This document shows, piece after piece, positions 1 through 64,000 of a stretch of 64,000 bases of DNA. Source of the stretch: an uncultured virus (IMG/VR IMGVR_UViG_3300027734_000064) (lineage: Duplodnaviria; Heunggongvirae; Uroviricota; Caudoviricetes; Crassvirales); the IMG/VR virus record IMGVR_UViG_3300027734_000064; one strand, given 5' to 3'. Position 1 is the first letter of the stretch. Every line of letters starts with the position of its first letter. The translations under genes were made by a program, and so were the position numbers. The notes under the pieces were generated by a model. The model did not search any database and had not been told where the DNA came from. It saw nothing but the letters and a program-made list of their open reading frames with translations.

Positions 1-519
1 CGCAAATTTTGAGGTGATGGGTATCCCCCCCCAAACTGGAGCAGCCCCCGCGAAAAGAAAACGGATCCTATCCGCATGGGGGGGGTTCCGTTTCCAAAAA
101 ATCCTATCCGATTTTTTGCCTTTTTCGTGGGCGCTTGAGCGCGTCCCCGTCGCCGTCCCTTGCCGTCCGATTTGCGCCCGTTCCGTTTCCCGTTCCTTTG
201 TGCCGTTCCATTGGGACGGGGTGAACTTTTCGGGGTGCCAATTGTTCCCCGTCAACAATACGAAATCTTCGTACGTTTGGGTTGGTATATTTTGCCCGTT
301 CAATTTTGCGGGTAAACTTTTAATATCGTTTCACTTTGCGCCCGTGGGATAAACCCGCCCCATTCAAAAAAATAATTCAACCCGTTTAAAAAAACTTTTT
401 CCCCTAACTCATTGATAGTCAATAAAGCATTGTCACAGAAATGTCACAAAATCAATTTATTCAATATTTTTCTCATAAGGGTATTGCTTATTCACAAATT
501 ATACATATCTTTGTATTGT
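1..519 (+). repeat. Left copy of terminal/leader repeat (GC-rich C8/G8 hairpin region plus early promoter)
   Basis: 1-126 identical to 63199-63324; diverged middle; ~341-519 again closely matches ~63501-63679. Confidence 0.9.
506..513 (+). promoter_or_regulatory. Bacteroidota sigma-A -7 box (TATCTTTG), early promoter
   Basis: Matches TAnnTTTG, TTG about 20 nt upstream, precedes the first early gene; conserved in the right copy. Confidence 0.75.
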
Positions 520-545
520 ATTAAAACACTAAAAAAAAAAACGAC

Positions 546-764
546 ATGAATAACACAACTGCAAAAGACTTAAAAATTGGCTCAACATTTAAAAAAGACG
601 GTTGGGCTCATTGTGTAATTGAAATTGTAAATGAAAATTACATGAATGGTAACGCATCATTAATGGTGGAATGTGATAGCACTCACAAAACATACGGAAA
701 AGACACAACAGTTTATCACTTGAAACCAACTACAAAAATAACAATAACCAACAACAAAAAATAA
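546..764 (+). CDS. Hypothetical early protein
   Basis: First ORF after promoter, A-rich leader. Confidence 0.7.
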   Translation: MNNTTAKDLKIGSTFKKDGWAHCVIEIVNENYMNGNASLMVECDSTHKTYGKDTTVYHLKPTTKITITNNKK

Positions 765-768
765 AACC

Positions 769-1053
769 ATGAACAACAATTTAATTTTAAACGGACTTAA
801 CGAAAATATCGCTTATTGTGAAGCGATGGGGCTTTCTAATTGTTTCAACGCTTACGCAAATGAATGTAACGGCGAATATATCGAGGCAATCGGTTTCAAT
901 CCGAATTCGGGATATGTTTACATTGCTTTAGGCAACGGCGTATCTATTTGCTCAAACATGGGGCAACGTTGCGAATTCTTAATAACAGACTTTGAAACGG
1001 GCGAAGAAACATTTTTTGATAACTATACACTAGCAATTAATAACAACCAATAA
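769..1053 (+). CDS. Hypothetical early protein
   Basis: Tightly packed + strand ORF. Confidence 0.75.
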   Translation: MNNNLILNGLNENIAYCEAMGLSNCFNAYANECNGEYIEAIGFNPNSGYVYIALGNGVSICSNMGQRCEFLITDFETGEETFFDNYTLAINNNQ

Positions 1054-1054
1054 A

Positions 1055-1441
1055 ATGAAAAGATATAAATTAACAATCAAACACGACACGGGTAAGATAA
1101 ATATTTTTACCCGTGCAAATGACGAACAACAAGCGATTGAGAAAGTTTGTAATTCTGAGGGATGCCCGAAAACTGCAATTATTAAAGTAACTCAATTATT
1201 TTGGTACGTTGCAATGACCGACAAGTTTATGAGTGGGTGGGGAATGGCTGACGGGTTAACAAATAAATTCATCATTGAGTGCGAGACGTTCGAGGATGCG
1301 CAAACAATTAAGCGCAACGCCTCAAAGCGTAAAGAGATGAAATATATCAATATCTCAATGGACGCGCCCAAATATTCAAGTAAAAAATATCTTTGCTCAT
1401 ATAAAAAATTTAACGAATTAGGCACAATTTGGACATCATGA
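1055..1441 (+). CDS. Hypothetical early protein (MTDKFMSGWG motif)
   Basis: Packed ORF, ATGA overlap with next gene. Confidence 0.75.
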   Translation: MKRYKLTIKHDTGKINIFTRANDEQQAIEKVCNSEGCPKTAIIKVTQLFWYVAMTDKFMSGWGMADGLTNKFIIECETFEDAQTIKRNASKRKEMKYINISMDAPKYSSKKYLCSYKKFNELGTIWTS

Positions 1442-1677
1442 AACAATTAACCGACAAACAACTATTAAAATTAGACGCGCAAATTAGCGCCCTAAGTGAC
1501 AAACTTACTAAGGTTTGTAATCAACACAAAGTAAGTGACAAAAAAATGGAACTAGTGAACGTATCGTGGTGCGATTGGGACAACTACGAAACTCATGAGG
1601 GCATTGTAAACGCATTGCACAATATCGACATGGAACTATCTAATTTATCATATTACATAACACAACTAACAAAATGA
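1438..1677 (+). CDS. Hypothetical early protein
   Basis: ATGA-coupled start at 1438. Confidence 0.65.
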   Translation: MKQLTDKQLLKLDAQISALSDKLTKVCNQHKVSDKKMELVNVSWCDWDNYETHEGIVNALHNIDMELSNLSYYITQLTK

Positions 1678-1781
1678 TGCACGCAAATAGTTTACCCATC
1701 GTTTGGCTCTTAGCCTATCCAATCGGCACAATAATTTTCTACATAGTAGACACAAAAATAATCAACAAAAAAAGAAAATGA
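1674..1781 (+). CDS. Small membrane peptide (35 aa, not in ORF track)
   Basis: MMHANSLPIVWLLAYPIGTIIFYIVDTKIINKKRK; ATGA overlaps at both ends. Confidence 0.5.
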   Translation: MMHANSLPIVWLLAYPIGTIIFYIVDTKIINKKRK

Positions 1782-1957
1782 TACAACTAACTGAAATTAT
1801 CGGCAACGGGTTAACGCAACCTATTTTATTAGAAGTTAATTCATTTAACTATATGGCAAACAAATCAACAAACGGCTCAATTGTTTACTATGGAACGGGC
1901 TGTATTGAAGTAACCGAATCAACAAAACAAATCAACCAACTAACAACAAAACTATGA
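1778..1957 (+). CDS. Hypothetical early protein
   Basis: ATG 1778 coupled to upstream stop. Confidence 0.55.
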   Translation: MIQLTEIIGNGLTQPILLEVNSFNYMANKSTNGSIVYYGTGCIEVTESTKQINQLTTKL

Positions 1958-2595
1958 ACACTAAACAAATAATTTACGGAATGTTAACCGAAAACACGGG
2001 CGCCCACTTTTTAGATAGTGGGGGCGCGTATGGTCGCAACCATGAGCGCAACCAAAAGAAAACAATCGAAGACTTCGAACGTGAACCCGAACAAAGTTAT
2101 ATCTATAATTACGGATATATTGAACGGCGCCTATCGGTCTTCCATTATCTCAGTCAATTATCAACGGACGCGATATGCAAAGAGTTTAATCAATTGCCAT
2201 GCAACGACCACGACGCAAACTGCGACGCAAACGGCATCAGCGCCGACCAATGGCAATGGTTAAATGATTTGGGCGACGTTGAAATTATTAATACATTCAA
2301 CACATATAACGGCGACTCCGATTTGAGCCAAATTATACAAGGCTCTTGGATAACAATTAACGACGAACAATATTTGTTATTACAAATTCACGGGGGTTGC
2401 GACGCAAGGGGGGGTTATACTGACGCGAAACTTTTTCAAACTTGCGAAGAGTATTATATACACGAATATTTAAGAGAGTACGAAGATTCGTACGACATTA
2501 AAGAAAATTTAGATAACGACTATATAGATGTAATCAGCGCCAAGACGGGCAAAAAAATGTCTAACAAATGGCTATTAAACAAACTAAAATTATGA
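1954..2595 (+). CDS. Conserved-looking hypothetical phage protein
   Basis: 213 aa; motifs ENTG.H.LDSGGAYGR and HGG.DARGGYT. Confidence 0.85.
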   Translation: MNTKQIIYGMLTENTGAHFLDSGGAYGRNHERNQKKTIEDFEREPEQSYIYNYGYIERRLSVFHYLSQLSTDAICKEFNQLPCNDHDANCDANGISADQWQWLNDLGDVEIINTFNTYNGDSDLSQIIQGSWITINDEQYLLLQIHGGCDARGGYTDAKLFQTCEEYYIHEYLREYEDSYDIKENLDNDYIDVISAKTGKKMSNKWLLNKLKL

Positions 2596-2753
2596 GAAAC
2601 GAACAAATAAACGACATGATTATGTCAATTGATTACGCTATTAATTTGATAGAATTAAACTATAATAGCGATATTGACGACAGGGAAATTATTGCACACA
2701 ACTTACAACAATTGGATAATGCAATTGACGAACTAAAAAAACTAAAAAAATGA
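2592..2753 (+). CDS. Hypothetical protein
   Basis: ATGA-coupled small acidic ORF. Confidence 0.55.
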   Translation: MRNEQINDMIMSIDYAINLIELNYNSDIDDREIIAHNLQQLDNAIDELKKLKK

Positions 2754-3070
2754 GATACAATATAACAATAACGCGCACTTATGAAACTGAATTTATCATA
2801 AGTGCCGACACCCTACAGGATGCCGAAGATTGGGCTCAAAATAACGAGGATACAATTAACGAGGAAGAACTCGACCAATGTAATATTGTCGAAACAAATG
2901 CAAGAATAACTGAAGTACTACCAAGCGCAAACGAACGCGAGGAAATACTTTACCTCATGAATAGAATTAAACTCCTTATAAGCCACTATAGACACGTGAG
3001 CGAATATATCCCCCAACATTTAATTGACGAACTAAACAAATTGTACGACAAATATTACAACGAACTATGA
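2750..3070 (+). CDS. Hypothetical protein
   Basis: ATGA-coupled ORF. Confidence 0.7.
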   Translation: MRYNITITRTYETEFIISADTLQDAEDWAQNNEDTINEEELDQCNIVETNARITEVLPSANEREEILYLMNRIKLLISHYRHVSEYIPQHLIDELNKLYDKYYNEL

Positions 3071-3378
3071 ACGACTTACAAAAATTAGACAGAAACTACT
3101 TTTGGGTGGAACGCCCAACGGTAGTGCTCGCGGAACTACAAAAATATTTTGACCATGTCCAAGATGTAACGTACATGAACGATAGCGCCCCATCACTTGA
3201 GATAAATGAGAGGTACTATTTATTCATGCCAACATCTACGCGCACAAACCACGACAACGAAGAGTACAATTACTATATGATAGTGGAGAGTGAGAACTAC
3301 GGGACGGACGCGCTGACAATTGAGTGTGACACCTTAGACAAAGTAATTGACGAACTATATCAAATAATAGCATTATGA
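3067..3378 (+). CDS. Hypothetical protein
   Basis: ATGA-coupled acidic ORF. Confidence 0.7.
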   Translation: MNDLQKLDRNYFWVERPTVVLAELQKYFDHVQDVTYMNDSAPSLEINERYYLFMPTSTRTNHDNEEYNYYMIVESENYGTDALTIECDTLDKVIDELYQIIAL

Positions 3379-3617
3379 AAACTAAACGCGAATATTTCGA
3401 CAAATTAACAACGGGCGCAAAATTGGATTACCCCGACCTTTCGATCCAAATTGACGACCTCATAGAAGAGATGCTAAGCCAATGCGAGATTGAGAACGAA
3501 CCAACGGACAAGGATTTTTGGACTGCTGAACAAGATATAAACGACCTTATCGAGCGCAACCAAGAATACACGCACAAAGCACCAATGCCAGAAACTTGGT
3601 ACGAAGAAAATTTATGA
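3375..3617 (+). CDS. Hypothetical acidic protein
   Basis: ATGA-coupled ORF. Confidence 0.7.
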   Translation: MKTKREYFDKLTTGAKLDYPDLSIQIDDLIEEMLSQCEIENEPTDKDFWTAEQDINDLIERNQEYTHKAPMPETWYEENL

Positions 3618-3673
3618 CACAAAACTGACAAAACTATTTGTTTATTCACAAAATACACACTAATATTGCACTG

Positions 3674-3997
3674 ATGATTACTAAACAAGATATTTTAGAC
3701 GTGGCACTACAATTAGAGATGCCAATTACTGACAAGCAAATAAATTACGTTTTAGAGAACTATTCTGAGACGGGCGAAATTTGGAACGCACAAGTTGAAG
3801 ACTTGTTATACCAATGTGAACCAAAAGTTTGCGACATCACGGGCGAACCCATGACCGAGGGTTGGGTTGCCAACGATGGCGAAACATACTTCAAATACGA
3901 GAAAGATGCCCTTGCGTGGTGCATTGCAAATGGCTACGAAAGTATCGAAGATGCCTACGAAAACGAGGCAATCTATTGGACTGAGTGGGAGGATTAA
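3674..3997 (+). CDS. Hypothetical acidic protein (C-terminal YWTEWED)
   Basis: ORF, ATG at 3674 preferred. Confidence 0.7.
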   Translation: MITKQDILDVALQLEMPITDKQINYVLENYSETGEIWNAQVEDLLYQCEPKVCDITGEPMTEGWVANDGETYFKYEKDALAWCIANGYESIEDAYENEAIYWTEWED

Positions 3998-4001
3998 TAC
4001 A

Positions 4002-4225
4002 TTGCTCTAAGGGGGTAACTCCCCCTTAAAGCAACCAAGAAGTTCTTTGACGTACGGGGCGAATTGAGGTGCTAACAATCCGTTAGTGTAAATTGGCGTG
4101 GACTAGCCAATACCTACGACTATAAGGTTGCGAGAGTCCCTCGCATTGAATGAGCGCGGAACAACTCAGCCAACCACACGACAAGCGCAGAGCGGTACTT
4201 CGGTGTACCCGTGTGGGCAAACCTA
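4002..4225 (+). ncRNA. Candidate structured RNA with a boxA-like element
   Basis: GC-rich intergenic stretch with at least 6 hairpins, a cUUCGg loop, complementary loops GGACT/AGTCC and GTTCTTTGAC at 4042-4051. Confidence 0.55.
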
Positions 4226-4276
4226 ACACCAATTTATAACAAACACACAACACTAAAATATAACAAATACACAACC

Positions 4277-4810
4277 ATGGCAAATCATTGTTTCAACTTT
4301 GCGAATATTTACGGAAGTAAAGACGCATTAGATTTATTAGAGAAAAGAATTAAAGATGCTAAAAAAGACAACAACCATTTATGGTACGAAACTTTTTATA
4401 TTGCACTGGGTACTGAATGCCCGAAGAACACGGACGTTTATGATGACTTTGGAAGTAAGTGGTTCAACTGCGATGTGATTAGAGATAAGTATACTGAAAT
4501 GACAATTAGTGGGGACTCTGCATGGAGTCCCGTATCCGAGTTTTATAGAAAGATAAGCGAGGTATACAACTTAGAAATCTTCAGCACATTTGAGGAATGT
4601 GGTAATGACTTTGGTGGATGGTATGATTGCAAGAATGGAGAGGTTACAAAGGATGTAATGATGACATACGGGCAATATAGATACACTGAAGACCCTTATG
4701 AATACACTACATACTTACTTGAGGATATTGAGAACGGAGACCTTGAAGAAGTAGATGAACAACTTTTAAACATAATGACTGACGAACATAAAAAACTATT
4801 AAAACTATGA
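4277..4810 (+). CDS. YubB/DUF1281-like ferredoxin-fold phage protein
   Basis: MANHC.N start, FGSKW, DSAWSP, EECGNDFGG motifs. Confidence 0.65.
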   Translation: MANHCFNFANIYGSKDALDLLEKRIKDAKKDNNHLWYETFYIALGTECPKNTDVYDDFGSKWFNCDVIRDKYTEMTISGDSAWSPVSEFYRKISEVYNLEIFSTFEECGNDFGGWYDCKNGEVTKDVMMTYGQYRYTEDPYEYTTYLLEDIENGDLEEVDEQLLNIMTDEHKKLLKL

Positions 4811-5034
4811 ACCTATTTAGAATTAACACCACGGCATTTCACGAGGAAGATTTCACAATCTACACTGACTTAAACCAAGAACAAGTTGTTGACATTATCA
4901 CGCCCATTGTAGAGGCTGAGCGTGATGGTGTCAATATTTACAACAACGACGATTTGGTTAGCGCATTAAAGAACGCATATCCAAACAACTACATCTCACA
5001 ACGATACAACGAACCTGAAATGATATCAATATGA
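4807..5034 (+). CDS. Hypothetical protein
   Basis: Coupled ORF. Confidence 0.7.
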   Translation: MNLFRINTTAFHEEDFTIYTDLNQEQVVDIITPIVEAERDGVNIYNNDDLVSALKNAYPNNYISQRYNEPEMISI

Positions 5035-5339
5035 AACTAACGAACGATAACTTTGTATGGGACATTGTCTCAACGAATGAGGTAGCAGATGCCTACGCAA
5101 AAGGTGAAGTATTTATTTTGCACGACGATGACACGGAGTCGTTGTACACGGGCGAACCAATTGACGAGAGTTTAACCTACGGCACTGAGATTGGGTGGCT
5201 CAAGGACATAGATGACAGGGAAGTGTTGACATTATTAGCAGTACGCAAGTACGGGCATCTAAAAGACCATGACCTAATATGGCGCTTTGTTGCGCTTTCA
5301 ACGAGAGCACTAATTAACATGATCAAGAATGATGAGTGA
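5031..5339 (+). CDS. Hypothetical protein
   Basis: Coupled ORF. Confidence 0.7.
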   Translation: MKLTNDNFVWDIVSTNEVADAYAKGEVFILHDDDTESLYTGEPIDESLTYGTEIGWLKDIDDREVLTLLAVRKYGHLKDHDLIWRFVALSTRALINMIKNDE

Positions 5340-5610
5340 AGTCGTCTGCATTAAAACACATAGCCAAGGGATTGTCAAGGAGGGGGAGATTTACCCCTTA
5401 CTTGACGTGAGGCATGACTGCTCATGTGGTGCAACGATGTACGACATTGGAGCAACGAGCGAAGCCATATTCCAAACGTGTTGGTGTGGCAAGGAGTCTA
5501 TAAGAAATAGTAAGACATGGTGGTTAGATAGCAGGTTGTTTGCCATCCCAAATTTAGAGGAACTATATGGAGAATTACATCTTGAAGAGGCACAGAATGG
5601 GACTCACTAA
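5329..5610 (+). CDS. Small Cys-rich (possible Zn ribbon) protein
   Basis: CSCG and CWCG motifs. Confidence 0.65.
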   Translation: MMSEVVCIKTHSQGIVKEGEIYPLLDVRHDCSCGATMYDIGATSEAIFQTCWCGKESIRNSKTWWLDSRLFAIPNLEELYGELHLEEAQNGTH

Positions 5611-5872
5611 AACCCTTGATGATGCCGCGCACGAGTTAAAAGATTTACTTGCATTGACCACGAGTAAGACAGTAAAAGATTGCAAGATGAGATTACAAGT
5701 AAAACAAATATTAAATAGTTATGACATGGGGTTCCACACGACCTTGTCCGATATGGTATCGGAGTTCATGCTGATTGTTAATTTAACTGACAAAAAGAAT
5801 TTAAACTACAAAGAATGCGAAGAATTATTTTTATCCTACTGCTCGGTATTGGGCAGACAAGGGCTCAAGTAG
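5567..5872 (+). CDS. Hypothetical protein
   Basis: ORF in operon; start uncertain. Confidence 0.55.
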   Translation: MENYILKRHRMGLTKTLDDAAHELKDLLALTTSKTVKDCKMRLQVKQILNSYDMGFHTTLSDMVSEFMLIVNLTDKKNLNYKECEELFLSYCSVLGRQGLK

Positions 5873-6123
5873 TTGAGAGTTTGGATAGTCAGCGTTTAAC
5901 GTCGTTAGACACGGCTATAGGTAAGGGATGGGTAACAAGTGTATACTTAAACTCTGGATACGATAAGGAGGGATTAGACTATATCCCTCCGATACAATTA
6001 AAGAAACTCTCAAGATTGGGTGACTATTACATACGCTGTATGTTAGATGACTACTATTACTTTGAGGTAATAATTATTAATTTTAAACTAGAATATATAT
6101 TTACAAACGACAAAAATGAATAA
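5815..6123 (+). CDS. Putative exported protein
   Basis: Signal-peptide-like MRRIIFILLLGIGQTRAQ. Confidence 0.6.
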   Translation: MRRIIFILLLGIGQTRAQVVESLDSQRLTSLDTAIGKGWVTSVYLNSGYDKEGLDYIPPIQLKKLSRLGDYYIRCMLDDYYYFEVIIINFKLEYIFTNDKNE

Positions 6124-6436
6124 CATGATAAAAGGCGATAAGATATTTATTGCGAAACTAGAGGCTGTCATCTACGAGTACACGGGCATAGATACAGAGG
6201 TAATCAAAAGTAAGACAAGAAAAACTGAGATTGTAACAATTAGATTCATTCAAGCATGGCTAATGAAGAAGTACACGTTTATGTCATTGTGCAGTATTGG
6301 GAAGCACATGGGTGGACGTGATCACTCAACCATCATTCATGTCCTTAAGACAATTGAGGATTGGTACGAGCAACCTAAGATGTTCGCACCCGAACTAAAG
6401 ATGCTTGAGGCAATAGAGAGAGAGGTAAAGTTATGA
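6116..6436 (+). CDS. DnaA C-terminal (domain IV)-like HTH DNA-binding protein
   Basis: SKTRK.EIV..R...SL..IG..MGGRDHSTIIH matches the DnaA_C signature. Confidence 0.85.
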   Translation: MNNMIKGDKIFIAKLEAVIYEYTGIDTEVIKSKTRKTEIVTIRFIQAWLMKKYTFMSLCSIGKHMGGRDHSTIIHVLKTIEDWYEQPKMFAPELKMLEAIEREVKL

Positions 6437-6639
6437 CAATTGTAGATCTTTTAGAAGACAAACTATACAAATGGTTAGACGGTAGAATATACCTGCCACC
6501 TATTTTTTTTGAACAAGCCAAAGAGATGGAGGTTGCAGAAAAAGAAAATAGTTATGCAGAAGGATACGCTGAAGGCTACAAACGAGCATTAGAATTAATT
6601 GAATGGGGGATAAAAGCTGAACTTAAAAGAAACAAATGA
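6433..6639 (+). CDS. QAKEME-family small protein
   Basis: Shares QAKEME motif with 7470, 8807 and 10676 ORFs. Confidence 0.7.
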   Translation: MTIVDLLEDKLYKWLDGRIYLPPIFFEQAKEMEVAEKENSYAEGYAEGYKRALELIEWGIKAELKRNK

Positions 6640-6893
6640 AACTATACACAGAAGAAGATTTAATTAAAGCAATTGCTTTTGGCTTTGGAGTATGTCGCAA
6701 AGAGGATAGAGCACCATTCAATAAAGAAATGATAGAATTTATTGCATCTCTCGAACCGACTACCCTTATCGAACTACCAACTGATGAGGAGATTTGGAAT
6801 GAAGCAAATAAAGAAGAAAATAATAGTAAACATTATGCCTTTATGCGAGGTGCAAAATGGATGCGTAGTAAAATACAAGGAGGTAACAAATGA
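6636..6893 (+). CDS. Hypothetical protein (MKLYTEE...GAKWMR...GGNK)
   Basis: Coupled ORF ending in the junction repeat. Confidence 0.7.
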   Translation: MKLYTEEDLIKAIAFGFGVCRKEDRAPFNKEMIEFIASLEPTTLIELPTDEEIWNEANKEENNSKHYAFMRGAKWMRSKIQGGNK

Positions 6894-7084
6894 AATATAA
6901 AGTTAAAATATTTATAGCAAGATTGCTATTTGGTCAACCTAAAATTATGTCTGTTTACAAAGACAAAAACAATAATTTTTACGGTAGTGTAATCCACAAT
7001 GAAGACGGTAAATCTTATATTCATGTAGTTAATAAGGAATTAGGAGATACTGAATATGTTGGAGAAACTGCAATTTGGATTTAA
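6890..7084 (+). CDS. Hypothetical protein
   Basis: Starts in the junction repeat. Confidence 0.65.
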   Translation: MKYKVKIFIARLLFGQPKIMSVYKDKNNNFYGSVIHNEDGKSYIHVVNKELGDTEYVGETAIWI

Positions 7085-7100
7085 CATACGGAGGTAACAA

Positions 7101-7244
7101 ATGAAATATTATTTAAATAAAAGAAATCCACCAGAAAAAAATGATAATGTAATTATATCTAATTATGTAATAGCAATACGTATAATCATATTGATTATGT
7201 TATTATTTATAATTTTATGGGCTTTAGGATGGATACGGAGGTAA
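7101..7244 (+). CDS. Small membrane protein (47 aa, not in track)
   Basis: Lies between two junction repeats; hydrophobic C-terminus. Confidence 0.55.
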   Translation: MKYYLNKRNPPEKNDNVIISNYVIAIRIIILIMLLFIILWALGWIRR

Positions 7245-7247
7245 CAG

Positions 7248-7466
7248 ATGAGTAATATATGGTTAGAAGATGCGGAAAGCACACATATGTATAACGGACA
7301 AGCGTTTGTTGTAGATTTTTACGCTCATCCAACTGGAGGAACTTGGCAATGTTGCGATTCACGTCATTGGACAAGAGCAAGAGCAACAACTAAACAAGAG
7401 GCAATTGAATTATGCCATAAAGAATGGGATGAATATATAATTGAAATTAACCAACTTAAAAAATGA
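7248..7466 (+). CDS. Hypothetical protein
   Basis: Starts in the junction repeat. Confidence 0.65.
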   Translation: MSNIWLEDAESTHMYNGQAFVVDFYAHPTGGTWQCCDSRHWTRARATTKQEAIELCHKEWDEYIIEINQLKK

Positions 7467-7469
7467 CAA

Positions 7470-7763
7470 ATGAACAACACAAACACTAAAGAGCAAGTTG
7501 CTGATAGCAATGGTGCTCACACAAAACAAACAGCAGTAGATAATCTTATTGAAAGATTAAGGTATCTTGGATATTTTTACAATGAAAATTATGATACTCC
7601 ACAACTATTTCAAGCACTCAGACAAGCCAAAGAAATGGAGCAGGAGCAGATAGAAGAAGCATTTTCGAAAGGTGTTGATGATGAATATGAATACCACATA
7701 AATAATTTACCCAGAAAACATACTGAAACTTACTACAACGAAACATACGGAGGTAACAAATGA
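7470..7763 (+). CDS. QAKEME-family protein
   Basis: KQTAVD...QAKEMEQEQ...YYNETYGGNK. Confidence 0.75.
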   Translation: MNNTNTKEQVADSNGAHTKQTAVDNLIERLRYLGYFYNENYDTPQLFQALRQAKEMEQEQIEEAFSKGVDDEYEYHINNLPRKHTETYYNETYGGNK

Positions 7764-7906
7764 AATATATAAGCATATCATTTTTTTATATAGCATTTTT
7801 TTTATTAATTGGATTTACTGTTTATTGGACTAAATCAGGATACCCGCTTTTTGGATTAATTTTAATGCCAAGTTATAGAGAAACAGATGAGGGAGGTAAC
7901 AAATGA
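7760..7906 (+). CDS. Small membrane protein (48 aa, not in track)
   Basis: Repeat-to-repeat ORF, hydrophobic, ends GGNK. Confidence 0.6.
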   Translation: MKYISISFFYIAFFLLIGFTVYWTKSGYPLFGLILMPSYRETDEGGNK

Positions 7907-8067
7907 AAACACTAGAGATACGAACAATCATATCGCCAATTAACGAACATGATCCAAAAGCAATGAGGGTAGTATACCCCGACGGCAAGGTGGACTTCAA
8001 TGACTTTCAAGAAAACTTAAAAAAAGAAATCTATGCACGGAAGACCTACATTCAAAGGAAAAAATAG
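7903..8067 (+). CDS. Hypothetical protein (54 aa, not in track)
   Basis: Starts in the junction repeat. Confidence 0.55.
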   Translation: MKTLEIRTIISPINEHDPKAMRVVYPDGKVDFNDFQENLKKEIYARKTYIQRKK

Positions 8068-8359
8068 TATCTACATTATTGACAACGGCTGCAAGGTAGA
8101 GAAGTTTGACAACGGCAAGGTTGTGATCTACAACACACGCCTTGGTGGTGACTTCTACGAGAAGGTGCATCCACGTTATTATGAGATGTATGAGAGGGAT
8201 GGATTTGACATGATGTCTCTCCAACTATCTATTGACACATTAAATATTGTATTGGAAAAGAATCCAAGCAATCAAGAAACCATTAAAAAACTAAAAGACT
8301 ATGAGAAAAAAATTAATTTCTATCGACCAAGAAACGATGGCAATCAAGAAAGTATTTGA
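8033..8359 (+). CDS. Hypothetical protein
   Basis: ORF in operon. Confidence 0.65.
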   Translation: MHGRPTFKGKNSIYIIDNGCKVEKFDNGKVVIYNTRLGGDFYEKVHPRYYEMYERDGFDMMSLQLSIDTLNIVLEKNPSNQETIKKLKDYEKKINFYRPRNDGNQESI

Positions 8360-8810
8360 CTTAAGGTTTCCATTTTGGATAAGCATTGCGCTTAACTTTA
8401 TTGCAATAAGTGTAATCACACTTATATTATTGCAAGAGCGCTCAATTTTAACGAAATACAAAACGATGATAGTGGAGAAGTTAGTGGAGGACATTCCCTT
8501 GACGGACAGCGCAATTATCAGTGAGTTGACGCACCTGGGCTGTATGCAAGTGCCCGTGGCATTGGCGCAGTTTAAGATTGAGACGGGGCACTTCACGAGT
8601 AATATCTGCAAGCAGAACAAGAACATTGCAGGCATAAGAACATCGAGATCTAAACTTGTCATCGGCATGAAGAATGACCACTGCGCATATGCGACATACA
8701 GAGACTGCCTAAGAGACTATGTGGCGATACAGAATAGATACTTAACAAATATCAACCATCGCTACGCTGAGGATCCAAATTATATCGCTAAACTAAAACA
8801 AATAAGATGA
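8301..8810 (+). CDS. Membrane-anchored glucosaminidase (GH73-like) peptidoglycan hydrolase
   Basis: N-terminal TM; ALAQFKIETG, NKNIAGI, YAEDPNY motifs. Confidence 0.8.
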   Translation: MRKKLISIDQETMAIKKVFDLRFPFWISIALNFIAISVITLILLQERSILTKYKTMIVEKLVEDIPLTDSAIISELTHLGCMQVPVALAQFKIETGHFTSNICKQNKNIAGIRTSRSKLVIGMKNDHCAYATYRDCLRDYVAIQNRYLTNINHRYAEDPNYIAKLKQIR

Positions 8811-9031
8811 CAGCAGTAGACACACTATGGGACATGATCCCAAAAGACACTCAGAACTACATTGTTAAGCAATTCAACGGGCTTGAGAAAGCCAAAGAAA
8901 TGGAGAATAAAGAAAAATTAAGGTTGGCTCAATTTACATCATATATACATGAATTAGGTAAATCAAACTTTAATTATGCACTAATAACAAATGTAGAGAT
9001 TTTAGAATTATACAATGAAAGCGATCTTTAA
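8807..9031 (+). CDS. QAKEME-family protein
   Basis: MTAVD...KAKEMENKE. Confidence 0.7.
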   Translation: MTAVDTLWDMIPKDTQNYIVKQFNGLEKAKEMENKEKLRLAQFTSYIHELGKSNFNYALITNVEILELYNESDL

Positions 9032-9452
9032 ATTGAACAATGGGAATGGTGCTCTGCTATGCAATTGTTGTTCTGGCATCATTAAGACGGGGATAGACTT
9101 CTCTGACTTTGAACGCGAGGCAATGCTCGGAAATCAAGAGATGGCTCCTCAGTTCTGTAAAGAGTGCCAAGACATTGTTGTAATGGCTATTGAAATGGCA
9201 TATGCATATGAGGTGAGAAACTACTTAGATGTATTTACAAGCAGCCAAGACTGGGGAGTGAAGAAAGCGAAGCAAGGCATTTCATTTCACTTGTATAAGA
9301 TAAAAGGCATGAAGGTGAAAGACATTGCGCACCACTTAAGAATTAACCAATCAACTGTATACAAGTATATTAAAAATTATCAAAAATTATTTGATGAAAA
9401 CTTGTATTTCCGAAACTTAGTTTTAAATTTGAAATCCGATGAAAGATACTAA
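9015..9452 (+). CDS. Zn-finger plus HTH protein
   Basis: N-terminal CNCC...CKEC; C-terminal KDIAHHLRINQSTVYKY HTH. Confidence 0.7.
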   Translation: MKAIFKLNNGNGALLCNCCSGIIKTGIDFSDFEREAMLGNQEMAPQFCKECQDIVVMAIEMAYAYEVRNYLDVFTSSQDWGVKKAKQGISFHLYKIKGMKVKDIAHHLRINQSTVYKYIKNYQKLFDENLYFRNLVLNLKSDERY

Positions 9453-9768
9453 AGAAAAAATAACAGAAGTATGCAACGAAATTAAAGAATTGCTACTAGA
9501 AAAAAATAGAAAATATGGAGATTCGGCACTTAATCCAATCCGTATTTTAAGTAAATCAGACTCAGTTGAACAATTAAAAGTCAGAATTGATGATAAATTA
9601 AATAGATTGAAAAATTTACAAGAAGATGAAACCGAAGATACAATAACTGATTTGATTGGTTATCTTATATTGCTTAAGATAAGTATAACAAAGCAAGAAA
9701 TGGTTTTTTTTGAAAGTAAAAGTGGAGTTGGAATTACAGACGTGAGTTATTGGGGAGGCAAGTTATGA
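9439..9768 (+). CDS. Nucleotide-modification-associated domain 1 (DUF1599-like) protein
   Basis: KNRKYGDS...RIDDKLNRL...DTITDLIGY. Confidence 0.75.
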   Translation: MKDTKEKITEVCNEIKELLLEKNRKYGDSALNPIRILSKSDSVEQLKVRIDDKLNRLKNLQEDETEDTITDLIGYLILLKISITKQEMVFFESKSGVGITDVSYWGGKL

Positions 9769-9923
9769 AAGTATTTCAGAACGAAACATTCACAATAATA
9801 AAGTACAAGGAACTATACCATGTCTTTTTTACTTGGGAATACACCCATGCATTATTTATTGACCATAGTATTTATAGTTGCTATTGGTTTATTTTTAAAC
9901 AATACCTAAAAAATCTAATATGA
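9765..9923 (+). CDS. Hypothetical protein (52 aa, not in track)
   Basis: Fills the gap with ATGA overlaps at both ends. Confidence 0.5.
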   Translation: MKVFQNETFTIIKYKELYHVFFTWEYTHALFIDHSIYSCYWFIFKQYLKNLI

Positions 9924-10498
9924 ACACAACATTTGAAAAACTATCGAGCATTGACGTCACGAAGTACGTTGAAAAAAAACAAGGACAGAATTATTTGTCA
10001 TGGGCTAACGCATGGAGACTTGCGTGTATCAATTGCCCGAACACAAGCAGAACCATTTACGAAAGCGAAGATGGTCGCAATTACTTTACTGATGGCAAGA
10101 CTGCATGGGTGAAAGTTGGTGTGACTATTGACGGAGTTGAACACGTTGATCAGTTGCCAGTAATGAGTTTACGAAACAGCTCAATACCTGTTGATTCAAT
10201 TACATCATTCGATGTGAACAAAGCGATTCAACGTAGCACGGTGAAGGCCTTAGCATTGCATGGCCTTGGGATCAACATCTATGCTGGGGAAGACTTTGAG
10301 GAGGCTGACACATCTAAGGACGATGGCAAGCAGACTCAGATCGTGTTAAACATTGGCGATGAGAATTGGACGAAGGCAATTGCATATGTGCAGGCTAACA
10401 GAAAACTTGGAGCTAAGAAGTTAATTGATCAGTTAGCTAAGAAGTATGTGATTGACGACGTGATAACCACGGAGATTCAAAAAGAAATCACGCAGTAA
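9920..10498 (+). CDS. Sak3/DUF1071-like single-strand annealing protein
   Basis: VEKK...YLSWANAW, LPVM, NKAIQR..VKALALHGLGINIYAGED. Confidence 0.85.
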   Translation: MNTTFEKLSSIDVTKYVEKKQGQNYLSWANAWRLACINCPNTSRTIYESEDGRNYFTDGKTAWVKVGVTIDGVEHVDQLPVMSLRNSSIPVDSITSFDVNKAIQRSTVKALALHGLGINIYAGEDFEEADTSKDDGKQTQIVLNIGDENWTKAIAYVQANRKLGAKKLIDQLAKKYVIDDVITTEIQKEITQ

Positions 10499-10695
10499 TG
10501 ACAAAGGATGATTGGGTTGCCTATAGACCACTACTGGCAACCCATACAACATTCGGCAAGTACATCTCAAACGTAGACAAGAATTATTGTCTCGTCCAAT
10601 TTGAAGGCGTTGCCACCAAGTGCGAGAGCAAATCAGTAACTAAAATATACGAAAACAATCTAATTAAACAATTAAATGAAAAACACAAACATTAA
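10498..10695 (+). CDS. Hypothetical protein
   Basis: Coupled ORF. Confidence 0.6.
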   Translation: MTKDDWVAYRPLLATHTTFGKYISNVDKNYCLVQFEGVATKCESKSVTKIYENNLIKQLNEKHKH

Positions 10696-11431
10696 AGAGC
10701 AAATTGCTGATAGCAATGGTGCTCACACAGAACAACCAATTATCAATCAATTAATTAATGAGTTCAGAGAATGGAATCGTCAATGGGATTTGAGTCAAAC
10801 AAAAATGACTATAGATGAATTTAACGAATCATTAACTAAAAAATATCATGTATCTTTAAGCAATTCAAGTACTAATGGTATTCAAGATCCCGATATTCAA
10901 GGAACAATGAATTTATCAAACAAAACATTATTGCCAGACAATGTCAACACACCTGAAGAATATCTAGAGTATATGAATGCTATTGGATATTGGGATTATG
11001 TTAAAAAGTTAGAAAAGTTTAAAGAACAAATGAGCAATGATAATTTTAAAAAGTCACCAATTCATGATAAGAACGCAATTATTCAAATGATGGATGAATT
11101 AGAGCCACAAGAAATGATTGAATTGGTTGAATTTATCACGGTAAAATTAAAAGACAAAAAACAAACGGCATTAGAAAAGTTTATTGAAAAACTTGAAGAA
11201 CTTGGAGATTTAAGAGATTGCACATCAATTGGAGTGATTCAATTAAATATTTATAAAAACGAATACATTGAATTAAAAAGACAAGCCAAAGAAATGGAGA
11301 AGGAGCAACAAAAAAATACATGGGAAGATAGTAGATTAGAAGATAAAGGCGACAACTATATTGGAAAACAAAAATCTTTTGAAGACTACTACAACGAAAC
11401 ATTTACGGAGGTAACAAATGATAACGTTTAA
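10676..11431 (+). CDS. Mosaic QAKEME-family protein
   Basis: N- and C-termini match ORF 7470; longer middle. Confidence 0.75.
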   Translation: MKNTNIKEQIADSNGAHTEQPIINQLINEFREWNRQWDLSQTKMTIDEFNESLTKKYHVSLSNSSTNGIQDPDIQGTMNLSNKTLLPDNVNTPEEYLEYMNAIGYWDYVKKLEKFKEQMSNDNFKKSPIHDKNAIIQMMDELEPQEMIELVEFITVKLKDKKQTALEKFIEKLEELGDLRDCTSIGVIQLNIYKNEYIELKRQAKEMEKEQQKNTWEDSRLEDKGDNYIGKQKSFEDYYNETFTEVTNDNV

Positions 11432-11618
11432 AGCAAAAATAAAAGATTCAAAAATTTGGTTTGACGGAACAAGTTTAATTAAACATGATGAAAACTATAT
11501 TATCATGAAAGGTGATATGGAATGGGTATCAAATACAAAATGGGATAGTGCAGATAATGACTGGGATGTCATTGATATAAGTACTTTGATTATAGAAACA
11601 AAAGAAGGTAACAAATGA
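11418..11618 (+). CDS. Hypothetical (YopX-N-like) protein
   Basis: Repeat-to-repeat ORF. Confidence 0.6.
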   Translation: MITFKAKIKDSKIWFDGTSLIKHDENYIIMKGDMEWVSNTKWDSADNDWDVIDISTLIIETKEGNK

Positions 11619-12334
11619 ACATCGAACTACTCAAGGATGACGCCAACTATTATGGCGAGATGGGAAAGCAATTCCTATCCAACTCAGATATTGATGCCTT
11701 GTTAAGGGATCCATCAAGTTTTAAAAAGAACAAAGAAAAGACTGTCGACATGGTAAAGGGGAGTTACTTCCATACCTTGTTGATAGAGAAGGATAAGATT
11801 GACAACTTTGAGATTGTAAATGCATCAAGTAGAACTACAAATATATACAAAGATGCGTGTGCGGATGGTGAAATAAGATTATTGTCAGCAGAGAGAGACA
11901 TGATAGTGAAGATGGCAAAGGCAATATCAAGCAATATCATAACATACGACATGATTTATGATGACGTGATTGGCTACGAGGTTCCAATGGTCAAGGAAAT
12001 CATGGGACTGATGTGGAAAGGGAAGGCTGACATTGTGAAACCTAGCATTGTTTACGATTTAAAGTCCACTACTAAATTAGATGATTTCATGTTCAGTACC
12101 AGGAAGTACAACTACGACTCTCAGGCATGGCTCTATAATCAATTCTTTGGCAAGCCTATGGAGTTTATTGTGGTAGAAAAGGAAACTAACCGTGTTGCTA
12201 TTTTTGATTGCTCTGAGGAGTTCTTAGACAGAGGCAGAGAAAAAGTATCAAGGGCAGTTGAGCAGTACAATAAATTCTTTGGTCCAAATAAAACTGAAGA
12301 CATAAATGATTTTATTATTAAACAAACATTATGA
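11615..12334 (+). CDS. PD-(D/E)XK exonuclease (RecE/DUF3799-like)
   Basis: LSNS, GS.FH..L.E, KGKADI...DLKST, YD.QA.LY motifs. Confidence 0.85.
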   Translation: MNIELLKDDANYYGEMGKQFLSNSDIDALLRDPSSFKKNKEKTVDMVKGSYFHTLLIEKDKIDNFEIVNASSRTTNIYKDACADGEIRLLSAERDMIVKMAKAISSNIITYDMIYDDVIGYEVPMVKEIMGLMWKGKADIVKPSIVYDLKSTTKLDDFMFSTRKYNYDSQAWLYNQFFGKPMEFIVVEKETNRVAIFDCSEEFLDRGREKVSRAVEQYNKFFGPNKTEDINDFIIKQTL

Positions 12335-12525
12335 CAAGAGAAGAAAAATTAACCATGTACGAGGGAGTACATGATGAGATATTTGGTCTATGGCCAGTAT
12401 CGAAGGACGATGTGATGGATGACAAAGAGTTAATTAGCCTCATCTACCATTACAACAAAGCATTACAAGAATTATCAGACTATCTTCAAGAAAAGATGGA
12501 CGCATTAGAAACAACAGAAGAATAA
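12331..12525 (+). CDS. Hypothetical protein
   Basis: Coupled ORF. Confidence 0.6.
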   Translation: MTREEKLTMYEGVHDEIFGLWPVSKDDVMDDKELISLIYHYNKALQELSDYLQEKMDALETTEE

Positions 12526-12532
12526 AAAACAT

Positions 12533-12829
12533 ATGGCACAATTAGTATCAGTATCAATCGACGTGACTAAGATCACAAAGAGCAAGTTAAAAGATGGTAA
12601 GTATTTAAACTTTACCGTAGCACTTAACAATGAAACAAACGAGTGGGGTAAGAACGCCAGCGTTTGGGAAGAACAATCTAAGGAAGAGCGTGAGGCAAAA
12701 GACAAGAAAAACTATCTTGGATCAGGCAAAGTAGCATGGTCAGATGGTCAACTTGTCGAGCCACCTGCAAAAACCGACACAAGTAAACCCTCAAAAAAGA
12801 AGGAAGACTTGGACGAGTTGCCGTTCTAA
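12533..12829 (+). CDS. Single-stranded DNA-binding protein
   Basis: SIDVTKI...KYL...QSKEERE...YLG; acidic tail ending ELPF. Confidence 0.8.
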   Translation: MAQLVSVSIDVTKITKSKLKDGKYLNFTVALNNETNEWGKNASVWEEQSKEEREAKDKKNYLGSGKVAWSDGQLVEPPAKTDTSKPSKKKEDLDELPF

Positions 12830-12837
12830 TCTAATCA

Positions 12838-13032
12838 CCGACAGACACATAGCATCACTTAAGGTGGTGCTTGTGTCGAGTGTCGGAAAAAGTTGCCAAT
12901 TTCAGTATATATTAATTTATCTATTCTATTTTATTTTTATTTCATTTTAAAAATAAAAAAACGACACAAATGGGTTAAAAGAATTAAAAACAATAACTTA
13001 GCCTCTAAAAAATCGACATAAAACCGACACAA
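12838..13032. promoter_or_regulatory. CGACACAA-repeat/AT-rich region with long hairpin upstream of the primase-helicase
   Basis: Hairpin 12838-12886; CGACAC(A/T)A-type copies at 12962, 13014, 13025 and inverted at 12871. Confidence 0.55.
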
Positions 13033-13033
13033 C

Positions 13034-15406
13034 ATGACACAAATCACAGTTTTTAGAAACATTAAAGACACGTCAACGCCTTTCTTTAGGCCGATTGACG
13101 GGATACTTGCCCGAATCAAGGAAGGCAAGAATAAAGACATTATAAAACGCATCAGAGAAGAGAAGAACAAAGATGTTCGCAATGTCCTTAAACAGGAGTT
13201 GCCAGCGATTTGTTTCTCAGGCACATTCAATACGCGAAACGATAAAGCACTTATCGATCACAGTGGATTCATTTGCCTTGACTTCGATGGGTTTGAGAAG
13301 CAACACGAGTTGATTGCTAAGAAACAAGAATTAATAAAAGATAAGTACACCTATAGCGTATTCATTTCTCCGTCAGGAGACGGCCTTAAATTGATCGTAA
13401 GGATCCCAAAGGATGCAGACAACCACAAACACTATTTCAAGTCCTTAGAAGGCAAATATAACAGTCCTAACTTCGATATCAAGTGTAGTAACCTTTCACG
13501 AGTATGCTACGAGAGTTATGATCCACTAATTTTTATCAACCCAAATAGTGCCGTGTGGATGGATATGTCGCAAGGCAAGTACGAGGAAATGATAACCAAC
13601 GTCTCCAAGTCAACGATAAAGTTAAGCGACCAGAATGAAATCATCAGAAGGCTTAGGGTATGGTGGGATAAGAACTACGGCATGGTCGTAGGCGAGCGCA
13701 ACAACAATGTGTTCATTCTGGCATCAAGATACAATAAGTTTGGTATCAATAAAGACTTGGCCATGTACGCTCTTAGTGAGTTTGCGCATGAGGGCTTCGA
13801 GATGCCTGAGATAAAAGTTATCTGCGATAGCGCATACAAGAACAAAGATGAGCACAACACAAGGTTCTTTGAGGACATCGAGAAGGTTGATTCAATCAAG
13901 AAGCAACTTAAGGCTGGTGTATCAAAAAAGGAGATCCGTCTTCAACTGAGGGAGTCAGACATTGAAGACGATGTAATAGATGCTACCATCAATAGCATTG
14001 AGGATGACTCCCACCATGTTGAGTTTTGGGAACGATCAGAGAAGGGTGTAATAAAATTATTGCATTATAAGTTCAAAGAGTTCTTGGAGGACAATGGATA
14101 CTACAAGTATTCTCCTGAAGGGACAAAGAACTACATCTTTGTAAAGGTGACCAACAACTTAATCGACAACACAACAGAGGAAGAGATAAAAGATTTTATT
14201 CTTACTTACATTCTAAAATGTGGTGACATGGATGTATACAACTTCTTTGCGGACAAGACAAGGTTCTTCAAGGAAGACTTCTTGACCATGCTGTCTCACG
14301 TTGATGTTTATTTTATCTCAGACGAGAAAGACACATCATATCTTTACTATAAGAATTGTGCCGTGAAGGCAACGTGCAAGGACATCACGATTGTTGACTA
14401 CTTAGATTTGGGTGGTTATGTATGGAAGGACCAAGTTATTGACAGAGACTTCTTTATACAGCCAGTCGCAAATTGCGACTACAAGAGATTCATCAGTAAC
14501 ATCGCTGGTAATGAACCAGATAGAATTATGTCAGTTGAGAGCACCATTGGTTACCTTCTCCATGGCTTTAAGAATGTAGGGTATTGCCCGGCAGTGATTA
14601 TTAACGACGAGGTCATCTCTGACAACCCTGAAGGTGGAACGGGGAAGGGCTTGTTCGTGAATGCAATAAGCAAGATGAAGAAAATGGTCATCATCGATGG
14701 TAAGCAGTTTAGCTTTGAGAAATCATTTGCTTATCAGCTTGTCTCAGCAGACACACAGATACTGACATTTGATGACGTGAAGAAGCACTTTGACTTTGAG
14801 AGATTGTTCAGTATCGTTACCGAGGGGATCACGCTTGAGAAGAAGAATAAGGACGCGATTAAGATACCATTCAGTAGATCTCCAAAGATTGTCATTACGA
14901 CAAACTATGCGATCAAGGGGAAGGGTAACTCATTTGAGAGAAGGAAGTGGGAGCTTGAGTTTAAGAAACACTATAGCAAAGATTTCACACCTGAGGATGA
15001 CTTCGGCAGATTGCTGTTCAGCGATTGGGATGAGGACGAATGGCTGAGGTTTGACAACTACATGATATCAAATCTTAGGTTATACCTATGCGAAGGATTT
15101 GTGAAGAGTGACTTTAAGAATCTTAAGACGCGTAAGTTTATTGCTGAGACAGACCACAACTTCTGGGAGTGGGTTAGCAATGAAGGAACAATTGAACTTG
15201 AAACTAAATATTACAAACAACAACTATATGATATGTTTGTCTCTGACAACCCTGACTTTGGGCCGAGAGCTAAAATGTCAATATCAATGAACAGATTTTA
15301 TTCTTGGCTTGATGCGTATGGTCTTTACACGACTGGCATATTGCCAGAGAGTGGAAGGGATGGACGAGGTAGATGGATCATATATTATAAGCACAAACAA
15401 TTATGA
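13034..15406 (+). CDS. Primase-helicase (VirE-N/BT4734-like N-terminus, PriCT, SF3-like P-loop helicase)
   Basis: K..LP.I.FSG.F..R, DFD, SPSGDGLK; GERNN; Walker A GGTGKG; FDDV; ITTNY. Confidence 0.9.
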   Translation: MTQITVFRNIKDTSTPFFRPIDGILARIKEGKNKDIIKRIREEKNKDVRNVLKQELPAICFSGTFNTRNDKALIDHSGFICLDFDGFEKQHELIAKKQELIKDKYTYSVFISPSGDGLKLIVRIPKDADNHKHYFKSLEGKYNSPNFDIKCSNLSRVCYESYDPLIFINPNSAVWMDMSQGKYEEMITNVSKSTIKLSDQNEIIRRLRVWWDKNYGMVVGERNNNVFILASRYNKFGINKDLAMYALSEFAHEGFEMPEIKVICDSAYKNKDEHNTRFFEDIEKVDSIKKQLKAGVSKKEIRLQLRESDIEDDVIDATINSIEDDSHHVEFWERSEKGVIKLLHYKFKEFLEDNGYYKYSPEGTKNYIFVKVTNNLIDNTTEEEIKDFILTYILKCGDMDVYNFFADKTRFFKEDFLTMLSHVDVYFISDEKDTSYLYYKNCAVKATCKDITIVDYLDLGGYVWKDQVIDRDFFIQPVANCDYKRFISNIAGNEPDRIMSVESTIGYLLHGFKNVGYCPAVIINDEVISDNPEGGTGKGLFVNAISKMKKMVIIDGKQFSFEKSFAYQLVSADTQILTFDDVKKHFDFERLFSIVTEGITLEKKNKDAIKIPFSRSPKIVITTNYAIKGKGNSFERRKWELEFKKHYSKDFTPEDDFGRLLFSDWDEDEWLRFDNYMISNLRLYLCEGFVKSDFKNLKTRKFIAETDHNFWEWVSNEGTIELETKYYKQQLYDMFVSDNPDFGPRAKMSISMNRFYSWLDAYGLYTTGILPESGRDGRGRWIIYYKHKQL

Positions 15407-15684
15407 ACATAGAAGAAATTATTAAAGAGATTTGCGATGATCACGGAGTGAAACCAGAGCAAGTAATGTGCAAGACAAGTATGCACGAGTTGGCGGCAAT
15501 TAAGGCCGTAATCGCTTATGTATTATACTGGTATGTTAAGATGACTAAGTATGAGATTGCTGACATGATGCACGTGCATCATTACACGATCTGGAGGTAC
15601 AAAGAGATTGTCGAGCGACGTGTAAGACACGAGAAACCACTTGAGAAAAAGTTATTAAGGTATGTATTTAAGGATAAAATATGA
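15403..15684 (+). CDS. HTH protein (DnaA_C-like)
   Basis: IEEII..ICD..GV....V...; EIADMMHVHHYTI. Confidence 0.65.
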   Translation: MNIEEIIKEICDDHGVKPEQVMCKTSMHELAAIKAVIAYVLYWYVKMTKYEIADMMHVHHYTIWRYKEIVERRVRHEKPLEKKLLRYVFKDKI

Positions 15685-15851
15685 CAGAGAAAGAAGCAAT
15701 AATCATCCTGGCATATTACAACGACTGGCGAACGGGTGAAGACATCCCAATGCAAAAACCAGCTGTAATCACAGAAGCAATTAAAGTAATTATACAAAAA
15801 TTTAAAGAAAGAAATTATGTTCACGAAATCGTGAACGAACAAAAATTATGA
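15681..15851 (+). CDS. Hypothetical protein (56 aa, not in track)
   Basis: MTEKEAIIILAYYNDWR...; ATGA overlaps. Confidence 0.6.
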   Translation: MTEKEAIIILAYYNDWRTGEDIPMQKPAVITEAIKVIIQKFKERNYVHEIVNEQKL

Positions 15852-16108
15852 ACAACAAACCAAAATTAGAAAAGTGCTCATTCTCATTTGGGCAAGAAGG
15901 TAATACTAATGGCTCAACAGATACTTATGAAGAATTAACTATTGAATGCGAGTCTTCACTTGGTATAGATAACGATGAAGGTTGTTATTACGTTTTGAAA
16001 ACAAATGGTTGGAGTATAGATAATGTAAATGACTTGCAAGAGTTATTCGATAGGATTAGTAAATGCATTTATGATTCAACTAAGGGATTACCAGAAGCAA
16101 ATAGCTGA
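15848..16108 (+). CDS. Hypothetical protein
   Basis: Coupled ORF. Confidence 0.65.
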   Translation: MNNKPKLEKCSFSFGQEGNTNGSTDTYEELTIECESSLGIDNDEGCYYVLKTNGWSIDNVNDLQELFDRISKCIYDSTKGLPEANS

Positions 16109-17351
16109 TCAGGCCACTGCAATATTGCAGTCAAGTCAATTCGTATACCTGGCCCTTGAGGTTCGCACGGGTAAGACACTGACATCATTACAGATAGCCT
16201 CACAAGTTGGGGCCACATCTGTCCTGTTTGTTACAAAGAAAAAAGCCATTGGATCTATACAAAGCGACTACGACAAGTTGGCTCCGAGGTATAGCCTTGA
16301 GATTGTAAACTATGAGAGCCTTCACAAGATAAATATGTCAAGTTTATCGCTCATAATACTTGACGAAGCGCACTGCTTTGGGAAGTTTCCGAAGCCAAGC
16401 AAACGGGCAAAGGATGTGAAGGCCATTATTGACAAGCACAGATGCAAGGCCGTCTATTTGTCAGGCACACCATCTCCTGAGTCATACTCACAGATGTACC
16501 ATCAAATGTGGGTGCTTGGATCTGCGTCACCATTTGCTGCGTACACGAACTTCTACAAGTGGGCCAAAGATTATGTGGACATAAAGCAGCGCAAGATTAA
16601 TAGCTTGTTCATCAATGATTACTCACACGGAATACAAGAGAAGATCGACGCAAGAATGAAGCCGTACATTATCTCATTCACACAGAAAGAGGCAGGCTTT
16701 GAGTCAAGTGTTGAGGAAGAAATTCTCAGGGTTGATATGCCAGAGATTGTAAGTAAGTTATGCGATGACCTTGTCAGAGACAGAGTGATTGAAGGCAAGA
16801 AAGAAATTATCCTTGCAGACACTGGAGCCAAGCTGATGCAGAAGCTTCATCAATTATGCTCTGGCACAATAATATTTGAGTCAGGTGCGTCAATGATTGT
16901 GAGCGACTTTAAGGCAAAGTTTATACGTGAGAGGTTTGCCGGAAAACGAATAGCGATATTCTATAAGTTTAAGGCAGAGCTAATGGCGATAGAGCTAGCG
17001 TTTGGTGATAGTGTAACGACAGATTTAGCCACGTTTCAAAATGGGCTTTGTGACAATTTTGCTATACAAATTGTTACGGGAAGGGAAGGAATTAACTTGA
17101 GCGTTGCTGATCACATTGTGTTTTACAACATTGACTTTAGCGCAACGAGTTATTTTCAGGCAAAGGATAGGATGACAACCAAGGATAGGATGCACAACAA
17201 AGTTTACTGGGTATTCACAAAGGGTGGCATAGAGGAGAAGATTTATAAGGTGGTGCAAAAAAAGAAAAATTTTACAATTTCTCATTTCAAATATTCATAC
17301 AAACTATTATCTTTGCAGACCCATGTTAACCGAACAACAGGTACAAACTAA
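16071..17351 (+). CDS. SF2 (SNF2-like) helicase
   Basis: LRDYQ Q-motif, RTGKT, DEAH, SGTP, GREGINL, QAKDR. Confidence 0.9.
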   Translation: MIQLRDYQKQIADQATAILQSSQFVYLALEVRTGKTLTSLQIASQVGATSVLFVTKKKAIGSIQSDYDKLAPRYSLEIVNYESLHKINMSSLSLIILDEAHCFGKFPKPSKRAKDVKAIIDKHRCKAVYLSGTPSPESYSQMYHQMWVLGSASPFAAYTNFYKWAKDYVDIKQRKINSLFINDYSHGIQEKIDARMKPYIISFTQKEAGFESSVEEEILRVDMPEIVSKLCDDLVRDRVIEGKKEIILADTGAKLMQKLHQLCSGTIIFESGASMIVSDFKAKFIRERFAGKRIAIFYKFKAELMAIELAFGDSVTTDLATFQNGLCDNFAIQIVTGREGINLSVADHIVFYNIDFSATSYFQAKDRMTTKDRMHNKVYWVFTKGGIEEKIYKVVQKKKNFTISHFKYSYKLLSLQTHVNRTTGTN

Positions 17352-17571
17352 GAAGATCAAAGAGTTAGAGGCTGAAGGATATTACGTATTAAAATTAGTT
17401 AAGACTAACAAAAACGGAATTCCCGATTTATTAGCACTACACCCAGAGAAAGGGATCCTCTTCTGCGAGGTAAAGAGAGCAGATGGTAAGTTATCACCAC
17501 TACAAGAATACAGAATAAAAGAACTAAAAGAAAAAGGATTTAAAACAGAAGTACACTATGGAACAAAATAA
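17323..17571 (+). CDS. VRR-NUC nuclease (Holliday junction resolvase-like)
   Basis: E...Q, GIPDL, EVKR..GKLSPLQ. Confidence 0.9.
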   Translation: MLTEQQVQTKKIKELEAEGYYVLKLVKTNKNGIPDLLALHPEKGILFCEVKRADGKLSPLQEYRIKELKEKGFKTEVHYGTK

Positions 17572-17974
17572 AACAATCAACACGCTAATTAAATTAGCAC
17601 ACGAGAAGGCCAAGAATGGCGGATGGTGGGACGAAAAACGCAATGTCCCTGAATTATTAATGCTGATTGTCAGCGAGTTATCTGAAGGTCTCGAAGCTTT
17701 ACGCACCAATCATTATGCAAATAGGTCAATTACAACTGACTTATATAATGACCTTATTGTAAACTCGCATGACGAAGAGTTCATCTTAAATGAAGAACAA
17801 TGGAAGAATTCATTTGAGAACAACGTCAAGAATACTTTCGAAGATGAAATGGCAGACGTTGCTATCAGACTATTTGATTTGTGTGGAGGTCTTAACGTAG
17901 ATCTTGAGAAGCACATCGACCTTAAAATGAAGTACAACTCTATGCGTGGCTACAAACACGGTAAAAAATTCTAA
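17558..17974 (+). CDS. MazG-like nucleotide pyrophosphohydrolase
   Basis: LIVSELSE.LEA, EDEMADVAIR..D, KM.YN..R.YKHGKKF. Confidence 0.85.
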   Translation: MEQNKTINTLIKLAHEKAKNGGWWDEKRNVPELLMLIVSELSEGLEALRTNHYANRSITTDLYNDLIVNSHDEEFILNEEQWKNSFENNVKNTFEDEMADVAIRLFDLCGGLNVDLEKHIDLKMKYNSMRGYKHGKKF

Positions 17975-17983
17975 CAACAAAAA

Positions 17984-19690
17984 ATGGAAAACAAAAACAT
18001 ATTTAGAACAGAAATAGCACAGACTATTTTCAACAACAAGTACAAGCATGAAGGCGCAGAAACATGGGAAGAATTAGCTAAAACTTTAGTTAATGATGTT
18101 TGTCAGTCATTTATTAATGATGAAGAGAAATCAGAATTAATTAAAATGATTACAAATATGGAATTCATTCCAGGAGGTAGATACATTTATTATGCCGGAA
18201 GACCAAATAAATACTTCAATAACTGCTACTTATTAAGAAGCGAAAAGGATTCAAGAGAAGATTGGGCTAACCTGTCTTGGAAGGGACAGTCTTGCCTTAT
18301 GACTGGCGGAGGAATAGGTAATGATTATAGCGTGTATAGAGCTGAAGGTGAGCCAATTAAAAAAACAGGTGGTGTAGCAAGTGGTCCAATATCAGCAATG
18401 AACATGATGAATGAAATCGGGAGAAATGTTATGCAGGGCGGATCTAGAAGATCAGCTATTTATGCAAGTTTAAATTGGAGACATGGGGATGCTGTTAAGT
18501 TTTTAAAAGCAAAAGATTGGCATAACATGGTAGTTACTGGAACAGGTGGCAAAACAATCGCTGATTTAAAAGAAGCTGACTTTAATTATCCTGCTCCATT
18601 AGATATGACTAATATTAGCCTTAATTATGACAATAAATTCTTAGAAGAGGTATTGGTTAATCCTGAAGAAGCTTGGAAAAACAAAGAAAAAAATCCAGAA
18701 TTGACAGGCAATGTTCCTGAAACTTTTTATCAAAATGTTTTGCAGGCATTGAAAACTGGAGAACCAGGTATGTCTTTTAATTTCTACAAACAAGAAAACG
18801 AAACATTAAGAAATGCTTGTACTGAGGTTACATCTGAAGACGATAGTGATGTATGTAATCTTGGTTCTGTGAATATGTCAAGAATTGAATCTATTGAAAG
18901 ATTCAAAGAAGTTGTTGAACTTGGTACTAAGTTTCTTTTATGCGGAACACTTAGAGCTCACTTGCCTTATGACAAAGTTAGAGAAACTCGTGAAAAAAAT
19001 AGAAGACTTGGTTTAGGATTAATGGGTGTTCATGAATGGTTACTAAAAAGAAAATATAGATATGAGGTTACACCAGAAATGCATGAATGGTTAAGTGTTT
19101 ATAAAGAATCATCTACTAAAATAGGTACAGATTTAGCGAAAAAGTTAGACATTTCTATTCCAGTTGCATTTAGGGCTATTGCTCCAACGGGAACCATTGG
19201 TATGCTTGCTTCAACAACAACTGGTATTGAACCATTGTTTGCTGTTGCATATAAGAGAAGATATTTAAAAGGATCCAACAAATGGCATTACCAATATGTA
19301 GTTGATGGAACAGCTAAAACATTAATTGAAACTCATGGTTTAAATCCGGCAGATATTGAAAGCGCTGTTGATTTAGAAAAAGATTACGAGAGAAGAATTA
19401 AATTTCAGGCAGACGTACAAGACTATGTAGATATGGCTATATCAAGTACTTTGAATATGAGCAATTGGGGTTCAGAACATAATAATGAAGAGATGGCTAT
19501 GGACTTTGCTAAAACATTAGCTAAGTATGCTCATAGATTAAGAGGGTTCACTTGTTATCCATCTGGATCAAGAGGTGGACAGCCATTAACTAGTGTTCCT
19601 TACGATGTAGCAATTAAACACAAAGGCGTTGAATTTACCGAACATGATATATGTGATATATCTGGACATGGTGGATCTTGCGGAATATAA
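17984..19690 (+). CDS. nrdJ: Ribonucleotide reductase, probably class II (B12-dependent)
   Basis: FIPGGR, NCY, GGSRRSA, NACTE, CNLGS, IAPTGT, C-terminal Cys pair; no nrdB in window. Confidence 0.8.
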   Translation: MENKNIFRTEIAQTIFNNKYKHEGAETWEELAKTLVNDVCQSFINDEEKSELIKMITNMEFIPGGRYIYYAGRPNKYFNNCYLLRSEKDSREDWANLSWKGQSCLMTGGGIGNDYSVYRAEGEPIKKTGGVASGPISAMNMMNEIGRNVMQGGSRRSAIYASLNWRHGDAVKFLKAKDWHNMVVTGTGGKTIADLKEADFNYPAPLDMTNISLNYDNKFLEEVLVNPEEAWKNKEKNPELTGNVPETFYQNVLQALKTGEPGMSFNFYKQENETLRNACTEVTSEDDSDVCNLGSVNMSRIESIERFKEVVELGTKFLLCGTLRAHLPYDKVRETREKNRRLGLGLMGVHEWLLKRKYRYEVTPEMHEWLSVYKESSTKIGTDLAKKLDISIPVAFRAIAPTGTIGMLASTTTGIEPLFAVAYKRRYLKGSNKWHYQYVVDGTAKTLIETHGLNPADIESAVDLEKDYERRIKFQADVQDYVDMAISSTLNMSNWGSEHNNEEMAMDFAKTLAKYAHRLRGFTCYPSGSRGGQPLTSVPYDVAIKHKGVEFTEHDICDISGHGGSCGI

Positions 19691-19695
19691 ATAAT

Positions 19696-20130
19696 ATGAG
19701 AAAAAAAGAAACAACAAAAGCTCCCAAGGTAGAAGAATCTGCCTTGGTTGAGGAAACAACTATTGAAAAACTATTAGAAGAAATTATCACAGAAGAATCT
19801 CCTGATGTAGAAGAAACAATTGCAGAGGAATCTGCCTTGGTTGAGGAAACAACTATTGAACAAATTGAGGGTGCTATTGAGGGTGCTATTGAGGGTGCTA
19901 TCTACGTACCTACATTATCAAACATTCAAAAGCAATGTGGTTTAACAGTAGAAAACTTTTCATCTATGGAATACTCTCCTTCAGTTGAATTGAAGCTTAT
20001 GTTTGCAGATATTATGGAGACAATGCACAACTACCATATGTCATGCGAAAGTAAAAATCAAGCAAGATATAACGATATTATGAATCATATCTTGACTTCC
20101 TGCGAATTAGTTAATACCTTTGTAAGGTAA
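19696..20130 (+). CDS. Acidic protein with internal repeats
   Basis: ESALVEETTIE x2 and IEGA x3. Confidence 0.7.
   Translation: MRKKETTKAPKVEESALVEETTIEKLLEEIITEESPDVEETIAEESALVEETTIEQIEGAIEGAIEGAIYVPTLSNIQKQCGLTVENFSSMEYSPSVELKLMFADIMETMHNYHMSCESKNQARYNDIMNHILTSCELVNTFVR
19735..19899 (+). repeat. Intragenic repeats: 33 bp x2 and 12 bp x3
   Basis: 19735-19767 = 19828-19860; ATTGAGGGTGCT x3 at 19864-19899. Confidence 0.9.
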
Positions 20131-20328
20131 ATGTTAGAATTCAAAAAGCCAGTACCAGTAGTCGTAGAAGGAGACAAAGATGGATACGCATTGTATGCCA
20201 GCAACTCAGGGATGCTTGAGAATGATGTGTGGTGTGTAGTTCTTTGTGACGGTGGATATGTAAGACACTACAACACCGATCAAATCCGGATATACTTCAA
20301 TGCTACTTTTGATATAACAAAAAAGTAA
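20131..20328 (+). CDS. Hypothetical protein
   Basis: Conserved-looking small ORF (END.W.V.L..GG..RH). Confidence 0.7.
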   Translation: MLEFKKPVPVVVEGDKDGYALYASNSGMLENDVWCVVLCDGGYVRHYNTDQIRIYFNATFDITKK

Positions 20329-20332
20329 TTAG

Positions 20333-20445
20333 CCCCGTTGGCCAGGGGATCGTAAAATACAGCAAGCCTCTTGACAATGCTCAACGCAGCTGTTCTCATC
20401 GTATAGGAGATAGGGTTAGCCTTCCCGACATCGTTCAAAAAGGCA
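20333..20445 (+). ncRNA. Candidate structured RNA
   Basis: Stems CCCC/GGGG, ACAGC/GCTGT, TTGA/TCAA, TCTC/GAGA, GCCTT/AAGGC in non-coding DNA. Confidence 0.4.
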
Positions 20446-20450
20446 AACAT

Positions 20451-20566
20451 AGTCAGGTAGCGGAATGGTAGACGCTTTGGGCAACTAAAAAACAGAATGT
20501 GGAGGTATAATAATAAAGTTGGAAGGTCTCCACTCCAAATATACAGGTTCGAATCCTGTCCGACTA
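20451..20566 (+). ncRNA. tRNA-like element 1 (no canonical anticodon loop)
   Basis: AGTCAGG-TA-GCGGAATGGTAGACGC D arm; ACAGG-TTCGAAT-CCTGT T arm; TTTGG/CCAAA stem enclosing ~54 nt. Confidence 0.7.
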
Positions 20567-20644
20567 GGTAAAAGACAAGGAGAGATGAAACACTCTCTCC
20601 TACTTTTGCTTTTTAATTTAAAAGTTCGTATATTTGTGACTACG

Positions 20645-21061
20645 ATGGAAAGATTTTTTAACAAAATAGAAAAAACAGAGTCTTGTTGGTTATGGACAGC
20701 AGGGCTTAGAGGTAAAACAGGATATGGAGTATTTAAATTAAATGGCAAAACAATAGATGCCCACAGAATATCTTATAAGTTGCATAAGGGAGAAATACTT
20801 GAAGGAATGTTTGTTTGTCATACTTGTGACAATAGAAAATGTGTAAACCCAAACCATTTGTTTTTAGGAACGCCTAAAGATAATTGGCAAGACGGATTGA
20901 ATAAAAACAGAATAAAACGTCTTGGTGGTATTGATACTGAAAAATTAAAAAAACATCCTAGTATAGGAGCATACAATAGAGGATGTAGATGTAGAGATTG
21001 TAAAGATTTAAAATTTGCATCTCAAAGAAATTGGAGGGAGAAACAAGAACTCCTGTCCTGA
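20645..21061 (+). CDS. HNH homing endonuclease
   Basis: [34 protein letters not shown]; own -7 box at 20629. Confidence 0.9.
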
Positions 21062-21063
21062 CT

Positions 21064-21203
21064 GCACCGGTAATGGGAAGGGAGCCCACGTTAAACTAAA
21101 CCATTCCTGGCTGTCGAGCCGGGCGATCGGTGTACCTAGATGTAAAATTGGTGCTATTGGTCTCTGAAGAACAGGGAACACGGGTAACTGCAAGATAAGT
21201 TAC
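21064..21203 (+). ncRNA. Candidate structured RNA between the tRNA-like elements
   Basis: GCACCG/CGGTGT, TGGG/CCCA, CCTGGCT/AGCCGGG, TCTCTG/CAGGGA, GTAACT/AGTTAC stems. Confidence 0.45.
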
Positions 21204-21206
21204 AAC

Positions 21207-21316
21207 CCCATCGTGGCGGAAGGTTAGGGATATCCCTGACGTGGTAGACGCTATTAATTAACACTTAGTGTTAGTAAGAAATATACAAAGTACAGGTTCG
21301 AGTCCTGTCGATGGTG
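21207..21316 (+). ncRNA. tRNA-like element 2 (hairpin in D loop, aberrant anticodon region)
   Basis: CCATCG/CGATGG acceptor; GCGGAA...TGGTAGACGC; ACAGG-TTCGAGT-CCTGT. Confidence 0.7.
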
Positions 21317-21477
21317 GCAAATAACAGAGGGACACTAATGTCCCTCTGTAAACACAATGTCAGTTCAAACCTGACAAATGAACTATGAAAAGAGAATTAT
21401 TAAATAGGGATGGGTCTCCGATGAGGAAACATCATTCTCCACTAATAGAAGAATTACTTAACGAAATAAAACAAAAT

Positions 21478-21861
21478 ATGAAAGAAAATGAATTAAGAAT
21501 TGGAAATTGGGTTAGGCATTGTGCTGCTTGGTCTTACAGGCAAGATGCTGATGATTTTGAAGAGTTTAACTTTCAGTGGAAACTTGAAGATTTTTACGCC
21601 TTGTGTGAATGTACATTAGATATAGACAATGTAGAGTATATTCCACTTACAGAAGAATGGTTGTTGAAGTTTGGGTTTGAAACTAGTGATTGGGATAATA
21701 ATAGTACTTATAGAAAAATGATAGGTAATAATGATTATACAATTGTTTTTGATGAGTATTCCAACACTATGGTTGGAGATATTTTAATTAAAGAAATTAA
21801 ATACGTACACCAACTTCAAAACTTATATTTTACACTAACTGGAGAGGAAATAACAAAATGA
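21478..21861 (+). CDS. Bacteroidota-phage-type hypothetical protein (ELRIGN...IPLTEEWL...VHQLQNL)
   Basis: Recognisable motif set; ATG 21478 preferred. Confidence 0.8.
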   Translation: MKENELRIGNWVRHCAAWSYRQDADDFEEFNFQWKLEDFYALCECTLDIDNVEYIPLTEEWLLKFGFETSDWDNNSTYRKMIGNNDYTIVFDEYSNTMVGDILIKEIKYVHQLQNLYFTLTGEEITK

Positions 21862-22082
21862 AAGCTGTCTTAGAATTCAATTTACCAGAGGACCAAATAG
21901 ATTTTGAAGATGCTGTCAATGGACAGAGATGGTCTATCGCAATGTGGGAACTAGATCAATGGCTTCGGTCTCAGACTAAACATCCGCCAGAAGGAATGTC
22001 AGATGACACATGGAAAGCATTAGATGATATTAGAGAGAAACTATATGAGATACTAAATGAGAATGCTCTTAAGATTAGATAG
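21858..22082 (+). CDS. Hypothetical protein (MKA.LEFNLPED)
   Basis: Coupled ORF. Confidence 0.75.
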   Translation: MKAVLEFNLPEDQIDFEDAVNGQRWSIAMWELDQWLRSQTKHPPEGMSDDTWKALDDIREKLYEILNENALKIR

Positions 22083-22361
22083 TAAACCTATAGGTTTATG
22101 TTTGATTTGCTTTTGTAAACTCTTAAGTTAAATTTTTGTGATAATGTCACAATAAAATATGCAAATTGTGCGTTTTTTGCTGCATTAATGACACATTATG
22201 GCAATAATGCATGAATTTTGCCACATAAGCCATGCACTATATCGCGGATCGCGATTCGCGATATTTTTCCATAAAGAGTAATATATTAAACAATAAGTCG
22301 GATTTTAGTCGACTAAGAGCAATATATTCAACATTTTTTTTTCCACTATCTTTGTAGTATT

Positions 22362-22703
22362 ATGACACCTAATAAATTTATCGGAACATTGTTCCAGTCT
22401 CGTGACGCAATGCACCTTGCACATTTAGACACTAATTCTTTTGCCCAGCATATGGCACTTGGTGAGTACTACGATGGTATTCTTGATTTTACAGATTCAT
22501 TCACAGAAAAATATTTTGGAGCCAATGGTAGAATTCCTATTGACATTCCGGCATCTAAAAAGGAAGAGCCAAGAGAACACCTTAAAGGTATTGGCAAAAT
22601 GATTGAAGCTGAGATGAATAACTACTCTCCTGACTTGCAAAATATCTTGCAAGATATGTTAGGATTAGTTAATGAGACATTATATAAGCTCACGCTTATG
22701 TAA
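22362..22703 (+). CDS. Ferritin/Dps-like four-helix protein (DUF5856-like)
   Basis: H..H..T.SFAQH.ALG.YY....D.F.E; LQNI..DM......LYKL. Confidence 0.75.
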   Translation: MTPNKFIGTLFQSRDAMHLAHLDTNSFAQHMALGEYYDGILDFTDSFTEKYFGANGRIPIDIPASKKEEPREHLKGIGKMIEAEMNNYSPDLQNILQDMLGLVNETLYKLTLM

Positions 22704-22800
22704 TTGTTGATAACTATCCAAGCGAATTATTAATAAATAGTTATAACTTTGTGAATATACTTGTGTTGGTTCATAGTGTATATTTTTAGGGTTACTTAAT

Positions 22801-22829
22801 AGGGGCCAAGAGATTGGCCCCTTCTTTTT
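22801..22829 (+). terminator. Intrinsic terminator
   Basis: AGGGGCCAA-GAGA-TTGGCCCCT followed by TCTTTTT. Confidence 0.7.
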
Positions 22830-22835
22830 AAACAA

Positions 22836-23009
22836 ATGGGACAAATAGAATACGTTAATCAGGAAATAAATAATTTGCATAGTTTGTTGACTGACTTATA
22901 TGAGTCCATGATGGACAATGAATACAATGAAACAGTTACAATCTGTAACCAGTTGATTGATCAATTGAAAGAAATCAAATTAAATTATACTGATGAAACC
23001 TTATTATGA
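22836..23009 (+). CDS. Hypothetical protein (57 aa, not in track)
   Basis: MGQIEYVNQEINNLH...; overlaps next start. Confidence 0.55.
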   Translation: MGQIEYVNQEINNLHSLLTDLYESMMDNEYNETVTICNQLIDQLKEIKLNYTDETLL

Positions 23010-24108
23010 AAGAGCCACTGAATTATATAATGAAGGGCTTACAAGTGCGACACAAATCGCAAGGCAAATACTAAAGGAGGGCGTAACTTCCGAGCCATTC
23101 GACAGGGTCAGAAGAAACATCTCTTTTCAAATAATAGAAAAGGATCATCTCTTGTCTAAAGAATGTGAGACACTTGGCATTCCAATTGATAGCGTAAAAC
23201 ATTACTGGCATAAAGGTAAGCACTTCTCAATTAATGTCGGAACAAACAAGCCGTTAGACTACAACGATATCAAAGAGTCAATCGTTGAGGAGATGCGCAC
23301 CTACGCACCAGTCTACCCAAACATCCAAAGAATACATGATAGTGAAGGATACCTGCTGGTCATCGACCCGGCTGACGTTCACATCGGGAAGCTCGCGAGC
23401 TCATTTGAGACAGGCGAGGAATACAACAATCAGATTGCTGTTGCCAGAGTAAAAGAAGGTGTGCAGGGCATATTAAATAAGTGTGCAGGGTTTAAGCTTG
23501 ACAAGATCTTATTCATTGGCGGCAACGACATATTACACATTGACACGCCTAAGCGCACAACAACTGCCGGCACATCACAAGATACTGATGGGATGTGGTA
23601 TGACAACTTCTTGATTGCCAAAGCATTATACATTGAGGTGCTTGAGATGCTTGTGAGCGTTGCTGACGTGCACTTTACGTTCAATCCGTCTAACCATGAC
23701 TATACCAATGGGTTCTTCTTGGCTGACGTGATACAAAGCTGGTTTAGAAACTGCGACAACATCACATTTGATTGCTCGATAGCACATCGCAAGTACTATA
23801 GATACCATAATAATCTTATTGGTACCACGCATGGCGATGGCGCAAAGAATGCTGACCTGCCGTTATTGATGGCTCATGAGGATCCTCAAGGATGGGCAAT
23901 TTGTAAGCATAGATATATTTATACACACCACGTACACCATAAGACCTCTAAAGACTATATTGGTGTCACTGTAGAGAGTTTACGCTCTCCGTCAGGAACA
24001 GACAGCTGGCACAGCCGTAATGGCTACACAGGAGCCCCAAAGGCAATTGAGGGCTTCCTGCATTGCAAACGCAATGGCCAAATAGCGAGAATCACTCACT
24101 TATTTTGA
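22993..24108 (+). CDS. Calcineurin-like metallophosphoesterase with N-terminal HTH-like region
   Basis: D.H.G, GND..H, NHD, HGD, H.HH motifs. Confidence 0.85.
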   Translation: MKPYYERATELYNEGLTSATQIARQILKEGVTSEPFDRVRRNISFQIIEKDHLLSKECETLGIPIDSVKHYWHKGKHFSINVGTNKPLDYNDIKESIVEEMRTYAPVYPNIQRIHDSEGYLLVIDPADVHIGKLASSFETGEEYNNQIAVARVKEGVQGILNKCAGFKLDKILFIGGNDILHIDTPKRTTTAGTSQDTDGMWYDNFLIAKALYIEVLEMLVSVADVHFTFNPSNHDYTNGFFLADVIQSWFRNCDNITFDCSIAHRKYYRYHNNLIGTTHGDGAKNADLPLLMAHEDPQGWAICKHRYIYTHHVHHKTSKDYIGVTVESLRSPSGTDSWHSRNGYTGAPKAIEGFLHCKRNGQIARITHLF

Positions 24109-27100
24109 TTTTTCCATTTCCTTCTCTGTAAGGGCTCTCTTCTGTGCAATTTGCATTAAGTTATTTGCGATAGCATTTAATTCTGCTGGCATAAAACCTA
24201 TGTTGTATAATGCTGGAATTGCTGCCCATTCTTTCAATACTTTTTGATCTTCTGGCAATAAGTACTTTGTTATTTTTTTACCACCATATGATTCCTTTTC
24301 AAATTTTCCAGTCAAAGCTGTTTTTTCATATTCGCTTGATTGAATAATTTTCGCAATAGCAATACCAGCTGTTCCCATCAAATCTGTTTCATCAATATTA
24401 TCAGAACTATAAAACTGAATAGGTTCTTCGGCCATTGGTGACTTATATTTTTCTGGTAATTCCCAACCTTCTTTTTGATATTTTTTTATTTCTTCTTTTT
24501 GCTTCTCAGTATATTCTTCTTTGCCTTCGTTTTTATAACCATAATATTTATCTAAAGCAAAGTTTCCAATATCAAGAATTTTACTATTTGATATTGGTAA
24601 TGGCGAAAGCAAATCAGTTGCAATAGTTCCTGAAGCATTTGTCATAATTCTTTTGAATTTCTTTTTCTTTTCTTCTTCTTTATCTTCTCCTCCAAGCCCC
24701 ATAAGGGACAATGACAAATTATATAATAAATATGCTTTTGCTCCATTAATTGCTAAAAATGACCCCATCTCAACTACAAGACCAGCCAATGATAATGCTG
24801 CTGCTTTTTTGTCTTCTGCTGTTGATTGTTTTCTTGCTGCAAGCGTAATAATATCTGACTGCATTCTTGCCTTTTGGTTCATATTGAAAACTGCCAATGG
24901 GAACGCAATCATTCTAATAGCTTGATGCAAAGGATCTCTTGATGTAAATAAGTTGCCCATTTGATTTGGGTTTGATGGAGACTGCTGTCTATCAACCATT
25001 TGCTGAGCATATCTTAATGCATCTTTATTTGGGTTTTTAGCTTCTTCATTCCAATCTACTTGATATACTCTTTTACCTATTCTTTGTGCATAATATGCAA
25101 TGAAAGACATTTTTGCAATTCCAACATCTGGTTTTGATAACACATAAGATAATCCCTTTTTAGGCAATTTGCTAATATCAGATATTGTTCTCAATCCTTT
25201 GTTCTTTGATGCATCCTCAATTATTTTATTTTCATTACTTAATGATATTGAAGATTCTGCACCTCTGTTTGCCACAGCCATGCCTGAAGAATTAATGAAC
25301 TTTTTCATTGCTTTATTTAAAAACATAAGCCTAAATCCAGAGTTTATCAATGTGCTTAAGGCAACTGGTACTGTTTGAGAAATAGGTTGACCAATACTAA
25401 GCAATGCTCTTGTTGTACCAATAGCTGAAGCTACTTTTAATAATTTCACAGCTTTTTCATAGTCAGATTTACTTATCATTGACTTTCCTCTTTCAACAGC
25501 AACTAATGTATTAATTCTAGATTTTAATAGTTGCATATCTTCTTCTGGACCAAGCTTCATAAATGATGGAGAGTTAATAAATCCTTCAAGCTGTCTAATT
25601 GGAGCTGCTGTTTTTACATCAACTAATGCAGCCCTAAATGCATTTGCCTGATTAATATCAAAATCAAAACTTAAAACTCTATTTTTAGGAAGAGTTTTTA
25701 CTTTCTTTGTTTTAATTAATGATCCAGATTTAGACTTTACAGTATAATCTCCAGTAGTCATCCTATAAGCCGAAACATTGTCTGATAAGCTTACATCTTC
25801 TTTTTCTTTACTCGGATCTGCTTTTTTGTAAGTTTTAGATGTAAAGTTTGCATCTCTTCCAAGATCATCATTGTAAACATTTTTAGATACTTCTTCAAAA
25901 TCTGAATAATGATTATCCCAATTATTAATCCACCACAAAACAGCATCTCTATTTGTTTTGCTAGTATTATCAATGACTTCTTGTCCATTTTTTGCATCTT
26001 TAATTAATTTATCAAATACTTTCTGAGCTAATTCTCCTTTTTTAACTTTTTTATTATCTTTAGAGTTTAGCATTACATCTATAGATTGCTGTATAAGTGT
26101 TTTTTGATCTTCAAAATAATCTTCATCACCATTATCTCTAAACAACAATGCAGCAATTCCTCTTTCGTAATTATTTTCTAATGTAAAGAATTCTTTTTCT
26201 TTTCCAAATTTTTCTACATACGCATCAATAGCTTCGTCAGCCATTGTGTTCGCTCTATTTACACCCTCTTCAAAATCATATATGCCAGAAACGCTTGAAA
26301 CAGCTCTATCTTTAGATTGACCAACAAACATAGTTTCTAAAAGTTTATGTATTTGCCAAGCCTGAGCAGCCATATAATTTGCAAATTCTGTAGAAAAATA
26401 AAGCCTTAATGATCTTGATTTCACTCCTTTTTCTTCAAGTTCTTTAGCGGCCTCTGCTCCTATTGCTTTATTCACAAGACCCTCCATTCCTTCTGTAATA
26501 TAATTATTTATGAAGTTGTCTAATCTTTCTACAGCAAGCTTTGCTTCTTTGTTCGATAACGCACTTAGGTCTAATTCTAAGAACTTTTTAATTATACTCT
26601 TTTGTGCTTCAGTTAAATCAACTATCTCTCCTGTTATTGGGTCTTCTCCAGTCTCAAGTATTTGTTTGGCAACATCTTTAATATCATCAAATATTTCTGC
26701 AAGTGTTTTTACAACTTCTTCGTCTTGTTGCTCTTCATTTTCAGATATGTCAATATTTTTAATTGCTTCAAGCATTTCTTTCTCGGTCATGTTGTCAGAA
26801 AGAATTCCGGCATCAAATAATTCTTGATACTTTTCTTTCATCTCATCCATTCTCTTCTGATTCTGCTGTTCAATTTGCGCTGCACTATATTTATTTACAG
26901 CTTCAATATCGGCAGGTGTTTTTAGTCCAGCATTAGCAGCAACAGACATCAATACTTCTTTAGCTTTATCTAAGTACTCATCTATATTGTCTACATCTCT
27001 TGGATTGACAAGCAAGAAGTTCTTAGCCATGTTTCTGTTGCTTGGCTGAACGTCTGCATTTTTAATACTTTTTGCTATTCTCTTTGCTATTTTTTGTGCT

Positions 27101-30100
27101 TCTGATACTTTTTCAGCATATTCGGCATCGTTAAATACCTTAACCATTCTGTCAACGAATCTGCTAACAGCGAGTGGGTTTTGAACATTTAATCTTGAAG
27201 CTGCTTTTAAAAGAGATGTCAATTGTTTTGCAGATATTTTACCTTTTTTCTGAATATCCTTTAACTCATTCATTATTGAATTTCTCAATTCATTTACATA
27301 TTTAACAGCACCTTTTGCAGCTTTTGCTTGTAACTTGATTTGCTCTTTTAATGCAACTGCTTCATTTACAGTTACTTTTTTGATGTCTTTTATTTTGCCA
27401 AATATTTTATTTACAGATGGCGCTTTCTTAAGTTTCTCTCCAAGCTCTTCGCGTAGCTCACGCTCCATCTCATTTCTTTGAACATCGTCAGCTCTCTCGT
27501 ATGCGAATGTATCTTTTAAAGTGTTGACAGCGCTTTCTCTTGCTTCTGCAATTGTTTTTTGTCCACGCTTTCTTGTCTTTTCAAAAGCATTAATAGCCTT
27601 TTGCTTAGCTTTAATACCGCCTTCAACCTCATCAAACGCTGACTTCTTTTTAGCTTCTTCTTCAATTGTAGGCTCAGCTGTTACTCCTTCAGCTTTTTGT
27701 TCTGGTACTCTTGTGCCCTCTTCTTCTATTGATGGAGCCTTGGCTTCTTGTACTCTTGATTTAGCTTTTTCAATTTGATCATTGTATTTTTTATCTATTT
27801 CAATTAAAGCCAAATCTCTTTCTTCAATTTGTTTTTTATTTTCTTGGTATCCTGGATCGCTTTCATCCAGAACAATAGGCATTAATTTATTTAATCCTTT
27901 TTGTTCAATTTCATTTTGTTTGTTTTCTTCTATTATTTTTATTTCTTTTTCAAGCTCTTTGTTGCTTTCTTCGGCAACGACTTGAGGTTTTGATTCGGGA
28001 ACTCCTTGCTCCACTTCTTGGCTAACTCCGGTTTCTGGCTGTACAGGTACTTGACCTGAGCCTTGCTCTTGAATGGCATATAAATTTTCTAATAAGTTTT
28101 TATAATAATTTGTTGAACTTTCAAATTCAGCATCTTTTGATAATTCTGAAATTTTTTGTTTTAAATATTCTTCAGGATTGGTATTTAAAAGATTTAATTC
28201 ATCTTCTAAAACTTTTATGTATTTATTATTTTTTTTATTTTTGTTGTTTTTTTTCTCAAACTCTATGTCATTTTTAAGACTATCTGCTAATTCATTTATC
28301 TTAACTTGACTCTCTTCTTTTATTACTGGCTTTTGTTTAACTTCCTCTTGAATAGGCTCGTTTACCTCTTCTTCTTGAGTAGCATTTGATATGTTTGTTA
28401 ATTCAACATCTATTTGTTTTATTCTTTCTCTTGGCTTAGCAGTAAGATTTGGATCCTTGCCTTCTATTTGAGAAGCAAGCTTTCTTTTTTCTGCAATCAA
28501 ATCATATGCTTTTCTTTGATTCTCTACACTGATGTTCTCTGGCATTTGACTAACAATAGCGTTAGCCTCATTGAATGATGTCAATAAACTTTGAGCCTTC
28601 TCTTGTGTTATTTCGCCTTTAGCTATCTTTGTTTTTAAGTCAGCAACAAAAGACGCTTTAGTTGCCTTGTCATTAATAATTGTTTTGGCTAACTTAAATG
28701 TTTGGTTGTCAAGCATTTTGCCAAGGGTATATTGAGCGGTGTTAGTAGCTATATTTACAACTCCTGCCATCCACATACCACCCAATGCTTCCATCTCGGC
28801 ATCTTCCCATACTTTACCTAACAACTCTTTAGTCGTATTTGGGTTTTTGAATATTTGTTTTTCTTTTGCAATGTTGTACAACTCATTTGAAGCCATTTCA
28901 GATGCACTTTGTAATGCGCCAGTCTCTCCCTCAGCAATCATTGCTCCAGCAGTATTTAATGTACCTTTTATTGCTAAGTTATTAATCTCTGTATTTAATA
29001 TTCTATTCAGACCATTGATGCCTGATTTAGGAGCCCACTTAGCCATGGACTTTAACAACAATGAATTTGCTAACCCTGCTTTAGAAAATGCTTGCGTAAT
29101 ACCCACATTCTCTAACTTAGCTTCTACAAATGAATTCAATCCAGACAAGATAAACTTTTCTTCTTTTGGAACATTTTTCATTTCTGGATTATTGTCATAC
29201 TCTTCCATCCTTCTACCAATACCTTGCAAAGTCATGCCAGCAACGAATCCACCAGGAATAGTAAACGCAGGGAACATCTCCGGCACAGAAAATAAAGCAG
29301 ATCTTATTTTTTTGTTTGGATCATTTTTATACTCTTCAGTCGTAGATGATAATTTTAGTTCATTGAATTTATCAGTAAGCCATTTATTTGCATCTTTTTC
29401 ATATTGTGTTTTTTGAGCGTCATTTGTCAAGCCCATTGTAAGAATATCTGTTCCTTCTAATGCAGCATATACAGCACCAGAAGCCAATGATTTTGAACCA
29501 TTTAATAATGAATTATATAATGCACCAAAAATATTTCCCTCTTCTTTTAATAGCTTAACATTCTGAGCTGCAAGAGATTTAGTTCCGGCATCAGCAAGAG
29601 AAAACACGGTCTTTGCATGATTCTTTTGATTTTCAAACTCTTTGCTTTTCTCATTGTATCTTAATTGAATATCATCTGCTTTTGCTTTTAACTCAGGAGT
29701 CATACCTTGAGTTGAAACAATTGCAGCAATAGCTTCGGCTTCTTTGTTGATATCATCAATTTCTTTTTTGATATCATTCATTGTATTTGAAGAATATTGT
29801 AGTTGCTCGTTTACGAACTTTAAGCTTTTATCTACATTCTCTTTTGTATAAATCCTTTTGAATCTATTCTCATCTTCAGGAGATACACCATTCTCGGCCA
29901 TTGATAAAAATTGAGTTGGGGTTAATTCTTTTTTATTAACGCCACCACTATTCCTAAACAAAAACTCTTGTAACTTTTCTTTTTCTTTTTTAGCAGCAAT
30001 CTCATTTCTGTAAATCATTACAGGCATTTGCTCGCCATTATCTGCGATAGCTGTAATTTGTCCTTCAAAGTTTTTAGCAATAGGATTATCTGTCTTTTCA

Positions 30101-30759
30101 AAACGAACACCTAACGATCCAAATTCTTTGTTAAACTCGCTTACTTTCTCGTCTACATTTAAACTTCCAGGCTGAACTAATTGACTGACATCAACATATG
30201 CTTTGCCTTTTATTGCTTTATCTACTTCTTGATCTGGTATTCTATCTCTTGTTGGAAACTTGACTGCTGGCTGTTGTGGAATAGGAGCTGCTTTAATAAA
30301 CTTATTAGCAGTCTGTAGGTCTTCGTTAAGTAATGGATCAGAGGCAATGGTTGGATTGCTGGCACGCAATTGCTCAAGTTGTGATTGAGCATTCTTTATC
30401 CCTACTGCATCATTCTTTTGCGCAGCCTCTTGTAAAGAACGGGTTAATGCTTGGTGTGCTTGCCAGTCCCTAGACTCAATACCTTTATTATACGCTGACG
30501 GATTCCTTGGAGATGCCGATAAACCAATTGGCTGATCCGAAGACGAAACAGATGCCCCAACGTCTTTTTTTTTTACGTCAGAGAAATACTTACTTTTAAA
30601 AGTATTTATGTCGTTTGTATATAATTCTTGCTCGCTGAGTTTTTTATACAATTCATTTTGGCCTTCTTCATTTCCATATTTAGCAACAAAATCATTGTAG
30701 CTATTTGTGTATAATTGCTCGCTATATAGCTTGTCGTATAATTCTTTTGATCCTGGCAT
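24100..30759 (-). CDS. Large internal virion/ejection protein
   Basis: 2219 aa, helical, last gene of the podovirus structural operon. Confidence 0.75.
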   Translation of the reverse strand: MPGSKELYDKLYSEQLYTNSYNDFVAKYGNEEGQNELYKKLSEQELYTNDINTFKSKYFSDVKKKDVGASVSSSDQPIGLSASPRNPSAYNKGIESRDWQAHQALTRSLQEAAQKNDAVGIKNAQSQLEQLRASNPTIASDPLLNEDLQTANKFIKAAPIPQQPAVKFPTRDRIPDQEVDKAIKGKAYVDVSQLVQPGSLNVDEKVSEFNKEFGSLGVRFEKTDNPIAKNFEGQITAIADNGEQMPVMIYRNEIAAKKEKEKLQEFLFRNSGGVNKKELTPTQFLSMAENGVSPEDENRFKRIYTKENVDKSLKFVNEQLQYSSNTMNDIKKEIDDINKEAEAIAAIVSTQGMTPELKAKADDIQLRYNEKSKEFENQKNHAKTVFSLADAGTKSLAAQNVKLLKEEGNIFGALYNSLLNGSKSLASGAVYAALEGTDILTMGLTNDAQKTQYEKDANKWLTDKFNELKLSSTTEEYKNDPNKKIRSALFSVPEMFPAFTIPGGFVAGMTLQGIGRRMEEYDNNPEMKNVPKEEKFILSGLNSFVEAKLENVGITQAFSKAGLANSLLLKSMAKWAPKSGINGLNRILNTEINNLAIKGTLNTAGAMIAEGETGALQSASEMASNELYNIAKEKQIFKNPNTTKELLGKVWEDAEMEALGGMWMAGVVNIATNTAQYTLGKMLDNQTFKLAKTIINDKATKASFVADLKTKIAKGEITQEKAQSLLTSFNEANAIVSQMPENISVENQRKAYDLIAEKRKLASQIEGKDPNLTAKPRERIKQIDVELTNISNATQEEEVNEPIQEEVKQKPVIKEESQVKINELADSLKNDIEFEKKNNKNKKNNKYIKVLEDELNLLNTNPEEYLKQKISELSKDAEFESSTNYYKNLLENLYAIQEQGSGQVPVQPETGVSQEVEQGVPESKPQVVAEESNKELEKEIKIIEENKQNEIEQKGLNKLMPIVLDESDPGYQENKKQIEERDLALIEIDKKYNDQIEKAKSRVQEAKAPSIEEEGTRVPEQKAEGVTAEPTIEEEAKKKSAFDEVEGGIKAKQKAINAFEKTRKRGQKTIAEARESAVNTLKDTFAYERADDVQRNEMERELREELGEKLKKAPSVNKIFGKIKDIKKVTVNEAVALKEQIKLQAKAAKGAVKYVNELRNSIMNELKDIQKKGKISAKQLTSLLKAASRLNVQNPLAVSRFVDRMVKVFNDAEYAEKVSEAQKIAKRIAKSIKNADVQPSNRNMAKNFLLVNPRDVDNIDEYLDKAKEVLMSVAANAGLKTPADIEAVNKYSAAQIEQQNQKRMDEMKEKYQELFDAGILSDNMTEKEMLEAIKNIDISENEEQQDEEVVKTLAEIFDDIKDVAKQILETGEDPITGEIVDLTEAQKSIIKKFLELDLSALSNKEAKLAVERLDNFINNYITEGMEGLVNKAIGAEAAKELEEKGVKSRSLRLYFSTEFANYMAAQAWQIHKLLETMFVGQSKDRAVSSVSGIYDFEEGVNRANTMADEAIDAYVEKFGKEKEFFTLENNYERGIAALLFRDNGDEDYFEDQKTLIQQSIDVMLNSKDNKKVKKGELAQKVFDKLIKDAKNGQEVIDNTSKTNRDAVLWWINNWDNHYSDFEEVSKNVYNDDLGRDANFTSKTYKKADPSKEKEDVSLSDNVSAYRMTTGDYTVKSKSGSLIKTKKVKTLPKNRVLSFDFDINQANAFRAALVDVKTAAPIRQLEGFINSPSFMKLGPEEDMQLLKSRINTLVAVERGKSMISKSDYEKAVKLLKVASAIGTTRALLSIGQPISQTVPVALSTLINSGFRLMFLNKAMKKFINSSGMAVANRGAESSISLSNENKIIEDASKNKGLRTISDISKLPKKGLSYVLSKPDVGIAKMSFIAYYAQRIGKRVYQVDWNEEAKNPNKDALRYAQQMVDRQQSPSNPNQMGNLFTSRDPLHQAIRMIAFPLAVFNMNQKARMQSDIITLAARKQSTAEDKKAAALSLAGLVVEMGSFLAINGAKAYLLYNLSLSLMGLGGEDKEEEKKKKFKRIMTNASGTIATDLLSPLPISNSKILDIGNFALDKYYGYKNEGKEEYTEKQKEEIKKYQKEGWELPEKYKSPMAEEPIQFYSSDNIDETDLMGTAGIAIAKIIQSSEYEKTALTGKFEKESYGGKKITKYLLPEDQKVLKEWAAIPALYNIGFMPAELNAIANNLMQIAQKRALTEKEMEKSK
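27939..28079 (-). CDS. Nested out-of-frame small basic protein (MPFKSKAQ type, 46 aa)
   Basis: MPFKSKAQVKYLYSQKPELAKKWSKEFPNQNLKSLPKKATKSLKKK, ATG to TAA, AT-rich leader. Confidence 0.65.
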   Translation of the reverse strand: MPFKSKAQVKYLYSQKPELAKKWSKEFPNQNLKSLPKKATKSLKKK

Positions 30760-30760
30760 T

Positions 30761-32272
30761 TTAATTTAATATTCCTTTTTTACTTTGTTGATTATTATAC
30801 CTAATTGGAGTAAAATCTGGGTATGCTACTTTTGCTCCTGGTTTTTGATTTGCAAATAAATTAGCTGTGTTATAAAAATCTTCACCAGTTCCAGCATCTA
30901 TATTAACTCTTTCCATTTCTATTTGTTTTGTTTTTGAGTTTCTAATTAAATTGCCTTCAGTGTCTTTTTTCGGTTTACTTATTTCCCAATATCTTTTACC
31001 ATTTTTCTCAATTAAATTAGTAACTCTAAATCCATCATATCCAGCTATAACATCTTTTACTGGAGCATCTAACACTAATCCAATTGCTTGGTTTCTTGTT
31101 TTTGGATTGTCCATAGCTCTAAGTTGCTCTAACCTCCTATTAGCAATCTCTTCTCCTTCTTGATCTTTTCTTATTTCTTTTCTTTCAGAAGCGGTCATTT
31201 GAGTAACCTTTTCCGGCTTTTCTACCTTATAATCAATTTGAGATTCAATTACATCATTCACAATTGATTTAGCTTTAGCCATTTGCTCTTCACTTAACTT
31301 CGGTGTAAAGATACCATTCTCATCTCTTACAAGCAAAATTGTTTTGTCACGTTGAGAAGATAAAGTATTAATTTCTTTTTGTATTGCCTTCTTGTCTGCC
31401 TCAGATTTCACAGATTCCCTTTGTGCAGAAAGCTTGTCAATCTGGCTATTAATTGCCTGAATTTCTTTAGCGTTATTTGTGAAAGAATATTTCTCGTCAG
31501 TATTGTCGGCCAATACACTTGCAGCTTTTCTTGGGTTGTTTGTAATGGCATCAATAATCTCTGGCTTAGTTTTGCTATTGAACTTACCTCTGATTGATTG
31601 AGAGATAACGTATCTACCGTTAACCATTCTTGCCTCTGATCCTAAGTTCTTCACATAGTTATTTACCTCGTTGGAAATATTAAGCTTATCTACGTTCTGA
31701 TTCAATCCGGCATTTATAGTTTGAACATCATATAAATCAGCGTCACCTACAACTTTGCCAGTCTCTGGGTCAACCTTAGCAATATACATTCTTCCATCCT
31801 TAGGATTGATAAATGTAGTCTTGCCTTTTAAGTTAAGCAAGTCAGCTGTCATTTGTCTTTGATATAGTTCTTGACCGGCAGCTTTACCTTCCTCAATTCT
31901 TTTTAATCCTTCCTCATAGTTTGCATCGTATTGCTTAGTCAAGTCAGCGAGTCTTCCCCAGCCATCTCTTGTAGTTGATACAATTCTTGAGTACTCGCTT
32001 GGAGTAATCATTCCTCTTTTAAGCAATTGGTTTTGCTCATACAGAGAATTTCTTACATTGTTTGCGCCATCCATTACAAACTGATTGAACGTAGGAGACT
32101 TAGATCCTTGATACTTGTCTACGATAGATACTACGTCAGAGTATTGTTTGTCTAACTCAACTCTTTTCGCTTCTCTATCTTCTTCTACTTTGCCAAGTTT
32201 CTCTAATATGTTCTGCGTTATATTACCCCAATCAATTGGGTTTGTGGCTTGATACTGTGAATATTCTGCCAT
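30761..32272 (-). CDS. Putative internal virion protein
   Basis: 503 aa; position among ejection genes. Confidence 0.65.
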   Translation of the reverse strand: MAEYSQYQATNPIDWGNITQNILEKLGKVEEDREAKRVELDKQYSDVVSIVDKYQGSKSPTFNQFVMDGANNVRNSLYEQNQLLKRGMITPSEYSRIVSTTRDGWGRLADLTKQYDANYEEGLKRIEEGKAAGQELYQRQMTADLLNLKGKTTFINPKDGRMYIAKVDPETGKVVGDADLYDVQTINAGLNQNVDKLNISNEVNNYVKNLGSEARMVNGRYVISQSIRGKFNSKTKPEIIDAITNNPRKAASVLADNTDEKYSFTNNAKEIQAINSQIDKLSAQRESVKSEADKKAIQKEINTLSSQRDKTILLVRDENGIFTPKLSEEQMAKAKSIVNDVIESQIDYKVEKPEKVTQMTASERKEIRKDQEGEEIANRRLEQLRAMDNPKTRNQAIGLVLDAPVKDVIAGYDGFRVTNLIEKNGKRYWEISKPKKDTEGNLIRNSKTKQIEMERVNIDAGTGEDFYNTANLFANQKPGAKVAYPDFTPIRYNNQQSKKGILN

Positions 32273-32274
32273 AA

Positions 32275-33105
32275 TTATTTTACAAATGGATTATATGCGC
32301 CAAACAAATCATTATCATATGTGCTTTGATATGGACTAACTGACTGCCCAACATTTGGAGTCATTTGAAATTGAGCCAAAGGATTGTATTGCGAATTCTC
32401 CCAATATTTTGCTTGAAGTCTTGGAGCAGGAGCAGACAATCCAGCTTCTGGAGCCGTAACTAAGCCACTCTCCGGACCTGTTAAAATACCTGGATTTACT
32501 GATTGTTGTTTTTCTGTTGCAATGGTATTTATTGTTTTTGCAGGAGTTTTGTCTTTCTCATACAATGGTCTATTCTTTTCGTATTGAACAGCTAGTGCGC
32601 CAATAGTTCCGGCAGCACCAGTAAGACCAGCGTTAATATTTGCCTGACCTTGTGCTCTTGCCATTTGAGCTCCTTGTAATTGAGATGTTAAGAAGTCATT
32701 TTGTTGTGCAACCTTACGAGCCTGCATTGCTTGCTCTTGTTGTGCAACAAATGTATCTCTTTCATATTTAGCCTGATCAAGTTGAGCAGCCAATTGTAAG
32801 TCTTGTGCAGTACCTTGCTGTCCAACAGCTGGCAAGCCACCTAATACAGCAGCAGCTCCAGCACCTTGCAATGCTTGCACCTGGTTCGCTGTTCTTTGAG
32901 CGCCTGATTGTTGCGCTAACTGATAACCAAGTTGTGGCACTTGTACGCCAGCAACTCTGTTTTGTTCAGCCAACATTTTTTGTTGTGCTCCAATATCAGC
33001 AGCTGATTTAGCAGCAGCCTTCTCTTGTTGTACTCCTTCGTATGTTTGATATGCGTTAAGAGCTAATCCAGCTCCTGCAACCAATGTAGATGTTAATGCA
33101 GCCAT
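32275..33105 (-). CDS. Putative small ejection protein
   Basis: Ala/Gly/Gln-rich with hydrophobic N-terminus, T7 gp14-like position. Confidence 0.65.
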   Translation of the reverse strand: MAALTSTLVAGAGLALNAYQTYEGVQQEKAAAKSAADIGAQQKMLAEQNRVAGVQVPQLGYQLAQQSGAQRTANQVQALQGAGAAAVLGGLPAVGQQGTAQDLQLAAQLDQAKYERDTFVAQQEQAMQARKVAQQNDFLTSQLQGAQMARAQGQANINAGLTGAAGTIGALAVQYEKNRPLYEKDKTPAKTINTIATEKQQSVNPGILTGPESGLVTAPEAGLSAPAPRLQAKYWENSQYNPLAQFQMTPNVGQSVSPYQSTYDNDLFGAYNPFVK

Positions 33106-33108
33106 GTC

Positions 33109-33519
33109 TTATTGTTTTATAAATACTAATTCTGTGCATCCTGTAGAACCCTCCAGGAAGCCAAATTCTTTCATGCTTTTTATCAATGATGGGTTCTTCA
33201 TTGACGAGTAGATATATGTTTTGCCAGATAAGAATGACATTGCTTTCGCAACCTCAATCATATAAGCTAACGCATTCTTCCTCAATACTTTATCTTTTAC
33301 CTCAAAGTTACTAACGATAAACTCTAACCAGCAAATCTTTGAGTTTGTCATGTACAAAAAGCAGGCACAGATATCTACGCCATCTTTTGAAACCATAACT
33401 CCTTCTAAATTAAAAGGTAAGAAATCTCTCGCAGGGGCATCCCATCTCCAATCTTTCCACCATTTCTTTAAAATGTTCTCGTAATCAGATTCTGAAATGA
33501 CTCTTGTTTCAAACTTCAT
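33109..33519 (-). CDS. GNAT-fold acetyltransferase-like protein
   Basis: GNAT-like pattern; position before ejection genes as in many podoviruses. Confidence 0.6.
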   Translation of the reverse strand: MKFETRVISESDYENILKKWWKDWRWDAPARDFLPFNLEGVMVSKDGVDICACFLYMTNSKICWLEFIVSNFEVKDKVLRKNALAYMIEVAKAMSFLSGKTYIYSSMKNPSLIKSMKEFGFLEGSTGCTELVFIKQ

Positions 33520-33539
33520 ATTAATGCAAAGATACTAAA

Positions 33540-34334
33540 TTAAGGGTAACTTTTAAATACCTCTGAAGATACTTGGAAAACTTCTACAGAATCAGTGTTT
33601 GTGCTATCCAATTGCACGTCCATATAGTAGCCTCTCAATCCAAAAGATTCTGATACTGAATTCTTTACGGACAAAATAAAGTCTCCTACAATCGGTGCAA
33701 CAAGTGTTCCGGATGCGTCAGCGATAATTCGTATAACCGTCCTGTTTGTTACCGGGTTATATGTCTTTGTAGATGCCATACCACACTTTGCTTTTGCGGC
33801 TAGCGATCCATTGATTCTATAAATGATGTCACCGCTAAATCTCCCAGGGCTATTTAGATTGACATTATCTCCAACCTTTCCGGCAAATGTAATGTCTACA
33901 AAGCCAGCGCCAGAAGAAACAAGTAAAACTTCAGAGATCCCTTGAGCCGATAAGTACACTGTATTCGACTCATTGTCCTCTCTACGGATATATGCGAACC
34001 ACATCCCTTCCTTTCTTACAAAGTTGTCATTGTTGATGTTGCCAGATCCAAGGTTAGATAAAACTTGCGCTCCCCAGCTATCGCTTGACTCAAGATGCAA
34101 TGTCTTAAACATTTTCTGTTCGTCAGGCGCATCGTTGAATATTGTTCTTACAGAAGAGTTGTATTGCGTCCCATAAAAGTTATTATGTACTGAATTAGTA
34201 TTGTGCTTCCATATCTCGCCATTAACGAACGTGTAGAAGTTGTTGTTCATATTTGCCATCCAATCAGGAAAGTAAGAATGAAATGATGTCCATCCAGTCA
34301 AGACGGGAGAGTATGTTAATGTATAGTTCGCCAT
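33540..34334 (-). CDS. Tail nozzle/stabilisation protein, C-terminal part
   Basis: TLTYS....GWTSFHSY.P...FYG...K.FK.L.LES...F..KEG.WFAYI pattern. Confidence 0.65.
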   Translation of the reverse strand: MANYTLTYSPVLTGWTSFHSYFPDWMANMNNNFYTFVNGEIWKHNTNSVHNNFYGTQYNSSVRTIFNDAPDEQKMFKTLHLESSDSWGAQVLSNLGSGNINNDNFVRKEGMWFAYIRREDNESNTVYLSAQGISEVLLVSSGAGFVDITFAGKVGDNVNLNSPGRFSGDIIYRINGSLAAKAKCGMASTKTYNPVTNRTVIRIIADASGTLVAPIVGDFILSVKNSVSESFGLRGYYMDVQLDSTNTDSVEVFQVSSEVFKSYP

Positions 34335-35275
34335 TACTGCAAATTTAATCTTTTTTTGGCGGAGTTCTCAATCCACTTCCAATATAAGTAAGAACACCTG
34401 TTTGGATCTAATCCTTTTATATCCAATCCGATTGGATCTACGTTGACATATTTGCCCTTTACAAACATACCAGTGCTGTCATCTATGGCTCCGGCATTAT
34501 GATAAAAGCTAACTTTGTCCCACCTTGGTGCGCCACACGTCGCCCATGCGAAGTCAAACTCTGGCACAACCATGGTCTCTATGCCTCGCTTCCATAAGCA
34601 CCATAGCTCGGCCCACATACTGGCACACCATATCTGCACACCGTAAGGGTCACCGTCTTTCTTCTTATCTTTTAGTTCTCCAAGGCCAAAGTACAGCGCA
34701 TTGCTAATATCCTCAACCTCTTGCCAGTAATCAGCGTCAACGCCCTTCAGTAGCTTCTGCGCACCGCCGCTGACCATTTCGTTAGCTTCAATGATATGGT
34801 GGTCAATGCCGGCTAACTCGCACATCTTTAAGAAGACATCTTCACCTTTGCTTTTGATATACTTTGCACCAATGTAGCTTATCGTGTCGGATAAATAGCA
34901 GATATTATCGTATCTATGCGTATCAAAATTCATCGGCCTTGTAAATAAGAAGTCACAATCGTGATAAAAGATGGCACAATTCTTTGGAAATTTGTGACAT
35001 ACTTTCTTTAATATGTGCGGCTGAATGGATGGCGCATAGCCTTTATTCTCTCTCGTGTCCTCTGCGTAAATGAAATTTACTTTTGGATACATTCTCTGGC
35101 ATCTCAGCCAAGATGCCGGCAAATCATTGTCTATGGCTGCGACAACGTAAATATCCTTCTCATCTATTCCCATAGATGTAAAGTTATTTAAGTAAACCTC
35201 AACCTGCCAGGCATAATAGTCCGTGGCAGGTTGGGCTGAGAGATAGATTAAGGGCAATCTAGTGCTGATATCCAT
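34334..35275 (-). CDS. GT-A glycosyltransferase resembling peptidyl-Ser/Hyp O-glycosyltransferases (GT96/GT95); start uncertain (35332, 35275 or TTG 35257)
   Basis: YYAWQ, Y.PSIQP, FYHDCDFLF.RP (DxD), SGGAQ, WCASMW, HNAG. Confidence 0.7.
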   Translation of the reverse strand: MDISTRLPLIYLSAQPATDYYAWQVEVYLNNFTSMGIDEKDIYVVAAIDNDLPASWLRCQRMYPKVNFIYAEDTRENKGYAPSIQPHILKKVCHKFPKNCAIFYHDCDFLFTRPMNFDTHRYDNICYLSDTISYIGAKYIKSKGEDVFLKMCELAGIDHHIIEANEMVSGGAQKLLKGVDADYWQEVEDISNALYFGLGELKDKKKDGDPYGVQIWCASMWAELWCLWKRGIETMVVPEFDFAWATCGAPRWDKVSFYHNAGAIDDSTGMFVKGKYVNVDPIGLDIKGLDPNRCSYLYWKWIENSAKKRLNLQ

Positions 35276-38200
35276 TGTGTGCCGTCCCACTGAAAGGTTG
35301 CGAATACTCCACCTAAGTCTCTCTTGTACCATCCAGCAGGCGCAAGTACTGTTCCGCCAGCATTGGTGTATAAAGATCCTGTAGAGCCAAAGTTATTGGT
35401 GTAGTAGTATCCAGTGAATGCGCTTGACGCACATGATGCTCCAGACGTTAATCCAAACGCTAAGCTTACATTGTAAACAGGAGGCGCTGTTGTTGTGGTA
35501 GTCGTTGTACTTGTCGTTGTACTTGTCGTTGTACTCGTGGTTGTACTTGTTGTTGTAGTTGTGGTTGTGGTAGTTGTAGCACAGTTATACTTTGCAAGAA
35601 CTAATCCTGTAATAGATATCTGCAAGGCATAAGTGTTTGCGCCTTCATTTACATAGTACCACTTATTCAATCCATTAAATACAATTGTACCTATTGAGTT
35701 GGTATAGATAAAGTCTCCAAGTGCAGGATATGCGCTAGCTCCGTTATGGTAGAACGTAGTTGAGTTTACACCTAAAGAACAAGAACTATACTGAGTGCTA
35801 TATCCCGTTGGATCCATAAGGTATCCAGTAAAGGTAGGCGTAGTCGTTGTTGTGGTTGTTGTCGTAGATGTAGTCGTTGTTGTACCAATACACGTTGCGC
35901 AGTTTGCGTAAAGAACTCTTGGATTAGGAATTAAATACCCATAAGGCTGAGCAGATACCGTGCCAGTAATTGTCCAGCAGTTGCCATCAGATGACTTCAA
36001 TACATTACCTACTGAGATAGCTTGAGAATAAGTATCTAACAATACGTCACTGTATGTAGTTCCGCACAATGTTGCGCTATAATAATTGCCTGCTGGCAAA
36101 GTAGTTGTGGTCGTTGTGGTTCCGCAATTAAATACGTCAACTACATTTCCAAGGTTGTCAACCTTGATTGCTTGTCCGTTATTTATTAAGTACCAATTAT
36201 TACCACCTACTAAAGGTGTAGCGCCATTTTGATCTTCATAAACAATGTCATCAACCATTGGGAATACTGTGTATCCATTTGAGTACATAGTGACAAATGT
36301 AGGCACAGCAATAGCGCAGCATAATGACGCACTCACTTGATTATGAACCTTGTCCACTTGGATAGGTACATAGTTTACAGGTTGACTGTTTACAGTGATT
36401 GTAAATGTGTTTGGTATACTTGTTCCTACACAGTTAGTTGCAGTCACAGTTAAGTTGTATTGCCCGAATCCAGACGCTGTCCCGGAAATCAATCCCGTTG
36501 AAGTGTCAAGAGTTAAGCCTGCTGGCATACTATTAGTTTGACAAGGACCTACCAGTGAGTATGTTACGTCTGACCCAGTTACAACTGATATTGTGCCAGT
36601 AACATAGCATTTGTAAATAACCTGACCAACGTTAACCACAACATTCTCATACAATAATGTATTTGGGTTCTGTCCAGTAACAACACCACCAACTGTTCCT
36701 CCATCAATCGAATAGTTAGACGATGTGGTTGATACGGCAAAGCTTGTCGGGTTATTTGTTGCAGCTATCTTAATGCTTACATCGTTACCTTGGATGTATT
36801 CTACATTGCCTTGAATAACAACTGGCACAGCAACCTCAGTACATCCGCAAGCGGTTACCGATAGAACAACACCGAAGTTGTCAATGTTTAGCGCATAGCC
36901 AGATATATAATAATACTTACTGTCTCCGGCAAACAATGTTGTTCCACCAGCATCAGAATATATAATGTTCCCCTCAGAAGGTATGCTATTTTGTCCATTA
37001 TAATATACAGTTGTACTTGTGCTTCCTCCGCACGCAAGCGCTGAAGTTGCATAAGGTGTTGTCCCCATTGCAATTGACCTCAATGTGGTTGCGTAAGTTT
37101 GGAATGACCATGTTGTGCTGGCAATAGGAGAGTAAACATACAAGAAATAACTTCCTGTTGTTTGCTTAACTTGCGTCAAGAATCCTACTCCATTGTTTAC
37201 CAATCCATTATAAGGAGAGCTTAAGTTTATATTGTCAACGCCCAATGCAACTAATGCATTATAGTTTGCTAAACTGTTTAGTCCAACATATCCACTATCA
37301 TTTATTAGGTTGTTATTTGCGTCGTATAAAACAAATCTAGAAGCGCCAACACCTGCATTGTATTTCAACTGTACGTTACCTACGCTTGAGCCATAGTTAA
37401 GTTCAATGATTTCAGGGTTCAATGTGCCAGAAGATGTAGACGATCCAACACTTGGAATATTTACCTTGTTTCTATAATCCCAAATCAAATATAAATTAGT
37501 ACCATTCGCTGCATAGTTAAAGTTTGCATTGTAAAGCCCTGCACTATAAACTGGTGTAATCTCGGTAGACGCTGCAATCAATGAATCTACGTTTGCAGGG
37601 TCATAGGTTGTATTTGTATCTAACGAATATACTTTGTTACCCAAACTTGGATTAAAGATCTTTATATTCGATCCTTGTGCATTTGTAGAGTCAGTGTAAG
37701 ATGTAAGCGTTACGGTATCTCCTACTGCTGGAATATCACCTTGGCCAACAACACCAACATTTTGAGCGTACAATGACAACCCAGTTGGCTGCATTACTAC
37801 GTTTGAGTACAAGGCTCCCGAAGATCCTGAGCTTGTCCAGTTTACTCTTTGTTGTGTTTGTGAGCCACCTTGAGATACTTGACCACCATTGGCAACCACA
37901 ACTGTCTTAATAACAGCAGGCTTGTTAGATTGAGTCAAGATAACATCTTGGAATGTTCCACAAGCATTTACTCTTATTCTTATAGATCTCGCAGCACCAG
38001 CGCCAATGTTTGATGTAAGCGTAACTTTAATAAGTTTGTTTCCTGTGCCGGCAACTTGAGAAAGTGTAGCCCATCCAGTTCCAAACCCATTGTCAATCAA
38101 TGACACTGTCCAGTTCTGAGATGCCGTAATAATAAATGTGTCATATGTGCCGGCAGTTCCCTCGATAAAGAAAACTGTTTTGTTTACAGAGTATGTACAC

Positions 38201-41200
38201 AAGTTTACAGTCTTTGTGTTGCTTGTCAATACATACACGGCATCATAAGGATCGTATACGCCAATCTTTTGTGTGTCGGGACCACTTGAGAACAAATCTC
38301 TAAACCAATCTCTCATCCCTTGAGAAGATATCTCAAACAATCCAGACTCATCAAGCTTCATTACTGTGCCTCTTCTGGCATCAGTAAAGAACATATCAGA
38401 TCCCCACTTTGCAAAACTCTCAGGGTTCAAGCTAATACCATACTCTCCTGTAAATGGTACAGGTGTACCAAGCACCTCAGGGATAGAAGCAATTGCACCT
38501 CCGCCAATAGCATCGCTTAGTAAGTTCTTCTCGTAAAGAACTTTAAATACTTTATTCTCTTGGAATACAATTAAATCAGTATCTCTTGAATGCAGCTTTT
38601 GAATAGATCCGTATGCTCTGTCTAAGAACTTGAAGTTAGCTTTTGACAAGTTGAACTCATTCAATCTGTTGGTAGATGTCTCAGACTGATATATTTGCGA
38701 GTATGTGATGCCAGACTTCGCATTGCTTTGTGCATAGTTAGGAATGTATGAGTTAACCCTTGGAGTGTTGCCTATCGTAGGTTGATTGAAATCATCTCTA
38801 ACTCTATAGCTCTCAACACCATTACCAAACGAGAATGCATTAAAGTCATTAATCTGCAATGTTGCAATACCATTTAATACTTGCCCAACATCTCCAGAAA
38901 TATTTGACTTATGAAGCTTTGTAACTCCATCGGAAGCAGTTACAATAGGATATGTCGTTGGTATCTCATAGAATATTTCAGAGTTATTATCCTTTCCAAT
39001 TGTTTCAAGTACGATAGGGCTTTGACCATTTAAGCTATATGTAATTTTAAGAGTAATTCTATTCTGAGGAATTGTATTTAATCCTCCTCCGCTAAACTTA
39101 CCTAATTGATTATTAACATCATACCCCTTTACAATTAAATAAGTAATACCGCTTATAGTTCTAAAGAAAACATTAAATGAACCGTGATTTGTTCCATCTT
39201 CAGAATATTGCTTAAACTTACTATAAACTTGATCTTCATAAAACCATTCCTCAATATTTACATAATCAGAAGAAGCAATAAATGTTTGTTCTGGCTGATC
39301 TGCGGCACCCTCACTTTCAGATATATCTATTTTAATTACTTGACCAGTAGTTATGTTATTTAAAGGAAGTTTTGCAAATCCACCATCTTTTTGAGCAACA
39401 GGATCACTCCACCAAGTTGGACCGTTAAAAGTATTATTTCCTTTGTTGCTTCTACAATTTATTCTCCAAGAATCTCCAACTGTGTATCCAGATGTTGATC
39501 CAAATATAATAAAACCAATAGATTTGCCTGATGCGTCTTTTAAATAGTTACCTTTTTTTACGGTTGTAATCGTTGATAAACTATCTTTATTTATTGTAAC
39601 ATTTGATTCAATAGGCGCAGATAAATTAGGAAACAAATAATAATTAAATGTATTTGTTCCTGTCATTTTTATAGAATATCTTGCATCTTTTGCCCCTCCA
39701 TAATAAGTTAATGCAGTAAGCTTACTATTACCTTTTCCATAAAATATTGGATTTTCAATAGCAGCATAAGGATTATACTTATCAAGATTTATAGCTATAC
39801 TTCCTGATCCAGTGTAAGTATCTCTATTGTTGGCGAGACCAAAATCACTTATGGATGTTTCTGATCTTGATATTTTAATAAATAAACTTCCTTCGGCTTT
39901 AACTTTAATGTAAAATCCTTCAGGTTGTTGTAGTGGAGATGTATTCAAAAAATTAACTGCTTTCATGTCTGCTTCAAGAATTTTATATCTTTCAGCAGAC
40001 CCAGTTGCTCCAGACTCTGTAGACTTAATTGTTAAGTAAGAATCTTTTTGAACCTTGTCAATGTCAGCCTTAGGTATTAAGAACCAAGTATATAATCCAT
40101 CTTGAAAATAATTAACTGGAAATACGTTATAATACTCTGATTTATTTTGTTTTATAAAGAATCTATACTTTGTTGCAAAGCAAGGAGCATAGTTGTTCAC
40201 TTTCACTTTTAATAAGTTTTGCGCTGTAGATGCACTTGCTGGCACATGAACTGTGTTCTCATCAGAGGTAAGCACGGTTGTCATTCTGCCATAGTCATCT
40301 AAATACACAATACCTAACTCATAGTCTCTGTCGCTTTTAAATGTTTTTCTTGGAACACCCTTAGTTACTACCGGTATAGAATTCAATTCAGCTTTAAGAC
40401 TAACATTGATAGGCACTTGATTGCAGTCAGCAATATCATAAAACTGAGTGTAGTTACCATAAGACAATCTGTTGCCAATATACTCTTGTGCTTTTGCCTT
40501 CAATGGTACGTTGTCAAACAACCTTGTCAATTGATCTTCTGGCAAAACAGCGTAAGCCTTGTTATTTTGAAATTTAAACTTATTCGATAAAGCTGTCGCC
40601 TTGGTTATGTTCTCAATAATATTTGCCGTCAATGAATAAGTGTCCTTAAATATTAACTGAACCTCTTTTACATTGCTGTCTCCAAAGTCAAAAGTAATCT
40701 CAACGGTATTGTTTGCATTGACCATAGACTTGTTACTACCTGTCCCATAGTCATATGAGAACACCTTAGGGAAAAATGCAACGTCAGAGAATGGCGATAA
40801 TGCGCTATACTCATTGTCAAGGTATTTATATCTATAAGCAAATCGTATAAATCTCTCACTGATATTATTCACGTCAGAACCATCATTGCTCATTACAATT
40901 GTAGGCGCATTCAATGGAGGAGCCAAGATCACAGATATGTCTTTGTCTGTAAATCCATCTAACGGATATGTTCTTGTTACATTTATTTTTCTTGGTGGGT
41001 TTAATCCATCTGTCCAATACAATAAATTATCAACTAAGTTAACACCAGTAATTAAAAAGTTAGTACTAAACTTCAAGTACTCAACGGGTGCCCTGCCAGC
41101 GCTTTCTATTAATAATATATATGTCTCTCCTGTTCCGTTTGCGTTCTCATGGTATTTCACAACCATATTAAACACGCCCTTCACAAAGTAGTATATATTA

Positions 41201-41451
41201 TTGTTTGCCTGATCAACATACGAACCAATGGTTGTGTATGTGCCTGGCAATGTTATACCCATGGCTAACGCAGCAGCCCTCAATCCAGACACTTGGGTGT
41301 TCCCCATTACGTTCTGTACGGAACCAACATTTGTCGAGTCAGATGTACCTACACGAATGTTTCTGGCATCTCTATATTGACCATTAGGGATAAGCCTCTC
41401 ATCGAGGTCTTTGTTCATTATGCCAGCGGCAAAGTTTCTTTTTAATTCCAT
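35248..41451 (-). CDS. Tail nozzle/stabilisation protein N-part fused to BACON, Ig-like and Cys modules with poly-Thr linkers
   Basis: MNKDLDERL.P.GQYRDA.N, WTDG.NPPRKIN, RFAYRYKY.D.EYS.LSPF; adhesin-like C-terminal ~980 aa. Confidence 0.8.
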   Translation of the reverse strand: MELKRNFAAGIMNKDLDERLIPNGQYRDARNIRVGTSDSTNVGSVQNVMGNTQVSGLRAAALAMGITLPGTYTTIGSYVDQANNNIYYFVKGVFNMVVKYHENANGTGETYILLIESAGRAPVEYLKFSTNFLITGVNLVDNLLYWTDGLNPPRKINVTRTYPLDGFTDKDISVILAPPLNAPTIVMSNDGSDVNNISERFIRFAYRYKYLDNEYSALSPFSDVAFFPKVFSYDYGTGSNKSMVNANNTVEITFDFGDSNVKEVQLIFKDTYSLTANIIENITKATALSNKFKFQNNKAYAVLPEDQLTRLFDNVPLKAKAQEYIGNRLSYGNYTQFYDIADCNQVPINVSLKAELNSIPVVTKGVPRKTFKSDRDYELGIVYLDDYGRMTTVLTSDENTVHVPASASTAQNLLKVKVNNYAPCFATKYRFFIKQNKSEYYNVFPVNYFQDGLYTWFLIPKADIDKVQKDSYLTIKSTESGATGSAERYKILEADMKAVNFLNTSPLQQPEGFYIKVKAEGSLFIKISRSETSISDFGLANNRDTYTGSGSIAINLDKYNPYAAIENPIFYGKGNSKLTALTYYGGAKDARYSIKMTGTNTFNYYLFPNLSAPIESNVTINKDSLSTITTVKKGNYLKDASGKSIGFIIFGSTSGYTVGDSWRINCRSNKGNNTFNGPTWWSDPVAQKDGGFAKLPLNNITTGQVIKIDISESEGAADQPEQTFIASSDYVNIEEWFYEDQVYSKFKQYSEDGTNHGSFNVFFRTISGITYLIVKGYDVNNQLGKFSGGGLNTIPQNRITLKITYSLNGQSPIVLETIGKDNNSEIFYEIPTTYPIVTASDGVTKLHKSNISGDVGQVLNGIATLQINDFNAFSFGNGVESYRVRDDFNQPTIGNTPRVNSYIPNYAQSNAKSGITYSQIYQSETSTNRLNEFNLSKANFKFLDRAYGSIQKLHSRDTDLIVFQENKVFKVLYEKNLLSDAIGGGAIASIPEVLGTPVPFTGEYGISLNPESFAKWGSDMFFTDARRGTVMKLDESGLFEISSQGMRDWFRDLFSSGPDTQKIGVYDPYDAVYVLTSNTKTVNLCTYSVNKTVFFIEGTAGTYDTFIITASQNWTVSLIDNGFGTGWATLSQVAGTGNKLIKVTLTSNIGAGAARSIRIRVNACGTFQDVILTQSNKPAVIKTVVVANGGQVSQGGSQTQQRVNWTSSGSSGALYSNVVMQPTGLSLYAQNVGVVGQGDIPAVGDTVTLTSYTDSTNAQGSNIKIFNPSLGNKVYSLDTNTTYDPANVDSLIAASTEITPVYSAGLYNANFNYAANGTNLYLIWDYRNKVNIPSVGSSTSSGTLNPEIIELNYGSSVGNVQLKYNAGVGASRFVLYDANNNLINDSGYVGLNSLANYNALVALGVDNINLSSPYNGLVNNGVGFLTQVKQTTGSYFLYVYSPIASTTWSFQTYATTLRSIAMGTTPYATSALACGGSTSTTVYYNGQNSIPSEGNIIYSDAGGTTLFAGDSKYYYISGYALNIDNFGVVLSVTACGCTEVAVPVVIQGNVEYIQGNDVSIKIAATNNPTSFAVSTTSSNYSIDGGTVGGVVTGQNPNTLLYENVVVNVGQVIYKCYVTGTISVVTGSDVTYSLVGPCQTNSMPAGLTLDTSTGLISGTASGFGQYNLTVTATNCVGTSIPNTFTITVNSQPVNYVPIQVDKVHNQVSASLCCAIAVPTFVTMYSNGYTVFPMVDDIVYEDQNGATPLVGGNNWYLINNGQAIKVDNLGNVVDVFNCGTTTTTTTLPAGNYYSATLCGTTYSDVLLDTYSQAISVGNVLKSSDGNCWTITGTVSAQPYGYLIPNPRVLYANCATCIGTTTTTSTTTTTTTTTPTFTGYLMDPTGYSTQYSSCSLGVNSTTFYHNGASAYPALGDFIYTNSIGTIVFNGLNKWYYVNEGANTYALQISITGLVLAKYNCATTTTTTTTTTSTTTSTTTSTTTSTTTTTTTAPPVYNVSLAFGLTSGASCASSAFTGYYYTNNFGSTGSLYTNAGGTVLAPAGWYKRDLGGVFATFQWDGTQWISALDCP
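35488..35577 (-). repeat. Poly-Thr/Ser tract (30 codons); shorter tracts near 35840-35885 and 36100-36120
   Basis: T10-(ST3)x3-S-T7 encoded by mixed ACN codons. Confidence 0.95.
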
Positions 41452-41453
41452 AG

Positions 41454-42347
41454 TTATTTAATCCACTTATCTCTACCACGAAGAACCATTAATAATCTTC
41501 CTGGCTTAAGGTTACTCAATCTGATTTTAGCATTTCTTAGCATCGCTGACTTCTCTTCTCTTGCACGTCTTACAATGTACTCCTGAACGCCAATTCTGTT
41601 GTTTAGAATGCACCATTTAATGTAAGAGTAAACAAACTCTTCAGCAAACTTGTGAACCTTTAATTGTGATGGGTCTGCGCTTTCAAGACCATCAGAGATA
41701 TATTCAAGCACAATCAATCTGCCTGATACAGCTGATGAGAAGTTAATCACACCAGATGCTTTGTCAATTACAAACTTAGGGTTGACATTCGCTTCACTTG
41801 TCTCCATACCAAAGCGTCCGCCAATTCCATATCTAAAGTACCAGTAGCCATCATAGAACCAGCCTTCTCTTCCGTAGTACCATCCATCAATATAAGCAAT
41901 CTCCATTGCTGTATTCTTGATGCGTGAGATATCTAATTCAGATTGACCGGTGATAATATTGCCATCTTGGTCATAGATGAAATCATCATTGTTATCTTGC
42001 AAATATGCGTTAGCATAGTTAACCGTTGTATTCTCAGTCAACTTGAACAATACGCCATTTGCTTCTAATGAAATTCTAATATAGTCAACATAGTCAGGAG
42101 GTAAGATGAACTTCAAGTCATCTTTAACCTTCATCTCAAGAACTTTCTTATTTCTTAATGCGTCATAGTTTAGCTCCTGCAATGCTCTCTTTGCATGGAA
42201 CAATACATTATAACGTGTTGCATTGTCAATCAATTTGTCAGGCCCAACATACATAAGCATGAAGTTGTTGACAATATCAGCCAATGTTGTATTCTGCCCT
42301 TCACCCCAAAGGTTTGAGTCGTTGTAATATTCTTGGTTTGTTGACAT
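41454..42347 (-). CDS. Tail ring/adaptor structural protein
   Basis: FHAKR.LQEL.YD, LP.DYV.Y.RIS, EY.SDG; position. Confidence 0.7.
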   Translation of the reverse strand: MSTNQEYYNDSNLWGEGQNTTLADIVNNFMLMYVGPDKLIDNATRYNVLFHAKRALQELNYDALRNKKVLEMKVKDDLKFILPPDYVDYIRISLEANGVLFKLTENTTVNYANAYLQDNNDDFIYDQDGNIITGQSELDISRIKNTAMEIAYIDGWYYGREGWFYDGYWYFRYGIGGRFGMETSEANVNPKFVIDKASGVINFSSAVSGRLIVLEYISDGLESADPSQLKVHKFAEEFVYSYIKWCILNNRIGVQEYIVRRAREEKSAMLRNAKIRLSNLKPGRLLMVLRGRDKWIK

Positions 42348-43036
42348 TATTGTTGTTGTTGATTATTTTGTTCCTCCGCAGTTGCTACTGCAACAATCTC
42401 ATTCTCTCTAATAGTAACACCAGCAAACTTCAATATCTTGATAATCAAGTCGTTCTGAAATATATCAGGCACCTCAAAGTCTTTGTAATCTGGAGCTGCT
42501 TGGTCAAACAATGGTGCTTGCGTTGCCGGATCGGTGTAGTATGTCCACTTAGGATCTAACGGGTATCTATTGTAAACAATTGACACGTTAGTCTGAATCG
42601 TTGATGGATAGACAGTTATAGTTGTGCCAGCTTGTGAGTATGCCGGATAGTATGTTGTTGGAGCCGTGTGATTAGAAAACAAAAAGTAAGGCAATTTGTT
42701 TTTCTCAATTCTCTCAACATCCTTGAAGCTATACAATACATTTGTTACGCTATACAAGTCTGTAGGCAGATTGTATATGCCACCAGAATATGTTAATGCG
42801 GCGCTGGTAGAAAACTTATCAATGCTTTCAGACAAAAGCTTAGCAATGTCTGAGCTGCCACTATACGATACCCCTGTATTCCTCTTAACAAGCCACTTGT
42901 TGTATTGATAGAACATATCTTCAAATACCTCCAATTGTGCTTGCCTGGCAAATGCATTGAACTCATCAGGAGTAAGATATCCATTGTTATCCTTGTTAAG
43001 GAAGAACATTACGGTATTTCTTACGTTATTTATCAT
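42347..43036 (-). CDS. Head-tail adaptor/tail tubular protein
   Basis: NK.NNGY.TP.EFN.FA.QAQ, LP.DLY, Y.RYP..PKW. Confidence 0.7.
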   Translation of the reverse strand: MINNVRNTVMFFLNKDNNGYLTPDEFNAFARQAQLEVFEDMFYQYNKWLVKRNTGVSYSGSSDIAKLLSESIDKFSTSAALTYSGGIYNLPTDLYSVTNVLYSFKDVERIEKNKLPYFLFSNHTAPTTYYPAYSQAGTTITVYPSTIQTNVSIVYNRYPLDPKWTYYTDPATQAPLFDQAAPDYKDFEVPDIFQNDLIIKILKFAGVTIRENEIVAVATAEEQNNQQQQ

Positions 43037-43050
43037 TGTATCGCAAAGAT

Positions 43051-43081
43051 AATAAAAAAATAGCAGGGACTTGCCCTGCTA
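43051..43081 (-). terminator. Intrinsic terminator
   Basis: TAGCAGGG/CCCTGCTA stem followed by U tract on the minus strand. Confidence 0.75.
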
Positions 43082-43107
43082 CTTTAATGAATGAAAGAAA
43101 GAAAAAA

Positions 43108-43401
43108 TTAAGCGATTGCTACAGTAGTAACGCTGATACCGCTTGGTAAAGTAGGTGTAATGAACTGCAAAGGCGCAGAGTTTGGTTTGTTGATAGCGAT
43201 GATTGCATCAATAATTGCATTTACAGTTGAAGTAGTTGCATTACTTGTGTGAGTAATAGTAACGATGTCTGTAGATGCACTAGCAGCAGTGTACGCAATA
43301 GTAACGGCAGTATCAGAAGCTTTAGCTACTAAACCGATGTTGTCTAGGCCGATCAAAACCGTTCCGGTAGTCGATGCCTCAATTTTTAAAAATTTGCTCA
43401 T
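43108..43401 (-). CDS. Small Ala/Thr-rich structural protein
   Basis: Own -7 box; in the head gene cluster. Confidence 0.65.
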   Translation of the reverse strand: MSKFLKIEASTTGTVLIGLDNIGLVAKASDTAVTIAYTAASASTDIVTITHTSNATTSTVNAIIDAIIAINKPNSAPLQFITPTLPSGISVTTVAIA

Positions 43402-43422
43402 AGTTGTATGCAAATATAATAA

Positions 43423-44169
43423 TTATTCTTGACTAATTCTATTAAGCATCTCTTCTGTCTCGATGCCTTCTTGCGTTTTGAAATACGCAGCGATTGCATT
43501 AATTGGATCTTCACCCAAAGGAACGCTCATCATTTTGCGTTTATTATCTTTCAAATTAAAGAATACATCTCTTTGTGAGTTTCTAAGGCTCAAATAAGAC
43601 ATCTCAATATACTTTGCTGCTTTGTTGCGTAATTGCAAGTCAGAGTCGTCAATCATCTCTAAGAAGTCTTCTGGATTGTTTCTGGCATACACCATGATAT
43701 CTCTTCTGATTTCTTGCGATGTCATCTTCTCTACACGAGATCCGATCATCACACGCAATACTGCCATTGCTGTGTCAATGCTAATTTCTCTTGCTGCAAT
43801 TTGTGCGTCAAGTTCAAAGTTCAAATACTCAAGTTTCTCACTTGCGTCTTTCTCTGGATCGAACTCTTCAAAAATATCTCCGTTAGATGGATGTAATGCT
43901 AGAAACTTTTGTAGTACTGGGTTATTCTTCTGAACAACCAATACGCCATCTTCAAATACAATTGGCTCTAAGATGTAGTTGCCGTCTTGTTCGTCTTCAA
44001 ATGGAGACTTTTGGTTTCTGGCATATCTTAGTGCTCTGTTAGTGTTTGTCGCTTCATCGAAGTGTAATAAAGGGAAACGCTTGGTGTTGCGAGAAGGCAA
44101 CATGAAAGATAATGGAGGTGCTACGTCCTTCAGAACGTACACTCTGTCTTTGATTTCTGGTTTTTTCAT
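43423..44169 (-). CDS. Conserved protein downstream of the capsid gene
   Basis: R.LRYA.NQ.SPF.DEQ...I.FEDG.L. Confidence 0.75.
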   Translation of the reverse strand: MKKPEIKDRVYVLKDVAPPLSFMLPSRNTKRFPLLHFDEATNTNRALRYARNQKSPFEDEQDGNYILEPIVFEDGVLVVQKNNPVLQKFLALHPSNGDIFEEFDPEKDASEKLEYLNFELDAQIAAREISIDTAMAVLRVMIGSRVEKMTSQEIRRDIMVYARNNPEDFLEMIDDSDLQLRNKAAKYIEMSYLSLRNSQRDVFFNLKDNKRKMMSVPLGEDPINAIAAYFKTQEGIETEEMLNRISQE

Positions 44170-44197
44170 TTGATTAAAATTTTACATTGCAAATATA

Positions 44198-44228
44198 AAC
44201 AAAAAAAGTGGGGCTATTAACCCCACTT
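44198..44228 (-). terminator. Intrinsic terminator after the capsid gene
   Basis: AAGTGGGG/CCCCACTT stem with U tract on the minus strand. Confidence 0.75.
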
Positions 44229-44252
44229 AATTTATTGATTGCTAATTACTTA

Positions 44253-45653
44253 TTAGTTACGGAACAAGAAGAAGTTGTTAGCTCCCAAGGTGCACAATGC
44301 ACGCTCAGACAAGAAATGAACTTGCATAGCATCCAAGTCACTAGTAGTTGCACCACCAGCAGAACCAGTGATCCAAGTTTTGTAACGACGATCTTCAGTT
44401 TCGCTAGCTCTGTAACGAACGTGCAAGAATGGACGTTTAGCGTTCTTACCTAACACTTGATCATAAACGCTGGTAGAACCTGCTGGTACTAACACACCGT
44501 TTACAACACCACCATTAAGACCACCACGCAAAGTAGCATCGTTAAGGTATTTCCAGTCAGTTTTGTAGAACTCATAGCTACCACGTTTGAAGCCTTTGAA
44601 GCCCAAAGTTAATGCCATGTTCTCGTCATTGTCAAACAAACCAAAGCTTGTTCCACCTGCACCGTAGCTGTTTTGAGCAGCCAACATATCATCAATATCC
44701 AAAGAGAATTGACGATTGATGAACAATGCGTTTTCTTGAATAGCTCCTTGTTTATCAAGACGTTGCAAGATAGCATCAAAGTCAGCTAATGCAGTTGGGT
44801 TTCCACCGCCCCACACGTTACCACGGCTATTAACAACGTAGAATAAACCTTCAGAACCTTTATTTCCAACGTCACCAGTAGCTGCGATAGCACCAGAGTT
44901 AGCTTCAGCAGGAACTGCTTCAACCATAGACATTTCCAAATAGTCATCAAAACGTAAACGAGTTTCGTGCTCTGATTTCAAATACCACAAGTAACCTGTA
45001 GCACCGTTCTCAGTAGTAACTTCTACCCATCCGATTTGAGCCATGTCAGAACCAGAAACTTCATATTTGTCTTTGATAATGATTGGGCTGTTAGAGAAGA
45101 TATCATCTTGTCCTTCCAAAGAACCAGTCATACCATTAGAACCTTTTTTGAATTCAGAACCGTAAACAAATGCAGTAGATGCAGTTGATACAGGGATAGT
45201 TTGTCCACCACCAGCATAGTATGCTACAGTGAAAGTCAAACCACTAACAGCAGTGATAATTGCTTTGTCACTTTGAGTTCCACCTGCATTTCTAGATAAG
45301 AATACAGTTTGACCAACTCTGAAGTTACAAGCAGTGATACCTGAGTCAGCTACAGTCCAAACAGCAGTGTCATCACCAGCAGCACCAGCTGAAGTACAGC
45401 TAGAATACTTTGTGTGCAAACGACCTTGTTCAGCCCATTTGATTAAGTCGGAGTTACTTGGCATCTCTGCGCCGACCATACGCAAGAAAGATGCAATTGA
45501 ACGATTACCGTATCTTTCAAATTCTTTTTCGTAAGTATCAGGAAGATACTGGTTCAAGAAGTTGAAGTTGGTAATGTAGTTAGTAGGCAATGTTGCCTTT
45601 ACTGATGAGGGGGTTAATGCGAAACCCGGACTCGATAATACTGAACCAGCCAT
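44253..45653 (-). CDS. Major capsid protein
   Basis: 466 aa after portal and scaffold; QYLPD.YEKE.ERYGNR, WAEQGRLH, LSER.LC..GANNF. Confidence 0.85.
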   Translation of the reverse strand: MAGSVLSSPGFALTPSSVKATLPTNYITNFNFLNQYLPDTYEKEFERYGNRSIASFLRMVGAEMPSNSDLIKWAEQGRLHTKYSSCTSAGAAGDDTAVWTVADSGITACNFRVGQTVFLSRNAGGTQSDKAIITAVSGLTFTVAYYAGGGQTIPVSTASTAFVYGSEFKKGSNGMTGSLEGQDDIFSNSPIIIKDKYEVSGSDMAQIGWVEVTTENGATGYLWYLKSEHETRLRFDDYLEMSMVEAVPAEANSGAIAATGDVGNKGSEGLFYVVNSRGNVWGGGNPTALADFDAILQRLDKQGAIQENALFINRQFSLDIDDMLAAQNSYGAGGTSFGLFDNDENMALTLGFKGFKRGSYEFYKTDWKYLNDATLRGGLNGGVVNGVLVPAGSTSVYDQVLGKNAKRPFLHVRYRASETEDRRYKTWITGSAGGATTSDLDAMQVHFLSERALCTLGANNFFLFRN

Positions 45654-45675
45654 GTTTTTTTATTTTTTGTTTTTT

Positions 45676-46776
45676 TTATTTTTTGTTGCTTTTTATAACT
45701 AATCTATTGCCGTGGTCGTTGTCAAGAGAAGTTACCTTAAATCCACCTTTGCCCATATTTTCTGGTACGGATCTTACACCTCCCATATCTATGTTCTTTG
45801 ATTCCTTTGCAATTGTTTCTACTGCCTCAGCTTTTCCCTGATCGTAGAAATATTTTGCAAAACCCTCCGGATTTCTGGCAACTGCTATCGCCCTATGATA
45901 CGCAGCCGGATCTTTCATGAAACCGTTATCATCTAAGAATGTCTTGATGAACTCGGTCAAATTAGATTGATCCTTCTTAATCGCTTCTGTCTCGCCTGGT
46001 TTGTAAACAAATTCATTATCTCCAACTTTAAATCCAAAACCTTTGAATTCATTAGAGAATAACTCGTCAGTTTTCTTGGCGAAATATTCAGCTCTTTCTC
46101 TCTGCGCCTGTTCAACTTCTTTGGCACTCTGGGCATATTGCTTAAAAGCGGTGTACTGATCTTTTTCTTCATCCGGAATCCCAGCACCTCTTGACTCAAG
46201 AGGAACTTTGTATTGGTCCTTCAGTTTGTTAAAGTAGTCCTTCGCTTTTGTAAGCTCTTGTTTGTGTGCTATTCGTTTCTTCTTAACATCCTTTTCATCG
46301 TCCATGTCTTCATCGTACTTAAACTTGTTCTCAAGTTCAAATGCAACTTCCTCATCGTCAAGTTCTGGGTTGTTTTGCTTGTAATAATCGAACAGCAACT
46401 TATTTGGGTCTTCGTTATCAATGTCTCTATTTACTTTATAGAAGTCATTAATGCCTCGACCTGTTTCCTTTTTGAACTTTAAAAACGCTGAGACATCCTC
46501 TGGTAACTCTTCAGTTTGATTTCTCTCTTGAAGCAAGTCATCCAAAGTATTAATCTCTTTGTTATACCTATTCTTAATAAAGGACAGAACGTCATTCTCT
46601 TCAAGTTCCCTTGGCTGTGCTTCTGGCACAACGATGGGCTCTTCAATTCTAACAGGCTCTTCAACCTGTTCTACTGGGTGCTGTTCTTCGTGCTTGGCTA
46701 GTAACTCCTGTTCGATTTCTTGAACAGATTTTTCTTCACCGAAACTCACAGCTTTTACTGATGTGAAATTCTCCAT
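45676..46776 (-). CDS. Capsid scaffolding protein
   Basis: Highly acidic, helical, between portal and capsid genes. Confidence 0.7.
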   Translation of the reverse strand: MENFTSVKAVSFGEEKSVQEIEQELLAKHEEQHPVEQVEEPVRIEEPIVVPEAQPRELEENDVLSFIKNRYNKEINTLDDLLQERNQTEELPEDVSAFLKFKKETGRGINDFYKVNRDIDNEDPNKLLFDYYKQNNPELDDEEVAFELENKFKYDEDMDDEKDVKKKRIAHKQELTKAKDYFNKLKDQYKVPLESRGAGIPDEEKDQYTAFKQYAQSAKEVEQAQRERAEYFAKKTDELFSNEFKGFGFKVGDNEFVYKPGETEAIKKDQSNLTEFIKTFLDDNGFMKDPAAYHRAIAVARNPEGFAKYFYDQGKAEAVETIAKESKNIDMGGVRSVPENMGKGGFKVTSLDNDHGNRLVIKSNKK

Positions 46777-46818
46777 ATATTTTATTTGATTAATTTTTCG
46801 CTACAAAAATAGTGATTT

Positions 46819-49251
46819 TTATTTTGGTTCAAATTGAGCCAAATCAAAACCATCTAAAGAGTCTTCGCTTGATTCAAAATCAATGGCTGGCAAGTCTTTC
46901 TTACGCTGCTCAATTAACTTTGATTGGTGTGTGCTTTGTATATCAATACGCTTATCCTTAGCCATTTCCTTTTGCTCGTCAATTGTCTTAGCGGCATTCA
47001 CCTCTAAGCCTTTCAACTGCATATTCATCTCAAACTCCATTTGCATTAACTGCATTTTAAGTTGAGCTTCTTGCTTCATCTTCTCGATCTCAAACGCTGA
47101 CTCGGCTTGCTTTAATTGCGCCTTCGCTTGGAATTCTGCCTGAACCTTTTGCAAGTTAGCTTGTGCTGCTGCCTGAGAAGACTGGATGTTTGACTGCGTT
47201 TGCATCTCCATCTTTTGTTTCTCACGGTCCATGTCTTGCTCTTGCTTCTTCCTGCGCTTTAACTTAAGAAGTTCATTTGCTAATTTAATATTGCGAATTT
47301 CACGAATATCAATAGCGTCTTCAAGATCAATCTGGTCACGTTGTAGCGACGCTTGGATGTTTGCCTCAAGCTGAGACTTCTCCTCTTCATCCGGAGATAC
47401 TTCAATAAAGATACCAAAATCATGTAAGTATAAGTCTTTTACGTCTTCTAATACACCAACATTGTACTTACCAATTTGGTTTATAAACTCTTCTTTGAAT
47501 TCTGAATACTCAAGCACATCAGAGATACGGCAAGACAATGCCTCCGCCAATCTCTTTGTAATGAATAATGTTCCATCTAAGATATGTCTTGTTGCTGTGT
47601 TTGAATTAAGTGCAGCTAACTTCTGTACACCAACCAATGATCTTGAATCTGGCATAGAGCCGTCTCTCGCTTCGTTTAAGCCAGTTACGTCCCTAATCAT
47701 ACTCAAGTAATGATTGTACGAATTAATCAACGCTGTGATCTTCCCTTGGCCGCTATTTGAGTTTAGCTCTTGAATTGGAATCTTACCTTGGTTGAACTCG
47801 CCATCTTGATTGTAAGAACGACCAATTACACTACCCGTTTGGAAATATAACTTAAGCGCATCTTCTGGATTGTAGTTTGCACCATTACCCAAGTCAACCT
47901 CATTCATACCATCGGCATCAATGTATACACCATCTGGCACAACTCTCGCAATAACTTGTTGTAGTTTAAGATGCGTAATTTGAATCAAATCAGCAAAAGT
48001 AATCATACGTCTAACCAATGACTCAATAACGCCTTTGTACATTCTTGGGGCCATTGCGATATAGTTAGGCAAAGCATACTGCGTAGCAGACTTTGGTCTA
48101 ACCATGTTCTTACTGAGTTCCCACTTAAGCAAATAGCTTGAACCTAACACCATGATACCTTCGTACCATACGTCAATTCTCTTTTCTATTTTCTCAAATC
48201 TTTCGTCAGTCCCAGTTGGTGGGTTAAAGTTTTCATCCTTGCGAATGATACGAGTACCACCATTATCCAAAAACTTCTTCTTGTAGACAAATTTCTTATC
48301 GGTTTTATAATTGAAATATAATAATGTTACGACATCTCTGTCGAACAATGTGTTTCTGTATGGCCTAATAATGTTGTACTGCGTGAACCAGATACTACTT
48401 AATTTAGATATTTTGTCAAGCTCCTCCTTGGTAATGGTCGGGTCAATCTTAATCAACTCACCAATATGCACTTGCTTGATTTCTCCATAGTAGAAACAAT
48501 CCTCAAATGTTGGAGACTCTGTGTATGAATAAACAACAGCAGCAGGATCAACGTACTCAACCCTAATGCCGGCTCCTGGTTGGAATGTATGCTTAACCAT
48601 GCCGATACCCAAGACAGTCATATCATAATCAACACGTCTTTTAATTTCTTGGTATCTATTTTGCTCAAGCAATGTGTCAATTGCAATCTCTTCAGCAATC
48701 TCAATCGCAGGCTTGTAATTAAGCTGCATATGAAGATTAAGCTCCTGATCGTTCTCTGGCAAATCTTTAGGATTCGTATTGAAGGCATTGATACCAAATT
48801 GTTCTTGCGTTTGCACCAAGAAGTCTTTTGCTACCATATCCTTCTCGATCATCTCTTTGTAACCTGAACGCTTGCCAGCAGCTAACTCATCTTGAGCAAA
48901 TGCCTTTACTGCGTACATTCTGTCAGACATACCGTTAACAACGATATCTACAAACTTAGGGATAATTGGAACTGGCTCCCAGTTAAGATTCAAGTAAGAT
49001 AAGTCACCGTCAACGGCTAACTCATCCTTGTACTTTTGTACAGGCTGTTCACCACGAGCGTATAGTCTTAGCTTATGAAACTCAATCCATTGGTTATAGA
49101 AACGACAAGAATTAGTATCTCTTCTAAACCATTCGTAAGAGATGGCTCGTCCCACTTTGATACCATATTCCTTGGACGCTTTTTCTGCATCAGTAGCCAG
49201 CTGACTCGGAAATGATGTTGGGCTTATTAATTCTTGAGTTGTTTGATCCAT
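46819..49251 (-). CDS. Portal protein
   Basis: RLYARGEQ, W.PVPIIPKFVDIVVNG, IRDVTGLNEARDG; C-terminal coiled coil. Confidence 0.85.
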   Translation of the reverse strand: MDQTTQELISPTSFPSQLATDAEKASKEYGIKVGRAISYEWFRRDTNSCRFYNQWIEFHKLRLYARGEQPVQKYKDELAVDGDLSYLNLNWEPVPIIPKFVDIVVNGMSDRMYAVKAFAQDELAAGKRSGYKEMIEKDMVAKDFLVQTQEQFGINAFNTNPKDLPENDQELNLHMQLNYKPAIEIAEEIAIDTLLEQNRYQEIKRRVDYDMTVLGIGMVKHTFQPGAGIRVEYVDPAAVVYSYTESPTFEDCFYYGEIKQVHIGELIKIDPTITKEELDKISKLSSIWFTQYNIIRPYRNTLFDRDVVTLLYFNYKTDKKFVYKKKFLDNGGTRIIRKDENFNPPTGTDERFEKIEKRIDVWYEGIMVLGSSYLLKWELSKNMVRPKSATQYALPNYIAMAPRMYKGVIESLVRRMITFADLIQITHLKLQQVIARVVPDGVYIDADGMNEVDLGNGANYNPEDALKLYFQTGSVIGRSYNQDGEFNQGKIPIQELNSNSGQGKITALINSYNHYLSMIRDVTGLNEARDGSMPDSRSLVGVQKLAALNSNTATRHILDGTLFITKRLAEALSCRISDVLEYSEFKEEFINQIGKYNVGVLEDVKDLYLHDFGIFIEVSPDEEEKSQLEANIQASLQRDQIDLEDAIDIREIRNIKLANELLKLKRRKKQEQDMDREKQKMEMQTQSNIQSSQAAAQANLQKVQAEFQAKAQLKQAESAFEIEKMKQEAQLKMQLMQMEFEMNMQLKGLEVNAAKTIDEQKEMAKDKRIDIQSTHQSKLIEQRKKDLPAIDFESSEDSLDGFDLAQFEPK

Positions 49252-51464
49252 TATTTGTCTATTATCCTGCTATTATACCCTTCGTTCTGGTATCTCGCAA
49301 ATTTAATGCTTATTTTTGATTCTTTTTTTTCTGGCACATATAAGTGCTTTTGGTTCGCCATTATCGCTAAACCACTGCTAATTGTTGCGTCAAATTTAGT
49401 TCTATTGTTGATATCAAACCTTGCCCAGTCCTCAAGTGTTCTCGTGAAATACATCGATCCCATCTCGTCAGAGTCTCTGTACACATTCTCAAAGTCTATG
49501 CCAACGTGCTTTTCAATGTACGTCTCAATAGCGGACGCGTGTGCTTGCTTCACGTCCTCAGATGAGTTAGGTATTCCACCGATCTCTTTCTCTGTCTTAG
49601 AGAGCTTGTGAGTGGGCTTATCTGGTCTATTTAATGCAAAGTTTCTGTAGCCCCTGTTCTTGAAGTGATATAGTAGCCTTGGCTTGTTATTCTCCACAAG
49701 CACCGGCATACCATAGAACACACACGCCATCAATACCTCCTCGAAGAATATCTCTGCCGTCTGTGGCCTTGCCACGTACTCTAAGAAGAATTGGTTGCTT
49801 GGCGCATCCTCCATACTGAACTTCGTCATGCCATGGAGCGATCCGTTAGATCCACCTCCACCCACAACACCTGAGATGTCATAAGGGTCACATCCAAACG
49901 CGCCAAGGTGCTCATTACCAGGATAGAACAAACTACCCCTTTTAATAAAGTTATTTCTTAAATTCTCTGGTGGAACCCACGACACAAGGAACCGACCCTT
50001 ATTGTCTGGTGTCCAAACAACTTGACTGTCTTTCACACCATCTCTCCAATGGAAGTAACCTCTTGTGAGAACTCTGTCCTTGATCAATGAGTCATTGTAG
50101 TCAATCTGCTGATATATCTTCGTAAGATTGAACAACGATGCTTTGCTCTCATCCCTGAACGCGTGTGATTCTGTGCGTGGGAACTGCCTGTAAAATTCAT
50201 TCAATGAGTCTGAGTCGCTTTTTAAAGACGCAACCTCATTGTTCCAGTACTCAATTACACCAATCTTAATCATTCTGCCATCAATACCTTTGATAGGCTT
50301 AGATGGCGTATTAAACACCGGGTGACCATACTCGTCAATATACCCCTCGAAGTTCCATTCCATTGGAATAAATAATGAATACAGGCCACTCTTTGTTTGC
50401 CCGTTCTCATTCTTCTTCCTTGGATCAGAGTCTTCGTATAATTTCTTAAAGTTAGAACCACCCTTATCAAGCGCATTCGATGTAGAACCCATCATACACT
50501 TACCAATGATCCGGCTACCCAAACGCAAACACGTCTTGGTTACACGCCAGTTGTTCTGTATGTTGTTAGGAGCAAGCCATTTACCGCTCTCATCCTGGAT
50601 GAGCATCCGTAATTTTTCTCCGTCATAACTGTTGTCACCTGTGTTCTTCCAGTCAATCGTGGTATTAAGACCCTCTAAGTGATCCTCCTCAGCCTTAGCA
50701 ATACTCTTTCTTGTGAACTTAGATGCCGGCACACGATACGCAAGCTCAGTCTTTGGCTTGTCCATACCATCTTGTATTGGCTTAAAAAAGAATGGATAGC
50801 TCAAAGATATATTCACGACCTTGTCTGTAAACATTTTCTTTGCATCATCTCCCGTCTTTGATAAGATACCAAACCTGGCATCCTTAGTAATTGTCGCTTG
50901 GTTGACCATCTCAGAGCTACTCATGAATGAGAAACCTGAACGTCTATTCTTTAGATAGCACATACCAAAGCACCTGTCGTCAGCCTTACACGCCTCCCAG
51001 AATATAAAGAATATCCTGTTACTCTCACGGAAATCAGGTAGACCAACGTCTATCTTGCTCCACTGCAAGTACATATAATGTGTGCCGGTGATATATGTCG
51101 GGATACTATTATTGACAAACCAGAAGCCATTATCTCTACGATTGAACTCTTGGTCTATATAGTCATCCCATTTAGCTTTGAACTTGTTATCAGTTCTGTC
51201 CCAATCAAAGATTGTCTTAATTTTTTGTAATTCTCTAGGATACTCAACAACTTCCCAGTGATTACTTCTATTCTCAACCTCTTCAGGCTTTGCTGGCAAG
51301 GCTATGTTAACACCATTAATGTTATATATCTCACCAATGGTTCCATCTTTTGATATAATGACAACGTCATATTTATCATTGTGGCCATACTTCCAGCTAT
51401 TTGTAAGGTTACCTTTCTCGATAACCTTCGCACTAATAATATCTTTCTCAATTGTGTATAGCAT
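49251..51464 (-). CDS. terL: Terminase large subunit
   Basis: KNRRSGFS Walker A, QDESGKW Walker B, GSTSN, GCDPYD nuclease, FD.TISSG. Confidence 0.85.
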   Translation of the reverse strand: MLYTIEKDIISAKVIEKGNLTNSWKYGHNDKYDVVIISKDGTIGEIYNINGVNIALPAKPEEVENRSNHWEVVEYPRELQKIKTIFDWDRTDNKFKAKWDDYIDQEFNRRDNGFWFVNNSIPTYITGTHYMYLQWSKIDVGLPDFRESNRIFFIFWEACKADDRCFGMCYLKNRRSGFSFMSSSEMVNQATITKDARFGILSKTGDDAKKMFTDKVVNISLSYPFFFKPIQDGMDKPKTELAYRVPASKFTRKSIAKAEEDHLEGLNTTIDWKNTGDNSYDGEKLRMLIQDESGKWLAPNNIQNNWRVTKTCLRLGSRIIGKCMMGSTSNALDKGGSNFKKLYEDSDPRKKNENGQTKSGLYSLFIPMEWNFEGYIDEYGHPVFNTPSKPIKGIDGRMIKIGVIEYWNNEVASLKSDSDSLNEFYRQFPRTESHAFRDESKASLFNLTKIYQQIDYNDSLIKDRVLTRGYFHWRDGVKDSQVVWTPDNKGRFLVSWVPPENLRNNFIKRGSLFYPGNEHLGAFGCDPYDISGVVGGGGSNGSLHGMTKFSMEDAPSNQFFLEYVARPQTAEIFFEEVLMACVFYGMPVLVENNKPRLLYHFKNRGYRNFALNRPDKPTHKLSKTEKEIGGIPNSSEDVKQAHASAIETYIEKHVGIDFENVYRDSDEMGSMYFTRTLEDWARFDINNRTKFDATISSGLAIMANQKHLYVPEKKESKISIKFARYQNEGYNSRIIDK

Positions 51465-51733
51465 TATTTGCCCCTTCTCTCAGCAAAGCCACCTTTTTTC
51501 TCTTGGATGTGTACGTTGCCCGTGATCATGTTACGCTCTTCTTCTATCCTTGATAGGATCTCGAACGCATCAAAGATAGCCAACTTCTTGGTTGCTGCTG
51601 CATTTTTTAATTTGTCAGCAGACACATCCCCCTCATCACCTGTCAAGATTTGCTCTTCAGCAACCTTAATAAGTTCTTTGATAGCCATCTCGCCTGCCTT
51701 GATTATTTTTAATTTATATTCTTCAGTTGTCAT
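51464..51733 (-). CDS. Putative terminase small subunit
   Basis: Small helical ORF coupled to terL. Confidence 0.45.
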   Translation of the reverse strand: MTTEEYKLKIIKAGEMAIKELIKVAEEQILTGDEGDVSADKLKNAAATKKLAIFDAFEILSRIEEERNMITGNVHIQEKKGGFAERRGK

Positions 51734-52281
51734 AATACGATGCAAATATTTCTTTCAAACATTCTGTACAGTTTTTTTCCGTCAATATCAAACCTGTACT
51801 CTGTGTCAGGCTGATACGACACCAATGTGCCAGCAGGGATATCAATAGCATCACTAATGTATGCGAGCTTACCAATCAATGGCTGCTCTACGCCAACCTC
51901 AAATACAGACAGATCCTTTTGCTTCTCAATTGGCTCCACAAAGCAATAAGGCGAGTGGGCCATCCATTCACTATCATTCTTTTTGTATAGGAAGAACTGA
52001 TCGAAATCTACAATGTATAAATTATCTTTAAGGTGCGACATTGATTTGCGCTCCTTACCCTTCATGTCATAATAGCTTCTAAATACATTGTGGTGAACGA
52101 CAAGCGTATCGCCTGCCTCAATTGGACCATCATAGCCAATTGGTGTATTAATTACTGTAGCGAACCTATTGGTGGCCTTATGGTCTTCTTTTGATGTGCT
52201 AATAATTAGCCCACTCTCCCTAACATTGTCGTAAGATTTACCACCAACCGGTTCTACAATAAAGTAGAACGGGGATCTCAT
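51730..52281 (-). CDS. Tandem GroES-like co-chaperonin
   Basis: Two GroES-like halves: FIVEP...SGLII...GDTLVV and FVEP...G....FDIDGKKLYRM...I. Confidence 0.6.
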   Translation of the reverse strand: MRSPFYFIVEPVGGKSYDNVRESGLIISTSKEDHKATNRFATVINTPIGYDGPIEAGDTLVVHHNVFRSYYDMKGKERKSMSHLKDNLYIVDFDQFFLYKKNDSEWMAHSPYCFVEPIEKQKDLSVFEVGVEQPLIGKLAYISDAIDIPAGTLVSYQPDTEYRFDIDGKKLYRMFERNICIVL

Positions 52282-52502
52282 TATATAAAGTTTATATTAA
52301 ATTCAATTGATACAGGCATACTATATGTGAACTTCTTCCACAATAATATCTCTCTATCTTTCTCGATGTATATTAAAATAGCGCCATCCTTATCAGATAC
52401 AATCTGATGCACGATATGGCTGCCATCCAATACTGACTGACCTACAACGTAGTTCATTGCGTTCTTGTAGTCAGTACCAACTGCTATCTTTCTGATTATC
52501 AT
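52281..52502 (-). CDS. Hypothetical protein (IRKI.VG.DYKNAM.Y.VGQ)
   Basis: Coupled ORF, ATG 52502. Confidence 0.7.
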   Translation of the reverse strand: MIIRKIAVGTDYKNAMNYVVGQSVLDGSHIVHQIVSDKDGAILIYIEKDREILLWKKFTYSMPVSIEFNINFI

Positions 52503-52753
52503 ATAACAAGCACCCATCCGGATGTCTTTTTGATATACAGGTTCTCTGTGTCTGCTTGGAAACACAAAGCACCTGGGCTAACAGTTAACGCAGTTCTTGC
52601 AGCAGTATTCGCTACACTGAATGTATTTTTGTACACATAGTCTCTAAGTGTAGACAATTGAATGTTTACTGTAGATGAATCAGCATTTGAAGACAACAAT
52701 AATTCTGTGCCTGTAAGATCTGTATCTTTTGCGTAACTTGATATTTTAGCCAT
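52499..52753 (-). CDS. Short fibre-like structural protein
   Basis: MAKIS.Y; G.L.F..DT..LY.....GW. Confidence 0.55.
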   Translation of the reverse strand: MAKISSYAKDTDLTGTELLLSSNADSSTVNIQLSTLRDYVYKNTFSVANTAARTALTVSPGALCFQADTENLYIKKTSGWVLVI

Positions 52754-53009
52754 TTTTATATTCTCCTGTGTGTAAGTCTATTGTTATGTCGCCATATTCC
52801 TGCGACAATTCATGCTGAAACGATTGTAGGTCCTTTGCAACACCTTCAATTCTCTCAATAAATTCTTTCTTTGCTACGTCCGCACTTTCCATCTGAGCTC
52901 TTGCTCTTGAGATTTGGATTTCTACGTCTGCAATCGAGTCCTTTAAATATCGTAAATCACGATTTAAAGCAACTAACTTTTCTAATTGGTCTTCTTTGAT
53001 TTTATTCAT
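52746..53009 (-). CDS. Coiled-coil protein
   Basis: Ends L..EYG...IDL.TGEY. Confidence 0.7.
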   Translation of the reverse strand: MNKIKEDQLEKLVALNRDLRYLKDSIADVEIQISRARAQMESADVAKKEFIERIEGVAKDLQSFQHELSQEYGDITIDLHTGEYKNG

Positions 53010-53401
53010 TTTAATAATTTATATAGTATGATTGCTAAGATAACCAACAGTACAAGGGGTAAACCCTTATACAGATACTTGCTATCTTGATATTCAATTA
53101 CCTTGTATGGCACTCTGTCATGCGTCACAACCCTTATTGTGTCAGGCTTGACAGTTGCCTTAAAGTATATTTTCTTTTCTTTAACGATGAACTTCAGCTT
53201 TAATACTGTGTCCTCGTATGTCATTGTGTCCGTGATGTAAAAACTATCGGTGTGGTTGTACTCCTCAGTTATTACCGTAGTATCATGCACAATAACTTTT
53301 TCTTTATTGAATAGTGTTGGATCCTTCTTAAGCGCACGGTTTAAGTGCCACTCAGCGGAGCATGATGTGAGTAATAATATGAGGAGTAATGACCTTAGCA
53401 C
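53006..53401 (-). CDS. Putative unimolecular spanin
   Basis: Lipobox LLTSC, beta-rich middle, C-terminal TM. Confidence 0.6.
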   Translation of the reverse strand: MLRSLLLILLLTSCSAEWHLNRALKKDPTLFNKEKVIVHDTTVITEEYNHTDSFYITDTMTYEDTVLKLKFIVKEKKIYFKATVKPDTIRVVTHDRVPYKVIEYQDSKYLYKGLPLVLLVILAIILYKLLK

Positions 53402-53505
53402 TTCTTTGAGTTCTTTGCAACAGGGTTGTTTGTTGTTCCTGGCTTTGCCTTAGATGTCATCTTTTTAGGTGCTGCCGGCTTGGTGTTTTTAATGGTAATT
53501 GCCAT
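53395..53505 (-). CDS. Small basic protein (36 aa, not in track)
   Basis: MAITIKNTKPAAPKKMTSKAKPG... Confidence 0.55.
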   Translation of the reverse strand: MAITIKNTKPAAPKKMTSKAKPGTTNNPVAKNSKKC

Positions 53506-53507
53506 GA

Positions 53508-53699
53508 TTATTTTTTTGCTGCGTTTTTAAACATCATTTTAGCTGCGGTAGCTTTACCTACTGCAACAGCCTTCTTAGCAGGCATACCTTTTTTCTCATA
53601 GCTTTTAGCTACGCTCTCAGCCATAGGTGCAAAGTTTTTACCCTTTTTCCCGATGTCTTTACCAGCAACGGCTTTCTTTACGATTGTAGATTTTTTCAT
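53508..53699 (-). CDS. Small Lys/Ala-rich protein
   Basis: GKDIGKKGKNF; own -7 box. Confidence 0.7.
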   Translation of the reverse strand: MKKSTIVKKAVAGKDIGKKGKNFAPMAESVAKSYEKKGMPAKKAVAVGKATAAKMMFKNAAKK

Positions 53700-53726
53700 A
53701 TTGCTTTCAAAGATAGTTATTTTTCA

Positions 53727-53924
53727 TTAATCTACACTAGCAATAATACCATTTGTAATACGCAAGTTTTGTTGACCAGGAGGATTTGTTGGTACGGTGA
53801 ATGTGCCAGTGTATCCTATAGGTACGCTATCTATCAGCCTATGAAGCGTCTTAAGTATCCAGTCAATTGACATTGGGACGCTGACACTATACTCGTTAAA
53901 ATTTTTAGGTGGTCTTAAGATCAT
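53727..53924 (-). CDS. Hypothetical small protein
   Basis: Own -7 box at 53929. Confidence 0.6.
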   Translation of the reverse strand: MILRPPKNFNEYSVSVPMSIDWILKTLHRLIDSVPIGYTGTFTVPTNPPGQQNLRITNGIIASVD

Positions 53925-53936
53925 GCCACAAAGATA

Positions 53937-54212
53937 CTACTTCTTTGTTGACTTATTGTTGGAGCCGTTGCGAGCTCTGTTCGTTTTTGTCTTCTCAATC
54001 ACAACCGATCCGTCCTTCTTGTGGCTGAGATCAATACCCTTAGATGCTCGCTTACCATAGATGCCACGTTGGTGCGCTTCTTTGTTAAGCTCTTCACGAT
54101 ACTTCACGCGAGAAGGAGATGCCTGATACGCTTTGTCGTATGAGTAATCTCTGCCAGTAGCTTTGTTGCTACCCGGTCTACTATTCTTCGCTACTATTTT
54201 GTTTTTTGGCAT
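53937..54212 (-). CDS. Basic protein with degenerate HNH-like motif
   Basis: DLSHKKDG...NRARN. Confidence 0.65.
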   Translation of the reverse strand: MPKNKIVAKNSRPGSNKATGRDYSYDKAYQASPSRVKYREELNKEAHQRGIYGKRASKGIDLSHKKDGSVVIEKTKTNRARNGSNNKSTKK

Positions 54213-54358
54213 TATTTCTTCTTTGCCGTCTTTGCAGATTGCTTGAATGCTTTTGCGGTTGGAGCGCCTTTAGTGCCAGGTTTTCTCATTGTCTCACCGC
54301 TACCGGCTTCAATGCGCTTCTTCTTTGCATTTACATTTGCGTATAGTCCTTGTTTCAT
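54212..54358 (-). CDS. Small basic protein (48 aa, not in track)
   Basis: MKQGLYANVNAKKKRIEAGSGETMRKPGTKGAPTAKAFKQSAKTAKKK. Confidence 0.75.
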   Translation of the reverse strand: MKQGLYANVNAKKKRIEAGSGETMRKPGTKGAPTAKAFKQSAKTAKKK

Positions 54359-54546
54359 TTTGTAAATTTTTCTGCTACTGTTCCAATACCGTATGCGATA
54401 GATATGTATTCTACAGCCTCTATTGCCTTTAATTCTTTATACATAAACATATAAGCGATTAAGGATATAAACCCAATTGCACCAAGAACTCTCTTATGAG
54501 ATACTCCTTCGCTTGACGATAACATATCTACAAAGAACTTTTTCAT
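54355..54546 (-). CDS. Holin-like two-TM protein
   Basis: S.KR followed by TM; ends EKF. Confidence 0.55.
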   Translation of the reverse strand: MKKFFVDMLSSSEGVSHKRVLGAIGFISLIAYMFMYKELKAIEAVEYISIAYGIGTVAEKFTK

Positions 54547-54875
54547 TGTAATATATCTGATTGTGCACTTGTGATTTTCATTAATAATCCGCCTTCAACT
54601 CTCTTTGCTTCGCGCCCATTGTTTAACACGATGATTGTTGGAACGGTCTTAACTTTCATTTTATCTTTTAGTTCTGGAAACTTGTCTAAAGATAAAAAGT
54701 AATATTTTACTCCGTTAACTGTTTTCCACTGGTAAGTATTTACTTTGTTCCATTCGTAGTTAATCTGAACTACTGTCTTACCATCATTTAAGTTTGGAAC
54801 TCCTTGTTCTGGTTTCTTGAATCCAAACCAGATTGCTGTTGACAGCAATGCAAGTATTATTAAAAATGTTTTCAT
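54543..54875 (-). CDS. Membrane-anchored thioredoxin-fold protein lacking CxxC
   Basis: N-terminal TM; VVQINYEWN; VKTVPTII..NG.E..R. Confidence 0.65.
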   Translation of the reverse strand: MKTFLIILALLSTAIWFGFKKPEQGVPNLNDGKTVVQINYEWNKVNTYQWKTVNGVKYYFLSLDKFPELKDKMKVKTVPTIIVLNNGREAKRVEGGLLMKITSAQSDILQ

Positions 54876-55144
54876 CTCATTAAGCGTTCTTCCATTTTTT
54901 CAAGTCTCAAATCAATTTTCTCAACCTTGCGATCTATGTTATCTACTGTTGTTCGTAGTAACTGATCTTTTAGCTGATACTCTTCTGCTGATACCGCTGG
55001 TTTAGGTAAACTCTTCGCCTCTTCAATGTCAGATGAGAGCTTATAGTAAACTCCCATTAACGATGCCAACCCACACACAATAACTACCAGAAACTCAAGC
55101 GTAAGTGTGAATTTCGTGTTTTTATTAACCTCAAGGCTTTCCAT
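54872..55144 (-). CDS. TM plus coiled-coil protein
   Basis: Single TM then heptad region. Confidence 0.65.
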   Translation of the reverse strand: MESLEVNKNTKFTLTLEFLVVIVCGLASLMGVYYKLSSDIEEAKSLPKPAVSAEEYQLKDQLLRTTVDNIDRKVEKIDLRLEKMEERLMR

Positions 55145-55302
55145 TATTCTTCAGTAACTTCGCCAAACTCAATGCTTGGTTGTTCGTTAATTTTTTCTAA
55201 TGCTTTTACAATGTTTGTAACTTCAACAAGGTTAAAGCAACCTTTAGCGATAGCAATGTTTAATGCTTCTGCGATGATTTGTTTTGCTGTATTTGTTTCC
55301 AT
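55144..55302 (-). CDS. Hypothetical protein (52 aa, not in track)
   Basis: METNTAKQIIAEALNIAIAKGCF...; coupled. Confidence 0.65.
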   Translation of the reverse strand: METNTAKQIIAEALNIAIAKGCFNLVEVTNIVKALEKINEQPSIEFGEVTEE

Positions 55303-55308
55303 GATTTT

Positions 55309-55641
55309 TTAATTTAATGTCCAAGGTAAAGGTGTGTTTTCTGGAGATACAGGAGGATTTATTTGAGAATCGATTTGACCTTGAATACAAGCCTCTATGT
55401 TGCTTACGCCATCTACTCCCAATCCATTTTGAATCCAAGTTGTAACAATGTCGTTTGTTAAATCTTCATAAGGAATAAATGTAGAAACCGAAGCGGTTGA
55501 AAATTGTGCTACATTGCTTAAAGATGCCGTATAAACGCCATCAACTCCTGTTACGTCATAATAAGCAGTAACTACATAGTTCTGCTCGTTTTCGATTGTT
55601 TTCGTGTAAAGGGTAGTTACTACCCAAGTATAGTTTGTCAT
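55309..55641 (-). CDS. Fibre-associated protein (FIPYEDLT...W...PLPW)
   Basis: Motif typical of small genes following fibre genes. Confidence 0.7.
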   Translation of the reverse strand: MTNYTWVVTTLYTKTIENEQNYVVTAYYDVTGVDGVYTASLSNVAQFSTASVSTFIPYEDLTNDIVTTWIQNGLGVDGVSNIEACIQGQIDSQINPPVSPENTPLPWTLN

Positions 55642-55645
55642 AGTT

Positions 55646-56989
55646 TTATGCTTTTAATAAAATTTTATAATCTGTTCCATTAATTTTAACAGTCCAAGTT
55701 CTATCTGATACGACTGTTTCTGTTGTTACCGTTCCTACGTTTAATCCTGCCGTTGAACTACCTACTACAAATTGATTGGATGCGGTAGCACTTGCACTAC
55801 GACCTAATATAACACAACTAGATTGACCTGCACTAGATGAACTATCTCCTACAATAACATTATTTAATCCATTTGGTCCTACACTTGTAGACCTACCAAT
55901 TACTACGTTTTGTGCTGCACCTGTTCCACCCGGACACGCATTGTAACCTATATAAACATTATTGCCACCTGTAGTAGTTCCAACTCCTGCTTGATACCCT
56001 ATAGCAATATTGTTATCTGCTGTAGATGCCGTTAACGCTTGATAACCGATTGCTACTAATCCTGTGCCTGTTGAGTTGGCTGCACCTGCGTCTTGACCTA
56101 TTCCTATATTTTGTGATGCATTATTCGTTATCAATGCACCACGACCTATTGCCACGCAAGAACTTCCTGTAGTTATACTATTAAGAGCATTTGCTCCAAT
56201 TGCGGTATTGTTAACACCACTAGTATTTGCTACTAACGATTGAAAACCTACTGCGGTATTATTTGCGCCTGTAGAAACTCTTAACGCTTGATAACCTAAA
56301 GCGGTAACTCCTGTTCCACTTGTATTAGTTAATAAAGCCTCATAACCAACAGCCGTATTATTTGAAGCTGTGTTATTTTGTAATGCTGTTCTACCTATTG
56401 CTACGTTATTGTTTCCTGCAATATTATTTTGCAAAGAACGACCTCCTAAAGCAATATTACCTGTTCCCGTAGTTATAGAAGTTGCGGATAAATAACCTAC
56501 AGCCGTATTGCTACCCGCAGTTGAAACTCTTAACGCTTGGTAACCTACTGCGGTAGTTTCTGATCCAGTTACGTTTAAAGCCAAAGTTTGAGATCCTATA
56601 GCAGTATTACCGTCTGCAGTAGTATTTAATCTCAAAGCATGCTTACCAAAAGCAGTATTAAAGCTTCCTGTATTTGATAATAATGCTTCATGTCCAAAAG
56701 CTGTATTACTGCCACCTATCAAGTTAGCAGTCAATGCACTTAATCCAAACGCAGCGTTATCAACACCCGTTGTATTGCTATCTAAAGCCCCTTGCCCAAA
56801 AGCAGTATTTGATGTTATCGCTCCACCACCATAATTTGTTATATCTAAAGTAGATAACAAAATAGCTGAATCGTTTCCAGCTCCATCTGTTATTCTTTTT
56901 AATGTTGTAGTAAGAGCACCTGAATCTGTTGTTTTAATTAAACCAGTATACGTGTCTTGCGGTTTTGTACCTAATAATGTAGTTCCCAT
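55646..56989 (-). CDS. Fibre protein with YadA-head-like ~14-aa repeats
   Basis: Many NTA.G..AL..NT.G repeats. Confidence 0.8.
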   Translation of the reverse strand: MGTTLLGTKPQDTYTGLIKTTDSGALTTTLKRITDGAGNDSAILLSTLDITNYGGGAITSNTAFGQGALDSNTTGVDNAAFGLSALTANLIGGSNTAFGHEALLSNTGSFNTAFGKHALRLNTTADGNTAIGSQTLALNVTGSETTAVGYQALRVSTAGSNTAVGYLSATSITTGTGNIALGGRSLQNNIAGNNNVAIGRTALQNNTASNNTAVGYEALLTNTSGTGVTALGYQALRVSTGANNTAVGFQSLVANTSGVNNTAIGANALNSITTGSSCVAIGRGALITNNASQNIGIGQDAGAANSTGTGLVAIGYQALTASTADNNIAIGYQAGVGTTTGGNNVYIGYNACPGGTGAAQNVVIGRSTSVGPNGLNNVIVGDSSSSAGQSSCVILGRSASATASNQFVVGSSTAGLNVGTVTTETVVSDRTWTVKINGTDYKILLKA

Positions 56990-57000
56990 TTTTTATTTTT

Positions 57001-57138
57001 TTATAAACAATTGTTCCAATTTGTATTTATATTGTTCCAATTTTGTGCATTGTACAAGTTCCAGTTAGTCGTAGCAAAACAAACTCCAATAGATCCATTA
57101 AATGATGTTGCTATCTCAATGACGATACCAATAATCAT
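57001..57138 (-). CDS. Small protein with NW repeats (45 aa, not in track)
   Basis: MIIGIVIEIA...NWNLYNAQNWNNINTNWNNCL. Confidence 0.5.
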   Translation of the reverse strand: MIIGIVIEIATSFNGSIGVCFATTNWNLYNAQNWNNINTNWNNCL

Positions 57139-57139
57139 A

Positions 57140-57394
57140 TTACCAGATCGCTACAATATTTGATGCCGCTGTTCCGGTTGCAAACACTTGAAGTACTTGT
57201 ACCGGCATATATCCAACTGGATGATTAGCAAACAAAACATTATCACCACCAACTGTTTGAACAGTAATATTACCTGCGGTTCCAATGTATAGAACGCATC
57301 CATTACTGATGCCATTCATTACTGAGGGAATTAATGCTGAATCTGATGGGGTCACAGCTGCTGCTCTGTACCCCTGAAGTTTTTGATATGCCAT
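57140..57394 (-). CDS. Head spike-base-like protein (RcGTA Rcc01079-like)
   Basis: AAAVTPSD, LYIGTAGNI.V, PVQV.QV.ATGT.A..IVA.W. Confidence 0.7.
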   Translation of the reverse strand: MAYQKLQGYRAAAVTPSDSALIPSVMNGISNGCVLYIGTAGNITVQTVGGDNVLFANHPVGYMPVQVLQVFATGTAASNIVAIW

Positions 57395-57423
57395 AATTTT
57401 CTACAAATATAGTTATTTTTGGT

Positions 57424-57708
57424 TTAGCACTTCCATCTTTTTCTGGCCTGCCTTAATCTTGAATTAGGATCAGCAGCTGCCTTCGGGAAGTCTTTCATTT
57501 GCCCAGCACTACGCGCACAGAATGACTTACGTCTTTTTGCGTCAGCACTGCCAGGCTTTACTTCACCCGTCACGGCGGTCTGAAGTTTTGAAGATGGGTT
57601 GGCTTTACGGTATGCCGCAACGCCTTTCGCTGTCATGCCGGCACCTTTACTTGTCGGCAAGTAGTTTGCACCTTTGCCCTTTGTTGTTTTAGGTATAGAC
57701 TTTGCCAT
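57424..57708 (-). CDS. Basic DUF6321-like protein
   Basis: G.T.KG...Y...NP.S.L, RRKSFCAR..G, NSR...ARKRWKC. Confidence 0.75.
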   Translation of the reverse strand: MAKSIPKTTKGKGANYLPTSKGAGMTAKGVAAYRKANPSSKLQTAVTGEVKPGSADAKRRKSFCARSAGQMKDFPKAAADPNSRLRQARKRWKC

Positions 57709-57709
57709 A

Positions 57710-57835
57710 TTATTTTCCTTGCCCTCTATATTTCTTATCAGGCTTATTGTTTTTGCTATGAACGCCAGGTCTACTAGCCTTCGATTTCAGAGTGAACTTC
57801 TTGCTCGACTCCGTCTGCTTCTTTGGTTTCGCCAT
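57710..57835 (-). CDS. Small basic protein (41 aa, KKYRGQG type; not in track)
   Basis: MAKPKKQ...RPGVHSK...KKYRGQGK. Confidence 0.7.
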   Translation of the reverse strand: MAKPKKQTESSKKFTLKSKASRPGVHSKNNKPDKKYRGQGK

Positions 57836-57965
57836 AAGGGAATAATTCGTTTAGTTTTTGTTGTCTTGCCTCACATCCGCAATCTTCGCCCACAATAGCC
57901 TTTACAACAGCCTTTACGCCTGTCGCTTCCATTATTGCTGCAATTGTATCGCCTAATCCGTGCAT
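57774..57965 (-). CDS. Small protein (GLGDTIA...DCGC..R...LN..FPY)
   Basis: Recognisable motif; -7 box at 57972. Confidence 0.7.
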   Translation of the reverse strand: MHGLGDTIAAIMEATGVKAVVKAIVGEDCGCEARQQKLNELFPYGETKEADGVEQEVHSEIEG

Positions 57966-57971
57966 TTTATG

Positions 57972-57989
57972 CAAATATAAGTATCTTTG
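57972..57989. promoter_or_regulatory. Back-to-back divergent -7 boxes
   Basis: CAAATATA (minus strand) at 57972-57979 and TATCTTTG (plus strand) at 57982-57989. Confidence 0.7.
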
Positions 57990-57994
57990 TTGAT

Positions 57995-58507
57995 ATGAAA
58001 AAAACTGGAATCAAACGATGTGAAGAAAGAATTGAAAAACAAAAGATACGCGAAGCAAAGAACCATATCCCTGCCCCAATCGAACCTATTAAGTATAATT
58101 ACCTAAAATATTGGAGGCTTGTAAAGTACTGGGCACAAGTTGAAATGAGGCTAATGGAGACTGACGTATATATGCTCTTGTACATTTACGCAGAGCGCCC
58201 CTTCACCATGACATACTTCAAGACATATGACTCAACCTTCACGCATCAGCACTCAAGGTTTGACCGCTTCCTACGCGAAGGCTATATCGTTAAGTTCAGG
58301 CAAAACTATAAGACTTACGGGACCCTCTACACCATATCATTTAAAGGCAAGAAGATCTGCGATGACATCTATAAAATCTTAGAAGGCAAGAAGCACGTCC
58401 AAGTTGGTGGTAAGCAATACTATGTCAAGAAGGTCACGAATATCGCCCTTCGCAGAATGAAGAAAGACACTACGCCTGTAGAAGAACGACGACGTCCGCT
58501 TCTTTAA
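57995..58507 (+). CDS. Winged-helix (MarR-like) regulator
   Basis: F.RFLREGYI..FR...LYTIS.KGK; the only + strand gene in the late arm. Confidence 0.6.
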   Translation: MKKTGIKRCEERIEKQKIREAKNHIPAPIEPIKYNYLKYWRLVKYWAQVEMRLMETDVYMLLYIYAERPFTMTYFKTYDSTFTHQHSRFDRFLREGYIVKFRQNYKTYGTLYTISFKGKKICDDIYKILEGKKHVQVGGKQYYVKKVTNIALRRMKKDTTPVEERRRPLL

Positions 58508-58733
58508 TCACACCATACACAACACCCTCAATGCGCACTTGATGCCCATTGCGCTTGTCAAAGTATATCATGTCACCCTCTTTCACTGCCACCACCTCGT
58601 TGCCAACACTCACAACAGTGCCTTTGCCGTAGCGCATCTCGTCATTCTCGACATTTGTCAATAACAAACCAGAGGAGGTCTTAGCCTCCTCGATGATTTG
58701 ATTGATGATTATGTATTTATTTACAGCTCTCAT
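58470..58733 (-). CDS. groES: Co-chaperonin GroES
   Basis: KTSSGLLL, G.VVSVG..V..VKEGD.I.F, I.E.DV. Confidence 0.9.
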   Translation of the reverse strand: MRAVNKYIIINQIIEEAKTSSGLLLTNVENDEMRYGKGTVVSVGNEVVAVKEGDMIYFDKRNGHQVRIEGVVYGVIKEADVVVLLQA

Positions 58734-60268
58734 TTAGCTCTCATGTTATAGATGATACAATTGGTCCCTAAGATTGTCGTAGATACACTCACAGCGTTCT
58801 CTAAGGCATTCTTTGTAACTTTTGAGGGGTCTATGACACCCATCTCCTTTAAATCGCCTGTAGAGGCTGTTTTGACGTTGTATCCAAGGCCTGTTTGCGC
58901 GAAATGTTCCCTGATTATATCAGCATTGTCAGCGTTGATGCCTGCATTCTCTAAAATTAAGTAGAATGGAGCCACAATTGACGCTGCCATGATCTTTCTG
59001 GCAACACTATGCTTGTCCTTGGACCACATTTTCTCGACAATTGACAGCAATGCGTACCCACCACCCGGCAGTATCCCCTCTTCAAGGGCTGCCTTGGTCG
59101 CGCACACCGCGTCATCGACTCTGTCTTTCTTCTCTTTTTGCTCAATATCACTGCTCGCACCCACATAAATGACAGCAACACCGCCTGCAAGGTTCGCAAT
59201 GCGCTCTTCTTTGAAGCTTGCGTCGTCTGTTGTCATCCCTTTGATCTCTTCGATGCGTGCCTTCGCGCTTGCGCTGTCCTTTAGGATCACAACACTGGCA
59301 TCTTTGCCAACCACGACCTTATTTGCTTGACCAAGGTCATTAATTGTCATCAATGAGAAGTCATCTCCCGTGTCATCAGTGATATATTTGCCACCTGTGG
59401 CAATTGCCAGGTCAGACATCAGCTCCTGCTTCTTATATCCAAATTGTGGAGGCAAGATCACTGCAACCTTTAATACTCCCTTCATCTTGTTAAGATTCAA
59501 TGAGTTAAGTGCATTCTCTCCCATCTCAGAGATGATGAGTATGCTGCGGTTCTGTCTGTGCACCTCTGCCAAGATGTGCTCAATGCTTTGTAGTGATGAG
59601 ATTTCTTGATCCGAGATAAGTATGTACGGGTTCTCCAGCACAGCTTCTTGTCTCTTCTCGTCTGTCACCATGTACTTACTTGAGTAGCCACGCTTGATTC
59701 GCATCCCGTTCACCACCTCAGAATATGTCATGCTTGTCGATGAGTTCTCAACAGTCACAGCGCCATCCTTGCCCACTTTAATGTACGCGTCAGCCACAAT
59801 CTCTCCGATCTCTTTATCGTTGTTTGCAGATATTGTTGCCACGTCAAGCAAACTGTCGTTTGTTACCGGCACAGCCATGTCGCTCAGGTCATCGATAATC
59901 TCTTTTGATACTACCACAATGTCTCTTAGCACAGATGGATCACTGCCAAGACCCTCAGCTGTATACGCGTCGATGATGGCCTCTGCGAGCACTAGGGCCG
60001 TTGAAGTTCCGTCTCCCGATATTGTTGCCGTCTTCTCGCTGGCCTCTTTCATCATTGTAACCGCAAGGTTCTCGATTGGGTCGTCAAGCACAATTGACTT
60101 GGCAACGGTGACACCGTCCTTCGTTACAACAATACCACGTGTGTGATTCTCTGACTCAATAAGGACAGTCTGTCCCATTGGTCCTAATGTAGACTTGACC
60201 GCCTTCGCTATTTTGCGAACGCCACTCATCAGTCTATCTTGGTTAAATTCAATTTCTTTTACAATCAT
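58730..60268 (-). CDS. groEL: Chaperonin GroEL
   Basis: TLGP.G, TKDGVTVAK, GDGTST, ISANND, DRVDDAV.AT.AA.EEGI.PGGG, GVIDP.KV. Confidence 0.95.
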   Translation of the reverse strand: MIVKEIEFNQDRLMSGVRKIAKAVKSTLGPMGQTVLIESENHTRGIVVTKDGVTVAKSIVLDDPIENLAVTMMKEASEKTATISGDGTSTALVLAEAIIDAYTAEGLGSDPSVLRDIVVVSKEIIDDLSDMAVPVTNDSLLDVATISANNDKEIGEIVADAYIKVGKDGAVTVENSSTSMTYSEVVNGMRIKRGYSSKYMVTDEKRQEAVLENPYILISDQEISSLQSIEHILAEVHRQNRSILIISEMGENALNSLNLNKMKGVLKVAVILPPQFGYKKQELMSDLAIATGGKYITDDTGDDFSLMTINDLGQANKVVVGKDASVVILKDSASAKARIEEIKGMTTDDASFKEERIANLAGGVAVIYVGASSDIEQKEKKDRVDDAVCATKAALEEGILPGGGYALLSIVEKMWSKDKHSVARKIMAASIVAPFYLILENAGINADNADIIREHFAQTGLGYNVKTASTGDLKEMGVIDPSKVTKNALENAVSVSTTILGTNCIIYNMRAK

Positions 60269-60336
60269 TTTGTCGCAAATTTAGACAAAAAATGCGACAT
60301 ATAGCCGCATCTTTATAAGTTTGTTTGTTTTAAGTG

Positions 60337-60678
60337 TTAAGACTTCTTTTTTGCAATACTTTTAGCAGGTACTTTATATTTATCAAAGTTTCCAGCCTGA
60401 AACAAGTTTTTTTCTAATTGTTTACCAACTATATCTAAATCTTGACCTCTTATTTTTTTTGATTCAGAAATCATTTTGTCAGTAGTCATTGGATTCTTCA
60501 TGCTTTTTGGATAACTAGCGTAGCCTCCTTCTTTTTTGTATTTTTCATAAACGCTGTTTAGTTTTTCACGAGTGGGTCTTCTTTCTATTTCATTAGCTCT
60601 GCTTAATGATAAACTGTTTACTGGTTCCGGAGTCATGCTCAACGGATAGTCTCTGTGTTTAGGTTTTGGTCCTGCCAT
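60337..60678 (-). CDS. Basic hypothetical protein
   Basis: Own -7 box. Confidence 0.6.
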   Translation of the reverse strand: MAGPKPKHRDYPLSMTPEPVNSLSLSRANEIERRPTREKLNSVYEKYKKEGGYASYPKSMKNPMTTDKMISESKKIRGQDLDIVGKQLEKNLFQAGNFDKYKVPAKSIAKKKS

Positions 60679-60694
60679 AATGGTACAAATATAA

Positions 60695-60820
60695 TTATTT
60701 TATTTTTGGTTTGACTTTTGGTGCTTTGACAATTAGCTTCTTGATTAATTGCTTATTGGACTTGCCGTCCTTCTCAAGCATCTTGCCGTATACCTTGCCT
60801 AAGCCTTTGTCTTTTCTCAT
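60695..60820 (-). CDS. Small basic protein (41 aa, not in track)
   Basis: MRKDKGLGKVYGKMLEKDGKSNKQLIKK...; ATGA overlap. Confidence 0.55.
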   Translation of the reverse strand: MRKDKGLGKVYGKMLEKDGKSNKQLIKKLIVKAPKVKPKIK

Positions 60821-61677
60821 GATAAACTCTTTAGCATCTCAATTAGTCTCGGACATGGATATAACTCTACATTATCTTTATATTTTTCAAAATACAAATC
60901 TATCAGTTGTCTGTCATAGATGTTCTCTTTTGCATAAGAAACTAAAAATCTATTATTTGTATTATTGTTATCTAGACATTTACTTAAAGTATGATGTGAA
61001 ACTTTTAAAATATAAATTGCATGAGCAAAACTCATGTATTGTACTCCATTTACAATTATTTCTTTTCTGTTAACTTTACAAACTTTCGAAATAAATACTT
61101 GATAATAAGAATGCTTCTTTCCTAAAAATTTGTTTGAAATTTTATTTCTAGCTTCCGTAGAATGAGTTTTTCCATACATAACATTTGTTATTCTTCTTTG
61201 AGTTACACGTTCTTCTTTTGTGTATTTTTTTACTTTTAAAGAAGGATCAACAAAATTATAATCTGGCTCAAACATTGATTTTAATCTATACCTTATTGTT
61301 TTATCGTGAAGTCCTATAGCTCTACTTGCAGTAGATATAGAAGAATATTCCACGCCATTTATAACAACAACTTTACCCTTATTAAATGCCGGATTATCGG
61401 ATCCAAATAATATATCACCACCTGGTGTTATGTTTGCAAGGCATCCTGTATCGTCTGTTATTTTTCCGTACAATTTTATAAATTCAATTTCTTTTTCACA
61501 AGCTTCAGATCTTGATAATTCATTGAAAATTATTTGTACTTTGTAGTCTGTCTTAGCAACGATTTTGTTCCATATATCATTTCTACCTGTCCTAGCATTA
61601 GCTCTACGTAAATTTGTACCAATTCCTATATAAAATGGTTCATTTTTATCAAGTCTAATATGTCTGTATAATATCAT
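60817..61677 (-). CDS. GIY-YIG-like homing endonuclease with NUMOD1/NUMOD3-type repeats
   Basis: LYRH...FYIGIG...R...E...I...N.T.GG; INGVEYSSI..ASR; MYGKTHS.EAR.KIS; ATG 61677. Confidence 0.8.
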   Translation of the reverse strand: MILYRHIRLDKNEPFYIGIGTNLRRANARTGRNDIWNKIVAKTDYKVQIIFNELSRSEACEKEIEFIKLYGKITDDTGCLANITPGGDILFGSDNPAFNKGKVVVINGVEYSSISTASRAIGLHDKTIRYRLKSMFEPDYNFVDPSLKVKKYTKEERVTQRRITNVMYGKTHSTEARNKISNKFLGKKHSYYQVFISKVCKVNRKEIIVNGVQYMSFAHAIYILKVSHHTLSKCLDNNNTNNRFLVSYAKENIYDRQLIDLYFEKYKDNVELYPCPRLIEMLKSLS

Positions 61678-62309
61678 TTTTCTGTTAAACTTTTTAGCAT
61701 TGCGATTAGTCTCGGGCATGGGTATGTGTCTGACTTTTCGTTGCGAACGCTCACGTGGGTGTACACTCCCGGCTTGCCCTCTAAGGCATCCTTGCACACT
61801 GCCCACATATTCTCATTGTATGCCAGTGGGATATTATACTTGTCGTTCCAAAGCAAGAGTAAGTGCTTTACAGCCTCGATCTGCTTGTCAGTGTACTTGT
61901 GGTAATACTTGTACCCTTTAAACTCAGTAGGTAGCTCCTCAACCTCGCTCTGTGGCACCTCACCGTTCACGTAGTTGTAGAACTTGTCGCCCTTCTTGGT
62001 TAGGCCGCCCCATGCACATAGCTCAATGCCAATGCTCGTACGGTCAAGATTTCGGTACGGCAGCTTGTTGTTCGCGAAGGCCTGGTTCGTTAGACCCAAA
62101 TGGTATGCCCACTTAGAACTTGGGAACCCCTGCACGATCTGGCCATCTTGCCCGATCACAATGCACGTCGCTACCGGTGTCGCATCTGATTGCCAGTACT
62201 TGAACACATTCTCAGCGTTCGGACCGCCAGCAGTATGATGCAAGTATATCTGCGTCTTTGGCGTTACCTCATTCTTGTAGTTCGTAAACTCAACTTGTTT
62301 GATTACCAT
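61674..62309 (-). CDS. N-acetylmuramoyl-L-alanine amidase (Amidase_2) endolysin
   Basis: LHHTAG, WAYHLG, SIGIEL, YT..QI, TH..VR..K.D..P. Confidence 0.9.
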   Translation of the reverse strand: MVIKQVEFTNYKNEVTPKTQIYLHHTAGGPNAENVFKYWQSDATPVATCIVIGQDGQIVQGFPSSKWAYHLGLTNQAFANNKLPYRNLDRTSIGIELCAWGGLTKKGDKFYNYVNGEVPQSEVEELPTEFKGYKYYHKYTDKQIEAVKHLLLLWNDKYNIPLAYNENMWAVCKDALEGKPGVYTHVSVRNEKSDTYPCPRLIAMLKSLTEK

Positions 62310-62310
62310 G

Positions 62311-62832
62311 TTACAAAGTTACCCAAAAATATTCAAAGTCAATTAGCGGCCTCTCCATCGCTCTGCGGTATAAGTACACATCCTTATCAAGCCCGAGAGC
62401 CTTGCACGCATTGGTGATGGTGTCGTATAGGTCTTGCGTGGCGATGTGACGTACCATGCGTACACGTTCTTTTCTTTTGCGTGGCTTCTTGAGGGCCTCG
62501 CGTTGGCTATCGCTCATTGTGCGCTTACCGCTTTGCCAGTCCTCTTGCATCATCTCTGAGGCGGTGAGCCATCTTAAGTTGCTGGCATTGTTGTTCTGCT
62601 TGTTCCCGTCAATATGCCTGACAAGCTTTTTGCCCTCAGGGTTTGGGACAAACGCATCAGCAACTAACTGATGTACCATGAACACCCTTGGTTTTCTGGC
62701 AACAGATAGCGTGATGTTTCTGTAGCCGCCCGGAGTTGACTGATCCTTTAAAATCTTCTTACTTCCTCCAATTAAGCTCGTGATGATTCCGGCATCACTC
62801 ACCATGTAACGATCAAATATAATTTTATTCAT
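62311..62832 (-). CDS. HNH endonuclease (NUMOD4/HNH_3-like)
   Basis: Y.VS..G, GY....L, VH.LVA.AF.PNP, V.HIDGNK.NN.A.NL.W. Confidence 0.85.
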   Translation of the reverse strand: MNKIIFDRYMVSDAGIITSLIGGSKKILKDQSTPGGYRNITLSVARKPRVFMVHQLVADAFVPNPEGKKLVRHIDGNKQNNNASNLRWLTASEMMQEDWQSGKRTMSDSQREALKKPRKRKERVRMVRHIATQDLYDTITNACKALGLDKDVYLYRRAMERPLIDFEYFWVTL

Positions 62833-62861
62833 AATGCAAAGATAAGTACAATATACCATTT

Positions 62862-63169
62862 TTGTGTCGGTTTTTATTTTTTGGGGTCCGGCTTTTAATA
62901 TTTATAACATTCTTTTAATATTCTTTTTTAATTTTTTTTTAAAATATAAAATAAATGTTGACACCTATATATAATTAAGTTATTGATTATCAATGAAAGT
63001 AGTATGTGCATTGTTTACAAATATCGACACAAAGTCGACACGGAATCGACACAAGGTGTTCAAAATCGACACAAAGTGGGCTGTATTGTGTCGGTTTTGG
63101 GGTGAGGTGTGGTCATGCAGATAAAAAGAATTCATTAAAATGAACTCTTTTGTGTCGGTTTTTGTGTCG
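62862..63169. repeat. CGACACAA iteron-like cluster around an AT-rich tract
   Basis: Direct copies at 63025, 63036 (CGACACGG), 63047, 63067; inverted at 62862, 63086, 63150, 63162. Confidence 0.8.
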
Positions 63170-63198
63170 GGAATGTCAGGGCAATGTCAAAAATATGT

Positions 63199-63679
63199 CG
63201 CAAATTTTGAGGTGATGGGTATCCCCCCCCAAACTGGAGCAGCCCCCGCGAAAAGAAAACGGATCCTATCCGCATGGGGGGGGTTCCGTTTCCAAAAAAT
63301 CCTATCCGATTTTTTGCCTTTTTCCGTGGCGCTCGAGCGCGTCCCCGTTCCCGTCCTTGGCGCTACGATTTGCGCCCGTTCCGTTTCCCGTTGGTTTGTC
63401 CCGTTCCATTGGGACGGGGTTATATTTTCGGCGGTCGATTTGTTGGGCGTATTATTTGCCTGTAGTTTCCCTGTACAATTTTAAGGCGCTGCGCTTTGTT
63501 CCCGTGGGATAAACCCGTCCCATTCAAAAAAATATTTCAACCCGTTTAAAAAAACTTTTTCCCCTAACTAATTGACTATCAATAAAACATTGTCATAGTA
63601 TTGTCACAAAATCAATTTATTCAATATTTTTTTCATATAGGTATTGCTTATTCACAAATTATACATATCTTTGTATTGT
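63199..63679 (+). repeat. Right, diverged copy of 1-519
   Basis: See left copy; includes TATCTTTG at 63666. Confidence 0.9.
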
Positions 63680-63703
63680 TAAGAAACAATAAAGATAAAC
63701 ACT

Positions 63704-64000
63704 ATGAAAGCCTACAAAGTAAGCGTGGACGCATTGCGCCTGGACGAGAGAAGTACGTACAATTCACAAACGTGGAACAAAAACATTGATAGAATGTTAA
63801 TGTACAACGACGTGATTTTTTACAAAGTTGACAAGGGCGACGGGTACGAATATGACAGACATTTTTGCGAATATACATTAAACGACGGATTGAGATTATT
63901 TGCCTCATTCGACTATAGTTCTAGTATGACAAACGGCGGATTTTATCGTTTGGACATTGAAGGTATTACCAACGACGGGCGCACAATAAAAGATTTGTAC
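63704..64000 (+). CDS. Partial hypothetical early protein (runs off the window)
   Basis: MKAYKVSVDALRLDERSTYN..., open to the end; unrelated to ORF 546. Confidence 0.65.
   Translation, partial: MKAYKVSVDALRLDERSTYNSQTWNKNIDRMLMYNDVIFYKVDKGDGYEYDRHFCEYTLNDGLRLFASFDYSSSMTNGGFYRLDIEGITNDGRTIKDLY

Follow-up and report, generated by a model that had tools for sequence, protein, structure and literature searches.

We analysed a stretch of 64,000 nucleotides from an uncultured virus of the Crassvirales (IMG/VR record IMGVR_UViG_3300027734_000064), which we call the window. The phage is probably a crAss-like podovirus that infects Bacteroidota. A GGAG-type motif preceded only 2% of 47 gene starts in the window, which is consistent with a Bacteroidota host. 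The structural module runs from the terminase through the portal, the scaffold-position gene, a putative capsid gene, tail genes and a muzzle domain to three genes for proteins of 276, 503 and 2,219 amino acids (Table 1). The 276-aa protein matched phrog_13764 (virion structural protein). Inside the last and largest of these genes we observed a small gene in another reading frame. Elsewhere in the window we noticed a virion protein of 2,067 aa containing an Ig domain and long runs of Thr close to the C-terminus (35248-41451), a 332-aa gene between two tail genes that appeared glycosyltransferase-like by eye and has a homologue in genome G005 (34334-35332), and a 113-aa gene matching phrog_858 (starvation-inducible transcriptional regulator; 22362-22703).

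Table 1. Positions of the features discussed in the text, in coordinates of the whole window.
Feature	Position	Strand	Remarks
Giant host gene, putative cargo (ejection) protein	24100..30759	-	2,219 aa; third of the three genes that follow the tail/muzzle genes
Other +1-frame ATG ORFs inside the giant gene	30222-30392 and 25791-25997	-	56 and 68 aa
Conserved host-gene region	27046..27513	-	independent anchor for collecting giant-gene homologues
Nested gene	27939..28079	-	46 aa, ATG to TAA; MPFKS family, weakly phrog_1375
Host codons 894-940, acidic "shadow" linker (YAIQEQGSGQ...)	27940..28080	-	same bases as the nested gene
Putative initiation region of the nested gene	28080..28104	-	rich in A, poor in G, weak folding (MFE -2.7), within host codons
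AT-rich variable stretch of the host gene directly before the nested ATG	28081..28382	-	17-25% G+C
Two smaller putative cargo genes before the giant gene	30761..33105	-	503 and 276 aa; from gene order
Crassvirus muzzle C-terminal domain protein	33540..34334	-	PF25729, E 6e-17
Scaffold-position gene, between the portal and the putative major capsid gene	45676..46776	-	nested copy absent here
Portal	46819-49251	-	
Terminase large subunit	49251-51464	-	

The product of the largest gene had been called a giant ejection protein in the initial annotation. The gene order and the domains of homologues fit this description, and on these grounds the gene probably encodes a cargo or ejection protein; neither Pfam nor PHROG profiles name a family for the protein. 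The gene is a large one following the tail genes, as expected for the ejection or cargo module of a podovirus. DUF3293, DUF7178 or ART-PolyVal was found downstream of the nested gene in 4 of the 7 homologous Bacteroidota-type giants scanned. No matches were obtained for the C-terminal half among annotated phages, and no characterised ejection protein was matched in sequence, either by profiles or among annotated phages. Crassvirus cargo proteins gp45-gp50 and the T7/P22 ejection proteins are treated in PMC10172136. Like the genes for gp45-gp50, our host gene is large, stands after the muzzle and tail genes and is the last of three, but neither a sequence match to these proteins nor an RNA polymerase domain was detected. 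The accessible part of that article mentions no gene nested in a crassvirus cargo gene.

The nested ORF was present as the initial annotation had described it, small, basic and complete with its own ATG and TAA. It begins 2,680 nt past the start of the giant ORF, which places it in the +1 frame, and lies wholly within the longer ORF on the same strand, start and stop included. The peptide has a pI of 10.3 (14 K/R vs 2 D/E). AlphaFold predicted two short helices (residues 6-15 and 17-26) and a basic tail (pLDDT 83). The peptide contains neither Cys nor a hydrophobic leader and its gene context is structural, so it does not resemble an Rz1-type outer-membrane spanin. Over the same bases the host frame encodes 10 acidic and 3 basic residues, in agreement with the acidic linker proposed earlier. 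The proposed richness in G+C was also confirmed: the nested ORF has 45%, the two 141-nt flanks 18% and 26%, and the whole giant gene 33%. Only 1.2% of 141-nt windows in the giant gene reach the value of the nested ORF. The length of the ORF is not significant by itself, as two longer ATG ORFs share the +1 frame of the giant gene.

The nested ORF is not an assembly artefact, because G001, the complete virus record closest to the window, has the same 47 host codons over it without change, and a contig of run X3 covers 3 kb around it without gaps. The same record differs from the window at 126 of the 2,172 other codons of the giant gene; many other bins also show 0 changes, and the comparison is therefore uninformative on selection over the overlap. 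One family match per genome was found in all 5 records, 3 of which are complete.

A search with the host-frame motif confirmed 122 loci among 599 stretches, and 80 of them were taken for reading. All 80 carried the ATG and an intact nested ORF of 41-61 aa; loss of the ATG or gain of stops, which the initial annotation had named as evidence against the gene, was seen in none of them. The conserved giant-gene region outside the overlap served as query for an independent search, which gave 29 loci, a few of them contigs already seen. The +1 ORF was present in 24 of them. Every one of the 23 loci whose 5' end is closed is among these carriers, and 7 carriers bore a second subtype that begins MPYKSQAQ. 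All 5 loci without the nested ORF are cut at the 5' end. In L187, however, 1,307 codons before the anchor contain no copy, which exceeds the gap in 19 of the 24 carriers, and this locus may be a true absence.

For the analysis of selection we used 30 codons of 54 non-redundant loci out of 60 (2 were dropped for a gap and 4 as near-duplicates). Entropy at nested positions 1, 2 and 3 was 0.47, 0.30 and 0.89, respectively, nested position 2 being the host wobble position. The nested peptides shared 78% amino-acid identity, vs 52% for the host-frame residues. The rate of change was 0.477 at sites silent only in the nested frame and 0.060 at those silent only in the host frame, a difference of approximately 8-fold (43 pairs; the loci share ancestry, so that all such counts and rates are non-independent trials). 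In the scaffold clade the difference was approximately 3-fold (0.259 vs 0.082, 6 pairs). Synonymous choice in the host frame was frozen, with Ala encoded by GCC in 65 of 65 loci vs 6.8 expected. Purifying selection thus acts on the nested frame, as the proposed per-frame comparison was meant to reveal.

The host frame is also constrained, loosely. Random re-encoding of the host peptide left an ATG frame open in a median of 14% of draws, with 40% identity to the real peptide, and re-encoding of the nested peptide left the host frame open in 0.15% of draws, with a charge of +4.7 instead of -6.5. Since neither re-encoding recreates the product of the other frame, both frames are under constraint. 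The peak of G+C is explained by the third codon positions, whose G+C is 78% in the nested frame as opposed to 28% in the host gene; G or C at these positions is needed for an open acidic host frame. A DAVQ-type string can be read behind free-standing copies as well. The DAVQ/AIQEQ motif of the host linker is a by-product of the nested gene, the shadow of dual coding that had been suspected.

We observed that the nested start carries a statistical signal of its own. Among 65 loci, A was found at positions -3, -6, -12 and -13 in 88, 71, 66 and 78%, respectively (controls approximately 37%), and it was also enriched at the host wobble positions -2, -5 and -8. The four former positions coincide with those of start-site A in F. 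johnsoniae, as given in the accessible text of PMC6847099. With a scoring matrix built from 47 starts of the window, the median start score was 2.35 in nested loci and -3.77 for 4,334 out-of-frame ATGs; the nested start of the window outscored 98% of the latter. Folding around nested starts was weak (MFE -2.0 vs -6.2 in controls). Nested copies in other phage groups had GGAG before the ATG (L073, L236, L284, L309, L316, L328). These data suggest an initiation signal that matches the translation system of the phage group, and the nested gene is presumably translated.

A search with the peptide found 17 proteins among 18 candidates, and a profile search (E up to 0.001) found 3,665 clusters at 50% identity. 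Among 149 new top profile matches, 130 have the module beginning at residue 1, and it is N-terminal in 109 of 115 longer family proteins. The family is mostly free-standing or N-terminally fused. Free-standing phage members, claimed by the initial annotation, do exist; a sister subfamily has 114 free loci among 120, the other 6 being nested. An origin as a de novo overprinted gene was rejected on the basis of these loci and the 3,665 clusters.

Among annotated phages 81 records matched, and 68 of them are Flavobacterium elemo phages. In elemoA 7-9A (NC_055852), a phage of Flavobacterium sp. BAL314, a 42-aa copy, unannotated, lies at 54224-54352 of the record in the +1 frame of a 3,694-aa structural gene. 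At least 394 of at least 600 IMG/VR stretches were confirmed, and of the best 80 loci, which we examined, 68 were nested (57 in giants, 11 in the scaffold-position homologue) and 12 free. The scaffold-position copies lie at approximately codon 57 of a 414-431-aa homologue of the scaffold-position gene of the window. Together with the window, the elemo copy and one Manatee Spring phage, the 68 loci make a nested set of 71. Beyond what the initial annotation described, nested copies thus occur in at least three kinds of host gene, namely the cargo giant, the scaffold-position gene and giants of phages that use Shine-Dalgarno sequences, and always in the +1 frame.

Free copies were found in terminase, portal or head modules at six of our loci and in the phages P-RSP2, S-CBS2, 023Pt_psg01, Barnyard, Indlulamithi, Agatha and Patience. 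Others lie outside head modules: two near replication genes, gp75 of cluster B mycobacteriophages in the right arm and FlowerPower gp48 before the holin. A scaffold-clade genome (L202, 1189-1548, minus strand) has a free paralogue of 119 aa that contains only the N-terminal portion of the module, directly after the giant gene and among other small basic genes.

The nested peptide matched phrog_1375 weakly (E 0.004), and hhalign gave a probability of 53% for a distant link to Patience gp10, itself a member of phrog_1375 (E 1e-31). Of 18 aligned relatives, 17 matched phrog_1375 with E no higher than 1 (best 1.7e-6); at a threshold of 0.01, copies from elemo phages, the scaffold clade and the second subtype gave no match. 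The known members (Patience gp10, Barnyard gp9, Indlulamithi gp3, cluster B gp75) share with the nested peptide F-K-S-x-x-Q, an aromatic residue, A-x-x-W, L-P and a basic tail, and often adjoin the portal or terminase; unlike the nested copy they are free-standing, and they have no assigned function. Pfam and NCBIfam profiles did not assign the nested peptide to a family. Foldseek searches gave nothing under E 3.7 in the PDB and only uncharacterised phage proteins in BFVD (best E 0.003, TM 0.82). Matches in a PDB sequence search were to beta-propellers through summed repeats only and were rejected; the same search with Barnyard gp9 returned only eL34 at E 1 or worse. We found no description of the nested gene in the literature, of which mostly open-access articles were covered, the description of the elemo phages not among them, and an earlier mention is possible. 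The accessible part of PMC7824862 has nothing on the MPFKS family.

In a tree of 84 selected peptides (43 columns, bootstrap unsettled) a single clade of nested copies was rejected (AU p 0.0004), and the starred branches force at least three changes. Recombination between subfamilies at an existing nested site could explain part of this pattern; it cannot explain the move between scaffold and giant genes. The window has its single copy in the giant, and an 83%-complete genome of the scaffold clade (G002) has its single copy in the scaffold-position gene. In the sister subfamily, 2 of the 6 nested loci were confirmed in giants with long flanks and 4 are open across loci of 626 bases only. GGAG precedes the ATG in 5 of these 6 and in L073, whose host protein matches a DarB-like family. 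The host flanks of nested copies do not align, and the position of the copy in the giant ranges from codon 392 to codon 1,888.

The -1 frame of free copies in AT-rich phages contains 3-9 stops. Among free IMG/VR copies at 52-64% G+C, 5 of 9 are stop-free in this frame and already DAVQ-like, which offers a route into host genes. Repeated capture of an existing gene seems to us rather probable, with nesting arising by insertion. The small gene would be older than the overlap and would have entered tolerant linkers of proteins inside the head (cargo giants, scaffold) on more than one occasion. Such uptake would work because G/C third positions leave the -1 frame of a K/P/W-rich peptide open, to be read as a linker of E/Q/V/G/A/T.

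The sequence around the nested ATG has been exchanged in close relatives. In contigs of runs X5 and X8, compared at 80% likeness, 28081-28382 is replaced by unrelated sequence with breakpoints at 28079-28080, joints that may stem from other organisms; the X5 contig is 24 kb long and approximately 95% identical to the window. This stretch looks like a recently swapped module. In one close-relative contig the sequence is replaced from 27971 downward. Once captured, the nested gene would be the best-conserved stretch of that part of the giant gene and would bound module swaps. A comparison of the giant gene with the nearest complete relative (L210) over host codons 1035-1175 showed changes in patches between identical blocks, a recombination mosaic.

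We consider the nested ORF almost certainly a real gene. It is likely a translated same-strand nested gene that is older than the overlap and was captured into linkers of head-internal proteins. Ribosomes would start internally on the late structural mRNA at the nested ATG, at an A-rich, unstructured site of Bacteroidota type that lacks a Shine-Dalgarno sequence. The product would be a 5.4-kDa basic protein of two helices, and the giant protein would read those bases in the -1 frame relative to the nested gene, as a linker that is acidic and probably disordered. A programmed +1 frameshift into the nested frame, giving a shortened giant protein with a basic tail, is very unlikely. It would account for one database protein (P0022), in which the N-terminal half of a giant is fused in frame to the peptide, but this single case lacks approximately 165 aa that precede the shadow in the 98%-identical full-length P0288, and we attribute it to deletion or misassembly for that reason. 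Moreover, the median distance from the ATG back to an in-frame stop is 4 codons (0-1 codons in 9 of 71 loci), a shared slippery heptamer is absent, Met is invariant, and the family module is N-terminal as given above; a shift exactly at the nested ATG is still conceivable.

Selection on the host linker motif, with the +1 ORF as an untranslated shadow or the relic of an old insertion, would agree with a host frame that is open in all nested loci and keeps its acidic composition. It is hardly credible, as host-synonymous positions are fixed and host-nonsynonymous first positions vary, the ATG is lost in 0 of 80 loci, and the type of start signal changes with the translation system that the phage group uses. 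Equally hard to believe is that the conservation is due to an element at the DNA or RNA level (a promoter, a packaging site or a recombination site). The swap breakpoints of close relatives do fall at or within the nested segment, but variation has a three-base periodicity in the nested frame, amino acids are kept across synonymous codons, and TAnnTTTG, which we take to be the Bacteroidota promoter motif, was found upstream without excess (11% vs 11%).

The function of the translated nested gene is a more even question. We give about an even chance to a late, head-packaged microprotein that binds nucleic acid; such a protein would bind DNA or acidic proteins of the head interior. Cargo polyproteins of large phages begin with this same module, and the head protease may cut it off. 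The module at times precedes DUF5661 or DUF6321 (4 of 51 fused forms scanned). KxA, xES or xxGG motifs followed 58 of 74 fused modules, vs 35.6 in shuffles, the motifs having been chosen post hoc; they recall head-protease sites. The fused forms of large phages (P0030-P0166, L229-L296) are mosaics of small basic modules (DUF5661, DUF6321) between such motifs, suggesting processed polyproteins. According to the accessible parts of PMC4324244, Patience gp10 is listed as a virion protein by mass spectrometry. Under stringent criteria its Table S1 gives gp10 1 spectrum in particles, 4 at 30 min and 2 at 2.5 h, and 30-33 spectra for the neighbours gp11, gp12 and gp111. The scarcity of tryptic peptides may explain the low count, gp10 having one fully tryptic peptide of 6 or more residues. 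A capsid stabiliser of the Patience gp4 type was considered and dropped, as the Patience relative is gp10, not gp4.

A role in the host cytoplasm, as a basic factor that binds RNA, ribosomes or host proteins (late takeover, lysis timing, counter-defence), is possible but clearly less probable. The peptide is small, basic and helical, some copies lie outside head modules, and gp10 spectra are more numerous in cells than in particles (PMC4324244, accessible parts). However, most contexts checked are terminase, portal, scaffold or cargo genes. In the same source gp10 is more abundant at 30 min than at 2.5 h, like the particle proteins gp11, gp14 and gp18 and unlike gp19, gp21 and gp32, which act in assembly only. 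DUF3008 (PF11450), the nearest Pfam-bearing Atlas cluster at 0.85 and a lead only, would suit the cytoplasmic role; identity with it was rejected, since a Pfam match was absent in 18 members.

Rz1 of the lambda Rz/Rz1 spanins is a known example of a same-strand gene that has its own start and lies wholly within a larger gene, in its +1 frame. Spanin genes occur in separate and embedded arrangements and form a fixed functional pair in lysis. The MPFKS family resembles them in frame, own start and the existence of free and embedded forms. Unlike the spanins, it has host genes of different kinds in different clades (cargo giant, scaffold-position gene, unrelated giants), by its sequence the product is no lipoprotein, and a host gene is lacking for most of its members. 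In phiX174, E in D is a case of overprinting, in which the nested frame is the new one. There too two proteins come from one stretch of DNA, but here the nested gene would be the old partner and the host-frame segment the new sequence. The architecture appears Rz1-in-Rz-like, yet the gene is no spanin, and with its thousands of relatives outside the overlap it is not a product of de novo overprinting. T4 internal proteins carry a capsid-targeting leader of approximately 10 aa that is cut by gp21 and does not stand alone. The MPFKS module is likewise small and basic, N-terminal on varied cargo and followed by protease-like motifs in fused forms, but it does stand alone. Patience genes 91 and 20 contain same-strand out-of-frame internal ORFs with their own ribosome-binding sites and mass-spectrometry support, for which the accessible text reports no database relatives and little or ambiguous conservation (PMC4324244). 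Unlike these, the nested MPFKS gene is strongly conserved and has thousands of free-standing relatives.

We lean slightly towards a joint reading in which an old, widespread microprotein gene acts as an insertable two-frame cassette, with repeated same-frame entry into head-internal genes of unrelated kinds, a start matched to the ribosome of each host, absorption of the other frame as an acidic linker and use as a conserved anchor where the giant gene exchanges effector modules. If this is true, the overlap comes about when an existing gene is captured, which inverts the order of overprinting, and the family is far commoner in podoviruses than annotation shows. Gene callers suppress embedded same-strand genes, and to our knowledge conserved, fully embedded ones are rare in dsDNA phages outside lysis cassettes. 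Almost all members of the clade have the nested gene, which nevertheless lacks annotation even in the RefSeq elemo phages. A recurring "conserved motif" of giant virion proteins is thereby flagged as a reading-frame shadow and not a domain. The free, fused and nested forms, the last in three host types, give a natural series for the study of overlaps with an older inner gene, and the elemo phages, as a cultured phage-host pair, make thousands of uncharacterised microproteins testable. We also noticed unannotated free-standing members in Synechococcus phage S-CBS2, Prochlorococcus phage P-RSP2 and phage C75C1 (L083 4001-4111, L084 4001-4123 and L085 4001-4105).
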